A DNA stretch of 64,000 nucleotides, taken from the NCBI GenBank assembly GCA_951406725.2, contig OX597819.1, positions 99,820,001 through 99,884,000 of the forward strand, written 5' to 3'. Numbering within the stretch: the first letter of the stretch is position 1; the number at the start of each line of letters is the position of its first letter. The stretch is from Octopus vulgaris (taxonomy: Eukaryota). Below, piece by piece: positions 1 to 64,000 of this stretch. The position numbers and the translations under genes are program-made. The notes beneath the pieces are model-generated. The model saw nothing but the letters and a program-made list of their open reading frames with translations, did not search any database and was not told where the DNA came from.

Positions 1-278
1 ACACTACAAGTCGCTGGGTTACATTTGGGCGAACAGTGCTTCGCCCACGGACAACTCTACGTGGGCTGTTCATGCGTTGGGAGGCGCAATGATGTTTTCA
101 TGTTTTCGCCCAAAGGAACAGCTAGGAACGTCGTATACACATAAGTATTGGAGTGAAGAGAAGACATTGCAAACTACACATGCGCCTTCGTTCCCTAGAG
201 GGAAAGGTCTATATCGGGATTAGTCGTTGCCTACTAGGGGCTCTTACATACCCGAGCAACGCCGGGCTATGCTGCTAG
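1..278 (+). mobile_element. 3' end of an autonomous-type Helitron (C-terminus of the RepHel PIF1-like helicase plus terminal hairpin)
   Basis: Frame 1 reads TLQVAGLHLGEQCFAHGQLYVGCSCVG...TARNVVYT*VLE*, matching the Helitron helicase C-terminus (FSHGQLYVA.SRV...NVVY.EVL), with a premature TAA at 142-144. Hairpin cccgagcaacgccggg (251-266) is followed by CTAG (275-278) and T. Confidence 0.9.
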
Positions 279-831
279 TATTAAATAATCAAGACGACAG
301 TTTCATTGCTTTCTGCCATGACTTCACTCATATGCTGTGATTTGTCACTCACACGCTATTGAAACAACTACAAACCGTCGAATAAATGTAATTCCAACAA
401 TATCATTCATATGTATATATGTTTGTGAGGAGTGTATTATGTCATTATTCAGTTTTATTTCAAGATTTCTTGTCAAAAGAGAAAGAGCCGGTTTCTAACC
501 TAGATCCAAGGCTCCTTCATTGGAATTTCAACGTCAACAACAGGATAATTATGTATGTATGCGTGTATGTATGTATGTATGTATGTATGTATGTATGTAT
601 GCATTGTGAGGAGGGTGTTCATTGGATACCCTGCGGGATGAAAAACAAAACCCGTCAAAGGGCGGAGGAATTCTTGAGAGTCAACGGCCATCCAATAAAT
701 GTCTTACAGAAAATGAATATACCTTGTGATTCAAAAAACTACACTGTAGATGTAGCTGTATCTGTGTTGGTTTCAAATGTCAGCCAGCGAGAGATACATA
801 CATACATACGTGCATATATATACATACATAA

Positions 832-883
<52 letters not shown>

Positions 884-889
884 TTGTGT

Positions 890-955
<66 letters not shown>

Positions 956-958
<3 letters not shown>

Positions 959-1105
959 GCGTTTTAGGATCTGGTTTGCAAGATTCTTTATATGAGATGC
1001 TGTGTTGAAGCATATAGTGTTTAACATACTCACCGGTAAAATTTCCACTTATTTCCTTCTTTATTTTTCTAAAATTTTCGTTGCGTCATGCAAACTTTTC
1101 AATAA
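956..1105 (-). mobile_element. Short PLE-type terminal-repeat fragment with a variant hammerhead-like motif
   Basis: Minus strand 1105-1069 reads tta-TTGAAAA-g-tttgc-atgac-gcaac-GAAA-ATTT-tag followed by AATAAA. Bases 1021-1056 recur inverted at 1397-1432. Confidence 0.5.
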
Positions 1106-1478
1106 TGTGTGTGCGTGTGTGTGAACGCGCGCGTTTGTGTGTGTTGCGGTTGTCCGGGCGGTTGTGTGTGTACATGTGTATGCGCGTATATGTGTGTGTT
1201 GTTGTCACATACAATATGAAACATACATATACACGCATACTCACGTATAGGCATACACACGTACACGCATACACCCCACTGATAAATATAACACATACAA
1301 TGCATACATACGTACACACACAACACCCTGACAACATATAACACACACATACACACACCATCCTGATAAATATATCACACAAAACTATAGAAAAATGGAA
1401 ATAAGTGGAAATTTTACCGGTGAGTGTGTTAAATTATAAGGTAGAAAAAGAGAATGACTCTCCCCAGACACAACAGTG

Positions 1479-1519
<41 letters not shown>

Positions 1520-1587
1520 AACATATGGTATAATCATAAACAGGGCAAATTTAGCCATTTCTCCGCAGACTGAAAAAAATTGAACAA

Positions 1588-1630
1588 ACTTAATCAATTT
1601 TCGAACCTTACTGGATTCTCATCAGAGGAG
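1588..1630 (-). ncRNA. Minimal type-I hammerhead-ribozyme-like motif (canonical core)
   Basis: Minus strand: cct-CTGATGA-gaatc-cagtaa-ggttc-GAAA-attgatta-ag. Stem II has 5 bp, stem III is near-palindromic (AATTGATT) and stem I is very short. Confidence 0.5.
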
Positions 1631-1769
1631 CCTACATCATTCTGACAGTCTCCAGATAAACAAACAGCCATATATATATATATACATATATGTGTGTGTG
1701 TGTGTGTGTATACACATACTCACACACATAAACAAAGTAAAGTTGGGTTTACCACATGAGTGCATATAT

Positions 1770-2232
1770 AAGGAAAAGAATCTTTAAATGCAGTAGTCTT
1801 TCTAAAACATTTATGAACTTAACCGGTTTCACTTATTTCAAAAGATTTTCAAAACTAAGGTATGAGGTTTTGTGCAATCTCCGTTATGTCATCTTGTATT
1901 TTAACAAGAAAAAGTTTGAGGCTTGACCTTGTGTATCGTCTGTGATGAGTCAAAAAATAGTTTACATAGAAACATTCAGATCAGGTAATAACATATTTTA
2001 CAATGATAAGAAGATAAAAATTACTTTACATAAATATATCCAGATCAAGTAATAGAGTCTTTGACAAGAATATGAAATGTGTCTGGTTTGTCAATCAGTG
2101 GGGTCTAAAGTGGGTGATCAGAAAACATTATTTGTATGCATCATCTTAAACTGAAAAAATCTCAGATGCGATGAAAAGTAACAGACCATTTATAGTTCTC
2201 GGATCTAACTGTGGATGGAATTTGACACTGAC
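1770..2232 (-). repeat. Interspersed repeat, inverted copy of 3395-3785 (putative PLE terminal region)
   Basis: tgtggatggaatttgac (2210) is the reverse complement of gtcaaattccatccaca (3400). Collinear inverted similarity extends over ~400 bp and both copies end in GAAACCGGTT...ATAAA. Confidence 0.7.
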
Positions 2233-2977
2233 TACTATTTTATATGTATGCGTGTTTTTTTTTATGGGAAATGCGAATAGCGGACTTGCGTGTTTGTGTG
2301 CGTGCGTGTTTGTGTGTGTGCGTGCGTGTGTGTGTATGTGTGCGTGCGTGTGTATGTGTGAGTGTGCGTGTATGACGGTGTTCTATTTGTGTGTGTGCGT
2401 GTGTGTCTACGTACGTATGTGTGTGTGTGTGTGTGTGTGAATGCATGTGTTTTTGTGTGCTGTGGTTGTCAGGATGGTGTGTGTGTGTGTGCGCGTGTGT
2501 ATCCCTGTGTATTGTGTGCTATATTTATCAGGCTGATGTGTGTATGTGTGTACGTAAGTATACGTGTGTATGTGTGTGTTATATTTCTCAAAGTGTCGTG
2601 TGCGTACGTGTGTTTGCAATTGTGTGTGTGATATTTATCAGGGTGGTGTATGCGTGTATATGTGTGTGTTATATTGTGTATGACAATAACACACATACAC
2701 ACGCATACACACGTACACACACAACCACCCGGACAACCGCAATTCACCCAAACAAACGCGTGCAAACACATGCACACATGCGTAGACACACTTACACACA
2801 AATGGAACACCCACATATACGCACACATGTATTCACACGCATGCAGATACACATACACATAAACCCGCTATTCGCATTTCCTAGAAAAAAACACACACAT
2901 ATACATGCACACATTAAATTAAACGCAAATAGACACCCAGATATACAGGCTCATGTACGCGCACGTACGCACACGCA

Positions 2978-3009
<32 letters not shown>

Positions 3010-3394
3010 AACCTGCTATTCGCTTTTCCCAGAAAAAAAAAACACACACACATACACTTACAGACAAATGCACACCATCCTTTACTTGAGTCATACATAT
3101 AAACCCCAAAACCTCAACCAAAATTACTGAACCATTTTAGAACCTGCCTTTCACCAAAAAAGCCCTTCACGGTTCCACAACAACTTATTCGAACGTAGAA
3201 CAATCGCGAACTATCTTTTTATCATGTGACTGCCATCAACCTCCCACACTGTCTTTAAAGTGAGAGAAATTCTCTGTCACCTTTTTTTTTAAAAAAACAG
3301 ACCCATCTTTTGATTATGTGACTGCCATGAAGCAACCACATTGTTTGCTAAAATGAAGGCAATTTTGAACCACCGTTTCTGTATAAAATAGAAG

Positions 3395-3785
3395 TAACTG
3401 TCAAATTCCATCCACATGCGAGACCCAACAGCCAAATCCGAAAACTATGAATGGTCTGTTATTTCTCATCTCAACTGAGGTTTTTTTCAGTTTAAGATGC
3501 TGTAATCAATTAAGGTTTCTGATCACAGTGAGACTAAAGCTTTAGCCCCCGCTGATTGACAAGTCAGACACGTTTTATCCTCTTGTCAAACACTCTACTT
3601 GATCTGGGTATATTTATGTAAAGTAATTTTTCTCTTATATCATAGTAAAAAAAAATGTTATTACCTGATCTGAATGTTTTTATGCAAACTATTTTTTGAT
3701 ATACAAAGCCTCATACCTTACTTTTGAAAATGTTTGAAATAGGGAAACCGGTTAGGTTAATAAATACTTTTAAAAGATTCCTGCA
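3395..3785 (+). repeat. Interspersed repeat, inverted copy of 1770-2232 (putative PLE terminal region)
   Basis: Same similarity as above; ends with actt-TTGAAAA...GAAACCGGTT-aggt and AATAAA (3759-3764). Confidence 0.7.
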
Positions 3786-3944
3786 TTTTCAGATTTTTTC
3801 CTTATGTATGTATGTATATATACATAAATATATATATGTATATATACATACATATGTATGTATATATACATGTATGTATGTATGCATACATATGTATGTA
3901 TATATACATGCATGTATGTATATATACATGTATATATACATATA

Positions 3945-4452
3945 TACGGCCTGTTGTATGGTTGGGTCGTCGGCGACTAAACCGGCAAACCAACCAAGCT
4001 TGCTTGGTGAGGAGGTGTTTATTGACACCCTGCGGGATGAAAAATAAAACCCGTCAAAGGGCAGAGGAACTCTTGGGAGTCAACGGCCATCCAATAAATG
4101 TCTTAAGGGTGTATCATGCGCGGGAACATAGAAATAATCGAACTGAATACCCGATCGCGCGGTTAAACCATTGGGAGTGAAGGACACCTAGCCTTTGTTA
4201 GGGCATCCTTCTAGAAGGTAACTCAGGTAACTGGGATAACATCCGACATAAAACCTGCGGCTCAGTGGTTACCGATGATGTTGACTTGTTCTTCTTTTCG
4301 GATTATGGCTGCTATTGCTTAGTGAGTGGGATTGACTCAGTGCACAGCCTTTCCTCACTTTAAAAAAAAATCTTCTTGCACAGGCATTGCACGATAACAA
4401 CATTGATTAAGCTTCGTGCAATGGCCATACTCGATAACGAGGGGCAGCCACC
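3945..4452 (+). mobile_element. Interspersed repeat, possibly the 5' UTR of an RTE-type LINE; partial second copy at 607-706
   Basis: About 100 bp (gtgaggag...ccctgcgggatgaaaaa.aaaacccgtcaaaggg...ccaataaatgtctta) is shared with 607-706. Non-coding and flanked by microsatellites. The family assignment is from recollection only. Confidence 0.4.
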
Positions 4453-4540
<88 letters not shown>

Positions 4541-4544
<4 letters not shown>

Positions 4545-4728
4545 AGAGTTCACGAAAAAAATAAATGACGAAGAGAGGTGGTGTAGAAAACAAACAGATG
4601 TATTAGAATTGAAAAAGTCTTTTACGTTTCGAGCCTACGCTCTTCTACAGACAGGAACTGAGAAAAAAAAACAAGGAGAGAAACAAGGGGAGAAAAATGC
4701 GTGTAGTTGCTACCGATCTATCATAGCG

Positions 4729-4730
<2 letters not shown>
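4541..4730 (-). mobile_element. ~190-nt non-autonomous element with an A6U hammerhead-like motif (family H1, copy 1)
   Basis: Homologous to 42793-42990, 50103-50295 and both arms of 63150-63536. Minus strand reads CTGTAGA-A-GAGC-GTAG-GCTC-GAAA-CGTA-AAAG. Flanked by (TA)n. Confidence 0.7.
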
Positions 4731-4763
<33 letters not shown>

Positions 4764-5349
4764 GACAGACAGACAGACATTCACAGAAATACACATATTG
4801 TGCGTGAGTGTGGTGTTTGTATGTCTGTATGTATGAATTGCGTGTTGATAGCTTGAGATAGCAATATATCATATTGCAATATTTAAATATTTAGCTATAA
4901 ACCCAGAATATTTAACTTCCATTTTTAGTGATATCCATGTTATTTCTATTTATATAAAAAAGTTAGACGTAAGCATCGTGATGCTGTGAGGAAATTTGCT
5001 TACTTCACAATTAGATGTTTCTTTCCTCGATACTTATCATGAGACTTTGGGCTAGAATCATGCAACAAATATTGACCATAGATCTGTATGTGAAATGTAG
5101 TGAATGTAATCTTTGTTACTTCCCTTCAGAACATACGAGTTCTTCAGTTGTTAATCACTATCTAATCCAGCCGACTTTCATTTAGCACTGCCACTTGGAG
5201 CTTAGCGTATTGGCGACATGGTGAAAACGTTATAGCATAGGTTAGTATACCTTGTGACATTTTTTACAACGCTCTGCAATCTGAGTGCTATTCCTGTCCA
5301 TGTTAACTTCACCTTTAATGGTTGGAAAGTGATAAAAAAATGCACCATA

Positions 5350-5511
5350 GGCGTAGGAATGCCGGTGTGGTAAGTCGCTTGCTTATGAACCACATGGTTC
5401 CAGGTTCATTCCCACTGCGTGGAGCCTTGGGCAAGTGTCTTCTACTATAGCCTCGGGCCGACCAAAGCCTTGTGAGTGGATTTAGTAGACGGAAACTGAA
5501 AGAAGCCCGTC

Positions 5512-5549
<38 letters not shown>

Positions 5550-5758
5550 CTGTGTCTGTGTGTATTTGTGTGTCTATGATTGTCCCCTCAACATCGCTTG
5601 ACAACGGATGCTGGTGTGTATATGTCCCCGTAGCTTAGCGGTTCGACAAAAGGGACCGATAGAATAAATACTAGGCTTACAAAGAATAAGTCCTGGGGTC
5701 GATTTGCTGAATGCGGTGCTCCAGCATGACTGAAACAAGTAAAAGAGTAAAAGAGTAA
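5350..5758 (+). mobile_element. tRNA-derived SINE, family B (CORE-like centre, internal (TA)n(TG)n)
   Basis: A-box-like gccggtgtggtaag, B-box-like ggttcattccc, ccttgggcaagtgtctt core and aaagagt tail. Further copies at 32939, 50925, 58165 and 62049. Confidence 0.85.
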
Positions 5759-6249
5759 GTGCAAGGTAGGTGAACATGGTGCATAGAATCACCATAACTC
5801 TTTTCATTTATGATATTGTGTCGCTTCTTACAGAGCAAATATCTTCCGGATGTATCTATTCACAATTAAATGGAATATATCTTTCAACAGTATCTACTTA
5901 CATTCAAATAAATATTTGGACGAGATGCATTGCAGTATTTGTGTATTTGTGCCTGATCTTTGCGTTCTGATAAAATTGTTCTATCCTACACCGGTACTAA
6001 GTCGTGTCGGCACACGTCAGCGGATTTTCACTTGCATACATATCGGTGGCTCAGAGAGGGGAGACTTACCGTCATGGACAAATACCAGTTTTTCTCGACA
6101 CATCTTGCCCGGGTATACGCGTAAATGTTGATGTATGGTCAACTCTAACCGACGGATGCCTTGAGTAGATTTTCTAACAAGTAGTGAGGCAGACCTTTAG
6201 CCTGAGGATAGCTTGGTATCCTGATTTAGTACTTATACATTATCAGTGT

Positions 6250-6450
6250 TAAATATTGGTTTCAAATATTAGTACAAGGCCAGCAACTTTGAAAGGGGAA
6301 TAAGTCGATTACATCGACCCTAGTATGAAATCAGTACTTATTTTATCGACCTCGAAAGGATGAAATGCAAAGTCAACCTCGGCAAAATTTGAACTCAGAA
6401 CGTAAAGACACACCAAAACTGCTAGGTATTTTGCCCAGCTCGCCGCCTTA
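6250..6450 (-). mobile_element. tRNA-derived SINE, family A (duplicated at 9175-9375)
   Basis: Reverse complement of ggcggcgagctgg...ttctgagttcaaatt..gccgaggttgactttgcatttcatcctttcgaggtcgataaaataagtac. Confidence 0.8.
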
Positions 6451-6635
6451 TCGATGTTAAATATAGCTTTACAATAAGTAACATAGCACAACATTGATCT
6501 CACTAATTATACGTCCTGTAGGTTATTTTCCAGGACACGTCACAAGGGATTTAGTTAACTAACGTAAAATAGAGGAACCCTTCAATGCAGACGAGGGAAA
6601 TGAAAATGAGCTACTATTAATGCCTCTAGTATATA

Positions 6636-6696
<61 letters not shown>

Positions 6697-6823
6697 GATG
6701 CTGCTACTACTACAACCACCACCACCACCACCACCACCACTACTACTTCTACTACTACTACTACTACTACTGATGCTGCTACTACTACAACCACCACCAC
6801 CACCACCACCACCACTACTACTT

Positions 6824-6863
<40 letters not shown>

Positions 6864-6865
6864 CT

Positions 6866-6942
<77 letters not shown>

Positions 6943-6943
<1 letters not shown>

Positions 6944-7849
6944 TGGTAGAGTCACAGCAACACAGAAGGAAAGCAAAAACCCGAACGAACTTTAAAAACC
7001 AGAAAAACCCGGAAATTATCTGACTGGCAGGAGAAGGCGTTGCATGGTAGATTCCCAAAGATAGTTACAGTAAATATTAGTAGTGAGACATGGCTATGGT
7101 TGCAGAAAGGAAAGCTGAAGAGGGAGACAGAAAGTTTGTTAGTAGCTGCATAACACGAAGCATTAAGGACTAATTGGATAAAAACCAACATAAGCAAAAA
7201 CCAAGTAGATTCCCAATGTAGGTTATGCAAATCAAAAGAGGAAAGCGTTACTCACATAATAAGTGAATGTGGCATGCTGGCTACAGAAAGAATATAAGAA
7301 AATACATGACAACCTAGGCAGAGTAATCTACTGGGAATAATATAGGAAGCTATGAATTTGAACATGTTAATAAATTGTATGAACATGGCTCTAGAAAAGT
7401 ACTAGAAAGTAAAAATATAGATGTTGTGGGACTTTAACATTCAGACTGACAGAGTAATGTAAGCTAGAAGGCCTGATTTAGTAGCAGTAGATAAAGGGAA
7501 GAAAAGTGGCAAATAATTGATCTTACAGTCCCAAATGATTAGAAAATCAATATGAGGAGTATAGAAAAAAAAAGCAAGTATCAGGACCTTGCCATAGACT
7601 TACATAGACTATGGAAAGTGCAGGTGAAATGTACCACAGAAGTTATAGGTGCATTGGCAACTATCTCTGAAAGTCTGGACAGATGGAAAGAGAAAATAGG
7701 CATAAAGCCCATTTCAGTAAAGCTGCAGAAGATATTGTTATTAGGGACAGCTAGGATACTTAGAAGGGCTCTTGGCATATAAGGCAACTTTTTGTAATCC
7801 AATGTTAGGATTCCTTTCTTTTCCAACAGTGTAGTCTGTTGAATGCATA

Positions 7850-7851
<2 letters not shown>
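6943..7851 (+). mobile_element. 5'-truncated R4/Dong-like non-LTR retrotransposon (CCHC and restriction-like endonuclease), degenerate
   Basis: GKLKRETESLLVAA*HEALRTNWIK...CRLCKSKEESVTHIISEC (CCHC), RPDLVAVDK, KYQDLAIDL and LQKILLLGTARILRRAL, with stops and frameshifts. Flanked by (TAA)n on both sides. Confidence 0.85.
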
Positions 7852-7925
<74 letters not shown>

Positions 7926-7950
7926 TGATGATAATGATAATAATAATAAT

Positions 7951-8437
7951 GATACCGGATATCATTATAAAATATCAGACAAAAAGGATGTGTTTATTAA
8001 TTGACATGAGTATCCCTTGCGATCATAATATAGCGGCGAAAGAATTTGACAAGATTAGTAAATATAAAGACCTGCTAATGGAAATTGAAAAAATGTGGCA
8101 TCTCAAGGCGACTACAGTACCAGTGATTGTAGGATCTCTATGAATGATAAAAAAAGGCACTGAAACCTATTTGAAAATGATTCCAGGCTTATCATCCCTA
8201 CAGGAAGTGCAAAAAATCGTATTAACTGGAACGGCTCATGTACTGAGAAGAGCACTATCGCTGTGAAAATAACATCCATCCATGAATTTATATATTTGTT
8301 AATTTTTAAATACATATGTTATCTGGGAATTTGCGCGGGTAATCTGGGAATGCATACAATGCCCTTCTCTGCCCTAGGTGTATGGAAAACACTCGGCGAG
8401 AAACGGAAGAAAATTTGAAGAAAAGAAGGAAAAAACA
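7951..8437 (+). mobile_element. Second, distinct R4/Dong-like family, 3' fragment
   Basis: PDIIIKYQTKRMCLLIDMSIPCDHNIAAKEFDKISKYKDL...VPVIVGSL...QKIVLTGTAHVLRRALSL* (PD..D endonuclease). Flanked by (TAA)n. Confidence 0.8.
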
Positions 8438-9561
8438 TAATAATAATAATGATAATGATAATCCTGGGGTCGATTTGCTGAATGCGGTGCTCCAGCATGA
8501 CTGAAACAAGTAAAAGAGTAAAAGAGTAAGTGCAAGGTAGGTGAACATGGTGCATAGAATCACACATAACTCTTTTCATTTATGATATTGTGTCGCTTCT
8601 TACAGAGCAAATATCTTCCGGATGTATCTATTCACAATTAAATGGAATATATCTTTCAACAGTATCTACTTACATTCAAATAAATATTTGGACGAGATGC
8701 ATTGCAGTATTTGTGTATTTGTGCCTGATCTTTGCGTTCTGATAAAATTGTTCTATCCTACACCGGTACTAAGTCGTGTCGGCACACGTCAGCGGATTTT
8801 CACTTGCATACATATCGGTGGCTCAGAGAGGGGAGACTTACCGTCATGGACAAATACCAGTTTTTCTCGACACATCTTGCCCGGGTATACGCGTAAATAT
8901 TGATGTATGGTCAACACTAACCGACGGATGCCTTGAGTAGATTTTCTAACAAGTAGTGAGGCAGACCTTTAGCCTGAGGATAGCTTGGTATCCTGATTTA
9001 GTACTTATAGCATCAAGTTGTGTGTTCTAAAATTCTTCTCCTACACTCCTCCATTCATGGAATTTTTGCAAATAGCTTGAGTGCTGAGCTATTGAATTAA
9101 GTCATCAAAAATGGTTTCTTTCTTATATTTTATCTGCAATTGTTTATTTTATTATATATTATACATTATCAGTGTTAAATATTGGTTTCAAATATTAGTA
9201 CAAGGCCAGCAACTTTGAAAGGGGAATAAGTCGATTACATCGACCCTAGTATGAAATCAGTACTTATTTTATCGACCTCGAAAGGATGAAATGCAAAGTC
9301 AACCTCGGCAAAATTTGAACTCAGAACGTAAAGACACACCAAAACTGCTAGGTATTTTGCCCAGCTCGCCGCCTTATCGATGTTAAATATAGCTTTACAA
9401 TAAGTAACGTAGCACAACATTGATCTCACTAAATATACGTCCTGTAGGTTATTTTCCAGGACACGTCACAAGGGATTTAGTTAACTAACGTAAAATAGAG
9501 GAACCCTTCAATGCAGACGAGGGAAATGAAAATGAGCTACTATTAATGCCTCTAGTATATA

Positions 9562-9598
<37 letters not shown>

Positions 9599-9650
9599 GA
9601 TGCTGCTACTACTACAACCACCACCACCACCACCACCACCACTACTACTT

Positions 9651-9686
<36 letters not shown>

Positions 9687-9698
9687 TTACTACTACCT

Positions 9699-9784
<86 letters not shown>

Positions 9785-9785
<1 letters not shown>

Positions 9786-10693
9786 TGGTAGAGTCACAGC
9801 AACACAGAAGGAAAGCAAAAACCCGAACGAACTTTAAAAAACAGAAAAACCCGGAAATTATCTGACTGGCAGGAGAAGGCGTTGCATGGTAGATTCCCAA
9901 AGATAGTTACAGTAAATATTAGTAGTGAGACATGGCTATGGTTGCAGAAAGGAAAGCTGAAGAGGGAGACAGAAAGTTTGTTAGTAGCTGCATAACACGA
10001 AGCATTAAGGACTAATTGGATAAAAACCAACATAAGCAAAAACCAAGTAGATTCCCAATGTAGGTTATGCAAATCAAAAGAGGAAAGCGTTACTCACATA
10101 ATAAGTGAATGTGGCATGCTGGCACAGAAAGAATATAAGAAAATACATGACAACCTAGGCAGAGTAATCTACTGGGAATAATATAGGAAGCTAGAATTTG
10201 AACATGTTAATAAATTGTATGAACATGGCTCTAGAAAAGTACTAGAAAGTAAAAATATAAGATGTTGTGGGACTTTAACATTCAGACTGACAGAGTAATG
10301 TAAGCTAGAAGGCCTGATTTAGTAGCAGTAGATAAAGGGAAGAGAAAAGTGGCAAATAATTGATCTTACAGTCCCAAATGATTAGAAAATCAATATGAGG
10401 AGTATAGAAAAAAAAAGCAAAGTATCAGGACCTTGCCATAGACTTACAGAGACTATGGAAAGTGAAGGTGAAATGCACCACAGAAGTTATAGGTGCATTG
10501 GCAACTATCTCTGAAAGTCTGGACAGATGGAAAGAGAAAATAGGCATAAAGCCCATTTCAGTAAAGCTGCAGAAGATATTGTTATTAGGGACAGCTAGGA
10601 TACTTAGAAGGGCTCTTGGCATATAAGGCAACTTTTTGTAATCCAATGTTAGGATTCCTTTCTTTTCCAACAGTGTAGTCTGTTGAATGCATA

Positions 10694-10695
<2 letters not shown>
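9785..10695 (+). mobile_element. Duplicate of the R4/Dong-like fragment at 6943-7851
   Basis: Near-identical sequence inside unit 2 of the duplication. Confidence 0.85.
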
Positions 10696-10760
<65 letters not shown>

Positions 10761-10782
10761 TGATAATGATAATAATAATAAT

Positions 10783-11267
10783 GATACCGGATATCATTAT
10801 AAAATATCAGACAAAAAGGATGTGTTTATTAATTGACATGAGTATTCCCTTGCGATCACAATATAGCGGCGAAAGAATTTGACAAGATTAGTAAATATAA
10901 AGACCTGCTAATGGAAATTGAAAAAATGTGGCATCTCAAGGCGACTACAGTACCAGTGATTGTAGGATCTCTATGAATGATAAAAAAGGCACTGAAACCT
11001 ATTTGAAAATGATTCCAGGCTTACCATCCCTACAGGAAGTGCAAAAAATCGTATTAACTGGAACGGCTCATGTACTGAGAAGAGCACTATCGCTGTGAAA
11101 ATAACATCCATCCATGAATTTATATATTTGTTAATTTTTAAATACATATGTTATCTGGGAATTTGCGCGGGTAATCTGGGAATGCATACAATGCCCTTCT
11201 CTGCCCTAGGTGTATGGAAAACACTCGGCGAGAAACGGAAGAAAATTTGAAGAAAGAAGGAAAAAAC

Positions 11268-11268
<1 letters not shown>
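10783..11268 (+). mobile_element. Duplicate of the R4/Dong-like fragment at 7951-8437
   Basis: Near-identical sequence inside unit 2 of the duplication. Confidence 0.8.
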
Positions 11269-11299
<31 letters not shown>

Positions 11300-11387
11300 A
11301 ATAATGATACTAATGATAATAATAATAATGATAATAATAATGATAATGATAATGATTATGATAATAATAATAATAATAATAATAATG

Positions 11388-11457
<70 letters not shown>

Positions 11458-11478
11458 TAATAATAATAATAATAATGC

Positions 11479-13381
<1,903 letters not shown>

Positions 13382-14292
13382 TATAATAATAATAATAATA
13401 ATAATAATAACAGTGTACTCATCTAACTATGATAGCTACTAAAAGCGTCAATGATAACAACGTCATCACTTTAGCTTATCATCCACCGCCTCCACATTGT
13501 CATTATCATCACCATCATAATGATCATTATCCTCATTATCGTCGTTGTCGTTGTCGTCGTCGTCTCGACATCATCATCATCCTCATCCACAATAACAGCA
13601 AGAACAAAAACAACAAGGAAGCCAATGTCAGCATGAACATCAGGAATAAGGACAAACAAACGATAACGGAAGATATCAAAAGCTATTTTCTAGCGCTATC
13701 GTCATCATTCTAATCAGTTACCTATCATTTACCTTTCCTACTATATCTGATATCCGTCAAAGTGTACTGAATATTTTCCAGCGAACCTGATATCCGTTAC
13801 AATGTTCTAGATATTTCCATGATACTCTTTGACCTGGTAATCCCATACAAATTAATTGCATTGATCAGTGCTTTTTTTTGTTATTTTTTGCACTCAAAAT
13901 AATTCAGTTGAAGATATCAAGAATGTTTTGGCTGCCATTTTTATTTGCTATACTTTATTTTTATCTTTTCATTTTTGTGTTCGATTTTTTTTTTTCTATA
14001 TGCTTATCTTTTACTTTTTTTAATTCTTTTTCCTTCAATGGTAGTTTGTCAGGAAGTGCAAAAGATATTGCTGCGATTATCTTTTGTAACGAATATCGTT
14101 TGATAGTAAATACGCGAACCAACAAAATAGCGAATATCGATTTGAGTTTTATAATCACCTAGTATTAATTCTAAATATATAGACTAAGATAGAAGTGGTA
14201 TAATGAAGTGAAGCGACTCCAGTTTAATAACTGGTGGTTTTACATTTACGCATGAGGTTTCAAATTTAATGCCGATCTGGTATGATCTTAGG

Positions 14293-14363
<71 letters not shown>

Positions 14364-16479
14364 AGTTACAGTATATGTTTCGTAGCGAATTAAATGTTGT
14401 CTAAGGATATTTATTTTATTCCATGTTCTTCGGTATCTTTTCATGATCTAAGAGAATAATGAGGACATGCTCCTAATTTCTTGTCAAAGAGCACCCGTAC
14501 AAGATGCGTTGATAGAAACAATATATTGAGGCGGTTTTAACCAGGGATGAAGCTGTATCACCAAATCATTATCAGCAATTCACTACATCTGTTTATAAAC
14601 TATTAATGGTGTTGTTCTTTTTTTTTAACTGCATCACTGTTTGAATTGAGACATATGTGTCAGTGAATTAGATATTACAATACCTCCAATTCAAGCCTAT
14701 ACGGTGATGGGCAACACTCAAATCCAATCCTCTATGCTACTCCAGTTCATTAGGTTACATTCTATTGTAACATTTGCTTTTAGATATAATTAATATTCGT
14801 TCTTTGTCGACACATCTTGTCAACAGCTGTGTTTTTTTTTTCTTCATCTAATGCAAGAATACGGATTATTTTTTAATACTAAAGTCCGGTTGTAACAATA
14901 TAATCCCCTAATAATATGTGTCGAAGTTGAAAAGAACAAATACTTGATATGTATTATTCATTAGGGTTTTGGTCATAAAAATTAACTATTTGTTCATATT
15001 TATAGAAATTTCGTCGCCGGTGATGAATTTAAAGATTAATACAGGTGAAATTCTGTCTGTCACCAATGACCCTAGGTTTTCGTGCCCTCATGTATTGCGG
15101 GTATGTCTATGTTGTGAAAGGTATCCATTGTTCAGCATTACAAGAAATCAACACACCTTCTTTCAATTATCCTATTGCGTTGTGTTTTACAAAATTGCCA
15201 TACTGCTCCCCATGTAACAATTTCACTGAAATTAACTGGAATATATATTTCAATTCCATCTACATATATAAAGATGAAATTGCTTTTGCATTAGTTAAGC
15301 TGGCAAATCTTCTAAATATAGAGCCACCGGCTACTAGGCCAACACTTAATCAACGTGTGTCTTCCAATAAACATCATCACTTAGTAATTATCTGCTGCTC
15401 GATTTATACAATTTCTGCTTCCATCTTGTACAGTTTAAAGGTTGATTAATAACGCAACGATTCCTTAAACAAAAATAGTGTCTTTGCTAACTGATGTTAA
15501 GCATCTTTTTAAAACTTCCTTAATTGCACTTGGTACCTTAAGCATTTGAGATTCATTAGTAAATCAGAGATCTTTCGGCAAGCGAATTAAATGACTTTCA
15601 CATAATGTAGTGCATGTGTGTGAAAGCTGCTTAGGCAACATCGTAAGGAATCTTACACATAGACACAACCACACTGTATGAATAATTGTAAGAGCAACAT
15701 TGTCAATGATAATAATAACAAAATTTGTAGGAACATCAATGACATTAATTGTGGCAGCAGACACAGCAACTCTAATATCAAAGATTCAGGGACAATAATA
15801 ACCAAATTGACCTGATTTGCCAGTACTTCGTCAGTAATTACAACGTAATTTGAAGTCCTCACTAACTTCCTAATTGTGGTGTTTCCTAATATATTTAAGA
15901 CTCAGTGTTAACCGAATCGATTGAAATAGTTATATCACCTATTAATCCGCAGAGGTGCAGTAGAATATATTGTCTTCATATTATGTACCGTGATGAGGTC
16001 GGCTTGGTAGAACCCAAATCTCACCAAATTGTAGCCAAAAATATTTAAACTCAACACTTTTAGTTAAAGAAATGTTATTGATACATAGCTGCCGAGAGAG
16101 CTGCATATTTAAAGTATTGTGCTAAAAATTTGTTTTTAATTCATTAAGATTACCATCGTAATTAAGGAAAATGTTCCTTTGATTGGAAATTTATAATTAT
16201 TGTCCGGAAAGTCAAGAAAGACAATTCCTAAAATCAAATAAATTAAAAAAACCAATGGGTTGAGGAGTGAAATTTATCATTGGTAAAGCACAATAACAAA
16301 TCTGGATATGTTTGTGTCTTATCAGACTTCCTAACAGAGGTATAGAAATAAACTATGGAGTACGTACAAGATATACGTTGAGTGAGAAAATAAAGATTTA
16401 TAGTGAAAATATTGACCGATTAGGCAAATGACAATAATGACTTCCCTGAGAAATTTTCCTCAGTCGCTACATACACAGT

Positions 16480-16800
16480 GTAATATCGCATACAAGAGGA
16501 CACTAGCTACATCTACGTTAAATATATTGGCCGTAGATGTACGACAGAGCCAATCACAAGATGTGGAGTAGTCGATGGACAGTGCAGTATACCACCCATT
16601 ATGGATACCTAACCTATCTTTGTGGATTTGTGACACGAAGCAAAGCAGGCCTAGCTTTCCACTCGAGAAAACACATAGTAAATGATCCACAAGTACTCAA
16701 GCAAACCGAATCCTCAACTTGTTCCATTTGCCAAGAGATTTGCAAGGCACCAGCAGGCCTGAAGTGTCACATTCGTGTCCATAAAACATGATTAACGCTT
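16480..16800 (+). mobile_element. Probable 3' end of an RTE-type LINE ORF with C2H2-like zinc motifs
   Basis: ORF 16537-16791 ends in CGFVTRSKAGLAFHSRKH...CSICQEICKAPAGLKCHIRVHKT*. It has no TGEKP linkers, and the AGLxxHxRxH ending is typical of RTE C-termini. Confidence 0.5.
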
Positions 16801-17029
16801 TATTTTACTGAAATCCTATTTGTTGTTCACACGAGACTAGATAGATAGATAGATAGATGATTATTTGAGATATCCCATTGACCTGTTGATCCGATATTTT
16901 TTCAGTGTGTAACCAGTTCCTCAAACAAAGACAAATATATTATTATTCTATTTTTCTTCGATATCGAGTACTTTGTAACCCAGCTACCAATTCCGACAGA
17001 TGTGTGTGTATGCGCGTGCTAATTTTTGC

Positions 17030-17600
17030 GTTGTGTTCTATTTTGATCTGTCTGTTCTATTGTATTCTATAAATATAACCTGCATGGCTTTTTGAGGAGT
17101 TATTTTCCTATTGTTAGTTTTAGAATGTGGTGATTTCTGCATTCTAGTCGATAATTGTTGTAACTTCATAGTGAACTGACGTGGAAATGTTGTTGCTGTA
17201 TGGCCCACGTAAGTTTTAATCATGTATATTACGACTTCAGTAATAGTTTTTCTTTATAAAACATCAGTCATCCGATATGTGTCCAGGTCCATGGGAGCTT
17301 CATTAGTGTTGACTAACATTTGGTCAGTGCTGAGTGAGTAACTTATGATCAAATTCTTCCCATCTGTGACAATTCCATTTTTTTTTTGCATGTTCGTGAC
17401 TACATAATCCAAATATGTCGTATTTCATTTCGGTTACAGTGGTGTAACTTTTGTAGATTTGGTTGCAATTCTTAACAAGTTGAACGATCGTATTGAGATA
17501 TACTTGATATTTATTTTTTATTGAGGGTGAATAGATATTATTGAGGGTGAAAAGATATTCTCTGTTGTTGTTGTTTATCGCTTTCATCCAAAAGGTGCTC
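17030..17600 (-). mobile_element. Highly decayed LINE APE-endonuclease relic
   Basis: Minus-strand YLFTLNNIYSP (cf. INIYAP) and a downstream IID* (cf. RIDY), heavily disrupted. Confidence 0.3.
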
Positions 17601-18633
17601 GATTTAGTACATCACATTTCTACATTGAGGAACTACATTGAGCAATGCCCTCCTCGTTATTATGGACAGTGTGTGTGTAATTTATAATTAAGTATAAATT
17701 TTGAAAGGGGGAGAGATGGAAAGAGTGATTGGGAGAGAGAGAGAGTGAGAGAGAAAGTGCATTGGAGAAAACTTTGGAAGGATCTAGTGAGAAGTATTCT
17801 ACAATTTTATGTTGCATGATTACATTTTCAACTGTTTTTTTATAGCCAAGGTGAATTTTACCATAATATGCATTACGGTAATGCAGGTTATGAGACTTAC
17901 AGTTTATAACAAAACTGTTTATGAGAGTTTTATATCTTTTTACTTGTTTATGCTGTGTCAGTGGTTTTACTATAGAATTCTGTGAACCCGTTCCCAAATG
18001 TGTGCATATATATTTTTGTATATGCACATAAGCACGATCCCAACTATGTAGGACGTACCCCATTGAGAATACCACATGCACCAATGATAACTGCATTGTA
18101 TGTAAGATTAACCCTGGTGTTAACTGTAGAACTAGAAATGTCTATAGCATAATGTGCATTGATGGTGATTGTAAAGTATTAGCTGTTATAAACACATGTA
18201 ATGATAGATTTATTTCCCTGATTGCAGACAACTATTTGTTCCGAAGTACTTAACAGTTTTCTGGGTGATGTGTGCATTTTATTCCAATAGACAAATATCT
18301 ATACACATACACGTAAATATACTAATACAACTATGGCCTTGCTAATAGTAAATATAGTTTACAGAAAACGTTATTTTTTATTCCCTGTGTACCCGTAGAC
18401 ATTAGAACTCTATCAACCTAAGTGATACGATAATTCAATGTCGTTAAACAACACGTTTTTATTTCAAAATGTCCATACAGAATAATTTCGAATTGAATAG
18501 TAATTAAAAGAGGAAGTGACTATTTTCAAACGCAACACCCATAATAAAACAGATTTTGGATTAACGCCTGTTTTTGAGATAATGTGGTGATCGAAATTTT
18601 TTTGCAAATTTAGTAATGTAATTTATAAATTGA

Positions 18634-18850
18634 CTAGCTATTTTGACCCGTGCTTCGCTCGGGTTTTGGTGGTGATAGCAACCAAACGGTGGCCCCGAGC
18701 GACTTGTAATCCTCCTCATACCATTCCCTACCCCATTTTACCTCCCAGTGTAAATTTTGCCGCTAATCCGACCCCACCTACCGTTCCCATCCCAAAATGA
18801 GACAAATAACCAAGAAATCAAACAACTTTATCGCATTTCAGCTTTATAGA
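18634..18850 (-). mobile_element. Complete 217-bp non-autonomous Helitron
   Basis: Minus strand starts A|TCTATAAAGC and ends with hairpin acccgagcgaagcacgggt followed by CTAG|T, i.e. insertion between A and T without a TSD. Confidence 0.8.
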
Positions 18851-19638
18851 TATTCATGAAATGCAAGATCTTTCGGGTCAGACATGTAATGTGGACAGGA
18901 AATGTTGCTGAGATAAGAAAAAAAAATCTATATACGGCAAGTTTCGTTCAACTGAAATATGTCTTGTTTTTATGATTACTTACAACAAAAGAATAATATT
19001 ACTTCACTGGTTCTTTAGTTTGACTGGGTTCTTTTGAAGGGAGAGATAAGAAAGCTTTGTGTTCTGTTTTAAATCAATGCATGACTGGGAAGTGCTGCTT
19101 TCTCATTGACCCAGCAAAACATTGAATAATGGCGAACGACTGAAACTACACCTGGTTGCATAAATATTGTTACATTCGTTCACAAAATGTTGACGCACAC
19201 GTCATATAGGTAGAATATACTGGGCCAAAGCACCTTACAATAGGATACAAACCAGTATCATACCGGCGACTATTGCCAATTATTCTGAGGTTTAGTATAG
19301 TTGCTGTTACGGTTAGAGTGATAATATTGGGAATGACATACATTGGATATTGTGAACAGTGTTGTTTAATCCTTGGTCAGTTTTGATCCTGTTGACCTAT
19401 TATCAAAGTTTCCAGCCGTATACATAGTGTACTTTCACGGTACAGTCCAACTAGGATCACACTATTGACTGTGTTTATTCTTATCTTCAGTGGTATAGTG
19501 TGATTTCAGAGAGACTCTACTTCCAGTGCCTAACTGTTTTTCGTTTCGGATCTCTTCTTTTGCTTGCCCTTTTTTAACTACACGTTCATCTTCGTATAGG
19601 AAAGATATATAATTAATAACATTCCATGCTGTACAGTA

Positions 19639-20170
19639 TAGTAATCCTTCGACTATCGCGGTTCTTACGTTCCAAAATCCCCTGCGATAGGTGAAAATCC
19701 GCGAAATAGAAACAGTACTGTAATGTATATTTTTTATATTATTTTTATAATTTGTATATATTTTATTATTTTTATGCATCTAAGCTTTTACAGACTCTCC
19801 CCACACTCTTAGAAGTACCCGTGTCTTCTCTTTCTTAGCCTCCCGAGTTTCGATTTCCAAACAATATGTGAGACTCTTTATTTACTCATCTACGGCACAC
19901 TACATATGTCTTTTAATATATTTTAATCAATGTCTTATACAGTGCACTACTGTACTGTGTTTCTATTTATCAATTTATTAATTTTTATGCGTGAAAATGC
20001 TTATTTTACCACAGAAATAATTAAAAGCTAAAAAATTTAAATACCTATCTGTCGCAGAAACCCGCGATATACTAAGGATACCGTGATATAAATTTACATA
20101 TATTAGTCAGAAAAATAGGCGGTGTACTGAGGGCTCGATAGGTGAACCGCGTTATGGTGAGAAATAATTA
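19639..20170. mobile_element. Tigger/pogo-like MITE, degenerate
   Basis: Left end tagtaatccttcgactatcgcggtt with an imperfect inverted right end aaccgcgttatggtgagaaataatta; repeated cgataggtgaa subterminal motifs. Confidence 0.5.
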
Positions 20171-20519
20171 TATTTAGAAGTATATTAACTAGTTTTGATT
20201 TCTTATATAAGAGGGCAATGCGTCTCTATTTTTAGCAGTACTTGTAAATGGGGTTGGTGGTGAAATAGATGTGGTTATAATCTTTATGATGGCGGTAGTC
20301 GTAGTTGTTTAGGCACGAGTCTTCCCAACCAAACCAATCCTTTTATTAAATACTTCCTAGCTATGAAAAGCCTATTTTTCCGATGGTGTAGGATCAGTTT
20401 CTCCTATGAAAGAGAAATAGAGGTATTTTATCTTAATGTTGACGATGATTATGACGACGAGATGACAGCAACGAAGGAGACGACAATGACAATGAAGATG
20501 ATGATGATGATGTCATAAT

Positions 20520-21730
20520 CGTTAGAACGATGGACAAAATGCTTAGCGGCATTTCTTTCGACTCTTTATGTTCCAAGTTCAAATGCCACCGAGGTTAAAT
20601 TTGCCTTTCATTCTGTCTTGGTTAGTGAAATAAGTACCAGTTGAGCATTGGGGGTCAATACAATCGACTATTCCTTGCCCTCAGCATTGGAGGCCTTGAG
20701 CCAAAGTTGAACAGGTCATTATTATTCGTGATAGCACTAATATTAAGCAGCGAGCTGGCCAAATCGTGTGCGCGTCACCAAAAATACCCTTATTTTTTTC
20801 TGCTCTTTATCATTTGAGTTCAAATTCAGCCGAGATCCACTTTACCTATTACCATGTACCAGCCAACTACTAAATTCGATGTAATCGACTTGCCCCTTTC
20901 CTAAGCTTGTTCCAAAATTTAAATCCTTTATTATTACTATCGTCAGGGCGTCGAACTGGTAGAACAGTTAGCACGCCGGGAGAAATGCTTAGCGGTATTT
21001 CGTCCGACGCTACGTACTGAGTTCAAATTCTGCCGAGGTCAACTTTGTAATCGACTTAATCCGTTTGTGTGTCCTTGTTTGTCCCCTCTGTGTTTAGCCC
21101 CTTGTGGGTAGTAAAGAAATAGGTATTTCGTCCGGCGCTATGTTCTGAGTTCAAATTCCGCCGAGGTCGACTTTGCCTTTTATCTTTTCGGGTCGATTAA
21201 ATAACTACCAGTTACGCACTGAGGTCGATGTAATCGACTTAATCCGTTTGTCTGTCCTTGTTTGTCCTCTCTGTATTTAGCCCCTTGTCGGTAGTAAAGA
21301 AATAGGTATTTCGTCCGCCTTTACGTTCTAAGTTCAAATTCTGCTGAGGTTGACTTTGTCTTCAATCTTTTCGGGTCGATAAAATAAAGTACAAGTTTCA
21401 CACTTGGGCCTATGCAGTCGACTAGCCCCTTCTACTAAAATTTCGGTGCCTGTGCCTGCAGTTGGTAGGATTATAATATCATCATCATCATCATCATCAT
21501 CACTTCCAGCTGGTGGTTGAGTAGAATCATCAAAACGTCAGAAAATGTTTGGAGATATAATCCGGTTCTTTGCATTTTGCGTTCAAATCCAATCACGGTC
21601 AACTTAGCTTTCCTCTGTGTAGCAATCGATAAAATAAAGTACTTGTCCAGTTTTGGAGTCAACAATATCAACTAACTAGCTCACCATCGAAATCGCTATC
21701 CTTGTTCCTAAATTCGAAACAGTTATTAAT
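20520..21730 (+). mobile_element. Cluster of at least 6 same-orientation family-A SINE copies
   Basis: Repeated gttcaaat...gccgagg...tttgcctt cores near 20577, 20818, 21021, 21150, 21332 and 21581. Confidence 0.85.
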
Positions 21731-21919
21731 TCTATTTGATAAACCTTCTTTCTATTTGACCCTTGTTTCCGTCTCTCCCACCTCTGTCCCTCCAGCCAAT
21801 ATTCATTTCTACTATCCCTTCTTCCTTTTCATGACAAATATGTTCGAAGTTTATCTCTTCTACTTCAACATCAACTGTCTCATGACTCTCCCATTCACTT
21901 TTCATATTTATATGTTGTC

Positions 21920-21922
21920 TCT

Positions 21923-21975
<53 letters not shown>

Positions 21976-22819
21976 CTCTCTATCTCTCACTTACTCGTCT
22001 TTCTATATCACTTTATCTTCTCTTTCTTTCACATGCATACACACTGTAACTCAAACCTTCAGATAAATCACTTTCTTTATTCTAAATCTCTTCACTTTCT
22101 GTCCCCCACCCACGAATCATCCCCTATCACTGTCTTCTCTCTATCGCTCTCCTACTCTCCTTTTCTCTCCTCTCACACATTTTCATCTCCTTTTCATTCT
22201 CAGCACTTCCCCATTTCAAAGACGGCCACAAACCTCTATTCTCTCTTTTTCTCTCTCTCTCTTTCTCTCTCTCTCTTTCTATCCCTTCGCAGACATTTTC
22301 CTCCTCTCATGCACTTCCTACGCCCTCGCAGATACTCTCTCCCTTCTCACGCAACCTCCTTCTCTCCCATTTTCTTTCTCCCTCTATTTCTCTCTCTTCC
22401 TCCCTTATAACTTCTGTCTGAATTCTACCCATTACTAACCATTCTCTCCTTCAATTTTCACCGCTACTCGTTCACATTTTTTCCTTCTTTATCTCCCGTA
22501 TCCCTAACTTTACTAACTCTCAGTATTTTTATTTCCCCCCTCTCTCTCTCTCTCCGTCTCTCTCTCTCCCCATTTTCATTTTCTCTCTTCATCTCTGTAT
22601 CATACTCCATTTCCCAACTTTTCACACTTATCAAATTCATTCTCTCCGTCCCTAGTTTTCCTCGCATTTATCTCTCCCGATCTACCTTTCCCATTACTCC
22701 TTCTGATTCTCACATTTTCGTCCCTCATTCCAATAACTTTCTCCCACACCGATTTCATTTCAGCTCTCCTTTCTCTCTTCTTTTCATCGCCTTTCTAGCT
22801 CATAATCTCCCTCTTTCTC

Positions 22820-22868
<49 letters not shown>

Positions 22869-23112
22869 TCTCTCTCTCTCTACCTCTACCTCTCTCTTCT
22901 TTTCTTCCGATCCTCTCTGCACCATTCTTCACAGATTCCTTACTTATTTTCATCGTCTGTCTCCTTTTTTCTCTCACCGTACATGTGTATGTGTTATTTT
23001 GTGTGTGAGTGTGTGTATTACACGCATAAGTTTATACATATATATGTGTATGTATGTGTGTGTATTTATGTGCATGTATGTATATATGTGTATATATATA
23101 TGCATTTATAAA

Positions 23113-23162
<50 letters not shown>

Positions 23163-23450
23163 GATATATATATATATATAGATTAAACAGATACATACAT
23201 ATATATACATCTACATATACACATATATATATCAGTTTTCTTTAAAAACGCCTCCTCTCCCCTCCATTCAATGTCTTTTATCCATGCTTCCTTCTATATC
23301 CCCCTCTCTCTCTCCTCCAATCAACATCTTTCTTTCCCTTTTCCTCACATCTATTCCTGCTTCCCCCAGCCCCTCTCTTTCGCTGTCTTTTCCCAGTGCT
23401 CGACACCTCTCTCTTCCTCTCGCTCCCTCTGTGTCTTCTCCTCCCACACT
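21920..23450 (+). repeat. Long polypyrimidine (CT-rich) low-complexity tract immediately upstream of the gene
   Basis: (CT)n, (CTTT)n and degenerate C/T-rich sequence over ~1.5 kb, interrupted by a (TA)n block. Confidence 0.8.
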
Positions 23451-23555
23451 GCTACACAACTCGAAGCGACCACACGGTAGCAGACAACATCAGTTGTTGT
23501 CCGTGTGACTGTGTAGGCCGGATTCAGCAATACACACAATAGTGAGGTATGCAGC

Positions 23556-23899
23556 ATGAGAACGGGGGTCGACCATTTCCTAGTTCCATGGTGCATCCTG
23601 GCCACTTTCGGCTACAGCACATCCGTCATGGTAGCGGAAGACACCAGAAATCCTGATTTCCCGCCAGAGAAGCGAACCCTGCTCGACAAATTCGTCAACG
23701 ACTTGATTGTATGTCGAAAATTACCCGGTTTGACACTGTCTTTGGTTGGAGGTGGCCGTAATCTTTTTGCCAGAGGTTATGGCTTGAAGGAACTGACCAA
23801 ATTCGAACCTGTTACTAACGAAACTCTATTCTGTATCGGTTCACTGACCAAAGGATTCACCGCTACGATACTGGCCATGCTTGTCGGCGAAAACGATAG
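23556..23899 (+). CDS. Exon 1 of a putatively secreted serine beta-lactamase / penicillin-binding-like hydrolase (PF00144-type, gigasin-6-like)
   Basis: ATG at 23556 and a moderately hydrophobic N-terminus, then LPGLTLSLV, FARGYG and PVTNETLFCIGSLTKGFTATILAMLV (FxIGSxTK = catalytic SxxK). Donor AG|GTAAGT at 23900, phase 2. Confidence 0.92.
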
Positions 23900-24230
23900 G
23901 TAAGTCACTGAGTGTATATATACACACGCACATTCACAAATATACACAAATATACACACATACAATATATATACAAACATATAAATACATATACACACAC
24001 ATACAGAGGTAGCGGCACATATACACACATGTACACTCAAAACACGTATAGGCATTCATACGCAAACACATAAATACATGCTTTATCAAAAATAATACTT
24101 TGGCATTTTATTTCTCTCTCTTTCTGTTCCTTTTCTCATTAGTTTCTCATCAGTTCTCTCTCTCCCTCTCTCTCTCTCTCACGATATATATATATACATA
24201 TATATATAAATATATGTGTATGTGTGTATG

Positions 24231-24283
<53 letters not shown>

Positions 24284-24335
24284 GTTTATATATATATGTT
24301 TATATATATATATGTTTATATATATATATGTTTAC

Positions 24336-24400
<65 letters not shown>

Positions 24401-24428
24401 ATGAGAGAGAAAGACAGAGATCCCTATA

Positions 24429-24465
<37 letters not shown>

Positions 24466-25003
24466 CCACAGAGAGTGAGAGAGAGAGAGAAAGAGAGTGA
24501 CAGACAAACAGACAGATAGACAGACAGACAGATAGGTAGATAGATAGATAGATGGATGGATAGATGTACATACATATGCACATGTGTGTGTGCGCGCGTT
24601 TATATAAACGCGCACAAAAGGACAAACACACAAACACACTCAGAGGCATTGATAGAGAGAGACGAAAAGATGAGTGTGAGAGAGAAAAAAGTGAGAGAGG
24701 GTGTTTGTATTTGCAAATGTATTGATATTACTCTCTATCGTTTCTCTCTAAAATTATTTACTACACACGCATACATATACAGATGTCACATCAGCGCACA
24801 CTTATATATTTGCAACCTACACACACAGAAATAAAACTACATTCATTGTATTTTGTATTCACACATACTGTAATATATAATCAGAACTGCATGCATATTT
24901 GTGAGTAAATATGGGTTTGTGTGTGTCTATATGCATGTTTATATACATATATGTGTGTATATATATGCATGCATTTATGTATAAATATATATGTATATAT
25001 ATA

Positions 25004-25099
<96 letters not shown>

Positions 25100-25149
25100 T
25101 GTATGTATGTATGTATGTATATGTATATATATATCCATATGCATATGTA

Positions 25150-25320
25150 TATATTCTTTTCTACTCTAGGCACAAGGCCCGAAATTTTTGGGGAGGGAGC
25201 CAGTCGATTAGATCGACCCCAGTACACAAATGGTACTTAATTAATCGAATCCGAAAGGATGAAAGGCAAAGTCGACCTCGGCGGAATTTGAACTTATAAC
25301 GTAAAGACAGACGAATGCAT
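25150..25320 (-). mobile_element. Family-A SINE (tail variant 2)
   Basis: gaaaggatgaaaggcaaagtcgacctcggcggaatttgaact core with a ttttctactctaggcacaaggcccgaaatt tail. Confidence 0.8.
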
Positions 25321-25367
25321 GTGTATATATTGAATGATAGATAAGAGGGGTGGTTAGATAGATAGAT

Positions 25368-25470
<103 letters not shown>

Positions 25471-25818
25471 TACACATAATATTTCTCCTGCATACGAGTG
25501 CGAACTGGTATGGTGTACCATGCACCCGCAAAGACTTTAGACACTCATATAATCTCTTAGAGACAGAGATACTCTCTCATCCTAACAACCTATATGCAAC
25601 AAAACATCAAGTATGTGACAGCTGGGGAAGAAACACCCGCGCCAGCACTCGGTTTCTACTCATCTTCAGACCAGTAACCGAGACCAAACTCAATTACTGC
25701 TCATAAATATAACGCGACCCCGGTAACTGAACGCATGATCTTAACCGTTAGGCACGTGCTTCTTGATGTGTGCATTTGTGTGCGTGTGTGTATATCTATC
25801 AGTTTGTCAATCTGTCTG

Positions 25819-25944
<126 letters not shown>

Positions 25945-27400
25945 CCTGTCAGTTCATTTATTTTTTCTATCCATCCATCTGTCCATCGATTCATACATAT
26001 ATGTACATGTATATGCCTACATACGTGTATCGTTATATAAGTTTTATAAACACATGCGGACGATTCTACTTTTCGAGTGTATGTGTGTATGTTCGCAGGC
26101 GTATGTTTTTGCGTGTGATGATTGTGCTAATTTTTGCTTATATATTTATATATATATGTTCTCTTCTGTGTTTAATTGTTTAAATCTTCATTTGAGAGAG
26201 AGGAATTGGTTACTATCAAAGATACAAAACTCCGCCGTTGTGTTGGAATATAAAAACAAAGATAAATTTACATTTTAAACTTAAGAAAAATCTTTTATGT
26301 TCTTACTGTTCCGCTGACAAACTGTATATGTAATGTTCATGCTAACTGGTTGATTTATTTTTGATAGTATGCATATGTCTTTGCATATATGTATGCATTA
26401 TGCACACATATATATATTTAACATATGCATATAACCTGTCTCGCACCTAAAAGCACATTTCACTGAAGCTTATCGCGGTTTAAGGGTGTTTAAATGCCTG
26501 AGAATACAAAAGGTCCCTTTTGAAAAGTTAGAGTTATTCATTTCAGCTGAGTAAAAAGCATCATCATGCAATGAAGTATCTGGCTTAAAGTCACAATGCT
26601 GCAACCTGATGCTCGAAATGAGACACCTCTTCATACAAATGTATGCGTGTGTGTTTCTGTGTATGTGTGTGAATTGCATATATACACATATGTATGTATA
26701 CATTATGCATATGTATGTATATATATATATATATATATATATACATTGTATATGTATATATATATATATATATCTATATGTATATGTATGCATATGTATC
26801 TATCTACATAAACACATACACACACACATATATACGCTCACACAGATGACACACAGACCGCTTACGCAGAACCTCCTATCAAAGACGTACTAATGAGCAA
26901 CTTATAAGAAGTTTGTATAACAAAGGGCCTTATACCAAGGAATTAGTACTTGTATTATAATCTTTGTACCATTGTACAAAAAAAGCACAGCATCCACAGA
27001 TGGGAATATTTGCACGCTTGCCCAACGTTTGATTCCCAAAGAGGCTTTAGTTGCTCATGAAATGGCATGAAGAGGGCGACAGTAATGTGCTTGTAAAACA
27101 AATCATATCTACGTCCCTATTACGTGAGGGTTTCGTAAAAGAACGAAGTACTCGTGGTCAATGATGTAAACATCATCGAATGGCAGAGTACAAGGAATGT
27201 GCAGACAAGAACTGGTCCGCTTTGCTTAAAATTAGTAATGACCATCGGCGGCTAGGTCGAGCGTCTATGTAACTGTGTCCCACATGCGTAACATATGGAT
27301 CTTGATTCGGCACGCTAGCGCACATGCGCGTTCAGTCCCTTTGACTAAGACAAGAAGGACATCGTCGGCATCGGTTGTCAGCTAATGAAAAGTAGGTGTA

Positions 27401-27438
<38 letters not shown>

Positions 27439-27511
27439 CTATGTATATGCGTGTGTGAGTGTGTGTGTGTCTGTGTATGAAGTGCGTGTATGCGCGCGCG
27501 TGTGTATGAAA

Positions 27512-27715
27512 TGCGGTGAGCTGGCAGAATAGGCAGCACGGTATGCAATATCTTCCTGCCGTTTTCACGTTCTAAATTCATATTTCCCCAAGGTCAATTT
27601 TGCCTTTCATATTTTCGTGGCTCATAAAATAAGTACCAGTTGAGTACTGAGGTCGGTGTAATCAACTAAATCCATCTCTCGAAATTGCTGGATTAGTACC
27701 AAAATGTGAAACTAA
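27512..27715 (+). mobile_element. Family-A SINE
   Basis: gcggtgagctggcagaat head and ttgcctttcat...aataagtaccagttgagtactg core. Confidence 0.75.
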
Positions 27716-27793
27716 TATATGCGTGTATGTGTGTGTGCGTGCGTGTATGTGTGTGTGCGTGTGTACGTGTGTATACCTATATATATGCAGTTA

Positions 27794-27839
<46 letters not shown>

Positions 27840-28162
27840 TGCATATAGGCACATATTTATATACGTGTGTATTCATGTATATATATGTTTGTGTGTGTGT
27901 GTGTTTATGTGGATGTGTACGTGCGTCTATGAATTATGTAAGTAAGTACTCGCTTACACATGCACACGCAATGAGTCGGACGTCTCTTCAGCTTTTAATG
28001 AGATCGTTAGGACGGCCATGCTGAGGCACCACCTTGAGGAATTTTAGTCGAATCGACTCGGAACCGCTGAGTTACTGGGGCGTAAACACACAAACACCAG
28101 TTGTTAAGCGGTGGTGGAGGGCCTAACACAAACACAGGCACAGTGACATACACACACATGTA

Positions 28163-28380
28163 TATGAGGTTCCTGAAAAATTGCGGGCAATGAGTAAAGT
28201 CAAATACAGGACGATCAGTTTAATTATGATTTTATTCAATATATTTCCCTCTCAGATTCACACACTTATTGCAGAGGTCGTTCAGTTTTTCTGAGCCCTG
28301 TAAAAGAATTTTGAAGTTTGCGGCTCCAACTAGGCCTTCCGCTGAAATCTTCAAGCCAGGATCATTTCAGAACATCTCGT
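28163..28380 (-). mobile_element. Mariner-derived MITE (~220 bp)
   Basis: Imperfect TIRs tgaggttcctgaaaaattgcgggc / gccaggatcatttcagaacatctcg. The minus strand retains the transposase tail CNKCVNLRGKYIE*. Confidence 0.65.
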
Positions 28381-28900
28381 GTGTGTACATATGTGCGTGG
28401 GTGTATGTGTGTGAGTGCGTGCGTGTGTGTGTGTGTGTGAGTGCGTGCGTCTATGCGTGTCTATGTGAAAATATATATGTAAATATAAATATATATATAT
28501 AGACACTTATAAACACATATATACATGCATACACATAAACACACTCAGGCACACTCAAACACACACACATATATATATGTGTCTGTGTGTGTGTGTATGT
28601 GAGTATATGTGTATGTATTATGTATCTATGCATCTAAGTATCCGTGTATGTATTATTGAATCTCAAACGACTTCACAAATAGTTACTCCGATTTTGCAGC
28701 GCACGCTGCCGAGTATGAGACCATCTGCATCTGTTCAGTGAGTTAAGCTGGTGCGCAAAGGACTGTCAGATGATTTTTCCACTTGGAGCACTGAGTAACA
28801 ATTTGTGAATGCTTTTACCTTGAATATAATATCATTTTTACTCAACCGTGAGTGTTCAAGTACAAATTCTTCACCTTACTTCGTACACAAACATATGTAA

Positions 28901-28988
<88 letters not shown>

Positions 28989-29199
28989 GTGTAGCTAAAT
29001 ATCATTCAAATTCTGCTCTAGTCTTAAAACAAACAATGAAAACACAAAAGAAAGAGATGAGATAATATAGACCGAGATGTCTTCATTAAAAAGCGAGATG
29101 GTCATAGGGTGAATGTTTTTGACCATAGGTCTGCTCAATCAGGTCTGAGCTGGAACTGATCTTGTGTCGTCAATAGTAGAAGATATTTCACGTATATTT

Positions 29200-29430
29200 G
29201 GTGGCGAGCTGGTAGAAACGTTAGCACACCGAGCGAAATACTTAACGGTATTTCGTCTGCCGTTACGTTCTGAGTTCAAATTCCTCCGAGGTCAACTTTG
29301 CCTTTCATCCTTTCGGGAGCGATTAAATAAGTACCAGTTATGCACTGGAGTCGATATAATCGATTTAACCCGTTTGTCTGTCCTTGTTTGTCCCCTCTGT
29401 GTTTAGCCTCTTGTGGGTAGTAAAGAAATA
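29200..29430 (+). mobile_element. Full-length family-A SINE (tail variant 1) with a 15-bp TSD
   Basis: Direct repeat agatatttcacgtat at 29181-29195 and 29430-29444 flanks ggtggcgagctggtagaaacgttagc...gtttagcctcttgtgggtagtaaagaaata. Confidence 0.9.
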
Positions 29431-29869
29431 GATATTTCACGTATCTCCTATCGTCTCACCACGCCATTTCTCCTAACTTACCGGATATCAGAGTGATCGA
29501 ATGGTTAACATGCTTAATCCAGTAGAGTGAGATTTTGAATTCGATGCTACTGAGTGGTGTCTTGAACTAGTGTTCTTTTACCATTCACTCGAGTTAAACC
29601 ACGACTTGTGGGTGAAATGGGATTGACAGAAACAATATGTAGATAGGTCGAGTGGATTGTTCCTGTAATGCGCTGCCTTGTCACACACTATATGCTTTTG
29701 ATTGTCTCTTAGAATAAAATTAATCATGTAAATATCTATGGAATATTCAGCCACCTATACATTACTCATGAATTTACGAGTAATAATTCTACAGGACACT
29801 CATCGAAGAAACCGACTGATGATTCGCCATCAAAACATCATATATATATAGATATATATATATATATAT

Positions 29870-29909
<40 letters not shown>

Positions 29910-29962
29910 ATAGAGAGGGAGACAGAAAGAGACAGATATAGATAGATAGATAGATAGATAGG

Positions 29963-30060
<98 letters not shown>

Positions 30061-31488
30061 TACCCGTTTGTAAACTTATGACTGGAGTATATGCAGGTAC
30101 CACGTGGGGACGGGAAAGCACTCAATGGATTTTTCAGAAACTAAACAAAGACGTACAGACATACACAAAAACACATATATATAATATATATTCTGAAGGT
30201 GCGAGGCCTGGTGTTTAGGATGATGGGCTCAAAACCTTAGCGGTCACTTACAAACGAGTAAAACATGGTAGAATGTACCATGCTTTAGCTAAACGTTTCA
30301 AGGACCTGTGAAGGCGCAATCAGACATCAGCACATTGTGTACCGACCATTTCCAATCCTTAACTCAGTGGATGTGACAGCTTTACAGAGGCTGGGCTACA
30401 ATTCCCATAGGTCGGTAATCAATTTATGTGAGGAAACTTAAACGATGTGAAATAAACACCATGCATCACCAAGAACAAAAATCGAACCCTTGGCTTTATG
30501 ATTTTTGAACCGAGCGCCCTAAACACTAGGCCAAGCTAATTTAATAAGATAAAGCATTTAATTAGGTGCACTATCTCTTTCAAGCAAGTACCTTTGTATG
30601 AGGTACATAAAATCGATAAGGGTCGTTTATAGAGTAATAAACACTTCATGGGTGATTAAACCTATTGATTTTCTGAGGTGGCGAAAAGAAAAACAGTCAG
30701 TGTTGTACGAAGTATTAGAAAGCTGAATGAAGTGAGGTGGACTGATGACTGAAATCAGGGTGGAAGATCAGGGTGCAATAACTGTGACTGGTCATGGTGA
30801 TGAGGAGGGAGACGATGATGGTAATGATGCAGTTGGTGGTGCGAAGACTGTTGATTATGATGATGTTTGTGGTGATGGTGATGGTGTTGGTGGTAATGAT
30901 GACGACAGCGATAGAAGTGATGACAGTAATAACGGACACGATGGCGGCAGTAGTGTTGGTGATATATCTGACGATGATAAAAGTGATGATTATTATGACT
31001 TTGCTAATTTTTACTATGACAATGACGTGTAATTTTATGATGTTGATTATGATGGCAGCGATGAATGTGACACAGATGCTGCTGCTGCTAATAATGATAG
31101 TTACTACGTCTATGACAGAACCATGTGGATTCATCGTATATGGCAAGTGTTAACACAATTGTCATAAATGTGACCCAACCTTGAGACATCTAGGGCGACA
31201 TTGGTGGTAGCTCAGCCTGTTAAAAGTTGAAGCTAAACACCCTTAATTACACCCTACCGTCTTCAGAAATGAATGACATTCTGAACATTAAATTTATATG
31301 TGTGTGGTAGAATGGTTTGATCATTGATCTGCTGGATAAATGCCGGCTTGGAGCTGAACATCAACATGGACATGGTTACGGTTGGGAAGTCTTTGATTCA
31401 AGTCTTTGATTATACATTTGCTGGATGAGAAACGACGTTGTTCTAAATAATAATAAAAAAAAGCAATATTATACTATTCGGTCGGTTT

Positions 31489-31531
<43 letters not shown>

Positions 31532-31779
31532 TGAGCATGTACTTAATGAGAAATTATGTGCATACAGAGTCTCTTTGATATGCCGGTGTTCGTTGATAAA
31601 GATAGAGATCAATATATTGATATACAGAGCGGCACTTGAATCCACATATACATACATGCGTAATGCACAGAAACACATACATGCATAAATGTGTAATACA
31701 CATACATACACGTTTCATTATCTCTTTAGAATCTCTAGTTAATTTGAAACAAAGATGAAATGTGAATGATTAGTGATTG

Positions 31780-32830
31780 AAATTCAAAAGAAAGCAACTC
31801 AAACCGATACGAAAAAAAATGATCGTTCATGGATTATTACAGATTAAGAATGGTGTTGTTGAAAAATTAAAGACTTAAATCAAGAACAAATAACATTACT
31901 TGAATGGTTGGGGTGAAAACAATATTAATGAATATATTGATACAATCACACGAATATTGTATAGGTCGTCACTGGTGGTTTTAAGGACGGTTCCTTGGAA
32001 AGTTTTGTACGACTTCACTTTTTGTGAATGTTATTTGAGTAATGTGGTTTTGTCAGAAGGGATATAGCAGTCATCCACGGTGTCAAGATTAAAAGAATTA
32101 CTGCTTCTTATCTATATCTTAGCTCTAGAAACTATAGTATTTCATCGAGCAAATGTATGGTTCCAATACGATTCTTTGCTTCAGCCTAGGTGTCTAAAGG
32201 AATGCGTGTAGGAATAGAGCCTTGATTTAAAATTGTGTTTATTCCAATGTGAGTTTTAGAGCTGTTTTTCGTCGTATATTTGTAATAAATTGGTACACCA
32301 TATGCTTTGACAAACAGTTAATTCTGGAGATCAGCATCGGTTCCTTTGTTCTGTTGTGAATTTTTAATCAATTCCTATAATCGTTTTATTTGCGGTTTTT
32401 ATCTTTTTGACATTCGTAAATTATCTCAGAAGATTATATTCCTTCTGACCGCGCTACTTCGGTTTTCACAAACATATTGCAATAAATGTATGTATAAATA
32501 TGTGTATTCGTGCATGTGCGTGTGTAATCGCTTGTTGTAGAGATAAAGTTGGCTGAGACTTCAAGTTTGCTAATCTGCTTCTTCAACTGGTCAAATATTC
32601 TTTATCTAATCTCGTTTCATCAAGAGAATATATACCAAGCTTCTAAACTCTGTAAAAAATTTCTGAATTAAATTACTGGATTAAATAAAAGTTATAGGTC
32701 TTCAGGGCGGAGTTGTAAACGATAGCTTTAGATAGTTCAGGGTATCTTGAAAACGAACTTTATACAATTTTATTGTGAATGAGAAAAACAACTTATTTGG
32801 GTGCAATTAGTTTAAATGAATAATAGCATT
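31780..32830 (-). mobile_element. Degenerate Penelope-like element (GIY-YIG region)
   Basis: Minus-strand fragments NCLSKHMVYQ...KTHIG...FKSRLYSYTHSFRHL resemble the PLE GIY-YIG pattern (C..KN.VYQ...YIG..FK.R...H..SFR); many disruptions. Outer limits are approximate. Confidence 0.55.
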
Positions 32831-32938
32831 ATAGTGCATTTAAATTTAATTGTGATACGATAGCCACGACCATATAATGGAAACCACGACCGTGTAATGG
32901 AAAATAGGAGTTGAGAGTAAAATATTAAAACAGTGTTC

Positions 32939-33337
32939 GTGGCTGTGTGGTAAGAAGTTTGCTTCCCTACCAAATGGTTGCGGTTTCAGTCCCACTGCGT
33001 GGCACCTTGGGTAAGTGTCTTCTTATAGCCTCAGGCCGACGAAAGCTTTGTGAATGGATTTGGAAACAGGAAAAAAGCCCGTCGTAATCTTTACGTGTGC
33101 GTGTGTCTTTGTGTTTGTACTTGCCCCCCACCACCACCACCATCACCATCGCTTGCTAACTAATGATGGTGTCTTTATGTTCCCTTAACTTAGCAGTCCG
33201 GCAAAAGAGTCCGAGAGAATAAGTACTAAGCTTACAAATATAAAGTCCTGGGGTCGATTTCTTCCATTAAAAAACCCTCTAAGGCGGCGCTCCAGCATGG
33301 ACGCAGTCAAATGAATGGAACAAAAGCGAAAAGAAAA
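32939..33337 (+). mobile_element. Family-B SINE
   Basis: gtggctgtgtggtaag...cagtcccactgcgtggcaccttggg...ggcggcgctccagcatgg. Confidence 0.85.
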
Positions 33338-33612
33338 ATTAGTGTGTAAAACCCGTTTATGGAAATCTCTTTATATTTAGGCAATCTATATTGAATTTAT
33401 TGGAATAAATATTTAATTTTCTCAATTTTCCAGTTGTGTACGTAGTTTTACGTAGTCTATATAACTTGAAATAGCTCTTATTGACACATAAAACATAAAA
33501 GCATTGACACATAAAAGGTTCATGCACTCACACACACACACTCACTCACACACACGCACTCACTCACACACCCGCACAATATTAATCTTAGCTAAACTAT
33601 CACTAACTGAAA

Positions 33613-34416
33613 TGCTAGGTCTGATCAAAAAGTATCTGGACTGTTGTCATAGTAACGTATCTAAATCACGCAGAGTAAAGCTATCAGGCAAAGATTCACC
33701 TTAAACTCTGCTGTGCATGCGCACTAAGTTTTAACGTTCTAGCTCACTTCCGCTGTTTAGCATGTGATTGTCGCATTGACCGTGACAGAAAATGTTGTTA
33801 TGGCGATATTTGATCAGAGGCCTATTCAGAGTTACAAAAAGTTTATGGGGAGAAGTGTATGAACCGCACACAAGTGTACGACTGGTTCAGACGTTTCCAA
33901 GATGGCCGACAAAATGTCGATATTGACAACGAAGGTTCTGGGAGACCGACAACCAGCAGAACTGAGAAAATCATTGCAGATATGCATGCAGCTGTGAGGG
34001 AAAACCGTCGAATTACCATCCGCGTATTATCAGCGGATGATCAGATTAGTCACCCTTCAGTTCAGTCCATTATCACTGACGATTTCAGTATAAGACGCAT
34101 ATCTACTGGTTTTAGCTGAGCAAGAAGAAACTCGATAAAAACTTTGCGTAGGCCGCTCAGCAGGTATCACCTAGCTTTTGACAAAATTTAAGGCAGATTC
34201 TCTGTTCAACTTTCTCTGTCATGATCAATGCAACGATCACATGCTACACAACTTCCTTCCAAGTACTGATGTAAACAGCGGAAGTGAGCTTGAACGTTAA
34301 ATCTTAATGCGCATGCACAGAAGAATTTAAAGTCAATCTGTACCAAGCGGCTTCACTCTCCGTACTTTAGACTCGTTACTATAGCAACAACCCGGATACT
34401 TATTGATCAGACCACG
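33613..34416 (+). mobile_element. Mariner derivative built from two inverted 5' ends, with a transposase HTH remnant
   Basis: TIRs ggtctgatcaaaaagtatctgg / ccggatacttattgatcagacc, with inverted similarity extending ~190 bp. ORF 33859-34119 MNRTQVYDWFRRFQDGR...SGRPTTS...ENRRITIR matches the mariner N-terminal HTH. Confidence 0.85.
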
Positions 34417-35337
34417 AATAACTCACTCTTTAGATTTTTAGATTCATTTATTAATACACCATCCTTCTTACTTTTAACATAATTCTATATAGTAGTCAGA
34501 TGAATTAACCCCATATGTTAAAGTGCTATCCTACTTATTTCCGTATCAATCATTTTTGATGTTTCCCAGAGTTAGTGTTTCATCCAGTTCAATTATGCTT
34601 CTTATCAAACAGTATGTAAGGAGAATTTGATGTATTTATAAAAAAAGTTTTTGTGCCCTTTATATCTTCTCTTACAGTGGATTTAGGACAGACAACTGTT
34701 GCTGATCCTAACAGACTGCCGCCATCGGTCGCGTCGACGTGGACGGAACCTCGAGCTTTCGTTCGAACCTAACAGACATATGTTTTTGCTCTGCATCTGC
34801 TCCTAGATTACTGTCAAGTTTATCAATGTTTTCATTAGAATATTTGTCACTGCCTCAAATAAAAATCGGCAATATCATAACCTCATTTACTTCTTCGTTT
34901 CTGCACATAAAACTTCCATACTTCAAGCCTATATTCTTTAAGCGCTACATTCTCTTTATCTTTCTTTTTGTTCTGATATTAAATGGACGCACCGCATCAG
35001 TTACAATACATAGTTTCTTTTCCTTGTAGTGGACTACTCTTCTATTGATTTGTAAAATAAAGTCCCTTAGCAACTTCACATCATCTTTTTTGAGGACCTA
35101 CATTTCTGTAGTCGGAAAACGTTTATAGCTATTTTTTATACATGCAATATCAATTTCTTTTAGTTATTATCATACACATGCATACGTAATCTATAAGTTC
35201 TGATATTTTCATTCATGCGTTTTTACACACATCCTATAGACAATTAAACCGAGGGAAATTTCGTTGCCGCTTTTTGGTGTTAGAACGGGCAACGAATTAA
35301 ATCTTCTTCTCCTCCTCTTCATCCTCCCTTTCTTCAT

Positions 35338-35424
<87 letters not shown>

Positions 35425-35592
35425 TACAACTTCAGTAATAGTAATAGCTGTGCATCTACTGCATATCACTAACAGACTTGTATTCATGAACATAAAGCAA
35501 CAATAATGCTGCTGTACCTACGAAACTACCTAACAAACATAGTTCTATGAAAATTGATGTTTTTATTCTCCCCTCTCTTATCTCTCTTTCCC

Positions 35593-35626
<34 letters not shown>

Positions 35627-35673
35627 TTCTCACTCCCTCATATGATGTACTTGTGTATACACACACACACACC

Positions 35674-35722
<49 letters not shown>

Positions 35723-35729
35723 GTATATG

Positions 35730-35817
<88 letters not shown>

Positions 35818-37077
35818 TATATATAATCTCACATACACAAACACATATATATATATAACCGAGTTTGTGTGTGTGTGTGTGTGTGGCGCATATGTTTCTT
35901 ATGGATTCAAACACTGAATTGCCGATTTGGACGTATGCGGTATCGAAAGATTCAGAATTTCTTGGTTGCAAAATGAAGTATGCCTTTTGCAAACTCTTTT
36001 TTACTACGAAAATAACATCGAAAACGAGGTCAGATCTCAAAATTTTGAGGTCATCTTCGGATTTGCTTCTAATCTACGTTGCCAATTTAAATGTTTTCGG
36101 TGTCAAAAAAGTACAGGGAGTATTATGAATGCATTTGTGATGCACAAAACCCTATTTGTCAACGGAAAATGATCAAAAAAAATTCTTTTTGGAACAATTA
36201 TTGGCACATTTTTCGTCAATAATGGCTTTTGTGCTACAACTAAACTGTCAATGTGAACGTTTTCCATGATTAAACAATGTTTTTGATGCATTGTGATACC
36301 ATTTACCATTCTTTGCACAAAGCCCTATTTATCAGCAGAAAATTGAGTAAAGAACCATGTTCTGGCATAAGTGTGATCGCTTCTGGCATTACTATCGAAA
36401 ACAATTTGTCCATGTAGATTTTCTTGGTAGCAAACGACTCAGGAATGCCAAAGGAGCGTTCTCAGGTTTAAATTCAATAAAATTTCCCCTAGGATTAAGC
36501 ACAGTAAGAGCCTATATTCGTTCAAATGTGGTAAAGACGTGAAGGAATGACTAAAACCTTCCGAGCTGTTTTACCTTTAACATTTGCTCTATATTCATCT
36601 CAATTTATACAAAGTTGCTTATCGTTATTACTATATTTTCATACCTATTATTCCATAAGCCGCAAACTTCGTCAGGATTTTGCGGCAATTTCCTAATTTT
36701 TCAAAGTAGATGAGCATATACTATAATGCGAGTGGTGCGATGGAAAACAAATGTCTGACCTGAAGAACACAGTAAAGAAAACAACAACAACACTCATATA
36801 TGCGAGGGAAAATTAAGTTCACATACACTCATGAGTCCGACCACGGTGCGTATTCATTGGTCGCGATACAAACTGTGTTCACTGATTGGTAGGATTTCAA
36901 ATCAACTTTTCCTTATCAGAGACATGTACTGCAATACCAGTTGGTCGTGGTGATATTGGTATCAACGACCTAGGCAACGCCAGTGTGCATTGTGTGTGGT
37001 GCGTACGTCCTGCTTGAACTCGAAAATTTGAGCATGGTCGCGGCCTTCGGGCTAAAACATTTTTAGGATTTTTAAGG

Positions 37078-37124
<47 letters not shown>

Positions 37125-37343
37125 ACATAATGTGGCTTTAGGTCATAATACCCCTGCAACGTAGGGGTGCATTGTTAGTGTGTGTGTGTGTGTGTGTTTG
37201 TGTGTGTGTATCTATACATACGTACATATATATATATATATATAAATATATATATATATATTGTTGTACTTCGGGATGGTCATTTATTTATGATTATTAT
37301 ATTTTTGCCAAACACACGCATTATATATATATATATATATCTA

Positions 37344-37396
<53 letters not shown>

Positions 37397-37695
37397 CTTC
37401 ATTGATAAGTGCTGTTATCTTATTCACACACACACGCACACGCGCGCACACACACACATACACAAACAAACAAATAAACAAGGACACAAACGCATGCGCA
37501 CATAAAGATACACATCTTAGAAGAACAGAATGAAGTGAGTTGAGCAAGAACGCACACGGAAACCAAAAGTGTCACTGAAGAGGTCACAGATGTGTCAGGA
37601 AATATTTCCAGACAATGGACAGGCGTCAAAATAATAAAAATAACATAATATTAATAAGCGAGTGAAGAAAATATATATACATACATACATACATA

Positions 37696-37734
<39 letters not shown>

Positions 37735-37900
37735 GAAATAAATAATTTCTATAAGGCTTTAAAACCAATATACTGGTAGAATTCGTATGTATATAGCCGA
37801 TTACCCGGAACTTATATATATATATTGTATATAAGAAAGGCAAACGTTTGACCCTAGAAAAATAAATAGCGTCAAGAATGCTTATTTCATCAAAGTTACT

Positions 37901-37946
<46 letters not shown>

Positions 37947-37977
37947 TATTATATCATACTCAAACCTTCTGACATGG

Positions 37978-38052
<75 letters not shown>

Positions 38053-38204
38053 TGCGTGTGTTTTTTTTGCAAAAGAAAAATATAATAATAATAATAAATG
38101 AAATGGCAATCCCAAAGTAACAACAATATGTTTCAAGACATAATTTCACGTCATAAATCTTTGAGAGCGAATTTAGAAATATATAAATATATATATATAT
38201 ATGT

Positions 38205-38284
<80 letters not shown>

Positions 38285-38918
38285 AGTATAGGATAGGGAT
38301 TCAGACAGAGAATTTTGTGGTTATCATAGAAAGTCTCTCTTACGGACTCGGCTAACAGAGAAGCGTAATGCAGAGAGTCTGTGCAGCTGAAATCCAGAAA
38401 ACGCGATTGATGAAATTATTTCATAAGGGGTATTTAAAACATATAAGTCAGGAGGCATGCCAGGTTAATACATATTTATTCAAGCAAGTACAATACGCAG
38501 GATTATGATCATTTCATAACCTTTACCATGTAGTTTAAATTTCAGTGAGAAAGAAGTTATGCGTATTTGTCTACATTAATATTCGGGCACAGTATTATAC
38601 TATACATTTATATATTCACAAGTCAATGCAAGCAAAAAAGAAAACTAGCTCATCACATCAGATCATCATGCTAACACCAACAATTCAACTCCCAAATTTT
38701 ATGACTTTTATGGATTATATACTTCTCATGAATATGCAATCGAATTGTATAATGCCGTGCATGCACATTATTGCAAATATGTACGCATAATTTCTTACAC
38801 ACTGAAATTTATACTACATTAAGAGGATTGCGAAACGACCGTATCTCAACGGCTGTCTCGAGCTTAAGTAAATATATATTCACCTCTTATATCTTCTGGC
38901 TTTTATTGGTTATATATA

Positions 38919-39712
38919 CGAGGTGGTATCAAAAAGTTTTCCGACTAGTTACGTCTAATAAAATATAACTTATTAACCTAAGTTTTAGCATCGTCACTTT
39001 CGAAATAGTCACCTTGCACCGGTACTAGTGTTCCTACCACTTTTGGAATCTGACTCGGAAGTCATTTATCGTAAGTGAGTCGAGGACCTCCTGAAGTTCG
39101 CTGTGGATCTTGGCCACAGTTTTAAAATGGCAACCTTTGATCTGCATTTTCATGTTGGGGAAGAGATGGAAGCTTGCCGGTACTAAACCTGGTGAATAGG
39201 GTGGGTGTTGAATTAATACCATGTCGTTTTTGGCGAGAAACTCATCAGTGAGAAGTTCTCGTTGACATGATGCATTGTCGTCGTGAAGAATCCAATTCTT
39301 CGCGCTGCACAGATCTGTTCCCTTTCGCCGAATTTCTTCCCTCAAACGCTTCAAAACGTCGTCTATTGTCCTGAAACGATCCTCATGCACAAACTGATGA
39401 ATATTCTATTAGACGACGCTCGTAGCAGGCCATCCAGATCACTCATTGTCTTCCAGGGACATTTTTGAAGCGGCTGTACCACTCGACACATTGCATACGG
39501 CCCATTGCCTTGCTACTGTAAGCTTGCCGAGGAATGTTCAATGTCTCCGTAGCAGACTTCGCAAGTTTAACGCAAACTTTCATGTTAAATTTTTGTTCCT
39601 GACAAAATCGCTGACTACAGCATATTGCATAAACACAAAGTTTCCAACTTACGAAGTAAGCACAGCGATGTCACCCGGCACACTGTCTCGTGAAGGTCAC
39701 TGCTAGCTCTCT
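38919..39712 (-). mobile_element. Internally deleted mariner transposon
   Basis: TA then cgaggtggtatcaaaaagtt TIR at 38919. C-terminal WILHDDNA...HPPYSPGLVPASFHLFP (YSPDL motif region) is fused to N-terminal EQKFNMKVCVKLAKSATETL. Confidence 0.88.
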
Positions 39713-39714
39713 CA

Positions 39715-39950
39715 TTGCGCACGCTGAACTGCTCCAAGTTCCGCTATTAATTTGACACTGTAGAGTGGCCAGAGTTGAGAGCTGTGGTTCAACGGCTAAA
39801 TACAAATTTCCTCCATAGAACCAGCATAGATTCCTGGTCCCTTGTTCAGAAGGTTCTCAGAATCTATCCGGCCATTCGCCTGCAAACTGCCACCATTTTG
39901 GTGATATGCATGTGAAACGAGGTATCGTTGCTCACATCAAACACCAGATC
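39715..39950 (-). mobile_element. CR1-type LINE fragment
   Basis: Minus strand CRRMAG*ILRTF*TRDQESMLVLWRKFVFSR..HSSQLWPLYSVKLIAELGAVQR, the typical post-RT region of CR1. Confidence 0.7.
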
Positions 39951-40190
39951 ATGCACTACGTGATTTGGGGGGTTGCTGCTACTTTTGGTCCAAAGTATTG
40001 CTGTTGTGGCTTCTGAGCACTTTTCACTACAAAGATCTCATGACTTGTGTGTCAAACAGCCTTTAACAAATAAGTTCAACTACTGGCCTTCTTGTGCGAC
40101 TCTACGTTCATGTTGCACTGAATTATTTGTAATGACAACAGAAAGGATGTAGGGAGATGGCGCGTTAAAATCAGTGCTTCAAGTTATTTG

Positions 40191-40260
<70 letters not shown>

Positions 40261-40282
40261 GTAAACAGACGGACAGAGAGAC

Positions 40283-40334
<52 letters not shown>

Positions 40335-41567
40335 CAAAAGCGTATTGCCTTTTCCTGATATATATAGGAAATTTTAGACCGCATTTTCAAGTGTTCACAA
40401 TACAATAAAATGAGAAGCGATTTAAGGGAGATTCATTTGTTCTACATTTGTTTGTGTGTCGTGTTTCATCTTCATTAACATGTTTTTCATCAAACACAAT
40501 GGGGCGGTAAGAGCGAATGTTTTCTGCACCAGAAACTGTGCATCTTGTGTTCCAACATTGTCTTTCCACTTTACTATTTTGTTTTCGAGTGTATGCTGTC
40601 TATAAATCTGTTCTATACGATGGCTTCGTGTTTTATACAGTTCATTATAGTTTTCTGTGTCTTGCTGGTTGGTTACATGAAGACAAAGTTAGCATAATTT
40701 AGTATGGATTAAGTATGGAGTTTATGTTATACAGTTATTTTTTTTCTCTAGTTTCAACTCAGAGCTGCGGCCATGCTAATGCACCGCCGTTATGGTATAT
40801 TAAAATAAATATCCTACACTTTGTAAAAATACATTTCAGAAACGATGATTAGTTCCTGTTGGAATCGAAATACATACCAAAATAGCTCAAACTTTGTGTT
40901 TATGTTTCTGGTAATTTCCATATCAAAGTAAGTGAGCATGATAGCACAATAACCGACGTAGTTTCTCTGTTGCTAACATAGAACTGGCTGCTCTAAATGT
41001 GTCTGTGCCATGTTTTGCCTTCTTTGCCATATCCTTTCTGTATGCGGTGGATGTTTATTCTGAGTATGCAATAGTTTATGTCGTTGAGTACGTTCTTTGG
41101 ATGCGCTTGCCGTTCTCAGACGTTATTAGCAAAAATCAGATGGTAGAAATTTTTTAATATCATGTTTTGAAACAATATTTCTTGTTGCTATATACTTGGT
41201 TCATGTACTTTTGCATCGATCACTGGATAATTCTGAGACTGACGACGAAGTTATTTGTATATGAGGCTTTGGGTTTTGCTTCGAGAATTTAAGCGTAGGT
41301 TTCCTGGCACGAGTTAAAACGGAAGGTGAGAAGGATATTTGTGGTTCTTTATTCGAGGAACTACAAATTCTATAAGTGTAGTTTTTATACACTACCATAA
41401 GCTTGGGGATCTGTTACACAGCTTCCCAACCAGAATTTTGTATTGTTTCAAGGGGAGATTGAGAATTCTTTTGAACATCGGAACAAAAATAATTACCGAA
41501 TATACGGTACGAACTGTTTGATTATACTTGGATGCAAGTGACGGCTAGGCAACTTTATATCTGCTTG

Positions 41568-41701
<134 letters not shown>

Positions 41702-41720
41702 CGTCTAACTCTCTCTCTCT

Positions 41721-41780
<60 letters not shown>

Positions 41781-41885
41781 CATACATATATGCACATCCA
41801 TACATATATATGTATATATATATTTACGTTGTGCTTATGTGTGTTTACACACACAGACACACACACACACAGACACTCAGACACA

Positions 41886-41983
<98 letters not shown>

Positions 41984-42458
41984 TATCTGTGCCTCTGTGT
42001 GTGTGAGAGAAAGCATTGCTAAAGAAAGTAGTGAGGGAAACATTTGCTGGGCGGTCTGTTAACACAATCAGCGCAATGCTCTTCTTTCTTTATCAAATTA
42101 CCTGTTGAAAACATGCCATTCATATCCAACCGTACTGCCATTCATGAAATCTATTTCGGCAGTCATCGATTTTATGAATTAATGAACATTGCTAGGAATC
42201 TTTCACCGAACACACGCAGTTACTTCAGATGCAAATAGCCATATAATGTCCGACACCCACACAAAAATATCAACATGCGTGTTTAGGCTACAATATGCAC
42301 ATATAATGAATCACACAAACATATAAATACAAACATATCCTAGCTTAGAAACAGAGTCCAACACGAGAAACTTTCACACGCGTCACCAATATGATTATAT
42401 ACAAAAGCGGTATCCAAACACATGCTAACATACGCAAACATATCTAAACACACCTATC

Positions 42459-42538
<80 letters not shown>

Positions 42539-42546
42539 CTCTCTCT

Positions 42547-42581
<35 letters not shown>

Positions 42582-42707
42582 AATAATGAGGGAGATAAAT
42601 TGAATATTAACTTAATTAATATCAATTTAAAACCAGTAGCCTAGCATACAAAAATCTGAAAAATCAGAGAAAATTCTAATACATGTGTATATTTAAAGGG
42701 CCTTTAA

Positions 42708-42792
<85 letters not shown>

Positions 42793-42795
<3 letters not shown>

Positions 42796-42990
42796 CGAAT
42801 TCACGAAAAAAAAAAGACGAAGACAGGTCGTGTAGAAAACAAACGGATGTATTAGTATAACGCTCGGGAATTGAAAAAGTCTTTTACGTTTCGAGCCTAC
42901 GCTCTTCCACAGAAAGGAACATAGAAAGAAACTAGGAGACAAACAAGGAGAGAAAAAACTGTGTGTAGTGGCTACCGACCTATCATAGCG
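42793..42990 (-). mobile_element. Family H1 element, copy 2
   Basis: Minus strand cttt-CTGTGGA-A-GAGC-GTAG-GCTC-GAAA-CGTA-aaag (42916-42881), between (TA)n and (CA)n. Confidence 0.7.
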
Positions 42991-43827
42991 CACACGCACG
43001 CACACACACACACACGCACACATACACATATATATTCATGCGTTCATATATATATATACACATATACATATTCATACGTACATACATACACGCAAACTCA
43101 CACACACACACACACATACAGATGTGTGTGTGTGTGTGTGATGTGCAAAAGCCATGATATGAAGAGGAAGGGAAAATATTATACTACGTTTCCGCTCAGA
43201 AAATAAGAAGAAGTAGGAAGAAAAGCAAAACTCTTTTACGTTCCGAGTAATCACTCTTCTTCTATCCAGGTTTCATTCAAACTATTTATGGTTTGGTTGA
43301 AGCGTAACAAGTTCGTGGTATCACATACAGTGAAAGATATAACTATCTCTGTCGTGAAAAACAGAATGAGATTAATCCATGATTTAATAAAGTGTTTGGA
43401 ATGAAATTCGTAGGACATTAATGAATCCGAAAAGACTACACGAAATATGTAAATGTTATAAAGGGCAGCTATGCGTGTGAATGAACTTAACTCTAAACGG
43501 TTTATATTACATTAGGACGACTGTCATACTAGACACTGATTGAGGCAGAAAACAGAATATTATCTTTACTCACTACTAGTGAAGTACTTCACTTTGAGGT
43601 TAGTTCTGCTACAATTGTTGTCCGTAATAAAACTTACTGCGCCTTAACATTGACTGGAAGAAGAAACCAATTCAATCACTCCCAGAACTTGACTGATTCA
43701 CTATATCATCGATTCGGGAAGTTTGGCAGGTTTTGAACTCAAAATACAAATTGCTGAAACTCAATGACGCCAGCCAATTTTTTCGCCTACCTTAAGATTT
43801 TTCCAGATCATTGTGCTTACACTTACA

Positions 43828-43907
<80 letters not shown>

Positions 43908-44624
43908 CACACACACAAAATAATGATTACAAATTTTTAGCTCAGGGCTATCAGTTTTTGGTGGGGTGGGGGAAGTCAATTACATCGACTCCAGTACAGT
44001 ATTTTGAATGGTAATTATCTTATCGCTTCCGGAAGTATGGAGGGTAATGTAGATCTCAGCAGAATTTCAGCTCGGAACAAAAAGATGGACGAAATGCCGC
44101 TAAGAATTTGGTCTGGCATGTTAACGCTTTTTCTATCTCACACTTCGTTTACAGACACACATCCGCGCAGAAATAATGTTAATTTAATCTTCGCTGAAGA
44201 GTCAGAACAAATTTTGTTTCTGTCTTAAGGGGAAGGCCAGCAATAAGGTGATCGTCAGTGGGATTTGAACTAGAACGTTAAAAGAATAGTGCATAAATAG
44301 TTGTGTAAATGAGAAATTCTCTTCTAAACCGAAGAGCCTCGTTATCGCTGTCCTGCAATGTGGGCAAGGGTCATATACTTAACCTTAAGTTGCCCAATGC
44401 TCTGGAAAAGAATTTCGTATGCTGATAATATGTGGAATGCCATACTACATAAATGTGTGCCTATGTCTGTGTGTATGTGTGAGAGTGAATGTGAGTATGT
44501 GTAAGTGTGTGCCTATGCGCATACATGTATGTATAAATATATATATGTATATATACACACACACATATATGTGTACACACAGACCTGTGTGTATCGGTGC
44601 GTGCATGCATATGATATATGTTTG

Positions 44625-44917
44625 TTTATTACCCACAAGGGGCTAAACATAGAGGGGACAAACATTAATACTTGTTTAGAATTTCTTATTTCTATATTGC
44701 CCACAAGGGGCTAAACGTAGAGGAGACAAACAAGGACAGACACACGGATTAAGTCGATTGTATCGATCCCAGTGCGTAGCTGGTACTTAATTTATCGACC
44801 CCGAAAGGATGAAAGGCAAAGTCGACCTCGGCGGAATTTGAACTCAGAACGTAACGGCAGACGAAATACGGCTACGCATTTCGTCCGGCGTGCTAACGGT
44901 TCTGCCAGCTCGCCGCT
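44625..44917 (-). mobile_element. Full-length family-A SINE with a duplicated tail fragment
   Basis: Ends ttctgccagctcgccgc (reverse complement of the head); cccacaagggg tail at 44632 and 44700. Confidence 0.85.
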
Positions 44918-45192
44918 TTGCATGCGTATGATATATGTGTCTGAGTATGCCTGCTAGTGTAAACTGGTGTCGTTTTGTGGTACTTCATATAAAACACGCA
45001 ATATTGAGATTGGACAAGCAAAGATAACCCATTGCCAGACATATAAAAGCTGCTTTCAATATAATTGACAAAATGACCTTCAAAGCATTGCTCCAGTATT
45101 GCCGCTGGTGAATGACAGAGTACAGAAAAGATATGACTAGAAGCAACAAAGAAATAGGTCGGACGTTTCAGCGAACAAACAGATTCCATCTT

Positions 45193-45342
<150 letters not shown>

Positions 45343-46448
45343 CATTTTCTATACTTGATTTTTTTTTCTTTAAAGGGAACATGACCACTTTATTTGTAAT
45401 GTTTATCATCTTAAAAAAGAAATGTAGGAAAACAGACAAACTTTGAGTTTTAGTATGATATACTTATGTGTGTGCGTGTGTGTGTGTGTGTGTGTATAAT
45501 ATTAAAATAAATAGAGAGATAATTTATTTACGTTATAATATAATATACTATAAAAAAGATATAAGATAACAGCAACTCTTCAAAATGACATATGAAGCCA
45601 ACAATTTGTTTCGACTTATGTTCAGTAGTAAGTTGATAAAACATTCCTTTTTATGCATACAGTGAGATACACTGTGTATCACTGCAGGTCTGTTACATCA
45701 TCGAAAAGCTATGGGTTCGTTTCCTCTCACCAAGCTGTTCATTCTCTTCAATAAGGCATTTTAATTCATATTATCCCACTGTATTTGTTTGAAATTAGTA
45801 CTAAGCCGGGTGGTACCTTCGTGGGAGAATGGGGTTCTATCCAGCGGGGTATGTCTCTTTTATACTCGTTCACATTAAAACGTGAGAGGATCTGGCCAAA
45901 ATAATCTAGACGTTCGATGCAGAGTTAAAATTTATTATGTATCTAGGATTATATCATCCAAGTCTACTTTCAGTTTTGCAACAGGCTGGTTTCTCTTCTC
46001 CCCATCACTCTCTCTCCCTCTCTCTCCTCCCTCACTTTCTCTCTTTCTCGTTCCTCTGCCTATGGCAGTCAAACATCAGGATCGTTGCCCTTGTTTTTCC
46101 TCTTCAACACATAAAGCACAATCCTCTGAATTATTTGTAACAATGCACAGCAATTCAGCATATAACCGCTGTTATAAATGTATGTCTTCATCAGACACAC
46201 AAATAGAATGAATCGACCCTAGTTGTTCCGCTTTAGGGAAATCTGGAATACTTAACTCAAACTAACTCACTTGGCATCTAAATGTTTCGGAACCTATCCA
46301 TTTTGTTAACCGGCGTCAAATAAAACACTTATAGATATAAAACATCATTCGTTTCCTTGAATTATAATGAAGTACAGTTGCAATTTATGATAATATAATA
46401 ATATGGCTATTAGAGTGATGTAAATATGATTTTTTTCTTTTCTTACAG

Positions 46449-46622
46449 TTTGACATGGGACACACCAGTCCAAGAGATATTAGGTAAAGATTTCCAACTG
46501 TGTGATGAACATCGGAGCAAATATGTTAATATTCGGGACCTGCTTGCACACAAAACAGGAATACCCGGTTACTTCGGTGCCCTTACCACTGGAATTTTTG
46601 GAAAAACCGAGGATATAGTGCG
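46449..46622 (+). CDS. Exon 2 of the beta-lactamase-family gene
   Basis: Acceptor ttttttcttttcttacag|T completes an AGT codon with the phase-2 end of exon 1. Encodes LTWDTPVQEILGKDFQLCDEHRSKYVNIRDLLAHKTGIPG (WDTPV and IRDLLxHxxG family motifs). Donor CG|GTAATA, phase 2. Confidence 0.92.
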
Positions 46623-47611
46623 GTAATATCAATTATCATCTGTTTACTTTTCCTCTAGGCTAAATGAGCCGAGTCGTATTTTGACAATGATAATGAAGGA
46701 TTAAATGCTCTTTTTCAGTATTGCAATGTATATATTTTTCAAAATTATTAATTTATTAATCAACATTAAATGATAATCATCAAAATATGAGCCCCGTTGA
46801 TCTGCATTTTTGCTTATTTACGACGTGGCTCTCACGTGACTATTGACCATCTTTCTTTCTTCGCCTAACTTGTGTTTCTTTCTTTCTCTCCGTTGTAGCT
46901 AGATCAAGGAAGACGTGTTCTTGTCTGTCTCCTGTCCAAGCTTGATTTACGCGTTCGCCACCACAACCCCGTTTACGCTTAGCAGCCCTTCCTGTTTGTT
47001 TTCACTGTTCTGTTTGTGTTACCAATTTTAACCCTCCGCAAAATCCCAAATCATATTTAATTTGCTTTGCGGGAGTAACTATTTTATCGAAGGCGTATCT
47101 TGCTATGAAATGATCGAAATACGAGAGTAGAAAAAAGCCAACAGCTGATAAATAGTCGTTCTTTATATTGTTTGTCTTGTTTTCCATTTGTGTCTTTCGA
47201 TGTTCGAAAAATAGTTCATATTCCATGTACTCTTATCTCGTATTTTTTGTCGTACACGTTTCGTGACGTCCTGTGTCCACATATGCATATACGTTAATGG
47301 TTCAATTGAATCAATCGGTCAATTGATTGATATGAAATAGAGTGAACCACCATTGACATGCTATCTTCTCCCAGAGCCCAAAAATCATCTGCCAAAGGAA
47401 AAGAAGAGAAAAAAGTACGCAAAAAAAAAACGAAAGAGAGAAGAGGGTATTTGATCAGTGCGAAAGGTATACGGAATTAGGTCACCTGTTTCTAGCTATC
47501 AGTCGTAAAATGTATGCGTATTTTATATACCAATGTATAAAACATACCGTATTAGCTGGTTAAAGCAATCATGGATTTACAAATTTAATTGGTGATATGC
47601 CTTAACATAAT

Positions 47612-47866
47612 TTAGATAAAAATTTCCAACTGTGTGATGAACACCGGAGCAAATATGTTATCATTCGAGACCTGCTTGAGCACAAGGCAAAAATACCCGA
47701 TTACTTCGGTGCCCTCACCGTTGGAATTGATGCAAAAACCGAGGATATAGTGCAGTAATGCCAATTATTGTCACTTTGCTTTTGCTCTAGGCTAAATGAG
47801 CTGAGAGGTATTTCTCTGTAATTGAATGCATATATTTTTCAAAATATCGAATGATAATCAAAATAT
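47612..47866 (+). pseudogene. 5'-truncated duplicate of exon 2 plus downstream intron (pseudo-exon)
   Basis: LDKNFQLCDEHRSKYVIIRDLLEHKAKIPDYFGALTVGIDAKTEDIV with donor GTAATG at 47755. Downstream intron homology continues (ctctaggctaaatgagc; tatatttttcaaaat). Confidence 0.85.
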
Positions 47867-48033
47867 GTGTATGTGTGTGTCTCTGTGTGTGTCTGTAACC
47901 GACTAAGGGATGAAATATCCGCATATACTATCTGTATCCATTACCTGTATTATCCCCGGGCGTTGGTGTGCAGGCACACAATACAAGTAGAGTGCAGGTA
48001 ATGACAGGATAAACAAGAGTTTATCAGGATCCA

Positions 48034-48249
48034 ATGCAAATAATTAGAAAATAGAGAAAACCACAGATTAACAAGCACATCGATTGGACCAAATTTATAG
48101 GTTATTTTTAATAGAAAGCATGACATAAGAAAATAGGTGTCGTCACCTATTTTCTGATGTCAGGCTTTGTATTAAAAAATAAGCTATAAACGTTGTCCAA
48201 TCGATGTGTTTGTTAATTGTAGTCTTCTCAAATTTCTAATTATTTGCAT
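48034..48249. repeat. ~215-bp imperfect palindrome (foldback)
   Basis: atgcaaataattagaaa...gaaaataggtg-tcgt-cacctattttc...tttctaattatttgcat. Confidence 0.85.
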
Positions 48250-48259
48250 ATACATATAC

Positions 48260-48361
<102 letters not shown>

Positions 48362-48420
48362 CTTTTTAGAGAAACTTAAATCCGGAGAGACACACTCTAA
48401 GAAGTAAAGCAGTCTATACA

Positions 48421-49230
48421 TTTTCCTGGTTAAGGCCGGATTATGGCGTCACCCTGGGTTTCCCGTCCATATAGGGCTTAACTTTATGGCGTATCGTCAT
48501 ACACCAAGACCTGTTGGCCTATGACCTCTTTAAAATACATTGGGGAAAATCTGTATTATCTCCCTTTGCCTATGGCTATAGACTTCCAGCCATGCTGCTA
48601 TCGTTCAGCTGTGAGGGTAAACAATAAGGGGTTATCTCCCTCTTCCATTAGCTATCAACTTCCGGCGGTTACGAAAAGGCCAGCAGAAACTCCTAAAGTG
48701 AAAACATGACTCGAAAATATCCGTCCTGTAGTTAAGTATAGCCCCTGGATCGTGTGAGTCCCTTAAGATTCTTGTGCGTTCGGCTATGTAGCGTTTCGTC
48801 CCGTTGGTGTAGAGGCCTGGGTTTTCGAAGATTTTCCATGAGATCGAGTGTAGAACTCAGTCATCTTTTAGTTGCCAAACGTGGCTGGCTAGCGATGTTT
48901 CTGGAACTCTGAAAGAGGATCGATGGCTGGAAAAACATTTCTTCAATGATTTCTGGTACAACCAATATTTATCCTTGGACGCGCAATGTCGGTGCTTAAT
49001 GGAAGAGGGAGATAATCTCCTATTGTCTACTCTCGCAGCTGAACGATGGGAATACGGCCGGAAGTCGATAGCCATTGGCTAATGGAGATGATCCAGATTT
49101 CTTTCCCTACATATTTTAAAGAGGTCATAGGCTAGCATGTCTTGGAGTCTGATGATACGCCATAAAGTTAAACCCTTTATGGACGGGAAATCCAGGTTAA
49201 CCGCATAAATCTGCTTTCACCAGGAGAAAA
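48421..49230 (-). mobile_element. 5'-truncated Penelope-like element: GIY-YIG C-terminus between inverted ~235-bp terminal repeats
   Basis: Minus strand KKCFSSHRSSFR..TSLASHVWQLKD..SWKI..YTNGTKR..ILNYRTDIFESCFH. Arms 48421-48652 and 48994-49230 are inverted copies, each with a hammerhead-like motif. (TA)n lies on both sides. Confidence 0.8.
49143..49205 (+). ncRNA. Type-I hammerhead-ribozyme-like motif in a PLE terminal repeat
   Basis: tggagt-CTGATGA-tacg-ccataaag-ttaaacc-ctttatgg-acgg-GAAA-tccaggtta-accgca. The sister copy (48444-48506, minus) shows stem I tggtgt/acgcca and palindromic stem III acccagggt. Confidence 0.6.
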
Positions 49231-49234
49231 TATA

Positions 49235-49286
<52 letters not shown>

Positions 49287-49377
49287 TAGATTAAAAATCA
49301 TCGAATTCCCTTCATGGTATACTATAAAGTTTTACATTTGATCAATCTTTCCTTCAGGTGATTCCAAATGCATATTA

Positions 49378-49560
49378 ATTTCAAATTTTGGTCCAAAGCA
49401 GGCAATTTCGGTGAAAGTGTTAAATCGAATACATTGAATCTAGTGCTCAAACGGTACTTATTACCCTGAAAGAATGAAAAGGAAAGTCGACCTCGGCTGA
49501 ATATGAACTCAGAACGTAACGATTGACGAAATGCCGCTAAACATTTGGCCCGGCCTACTG
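49378..49560 (-). mobile_element. Family-A SINE, degenerate
   Basis: gaaagtcgacctcggctgaatatgaactcagaacgtaac core. Confidence 0.7.
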
Positions 49561-50102
49561 AGGTTTATGCCTTCATTTCCAGGTACGTGTTGTCACTCTG
49601 GTAGCTTGCTCCCTTATTTATAACAACCAAGAACCAATGCGGTACAATTCAAGCTATTGAATTGTCAATATTACTCGTAGCTTCTGAACACAGGACGATT
49701 CACAAATCCGCTCCCTATACATATATTTATATACGTGGTGTTTGTATATATATATACAATGTATGTGTTTGTGTGTGTGTGTAGTGATAGATTTAGGTAT
49801 GTATGTATCTACAAATACGTATGCACTTGTATGTAATGTTTCAATTTCAAAGCACGCTTTCAGATTGAATTACTTGCCTGTCGAGAACATCGCGTAATAT
49901 CTATCAATCATTTCATTCGTTCATCCATCCATCCATCCATCCATCCATCCATCCTTCCACTCGTCCAACCATACATGCGTCCACACACACACACACATGC
50001 ATACACACATACTTACACACAGAACACACATACGCGCAAACACACACACACGCACACACAAATATATATATATATATATACACATACATATAAACATATA
50101 TA

Positions 50103-50295
50103 GAGATGAAATTTATAGCAAAACAAAAGACGAAGACAGGTGTATGAACAACAACCAGGTTTGACGCTCGTGAAAATGAAAAATGAAAACGTCTTTACGT
50201 TTCCAGTCTACGCTCTTCAACAGAAAGGAATAACAGAAAGAAAACAGAGAGCGAATGAATAAAAACACTGTAGATTTAGCGGTCAAGCATGGCGA
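50103..50295 (-). mobile_element. Family H1 element, copy 3
   Basis: Minus strand cttt-CTGTTGA-A-GAGC-GTAG-ACTG-GAAA-CGTA-aag (stem II mutated); 5' end at cgccatg. Confidence 0.65.
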
Positions 50296-50305
50296 CTCTA
50301 TCTAA

Positions 50306-50630
50306 AAGGCACTCCATCGTGTACGACAACGGGTATTTCAGTTGATCCAATAAGCAAAAAAACCTCCTCGTGAAATTAATGTGCAAGCGGTTGAGGACTT
50401 CATAGACTCGAGTACCCTTAATGTTGTTCGCAGGGAGACTAAGCGTGACACAGAACGTCACATGTCTGACCCTTTGAAAGACTGGTGCTACACACTTTGT
50501 CCCTGCTGGTTGGACTGAGGTAACGTGAAATAAAGAAACTTGCTCAAGGACACAATGCAACAGCGTAAATCGAACTCTCGACCTTACGATCGTGGGCCGA
50601 ATACCCTAACCACCAAATCACGCACCTTCA
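50306..50630 (-). mobile_element. tRNA-derived SINE, family C (CORE-like)
   Basis: Minus strand tgaaggtgcgtgatttggtggttagggtattcgg...gagttcgatt...ttgtgtccttgagcaag. Related fragments lie at ~30420-30530 and ~61500-61580. Confidence 0.75.
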
Positions 50631-50711
50631 CATGTACATATACACATAAATTACTTACATCTATATATCTATACATACACATGAACATATATGCATACAT
50701 ACATACATACA

Positions 50712-50745
<34 letters not shown>

Positions 50746-50924
50746 CATCATCAGACGTAACTTCAAAAGTTAGGAGAAACATTTGGTTGCAGTTCTTGGC
50801 AGTATATTATGTGCATAAAAAATGTTAAGGTGTTATGATCTAGTAGGATTGTTATGATAGAAAGAAAAAGAACGGTGGAGAAATAGTTGTGAGTGCTTAC
50901 AACATATAGTCGTGCAGTAAATCT

Positions 50925-51369
<445 letters not shown>

Positions 51370-51556
51370 CTTGTATAAAACAGTTGTGTAATAAATACTT
51401 TACAAGCCCATATTATCCATCCATCCATCCATCCATCCATCCACACATACATATATACATGCATGCATACATACATACATACATACATACATACATACAT
51501 ACATACATACATACATACATAACTACCAGTCAGTGTCAGTCATATTATTTCTTATA

Positions 51557-51595
<39 letters not shown>

Positions 51596-52897
51596 TTAAT
51601 GTAATATAACAGAAACAAATTGGGGCGAACAATGAATGAATATTATTGTAAAATATTCGTAAACTCTGTAGGGCAAATACTCCTCAGCTATCTACATCTT
51701 GAATTGTAGAATGCCAGTTAAGTTTACAGTAGTTGAACTTCGATGAATTACTGAATGTAATTTACAGTGTGCTGCACCACTGTGAATAGAAATGCTCTTT
51801 TGGTGGCATGAATTGGATTGACATGAACTTCATTCGAACCTCCAGACATTTAGTATTTTCATTCATTCAAGACCAGCTTACAGCAGATGACATATTAATT
51901 TCATTTCGTGACACAAAAACAATTAACACATATATTGATGTCAACTACGTGTTAACTTCTGTTTGAGGCTTAAGCTATCTACCAAGCTTGTGTCGTATCT
52001 ATGATGCACATAAGATTCATGGAATTTTCTTTTGAAATATTCACTTAACACTCACAACGCTGCAGTGGTCTGCATGGGGGATACAGAACGATCCAAATTT
52101 CAAAACTCCTCGTCAAGTACATCTGATCCTTAAAGGCAATAGGAGTGACATCCTTTGTAACTAAAATGACTTTTTTTAATAAATTCTTCTTTTATTTATT
52201 TATTTATTGTTATGCTTTTTTTTTCACTATGCTCTTTCAATAATTCCATATTTTTGGCTTTCTGAAATTATAATGAATAATTTTCCTGTAATACCTTTAG
52301 TATTCAATTTGTTTTCGTAAACAGTATTTCTTTCGAATAATCGTTGTAACAGAAAGACAGAACCTTCCAATTAGTATTTTTATATCCGGTACTTCAAGAC
52401 ATTAAAATTTTTATGTACTTATAAATATTTAGCTATTGCATTTATTTGTACAGTATCTTGCAATACATTAATCTTCTACGATACAACAAACAAGAGAAAC
52501 GTCCTTAATTTAAATATTAGATAACGCGAGAGAATGGGTTTTTGATATAGTTTATGAATAAATTAATGAAAATTTATTTATTATACGCTTGTTTTGGTCT
52601 TTCTTAAATCACAAACACCAAACGAAAACTAAGTATATGTTTTTACAGAATAAGATTTCAGCCATAAACATTTACTCACTTATAACGGTTGGTGCATAAT
52701 ATTTATTACATAAAGTTTTATAATACGTACATAGTTTTTGCTTCTTTATAAACTTACATATCTTAAATTTTAAGAGATTATTTCATTTACTGCACAACTC
52801 TCTGCTCGTTCAAAACCACCTTGTGTCTCCTCTTCTCTTTCTACTATTCCCCGTTCCCTAAATATTTTATATGTATACAATATTCTACAAAACTAAA

Positions 52898-53355
52898 AGG
52901 ACGGCGAGCCGACAGAATCGTTTACACGCTAAACAAAATGATTTGTGGCGTTTCGCCCGTCTTTACGTTGTGAGTTTGAATTGCGCCAAGGTCGACATAG
53001 CCTTTCATTCTTTCGGAATCGATAAAATAAGCACTAGTTAAACACTGTCGTAGATTTAATCGACTTGCCTCTTCCCCGAAATTGCTGACCGTGTGATAAA
53101 ATTAGAAAGAAATATTCAAATATTCTACAACAATTCTGACGAAAAGCCTTAGCACGCCGGGCTAAATGCTTAGCGGTGGTTCGTTGGCCGCTACGTTCTG
53201 AGTTCAAATTCCGCCGAGGCCGACTTTGCCTTTCATTCTTTTGGGGTCGATAAATTAAGTACCAGTTTCGCACTGGGATCGATGTAATCGACTTAATCCC
53301 TTTGTCTGTCCTTGTTTGCCCCCTCTATGTTTAACCCTTTGTGGGCAGTAAAGGA

Positions 53356-53360
<5 letters not shown>
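52898..53360 (+). mobile_element. Two tandem family-A SINEs (tail variants 2 and 1)
   Basis: ggacggcgagccgacagaatcg head at 52899; second copy from ttagcacgccggg (53149) to ccttt-gtgggcagtaaagg. Confidence 0.8.
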
Positions 53361-53387
<27 letters not shown>

Positions 53388-53479
53388 GTGTGTGTGTCTA
53401 TACCGAAGTAGAGTATAGATAATTTAATTCAATTAAATTAAGCAAAATGACTGAAATTAATTACTCTCACCCATGCGAT

Positions 53480-54700
53480 GTCAGCTATTTAAAAGTTAAA
53501 CATGCAGCAACTGGAGATACAAGTTGGAGAAAATAATATACTCTTCAGATCATAGGTTAGAAAGGTGTATCTTCAGCCAGTAATCAAAGGCTTTCTAATC
53601 GTGAGCATCCCTTAAAATATGGGAGAAACATATATTTCAGATTCAGCATTTTACACACCGGATTTTAGATTCCGAACACCACAGCTATCTGATAGATGTA
53701 CAAAGTGAAGGTGATATCTAAATGAAATTCTATTAGTTTTGCAATTTGTAGATAAAAATTCCTTTTGTTTTAAACATTAGAAGTTATGTATATATCAGAG
53801 ATATTTCATAACGTATTCGGAATTTTCATCCGGATATTAGAGAAATCCGAATTCGAAGGAGACTGAGGAGAAATGGCGTCGTCAACAATGATAATAGAAA
53901 ATTAACGAGAGTGTGTTGAGTATCATTGTTTTACTCTTTGTTGTATGGAGTGGATAAGATGAGGTATATGCTAAGACTCTTCAAAAGAGTGCGATTAAAA
54001 TGACTGGTTGGTGGGGATCGAGAGTGAATAGATTATTTTACAGAGACTTGGAGCGGTGAGGAAGTAATGCTAGTGACCGTATGGTCTGTGATAGTTAGGA
54101 GAATGAAGAAAGAGGTCTGGAATAAAAAGTGATTGGGTTGAAAAATAAGGATGTACGGCAAAGCAATAGAAAAACATGGAGGGAAAAGTGTGACGTCAGT
54201 TAATCAATAAAAGAGAAGTTCGGTGTAAAAGGTGATAGGATGATATACAAGCAGCCGATGTAATACCAGGCAGGTGAAGTGCAGAGTATTTTAATTATTG
54301 ATACAAGCATTTACACAGCTGCAGTAGAACATGCAAACTTGTAAGGCAACGATAAGTTGAGCAGAAAATAAGAGAATAGGTGGTATTATTAGAGGTCATA
54401 GGAACACCGCATATTCGTAAAGTAGGAGTGCTTCTTCGCAAAATGAGTTGTAAATTTTGGTTGATCGGATACGGGTCATAGTGCTAAAAAACTTCAAAGA
54501 GATTACATGGAGCAAACAAAGAGAGGATAGTTGATGTGACGGGCCAAACTCTTGATATATGTATAACCAGGTTTATTTCAATTTTAGTAACAAATGTGCG
54601 TTGCTAACGATGTCGTAGAGGGTACAATCTGGATTAGGAGAAAAATGAGATTGTATATAATGTGCATATCTATAAAAGGAGATTTGTGAAAGATAATGTA
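53480..54700 (-). mobile_element. Highly decayed retroelement, possibly Penelope-like
   Basis: Minus strand near 53740-53775 reads ~KQKE.FIYKLQ with a frameshift (cf. PLE C-terminal E..FI.KL.T); otherwise unreadable. Confidence 0.25.
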
Positions 54701-55858
54701 AGCTTCTTTTACTTTTAATGCAATAATATCTCAGATGAATTCTAAGTAAATCAAATGCAACTACTTAAGCCGAATTTGAACTCATGTTTAAATTTACTTT
54801 TAAAGTTATTATATTGAGTTATTTCTTTAGAAATATTTACAGCGAATTCAGAGTTTAGAATTTGTTTCAGTTTCGTGTCTTTTCTTTTCGGCGACACAGT
54901 TTAATGGAATCAAATAGCTACAGACCGTAACAGGTGCCGGTTGAAGGATTTAGCTTGCTCAACGGTTTATAAAGTATTGACTACGTTGGTTATGGCATAC
55001 GAAATCTAGTTATTAGTAATAATGTTATCTAGAGTAACACTGGAATAAGTTTGGACTGTGTAATGTAATATGGTTGCATAAAAGTAGGCTAAATGATTGC
55101 ATTAGGCAATCAGTTCCAAACTAATGAACAGAGAGCTATATCCATTATCTTACTAACTTTTCTAACCTTTTCAGCATCAAAAACTTTGGAGAGGTTTTCA
55201 CATCAAGAGGTTTTCACTTAATGCATTAATCCAACCTCTTAACAGAATACGTCCTCGGGTGGGTGGATTTTGTGTTTTCTTTTCGGTTTGGTCTTAAGAT
55301 GATCTTAAGATCATAATTTCTGTTCCTTCTCTTCTCACATTATCTTTCTGTATATTTCTCTCTTTCTTTTTCTCTCTATTTCCACCTATTTCTCTTTCTC
55401 ATTTCCACATGCTTTTCTGCATTTCTACCTTTCTTTCTTTTATACAAGCTGTCTCCCTTACTTTTCACCCTCGCCAAATCTACTTCAAAAGGTGATAAAT
55501 GCATGCAAAATTACGTATATCTATGCCCATTTACGTATATATGTATCTATCAATAAATGTATGTATGTATGTACGTATGTATACATGTATGTATAAATGT
55601 ATGTATGCATCTATGCATGCTTGTATATATGCATGCATGTATGTACATATGTATGCGTATACACACAAGTGTCTGCATGTTATGTACATATATATATATA
55701 TATTTGTATATATACATATGTATACACACATACACACATATATATGTATATATACATTCATATACATGTATACATACAAATATATACATATATAGATACT
55801 AATATTGATATACATATATATGCATATACATGCAAATATATATACATATACAAATATA

Positions 55859-55907
<49 letters not shown>

Positions 55908-56089
55908 GCACATTACACGCTATATATGTATATATGTTCGTGCTTGTCATGCGCGGTGACATGCACATGTGTGTGCTTGTATATCCTGTAGTCAGTGTGT
56001 TTATGAACCTGGATGCAAGCAAGTCAGACAGTGATCACGAAGCACGCTTCGCAAATCAAGATTTCCCTGGCTCAATCTCGCTGTGCAAC

Positions 56090-56575
56090 GTCTTAGGAAA
56101 CCTTTTTTACCATAGCTTGCAATTGACTCAAACTGGTAATTGCCTGAGATGCGCGCAGACCGACGAAACCGTACTGAACGTACTGGCAGTGTCTGGGCAT
56201 TACTGCCTTGCAGATTTATGCCGAACCGCTATTGATGTATGTCAGACGGCGTGGATGTCGGCCAGCTCCAATGCAAAGATCACCGTATATCTTTCATTTA
56301 ATAGGGCAGATTTTTTTGTATATGATTGCGACACCAAAAGAGGCAACGCAGTTGACCATGCAGAAATGGAGGAGAGATTGTTCCTTCTTCGATGAAGCCC
56401 TGAAATTTCTTTTTTATATTGTATTTGGAAAGGTAAGTGAGGGAGGAGAGGGAAGTGTGATGACTATGGCCAAAATGGTTAGTGCGAATAGAACTATTCT
56501 AAAGTTGCGTGTGTATTTTGAAGAAAATAGATACGAGATTGCTTGTGCCCCTGGTTAAAATAATCTTGTATATAT
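56090..56575 (+). mobile_element. 3' end of a Tx1/L1-type LINE
   Basis: TGNCLRCAQTDETVLNVL (decayed CxxC...ET..H...C knuckle) followed by frameshifted C-terminal sequence. Confidence 0.55.
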
Positions 56576-56946
56576 GAGTTTCCTTACTTATTTCTAGTTT
56601 GAGGCTGTACTATATAAGGATGTTTATAAGAGACATGTATTCATATATTTTGGTATATTGTGTGTGCTTATCGTGTTATCTTTCCTACCCAGTTTTCTTT
56701 TTCATCTAATTTCATGTAAATCCCAACATCATTGCATTCTCTCTTCGTAAAGATCCCTATATCGACTTCCTCTGTAGCAAATAAAAGTCATCATGTACTC
56801 TTTCCGAAAATATCCCACAAAGGCGAGAATAGTCTATCTTACAGAAATCATCAAGGTTTCGTCTACAGTATCCAGCTGTTCAAACTTGTACGCTGAACTT
56901 TGTTGCACCACTTACGGCAGATTTTTTCATCCAACCAGGGTAACTT

Positions 56947-56997
<51 letters not shown>

Positions 56998-58164
56998 AAG
57001 TAATATTCGTAGCCCTTTTAACATGGCGGTCCGTTCGAGCGGACTCTACTGCGATTTTTTAACCTCAAGAGAACATCTCTAGCTGGTTAACGATGCACAG
57101 CTGCATCTGATAAAACTGCGAGCAGGGGAGCGAAACCCTACATTCTCCTAGTGAAGGGACCAGTAGATAAGTCCTGGTTTCGGGCTATTTCTGCCACTCC
57201 TAGGTACTGGACACCTCGTCTGCCAAATATATATTCATTATTATGATAATATTCATCGGAGATAGAGAGGACACTACAGGACATCACAAACAAAATGTGT
57301 TAACGGGTTCATAAATGACTTCTAAAAATATGATGACGTGTATACATTTAATTAAAAAACATTTTAAACCTTCGCCGTGAAGTCCACCGGCTACACCGTA
57401 TTGCATTATATTTTTAGCTTGGGAAGGGGCTGCATGAATACAGCTTCCTCCTCATCCTTTTCTTCTGCGGTGTAGCCGCTGAACAAACCATAAAACTTTA
57501 GCCACCCATCTTTTGTTAACATCACTGATGTCATCTGAGTACCTGTTTTTTTAATTCCGTGAATAAGTCCACCTCCATTCTACCAATTCTAGTGTGACGT
57601 GACATGTCTTTTCTAGAGCTTTATAGTGAGCTCGGATTACCTTATTATTGTAATTAAAATAAATAATTCTGCCAGAGATGATAACAGCTCGCTTCTGCAC
57701 GCAATATATATACTTCAAGAGAACGCACAGTCACTGATTTTGCAACAAGCAGGCAATAGAGTCCACTGGAACGGAAACCATGTTAAAGTGGCTACGAGTA
57801 TTACTCGTCAGTACAACTACTGCGTTGATTTCTTGGGGAGATTTTAGGACTAGCATTTTTGCTTTCACATATATATATATATATATATAACATAAAGGTG
57901 TCAGATCTTGTTTACACGTGGTTGTAGATATTTAAGAAAGAAAAATATGTAAAAACGCACAGGAAGTTTGTATAATAAAATTTAGGCTAATATTAAGATC
58001 ATAATGAAACAAAGAGTTGTGTTACAACATTATATAATAAACTAGAAGTACCAATTTCGCGTCTTACACTTATCAATCTTCCAAGCTCTCAGATTTCAGT
58101 ACGGAGAGAATTTTTGTTAAAGCATGGGGACGCCATTTTTGTTGTTGGCAATAAATTATTCCCA

Positions 58165-58383
58165 TCAGTTGACTGCAGCCATGCTGGAGCACCGCCTTTA
58201 GTCGAGCAAATCCACTCCGGGACTTATTCTTTGTAAGCCTAGTACTTATTCTATCGGTCGCTTTTATCGAACTGCTAGATTACGGGGACGTAAACACACC
58301 AGCATCGGTTGTCAAGGGATTTTGGGGGACAAACACAGACACAAACATATACACACAAATACATACATACGTACATACATACA

Positions 58384-58417
<34 letters not shown>

Positions 58418-58467
58418 CATACATACATACATGCATACATACATTCATATATATATATATATATATA
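58165..58467 (-). mobile_element. Family-B SINE, 3' half only
   Basis: gactgcagccatgctggagcaccgcctttagtcgagc...; truncated at its internal microsatellite by the adjacent element. Confidence 0.85.
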
Positions 58468-59009
58468 CGAGCAAAACGACCCCCGTCCAATGGATGGTGT
58501 CAAACATTTAAACCAAATTTTCTCAAAACAACTTGTCCGACCGTCCCATAAGCCTCCCCTTTGAGAAACACTAATTTAACCTAAATTTGAGACACCAGCA
58601 AAAGAAGAAATAAAGATAGACTTTTTTCTATTCAAAACAAAAACGATTTTATTCACACAAGTATGCAACCGAAGAGTTTAAAGTACCAGTAATGATAAGG
58701 CTGTTGACTGGCAGAACACAAACATGGTTTAAACAATAAGCTTGGCAGGAAAGAAATGTTCCTTTGAGCAGTACAAAAACAGCAAAAAATGGAAGGTGCA
58801 GTTATGTACGGTTGACAGAAGTAAAGCAAGACAAAAACTGCTTTATCGATCGCATTCTACCTGGAATCGATTTTTGTAATTTTTTTCAAGACTTATACAC
58901 GCCCTGATACCGTCGGTATCTACATATCAAATTTGAGCGCAATCGGATGGAGGATGCCCGAGATCCTAGAAGACACCAAATCCACAAACAGAACAGATTT
59001 TATATAAGA
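58468..59009 (-). mobile_element. Non-autonomous Helitron-like element
   Basis: Minus strand starts A|TCTTATATAAAATCTG and ends with hairpin gacaccatccattggacgggggtc then CTCG|T (cf. CTAG|T); subterminal aaatttgagcgcaatcgg. Confidence 0.6.
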
Positions 59010-59105
59010 TATATATACACATATAAAATAAAAGCAGCTCTACTATAATAAATATTATTAACCACATATACTTAGAGTATATACTTCGTGTATTTTCCGC
59101 TGACT

Positions 59106-59297
59106 GCAAGAACGTTGTAGAGTATATACACTTTCAAGGTACCGGGTATTAAAACAACGCCGAGGCATGACAGGCGAAATAACTCACCCTCAATCGCATC
59201 CCTTCTAAATGGGATTGAGGGTGAGTTACCTCGCATGTGTATGACTTCTTTCATCAACTGGCGCTTTGAAATTGTATATACTCTACCATGTTATTGC
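59106..59297. repeat. ~190-bp foldback with a 20-bp central stem
   Basis: taactcaccctcaatcgcat (59180) / atgggattgagggtgagtta (ending 59228); outer arms gtagagtatatacactttcaagg / ctttgaaattgtatatactctac. Confidence 0.8.
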
Positions 59298-60189
59298 TGC
59301 CAACGTAATATGTTCTCTTTGATGTTAAGTGTCGTTCGTTGTGGTTTTGTTAGGAAAGTCCTCTTTTTCGGTTTATTAAAACCGAAAGTGCTTGAATCTA
59401 AAACTTCAGTTTGCTACGGCTGGAATTGTAAGTATGTTAATTTTACAGGTAATGCTCTTGTCGTTGAAATGAATTTCAAGAGTAGTTTTGACTTTCGAAT
59501 TCCCATTTTCATTCTTATTCGCTCAGCTTTCGCGCAATTTTAACTTCATTTATGTTCAATTACATACAGAAAGTGATATTGTCTTACTTTGCATGATTTC
59601 CCATTCGTACAGTTACAAACCAACAGCATGGTTTGCTAATTTACGTCGTTTTATTATCCTCTTCTTGCATTCATCCAGCCTAAATATCATCATAAAATTG
59701 CTGCGAAATTACTTGCCTTTCATGTAGAGACATCATCAATATTTGCAGCATATGGTTAAGGTTATTCATGAAAAGGTGATGGCAGATGAGTCTGAAATTC
59801 AATTTCCTTACGTCATACTCCTAACTGGTTTTCTATTAGCTAACACAAAGGCAACGATCATAGAAGAAAATGAAAACCACAGGTACTATCACGTTAAAAT
59901 ATTCCTGGCTTAGATAGTCATATGACACAGGAGCTTAGTCATAATGTTTCCTGTTACTGAATGAGAACTATCTACAAAGTCTTCATTTTTTATATATTTC
60001 ATCGTTTCAGTTAATCATGGTATTTGCTAGGGCGCATACTTTAAGACACAAGGAAAGAAAACCGTTCAATTGGTCTGGATTGCACATGTCCAAAGTAATG
60101 TCAGATCCACATTTCGCTTATTGACAGATTCGGAGTGTCATATACAACTTAATTCCATGAACATGTGTGCTATAACTTACAACGACATT

Positions 60190-60560
60190 TGCTCACTGAT
60201 CAGAGTGAATGACCACCTTGTGTCCTAGTGACCATAGATTAACTACTGCAGCACTTTGCATCCCCCGAGAATCTAGGTTTGCATATGCTGACGATGTCAT
60301 CGTAATAGTGCTTGTTGGGCATCAAATACATCGCGTTGATTGTTTCTACACTAATGGAATACGAGGTCGTGACAGGGGTAAAAATTACCCAGAAGTCGTT
60401 TGGCCTGCAGCCCGCTACCTGACGAGGAATGTTTTGAGGTGCTAGATGGACAGACCAGTTAAATAGTTCGGAGTTTGATTTTGTCCAGAAAATCCAGATG
60501 AACAAGAACTGGAAACAGTTGACATGCGGAGTATCTGGTCTCAGAACTGTGTCGAGAAAA
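60190..60560 (+). mobile_element. Decayed LINE reverse-transcriptase fragment (L1/Tx1-like)
   Basis: FAYADDVIVIV catalytic motif in ORF 60209-60445; the surrounding frame is broken. Confidence 0.55.
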
Positions 60561-62048
60561 AACTATTGAGGATACGAATTGAAATAATCCCATTAATAAA
60601 GATCCGTTGTTTTGTACGTCGCCTACAGTGGAAAAACTGACGGTCAATGAATAAGAATACAAAGAGAAAACAGATGGCCTGATGAAGAGGGGAAAAATTA
60701 AGTGCAGGCATAACTGATCACATTTAATGTGAGATTGTTAACAATATACAAACGGGGATTGAAGTTTTCATTATAAAATAAATTGCAGCAGGAAATCGGT
60801 AAAGACCAAGAAATAGTAATTATAGCGCTTAGAGATCACAGACAGTAAATCTAGAAATAGCTTCAGCTGAAGATAGCTGCCATTACTGTACGGTCAAAGT
60901 TAAATTCAACCAAGATATAATTACTTGACTGGATCAGAATGTTAATTGATCATAATGTTAATAACTACTATATAGAAATATGGAATCCAAGTCCAAATCC
61001 ATTTTCAAAATAAACAACATATTGCAGAATATAACGATGATTTCAGATCGAACAGATCGAAATGTTGGATAAGTAAAAATATCCTGAACGTTGATAATAG
61101 ATGGGTGGTGTTAGAGGATCAGTTTCCTTGAGCGGAGGCATTCGATAACAATCTCTCAATCATTTTAGTTGTATTATGTTAAGCTAAATTATGTAAGGAT
61201 TTATTGTAAACTTTGGCTTTACATACTTGACGAATATGAACAATCATTGATCACAATACTTCGATTATTGTAACCGACCATAACATTTATTCAGAAGTGA
61301 TGTATCAAAATTTCGCTAATTGCAGTCTTTGTCTCCCGTGCAGCTCTCCGACCTCCTGATCCAGTGGAATATTCAAAATGTTATATAACAAGCAGGGAGA
61401 GAGAGCGGGAAAGAGAGAAAGACAGAAAGAAAGAAAGGAAGTGAGAGACAGATAGACAGACAGATACACAGAGAGGGACCCACAAAGAGAGGGTTGTACT
61501 AGGCTTATACTCATTTTCAGCTGAATGTACTGAAGCAATATGAAATGCTGCGCTTTGCTCAAGGACACAACACGCCGCCCGATTACACTGAAACTCTATT
61601 GCAATATTCTAATAAAAACATTTTTGTACAAGAACCAGATATCTATTGGAATTAGTGTATGTTGATGTTAGACGGCTTGTCAAGGCTATCAGGTTTCATT
61701 GCATGAAACATAACATCAGAACATATCACAATAAGATTGTGAAAGCATTAAAGTAATCAGTGTCTAGGACATGACTGTCCACTCAGACAATCAAATTAAA
61801 GAGAATATCTCTTGTATCATTGTGAATGACAGCTTGGAAACACGTTTCCTATAACAAAAATTATCAATCCCCGTGGATTTATTAAGTTTCTTAACAAAAT
61901 ATAAAAGTTACGAACCACATGACATGTAATACAGAGCGATACTCTACGATTCATCAATACCATTCATACAATAGAATATGACGTCCATATTGTGTCCATC
62001 ATTCCTTTTGCAGATTCTAATACATGTATGTATTATTTTATTCTTTCA

Positions 62049-62305
62049 TTCTTTTACTTGTTTCAGTCATTTGACTGCAGCCATGCTGGAGCACTGCCTT
62101 TAGTCGAGCAAATCGACTCCAGGACTTATTCTTTGCAAGCCTAGTACTTATTCCGTCGGATGCTTTTGTCGAAGTGCTAGGTTACGTGGATGTAAACATA
62201 CCAGCATCGGTTGTCAAGCGACGTTGGGGGATAAACACAGACACAAACATATACACACACACACATACATACATGCATACATACATACACACATGCATAT
62301 GTATG

Positions 62306-62337
<32 letters not shown>

Positions 62338-62494
62338 CACGACGGGCTTCTTTCGGTTTCCGTCTACCAAATCCACTCACAAGGCTTTGGTCGGCCCGAG
62401 GCTGTAGTAGAAGACTCTCACCCAAGGTGCCCCGCAGTGAGATGAGAACCTGAAACCATGTGGTTGGTAAGCAAGCTACTTACTACACAGCCGC
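62049..62494 (-). mobile_element. Family-B SINE, near full length
   Basis: ttttacttgtttcagtcatttgactgc...gcaagctacttactacacagcc. Confidence 0.88.
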
Positions 62495-62856
62495 ATTTAC
62501 ATTATATATGAGGAAAAATCAAAACCAAGGCAAAACGACTATCTCAAGTCATGGTGACAGAATAACCAGTGGACATGCTAATCTACCACTTGGGTTATAC
62601 CAGAAAAAGCTGTAAGACATGGAATTCACCTTTGCCGAATTAAATTATTCTAAATGACTTGAGATACTCGTTCTAGCTTGGTTTTGATTTGTCCCCTAAT
62701 ATAATATATACATGCCATAATGGAGACCCAGCATGGATCCCTAGATCCAGTCTTAGCTGTGTTCTTGGAACCTAATGGCCGACCAGCTATAGTATTTATC
62801 CAACGTACCTATTCGTTTAGATCACAAGTAAACTAAACCCCCTCATGTTCTTTTTA

Positions 62857-62965
<109 letters not shown>

Positions 62966-63096
62966 GGTAAAATTCATTAATTAATTAATCAATAAATTAA
63001 TTAATAATTAATCTCTATGGTAGTAGAAAATGCATTTTAACTCCTATTTCTAAATTCGGTGCGTGTTTGAAGTTATTAGCTGACCCCTGAGTATAA

Positions 63097-63149
<53 letters not shown>

Positions 63150-63152
<3 letters not shown>

Positions 63153-63536
63153 GAAATTTAAAAAAAAAGACGAAGACAGGCATATGAACAACAAGCAAGT
63201 GTATTAGTTTCACGCACGAGGAAAATGAAAACGACCTTTAGGTTTCGAGCCTACGCTCTTCAGCAGGCAGGAATAAGATGAAATGAAGAGAGAGAGAGAA
63301 TTTAAAAAATGTGTAGAGTTCAGCGGTCCAACATGGCGTATTAGCCATGTTGTACCGCTGAACTCTGCACGTTTTTTTTACATTCTCTCACTGTTTATTT
63401 ACTCTTATTCCTTTCTGTTGAAGTGCGTAGGCTCGAAACGTAAAAGACATTTTCATTTTTCCCTAGCGTCAAACTAACATACTTGCTTGTTATTCATATA
63501 CCTGTCTCCGTCTTTTGTTTTTCTATAAATTTCAAC
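63150..63536. mobile_element. Head-to-head pair of family H1 elements forming a ~390-bp palindrome
   Basis: Centre gttcagcggtccaacatggc-gtatta-gccatgttgtaccgctgaac; hammerhead-like motifs at 63236-63270 (-) and 63411-63446 (+). Confidence 0.85.
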
Positions 63537-64000
63537 CATATATTATATGCTCACGTGGTTACACCACCTTGATCCTAAATGAACTTCTTACTATTTAGAC
63601 TTGCATATCTTAACCACTTCTCGAACTTTCAGCCCCAGTCCTCATTCACATACTAGCACTCCACCTGCATTACCAATGGATCTACTGACTCTACCTTCAC
63701 GGATTTCACTGGATTGTTTCGTTGATTATATATATATATATATAAGGGAAATGGATATAATATAAGGGAACAGAAGTTATTTATATAAAAGTCAAGTCAA
63801 GTGAAAGACAAGGTAAACACATATATGAATAAGTAAAAAAAATTCTGAAGTTAAATTAGTTTCTGGCTATCTCAATCGCAACTGTGCCTCTAATTTTTAC
63901 AGCTAATAGTTGTTGTTTGTTTGTTCCTTCTCGATCCATGCCTGGCTCATAAGGGCTGGTTTCCAGGTTTCCTTGGCGTATAGGTTCCCCACCTGGACGG

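What the first reader, a model, noticed from the sequence alone, without database searches (positions are those of the whole stretch)
42793..42990. Short mobile-element family (H1) with defined ends carrying an A6U-variant minimal hammerhead fold
Seen: five ~190-nt copies (4541-4730, 42793-42990, 50103-50295 and both arms of 63150-63536) have the consensus cuuu-CUG(U)NGA-A-GAGC-GUAG-GCUC-GAAA-CGUA-aaag. That gives stem I CUUU/AAAG, a 4-bp stem II, a palindromic ACGU stem III and a GUA site. Position 7 varies freely (A, G, U), as in real hammerheads, but the normally invariant A6 is U in four copies and C in one. The copies start at an equivalent 5' point (GCCATG or GCTATG), encode nothing and sit in (TA)n. 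Known: Penelope-like elements carry minimal type-I hammerheads whose palindromic stem III is thought to work as a dimer. Inference: this is a non-autonomous PLE- or retrozyme-like family with a lineage-fixed core variant.
Basis: partly seen in the sequence, partly recalled or inferred. Interest (0 to 1): 0.8.

Follow-up and report, generated by a model that had tools for sequence, protein, structure and literature searches.

The report
Jumping-gene end with locked hammerhead
This is one copy of a highly repeated ~195-base element, likely the end piece of a Penelope-type jumping gene, whose hammerhead (self-cutting RNA) motif has U in place of the normally fixed core A in most copies, a change predicted to slow cutting and fold the motif shut; cutting itself is untested.

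Summary
Observation largely confirmed. Five ~190-nt copies share a 5' start and a minimal type-I hammerhead layout on the minus strand of 42793-42990; only this copy keeps every stem. Position 6 is U in 4 of 5 copies and C in 1. The motif is the best-conserved part (26/36 invariant columns against 70/171 outside). In contigs of four runs from four organisms, listed variation avoids all 11 core positions, including U6, but hits positions 7 and 17, as hammerhead rules allow. The five copies show no covariation. The anatomy fits the terminal repeat of a Penelope-like element (PLE): a 5'-to-5' inverted pair, TA-rich 3' flanks and an end about 90 nt past the cut site. No linked ORF could be shown. 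The retrozyme reading is not supported (no tandem units in the window). Folding predicts that U6 pairs the core onto the dimer palindrome and locks the monomer. Best reading: PLE end stubs copied from uncut RNA, with a damped hammerhead kept under selection. The scan noted this U6 type before on other pieces of this genome. New variant of a known kind; I found no natural A6U in print.

The parts
42794..42990 (-). The element copy of the finding (subfamily A); the only copy with all motif stems intact
   Evidence: nhmmer E 2.9e-50; only strict descriptor hit
42881..42916 (-). Minimal type-I hammerhead layout: stem I (4 bp), core 3-9, extra A, stem II (4 bp, tetraloop), GAAA, ACGU palindrome, A17
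   Evidence: sequence
42909..42909 (-). Core position 6 = U (canonical A)
   Evidence: equivalent place 63418 has no row among the 40 variant rows shown
42884..42885 (-). Predicted cleavage site, after A17 of GUA; 92 nt from the element's 3' end
   Evidence: hammerhead numbering (inference); distance
42972..42986 (-). Four-codon frame plus stop at the element's 5' start, kept in 5 of 5 copies with three different stops; possibly the last codons of a PLE ORF or a uORF
42917..42957 (-). Pyrimidine tract between the short frame and the motif; T runs of 5-9 argue against Pol III read-through
42714..42792 (.). (TA)n run abutting the 3' end, the likely insertion target
4543..4728 (-). Copy, subfamily A; U6, A7; 15-nt deletion 3' of the motif; (TA)n on both sides
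50105..50294 (-). Copy, subfamily B; U6, U7; two broken stem II pairs
63150..63338 (-). Left arm of the inverted pair, subfamily B; C6, palindrome broken
63344..63536 (+). Right arm of the inverted pair, subfamily B; U6, U7; joined 5'-to-5' to the left arm with 6 nt between the two start hexamers; reference for the read laying
43220..43270 (-). Weak, decayed relative of the motif: one stem II pair changed on both sides, another loop, A at position 6 if read without gaps, other core positions changed
   Evidence: nhmmer E 0.012; sequence; single copy, weak

Best explanation
These are five scattered copies of a ~195-nt repeat, likely solo end pieces (pseudo-LTR stubs) of a Penelope-like retrotransposon, whose hammerhead-shaped motif has U at core position 6 in most copies and is predicted to cut slowly or only with help. 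Proposed working, step by step. (1) Inferred: RNA starts at an internal promoter near the shared 5' end, as in Drosophila Penelope. (2) Inferred from the anole element PAc: the PLE protein nicks TA-rich DNA and starts reverse transcription inside the RNA about 90 nt past the hammerhead cut site. Priming at the 5'-most such site and running off the RNA's 5' end would give a fixed-length stub; two such products joined 5'-to-5' would give the palindrome. (3) Shown: 5 of 5 copies span the predicted cut site, so their template was uncut there (or rejoined). (4) Shown: the motif is conserved beyond its flanks and its listed variation follows hammerhead rules. Inferred: the fold is still under selection with U6 in place. 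(5) Predicted: U6 removes the A6 contacts and also pairs U4-G5-U6 onto positions 16.2-15.2-15.1, closing the monomer into a rod and hiding the dimer palindrome. The motif would then act as a damped or conditional ribozyme that spares the template.
For: Conservation: 26/36 invariant columns in the motif against 70/171 outside (Fisher p 0.0008); between subfamilies the motif is 83-94% identical, the 5' part 49-55%, the 3' part 53-68%; 0 of 23 subfamily-diagnostic columns fall in the motif (p 0.012). Abundance and U6: 7,318, 9,584, 6,537 and 5,674 contigs laid from four runs (four organisms, four studies), with depth peaking on the motif. All 40 rows shown (of 121) reach at least 8.3% in some run; none is at any of the 11 core positions, against 36 of 123 other places (p 0.036). 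Positions 7 (U to C 13-17%, U to G 8-21%) and 17 (A to U 1-40%; no G row shown) are 2 of the 3 variable non-CpG motif positions of 29 (p 0.007, post hoc). PLE anatomy: 5'-to-5' inverted pair and (TA)n targets as in PMC8557442; cut-to-end distance 89-94 nt in 4 of 5 copies (82 in the one with a deletion) against 85-92 nt computed from PAc coordinates in PMC11167929; extra base after A9, G10.1-C11.1 and the palindrome as listed in PMC4209133. Damping: A6C lowers Mg2+ cleavage strongly (PMC7151607, PMC3088659); single changes in the CUGA turn gave low activity (PMC9901934); in PAc, catalytic mutants of the hammerhead did not affect insertion in vitro (PMC11167929). Lock: p(6:15.1) 0.59-0.83 in the four U6 copies, 0.00 with A at 6 (36-nt domain).
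Against: No RT or GIY-YIG ORF linked to any copy: the 109-aa frame upstream of copy 50103 has no Pfam hit, no genome was held, and six family motifs were absent from the PLE consensus supplement of PMC8557442. No covariation: 0 of 8 pairs, score equal to shuffles. The U6 share rests on my inference that ranks rows by share; 81 rows were hidden, the laying favours contigs like the U6 reference, and depth is not a copy count; the repeat call on 50 nt gave no variant table. The four organisms share ancestry, so they are not independent. Flanks include T tracts that mutate fast, which inflates the motif-versus-flank contrast. In full-length folds stem II has probability 0.06 or less and stem I 0.00 in all five copies, and the rod was scored on the isolated domain only. 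The active dimer (-10.9 kcal/mol) is less stable than two monomers (-14.6) or the best duplex (-21.0). The two arms are only 81% identical and do not clearly group together (3 against 1 and 2 informative columns), so one insertion event is not shown.
Confidence: 0.55

Rival explanations
1. PLE end pieces as above, but the motif is catalytically dead. It is kept as a protein-binding hairpin or promoter element, and the hammerhead-like pattern of variation is inherited.
For: Position-6 changes are strongly deleterious in the assays read (PMC9901934 passages, PMC7151607). PAc inserts without a working hammerhead in vitro (PMC11167929). The rod is the preferred fold of the isolated domain in the four U6 copies, and the listed changes at 15.2 and 16.2 (4-9% each) keep the rod's pairs while singly breaking the palindrome.
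Against: Variation concentrates at positions 7 and 17, and 17 changes to U with no G row shown. That is the cleavage rule, not a hairpin rule: U7 and A17 both pair in the rod yet are the positions that vary. CpG decay alone explains the 15.2/16.2 changes.
Confidence: 0.2
2. A self-standing non-autonomous element or non-LTR retrozyme: tandem or dimeric RNA cleaves efficiently despite U6, is circularised and is copied by a PLE enzyme.
For: Fixed length and shared 5' start in 5 of 5 copies; no coding capacity; animal retrozymes are proposed PLE passengers (10.64898/2026.07.22.740005, PMC7229834); copying of a rejoined circle would also span the cut site.
Against: 0 of 5 copies are head-to-tail or terminally redundant. 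Retrozymes in PMC7229834 carry canonical type-I motifs in tandem arrays, while minimal motifs are assigned there to PLEs. The 4-codon frame with three different stops suggests an ORF end.
Confidence: 0.15
3. A fold-back DNA element (MITE-like, TA target) or a tRNA-type SINE; 63150-63536 would be the whole element and the hammerhead likeness incidental.
For: A 387-bp palindrome with TA-rich flanks; mariner fragments in the window; the stem II-GAAA segment resembles a Pol III B box (recalled consensus).
Against: Three solo copies end at the palindrome's centre. Conservation peaks inside, at the motif, not at the termini. No tRNA found. T runs of 5-9 lie before the motif in all five copies. The descriptor match is far beyond chance.
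Confidence: 0.05
4. Position 6 is misnumbered: a register shifted by 3 nt gives an A6 core (U3-N4-G5-A6-A7-G8-A9), like natural U3 variants.
For: The shifted register reads a canonical core in the C-bearing copy and recalls a halophile variant quoted in PMC7151607.
Against: It needs a 2-bp stem II, a 3-nt and a 2-nt insertion, and puts the most variable base (U, C, G, A) at the conserved position 4. The first register needs one substitution.
Confidence: 0.03

Closest known systems
Minimal hammerheads (min-HHR) in pLTRs of metazoan PLEs (Cervera and de la Pena 2014, PMC4209133; parts 1-2 of 4 read, supplements not seen)
   Same: Type-I order, 4-bp stem I, extra base between 9 and 10.1, G10.1-C11.1, palindromic 15.2-16.2 with no stem III loop, mostly scattered single motifs
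   Different: U at position 6 (the core variant described in the parts read is U3-A8); stem II of 4 bp; no covariation shown here; no link to an ORF shown
PAc, Poseidon element of Anolis carolinensis (Frangieh et al. 2024, PMC11167929; parts 1-2 of 4 read)
   Same: Element end about 85-92 nt past the cut site (89-94 nt here); AT-rich target; copies made from uncut RNA
   Different: PAc's ORF starts at stem II (no ATG there in this family); its hammerhead cleaves with protein present; its position 6 was not stated in the text read
Hydra-clade PLEs, including Hydra-1_Obim (Craig et al. 2021, PMC8557442; passages and supplement part 2 of 59)
   Same: (TA)n target, hammerhead near the 3' end, often a 4-bp stem II with tetraloop, inverted 5'-attached copy
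   Different: All 34 tabulated motifs (26 Hydra-clade rows) have A6, though they were found with an A6 descriptor; longer stem III; this family's motifs are absent from the file
Natural A6C hammerhead of phage Bcep176 (PMC3088659 passages; PMC7151607 parts 1-2 of 4)
   Same: Natural pyrimidine at position 6
   Different: One phage sequence, C not U; shown to cleave slowly in Mg2+ and well in Mn2+; here a high-copy animal repeat, untested
Animal non-LTR retrozymes (PMC7229834 passages; 10.64898/2026.07.22.740005 parts 1 and 3 of 5)
   Same: Short, non-coding, hammerhead-bearing, likely moved by PLE enzymes
   Different: No tandem units in the window; minimal rather than canonical motif; no circle evidence

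Membership tests
Hammerhead ribozyme (PLE min-HHR) | Core C3-U4-G5-A6-N7-G8-A9 | tested here: not met
   Position 6 is U in 4 of 5, C in 1 of 5; the other core positions 3-9 are canonical in 5 of 5. So not filed as a canonical member.
Hammerhead ribozyme (PLE min-HHR) | G12-A13-A14, A15.1-U16.1, H17 | tested here: met
   5 of 5 copies; position 17 A or U in the rows shown
Hammerhead ribozyme (PLE min-HHR) | Stems I and II, G10.1-C11.1, extra base after A9, palindromic 15.2-16.2 | tested here: met
   Complete in 42793-42990; 34 of 40 cells paired over five copies; the broken 10.2 pair of the reference copy reads the pairing base in 97-99% of laid depth
Hammerhead ribozyme (PLE min-HHR) | Compensatory changes within the family | tested here: inconclusive
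   0 of 8 pairs in five copies; one double change in a weak sixth relative; too few sequences
Hammerhead ribozyme (PLE min-HHR) | Site-specific self-cleavage (as dimer or protein-assisted) | not testable with these tools
   No assay; no RNA run listed
EN+ Penelope-like element | Linked ORF with PLE RT and GIY-YIG domain | tested here: inconclusive
   None beside any of the five copies; no genome to search; unchecked earlier notes report intact elements
EN+ Penelope-like element | Inverted copy joined at the 5' end | tested here: met
   63150-63536, 3' ends outward; arms 81% identical
EN+ Penelope-like element | Partial-tandem pLTRs flanking an ORF; optional 30-40-bp tail | not testable with these tools
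   Only solo or inverted stubs in the window; read laying does not return contig sequence
EN+ Penelope-like element | (TA)n or AT-rich insertion target | tested here: met
   3' end at a long TA run in 3 of 5, TA-rich in 2 of 5; 6% of the window lies within 10 nt of such a run
Non-LTR retrozyme | Two or more head-to-tail units, each with a hammerhead | tested here: not met
   0 of 5 copies; window only
Non-LTR retrozyme | Unit-length circular RNA | not testable with these tools
   No RNA data
tRNA-derived SINE | tRNA head with A and B boxes, no internal Pol III terminator | tested here: not met
   ARAGORN 0 genes; T runs of 5-9 at +30 to +67 in all five
MITE / fold-back DNA element | Best-conserved sequence at the outer termini; both arms needed | tested here: not met
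   Conservation peaks at the internal motif; 3 solo arms end at the centre

The most novel reading that the evidence does not exclude
U6 is a selected switch, not damage: it locks the hammerhead monomer into a rod that hides the dimer palindrome, so the short RNA stays whole while it is copied, and cutting is released only on a trigger (PLE protein binding, a tandem partner or Mn2+). This would be a natural, very high-copy conditional hammerhead with a core letter I did not find described in nature, and it would explain how Penelope elements keep a ribozyme inside the RNA they must copy.
Probability: 0.2. Interest if true: 0.75.

Novelty: new variant of a known kind. Interest (0 to 1): 0.48.

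Why it matters
What hammerheads do in endonuclease-bearing PLEs is stated to be unclear (PMC8557442), and in the one reconstituted element cleavage was dispensable for insertion (PMC11167929). A family that multiplied to high copy while holding a normally deleterious core letter, yet keeping the rest of the core, is a natural test of whether PLEs need cleavage, need it weak, or need only the fold. It also shows that CUGA-based descriptors miss abundant families: Rfam gave no hammerhead match on this copy. The pairing of PLE ends with minimal hammerheads is itself known, so the interest depends on the assay.

Tried and rejected
Whole-genome copy collection: no genome held. Rfam: no hammerhead family on the copy (1 chance hit, E 4.7) and none among the 150 of 287 rows shown for the window. 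RNA: no RNA holder listed; no evidence either way. A second laying on 50 nt around the motif gave no variant table, probably because the stretch was too short. Pattern scans: metagenomes 0 and 2 loci of one sequence; viral contigs 0 and 0; prokaryote genomes 3 loci. All five loci match only the pattern, with unrelated flanks, and were rejected as chance. Sequence look-ups in earlier findings returned nothing, nor did the look-up near this window. Partner search in supplements: motifs absent from PMC8557442 and from the short PMC13282606 file, which holds no library. The 109-aa frame upstream of copy 50103 has no Pfam match and lies in another repeat. A split-core or permuted wiring, prompted by earlier notes, was considered by eye only: none of the five copies has a second CUGA strand that completes a core, and the plain type-I order accounts for all strands. 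A downstream segment complementary to the GAAA strand folds at only -5.9 kcal/mol in this copy and is deleted or changed in the others; left as a hint. The short frame's survival (simulated p 0.0003-0.05) assumes five independent lineages, which is false (two subfamilies), so it is a hint only. Lunse et al. 2016 (PMC5785218) was not held; only its title was seen. No protein-homology search was run, since the only candidate coding remnant is five codons.

Full report
Observation. BLAST and a profile search find five copies of one ~190-nt repeat: 4543-4728(-), 42794-42990(-), 50105-50294(-), 63150-63338(-) and 63344-63536(+). A sixth, weak hit covers only the motif at about 43220-43260 (E 0.012). 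The copies form two subfamilies, A (42793, 4541) and B (the other three), split by 23 diagnostic columns. On the minus strand of the finding the motif reads stem I (4 bp), C3-U4-G5-U6-G7-G8-A9, an extra A, a 4-bp stem II with a tetraloop, G12-A13-A14, the ACGU palindrome and A17. Position 6 is U in 4 of 5 and C in 1 of 5. A stem-checked descriptor with free position 6 gives this copy as the only strict hit, plus the right arm with one mismatch; 60 shuffles gave no strict hit, and no A6 motif passed. Only this copy keeps all stem pairs. All five start within about 2 nt of the same hexamer. The 3' end abuts a long TA run in 3 of 5 and a TA-rich stretch in 2 of 5; the 5' end abuts (TA)n in 1 of 5.

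Is the motif under selection, and is U6 the family state? In the five copies 26 of 36 motif columns are invariant against 70 of 171 outside (p 0.0008). Between subfamilies the motif is 83-94% identical, the flanks 49-68%, and none of the 23 diagnostic columns lies in it (p 0.012). The flanks contain fast-changing T tracts, so the contrast is inflated. No genome was held, so I laid contigs of 4 of the 24 listed runs (organisms A, B, C, D; four studies) on the right arm: 7,318, 9,584, 6,537 and 5,674 contigs were laid, with depth highest on the motif. Depth is not a copy number. The tool showed 40 of 121 variant rows, all between 63374 and 63502. All 40 reach at least 8.3% in some run, so I infer that hidden rows are below about 8%. 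No row is at any of the 11 core positions, U6 included, against 36 of 123 other places (p 0.036). Inside the motif the rows are: position 7 (C 13-17%, G 8-21%), the first loop base, 15.2 and 16.2 (4-9% each, a CpG), position 17 (U 1-40%, no G row), the outer stem I base, and this copy's own stem II lesion, where 97-99% read the pairing base. Positions 7 and 17, the two that hammerhead rules leave free, are 2 of the 3 variable non-CpG positions of 29 (p 0.007, post hoc). Limits: laying favours contigs like the U6 reference, more distant A6 relatives would be missed, the organisms share ancestry, and a second laying on 50 nt returned no variant table. Against the structural claim, the five copies show no compensatory change (0 of 8 pairs). 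The only double change is in the decayed sixth relative, which may also have A6.

What the element is. The anatomy fits the end of a Penelope-like element. The extra base after A9, G10.1-C11.1 and the palindrome are the marks listed for PLE minimal hammerheads (PMC4209133). The pair at 63150-63536 is joined 5'-to-5' with 3' ends outward, the arrangement described for PLE inverted copies, and (TA)n is the listed target of Naiad and Hydra PLEs (PMC8557442). The distance from the predicted cut to the 3' end is 92, 92, 89 and 94 nt, and 82 in the copy with a 15-nt deletion. In PAc the cut lies at +26 and reverse transcription starts at +111 to +118 (PMC11167929), which I compute as 85-92 nt. All five copies open with Met-(Ile/Leu)-(Asp/Gly/Tyr)-Arg-stop, using three stop codons and two Arg codons; this may be the last codons of an ORF. 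Membership is not proven: no RT or GIY-YIG frame flanks a copy, and family motifs are absent from the PLE supplement searched. The host is likely an octopus, by earlier notes and my recall of the window's repeat content; I did not test this. In Octopus vulgaris PLEs cover 6.83% of the genome in 190 families (PMC13282606 supplement).

How it likely works. In Drosophila Penelope the promoter and start site lie inside the pLTR (PMC2377424 passages). If the PLE enzyme primes at the internal site nearest the RNA's 5' end, it would run off after about 195 nt and leave a stub with two fixed ends. This explains the shared start without a separate non-autonomous master; it is inference, and a preferred truncation point or a true non-autonomous RNA would look the same here. 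Every copy spans the cut site, so the template was uncut or rejoined. In PAc, uncut RNA is the main substrate, catalytic mutants insert normally in vitro, and the ribozyme cuts only with protein present. Position 6 matters for catalysis: natural A6C gives under 0.1 per min (PMC3088659), A6C cuts far better in Mn2+ than Mg2+ (PMC7151607), and single changes in the CUGA turn gave low activity in a saturation screen (PMC9901934). I saw no figure for A6U itself. Folding adds a second effect: in the 36-nt domain U4-G5-U6 pairs with 16.2-15.2-15.1 (p 0.59-0.83 in the four U6 copies; 0.00 with A at 6), and for this copy the bare hammerhead conformer falls from 0.099 to 0.019 of the ensemble. That rod would hide the dimer palindrome. 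Caveats: nearest-neighbour energies ignore the core's tertiary contacts, full-length folds favour other pairings in all five copies, and the active dimer is not favoured. The scattered copies themselves are likely inert: 4 of 5 carry lesions, and the inverted pair gives one sense motif per transcript.

Rivals. A dead motif kept as a binding hairpin (0.2) fits the rod but not the freedom of positions 7 and 17. A retrozyme or self-standing non-autonomous element (0.15) fits the fixed ends, but no tandem unit is seen. A MITE or SINE (0.05) fails on internal conservation, solo arms, no tRNA and internal T runs. A shifted register (0.03) needs two insertions and a variable position 4.

Novelty. Minimal hammerheads in PLE ends are known. 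I did not find a natural A6U hammerhead in these searches: hammerhead + A6U, 1 listing, a twister paper not opened; hammerhead + A6C + variants; U6 core strings; octopus + Penelope + hammerhead; Terminon + hammerhead + catalytic core. Unseen material could hold it: Lunse et al. 2016 (not held; title only), the supplementary alignments of PMC4209133, and bioRxiv supplements. Papers seen: PMC4209133 parts 1-2 of 4; 10.64898/2026.07.22.740005 parts 1 and 3 of 5; PMC11167929 parts 1-2 of 4; PMC7151607 parts 1-2 of 4; PMC13282606 part 1 of 3 and a supplement search; PMC8557442 passages, supplement searches and part 2 of 59; passages only of PMC6765202, PMC3088659, PMC7229834, PMC9901934, PMC10085705, PMC6155905 and PMC2377424. 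The scan noted this U6 type before on other pieces of the genome. Two notes report young intact coding elements with it and one calls it damped; I could not check the former, and I reuse the latter's wording. Verdict: a real, abundant PLE-type end element with a family-level core variant; new variant of a known kind; interest 0.48, rising to about 0.75 if U6 proves a conditional switch.

Noticed in passing
window 1590-1625 (-): Decayed minimal hammerhead of another family with a canonical A6 core, 5-bp stem II and AAUU palindrome, but G at position 17 and no stem I.
   Followed up: partly
window 43150-43270 (-): Decayed relative of the motif with one compensatory stem II pair and possibly A6, followed about 40 nt downstream by a second CUGA...GAAACGUA-like fragment without a stem II.
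   Followed up: partly
window 50296-50620 (-): Repeat-like stretch with a tRNA-like A/B-box head (by eye, recalled consensus; ARAGORN finds nothing) directly upstream of copy 50103; its 109-aa frame has no Pfam hit.
   Followed up: partly
window 5686-8398 and 8458-11230, third copy 12398-13279: Near-identical tandem duplication of about 2.8 kb (99%) with an 84% third partial copy; frames look like LINE fragments by eye. Recent duplication or assembly artefact.
   Followed up: no
window 33618-34413 and 39034-39405: Mariner-type transposase fragments (Mos1 HTH E 4e-07; weak DDE_3), the first within inverted repeats.
   Followed up: partly
window 23517-23903 (+): Likely exon of a beta-lactamase-fold protein (Pfam PF00144, E 1.2e-12) in an animal genome.
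   Followed up: no
window 6250-6439, 20514-21475, 25148-25315, 27556-27718, 29203-29438, 44614-44916, 49372-49571, 52936-53361; and 5365-5758, 32941-33323, 50924-51369, 58156-58338, 62038-62492: Two further multi-copy short repeat families, SINE-like; the second is split by microsatellite runs.
   Followed up: no
window 1763-3810, 38528-38819, 48034-48249, 48415-49234, 59092-59311; direct repeat 46480-46681 / 47612-47813: Several fold-back or long inverted-repeat elements and one 202-bp direct repeat 1.1 kb apart; no hammerhead layout found in the stretches scanned.
   Followed up: partly
window 42917-42927 and 42897-42904 (-): The 8 nt just upstream of stem I can pair with the stem II 5' strand and loop in the full-length fold of this copy, another way of closing the motif; may be chance, given a U-rich tract beside a purine-rich motif.
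   Followed up: partly
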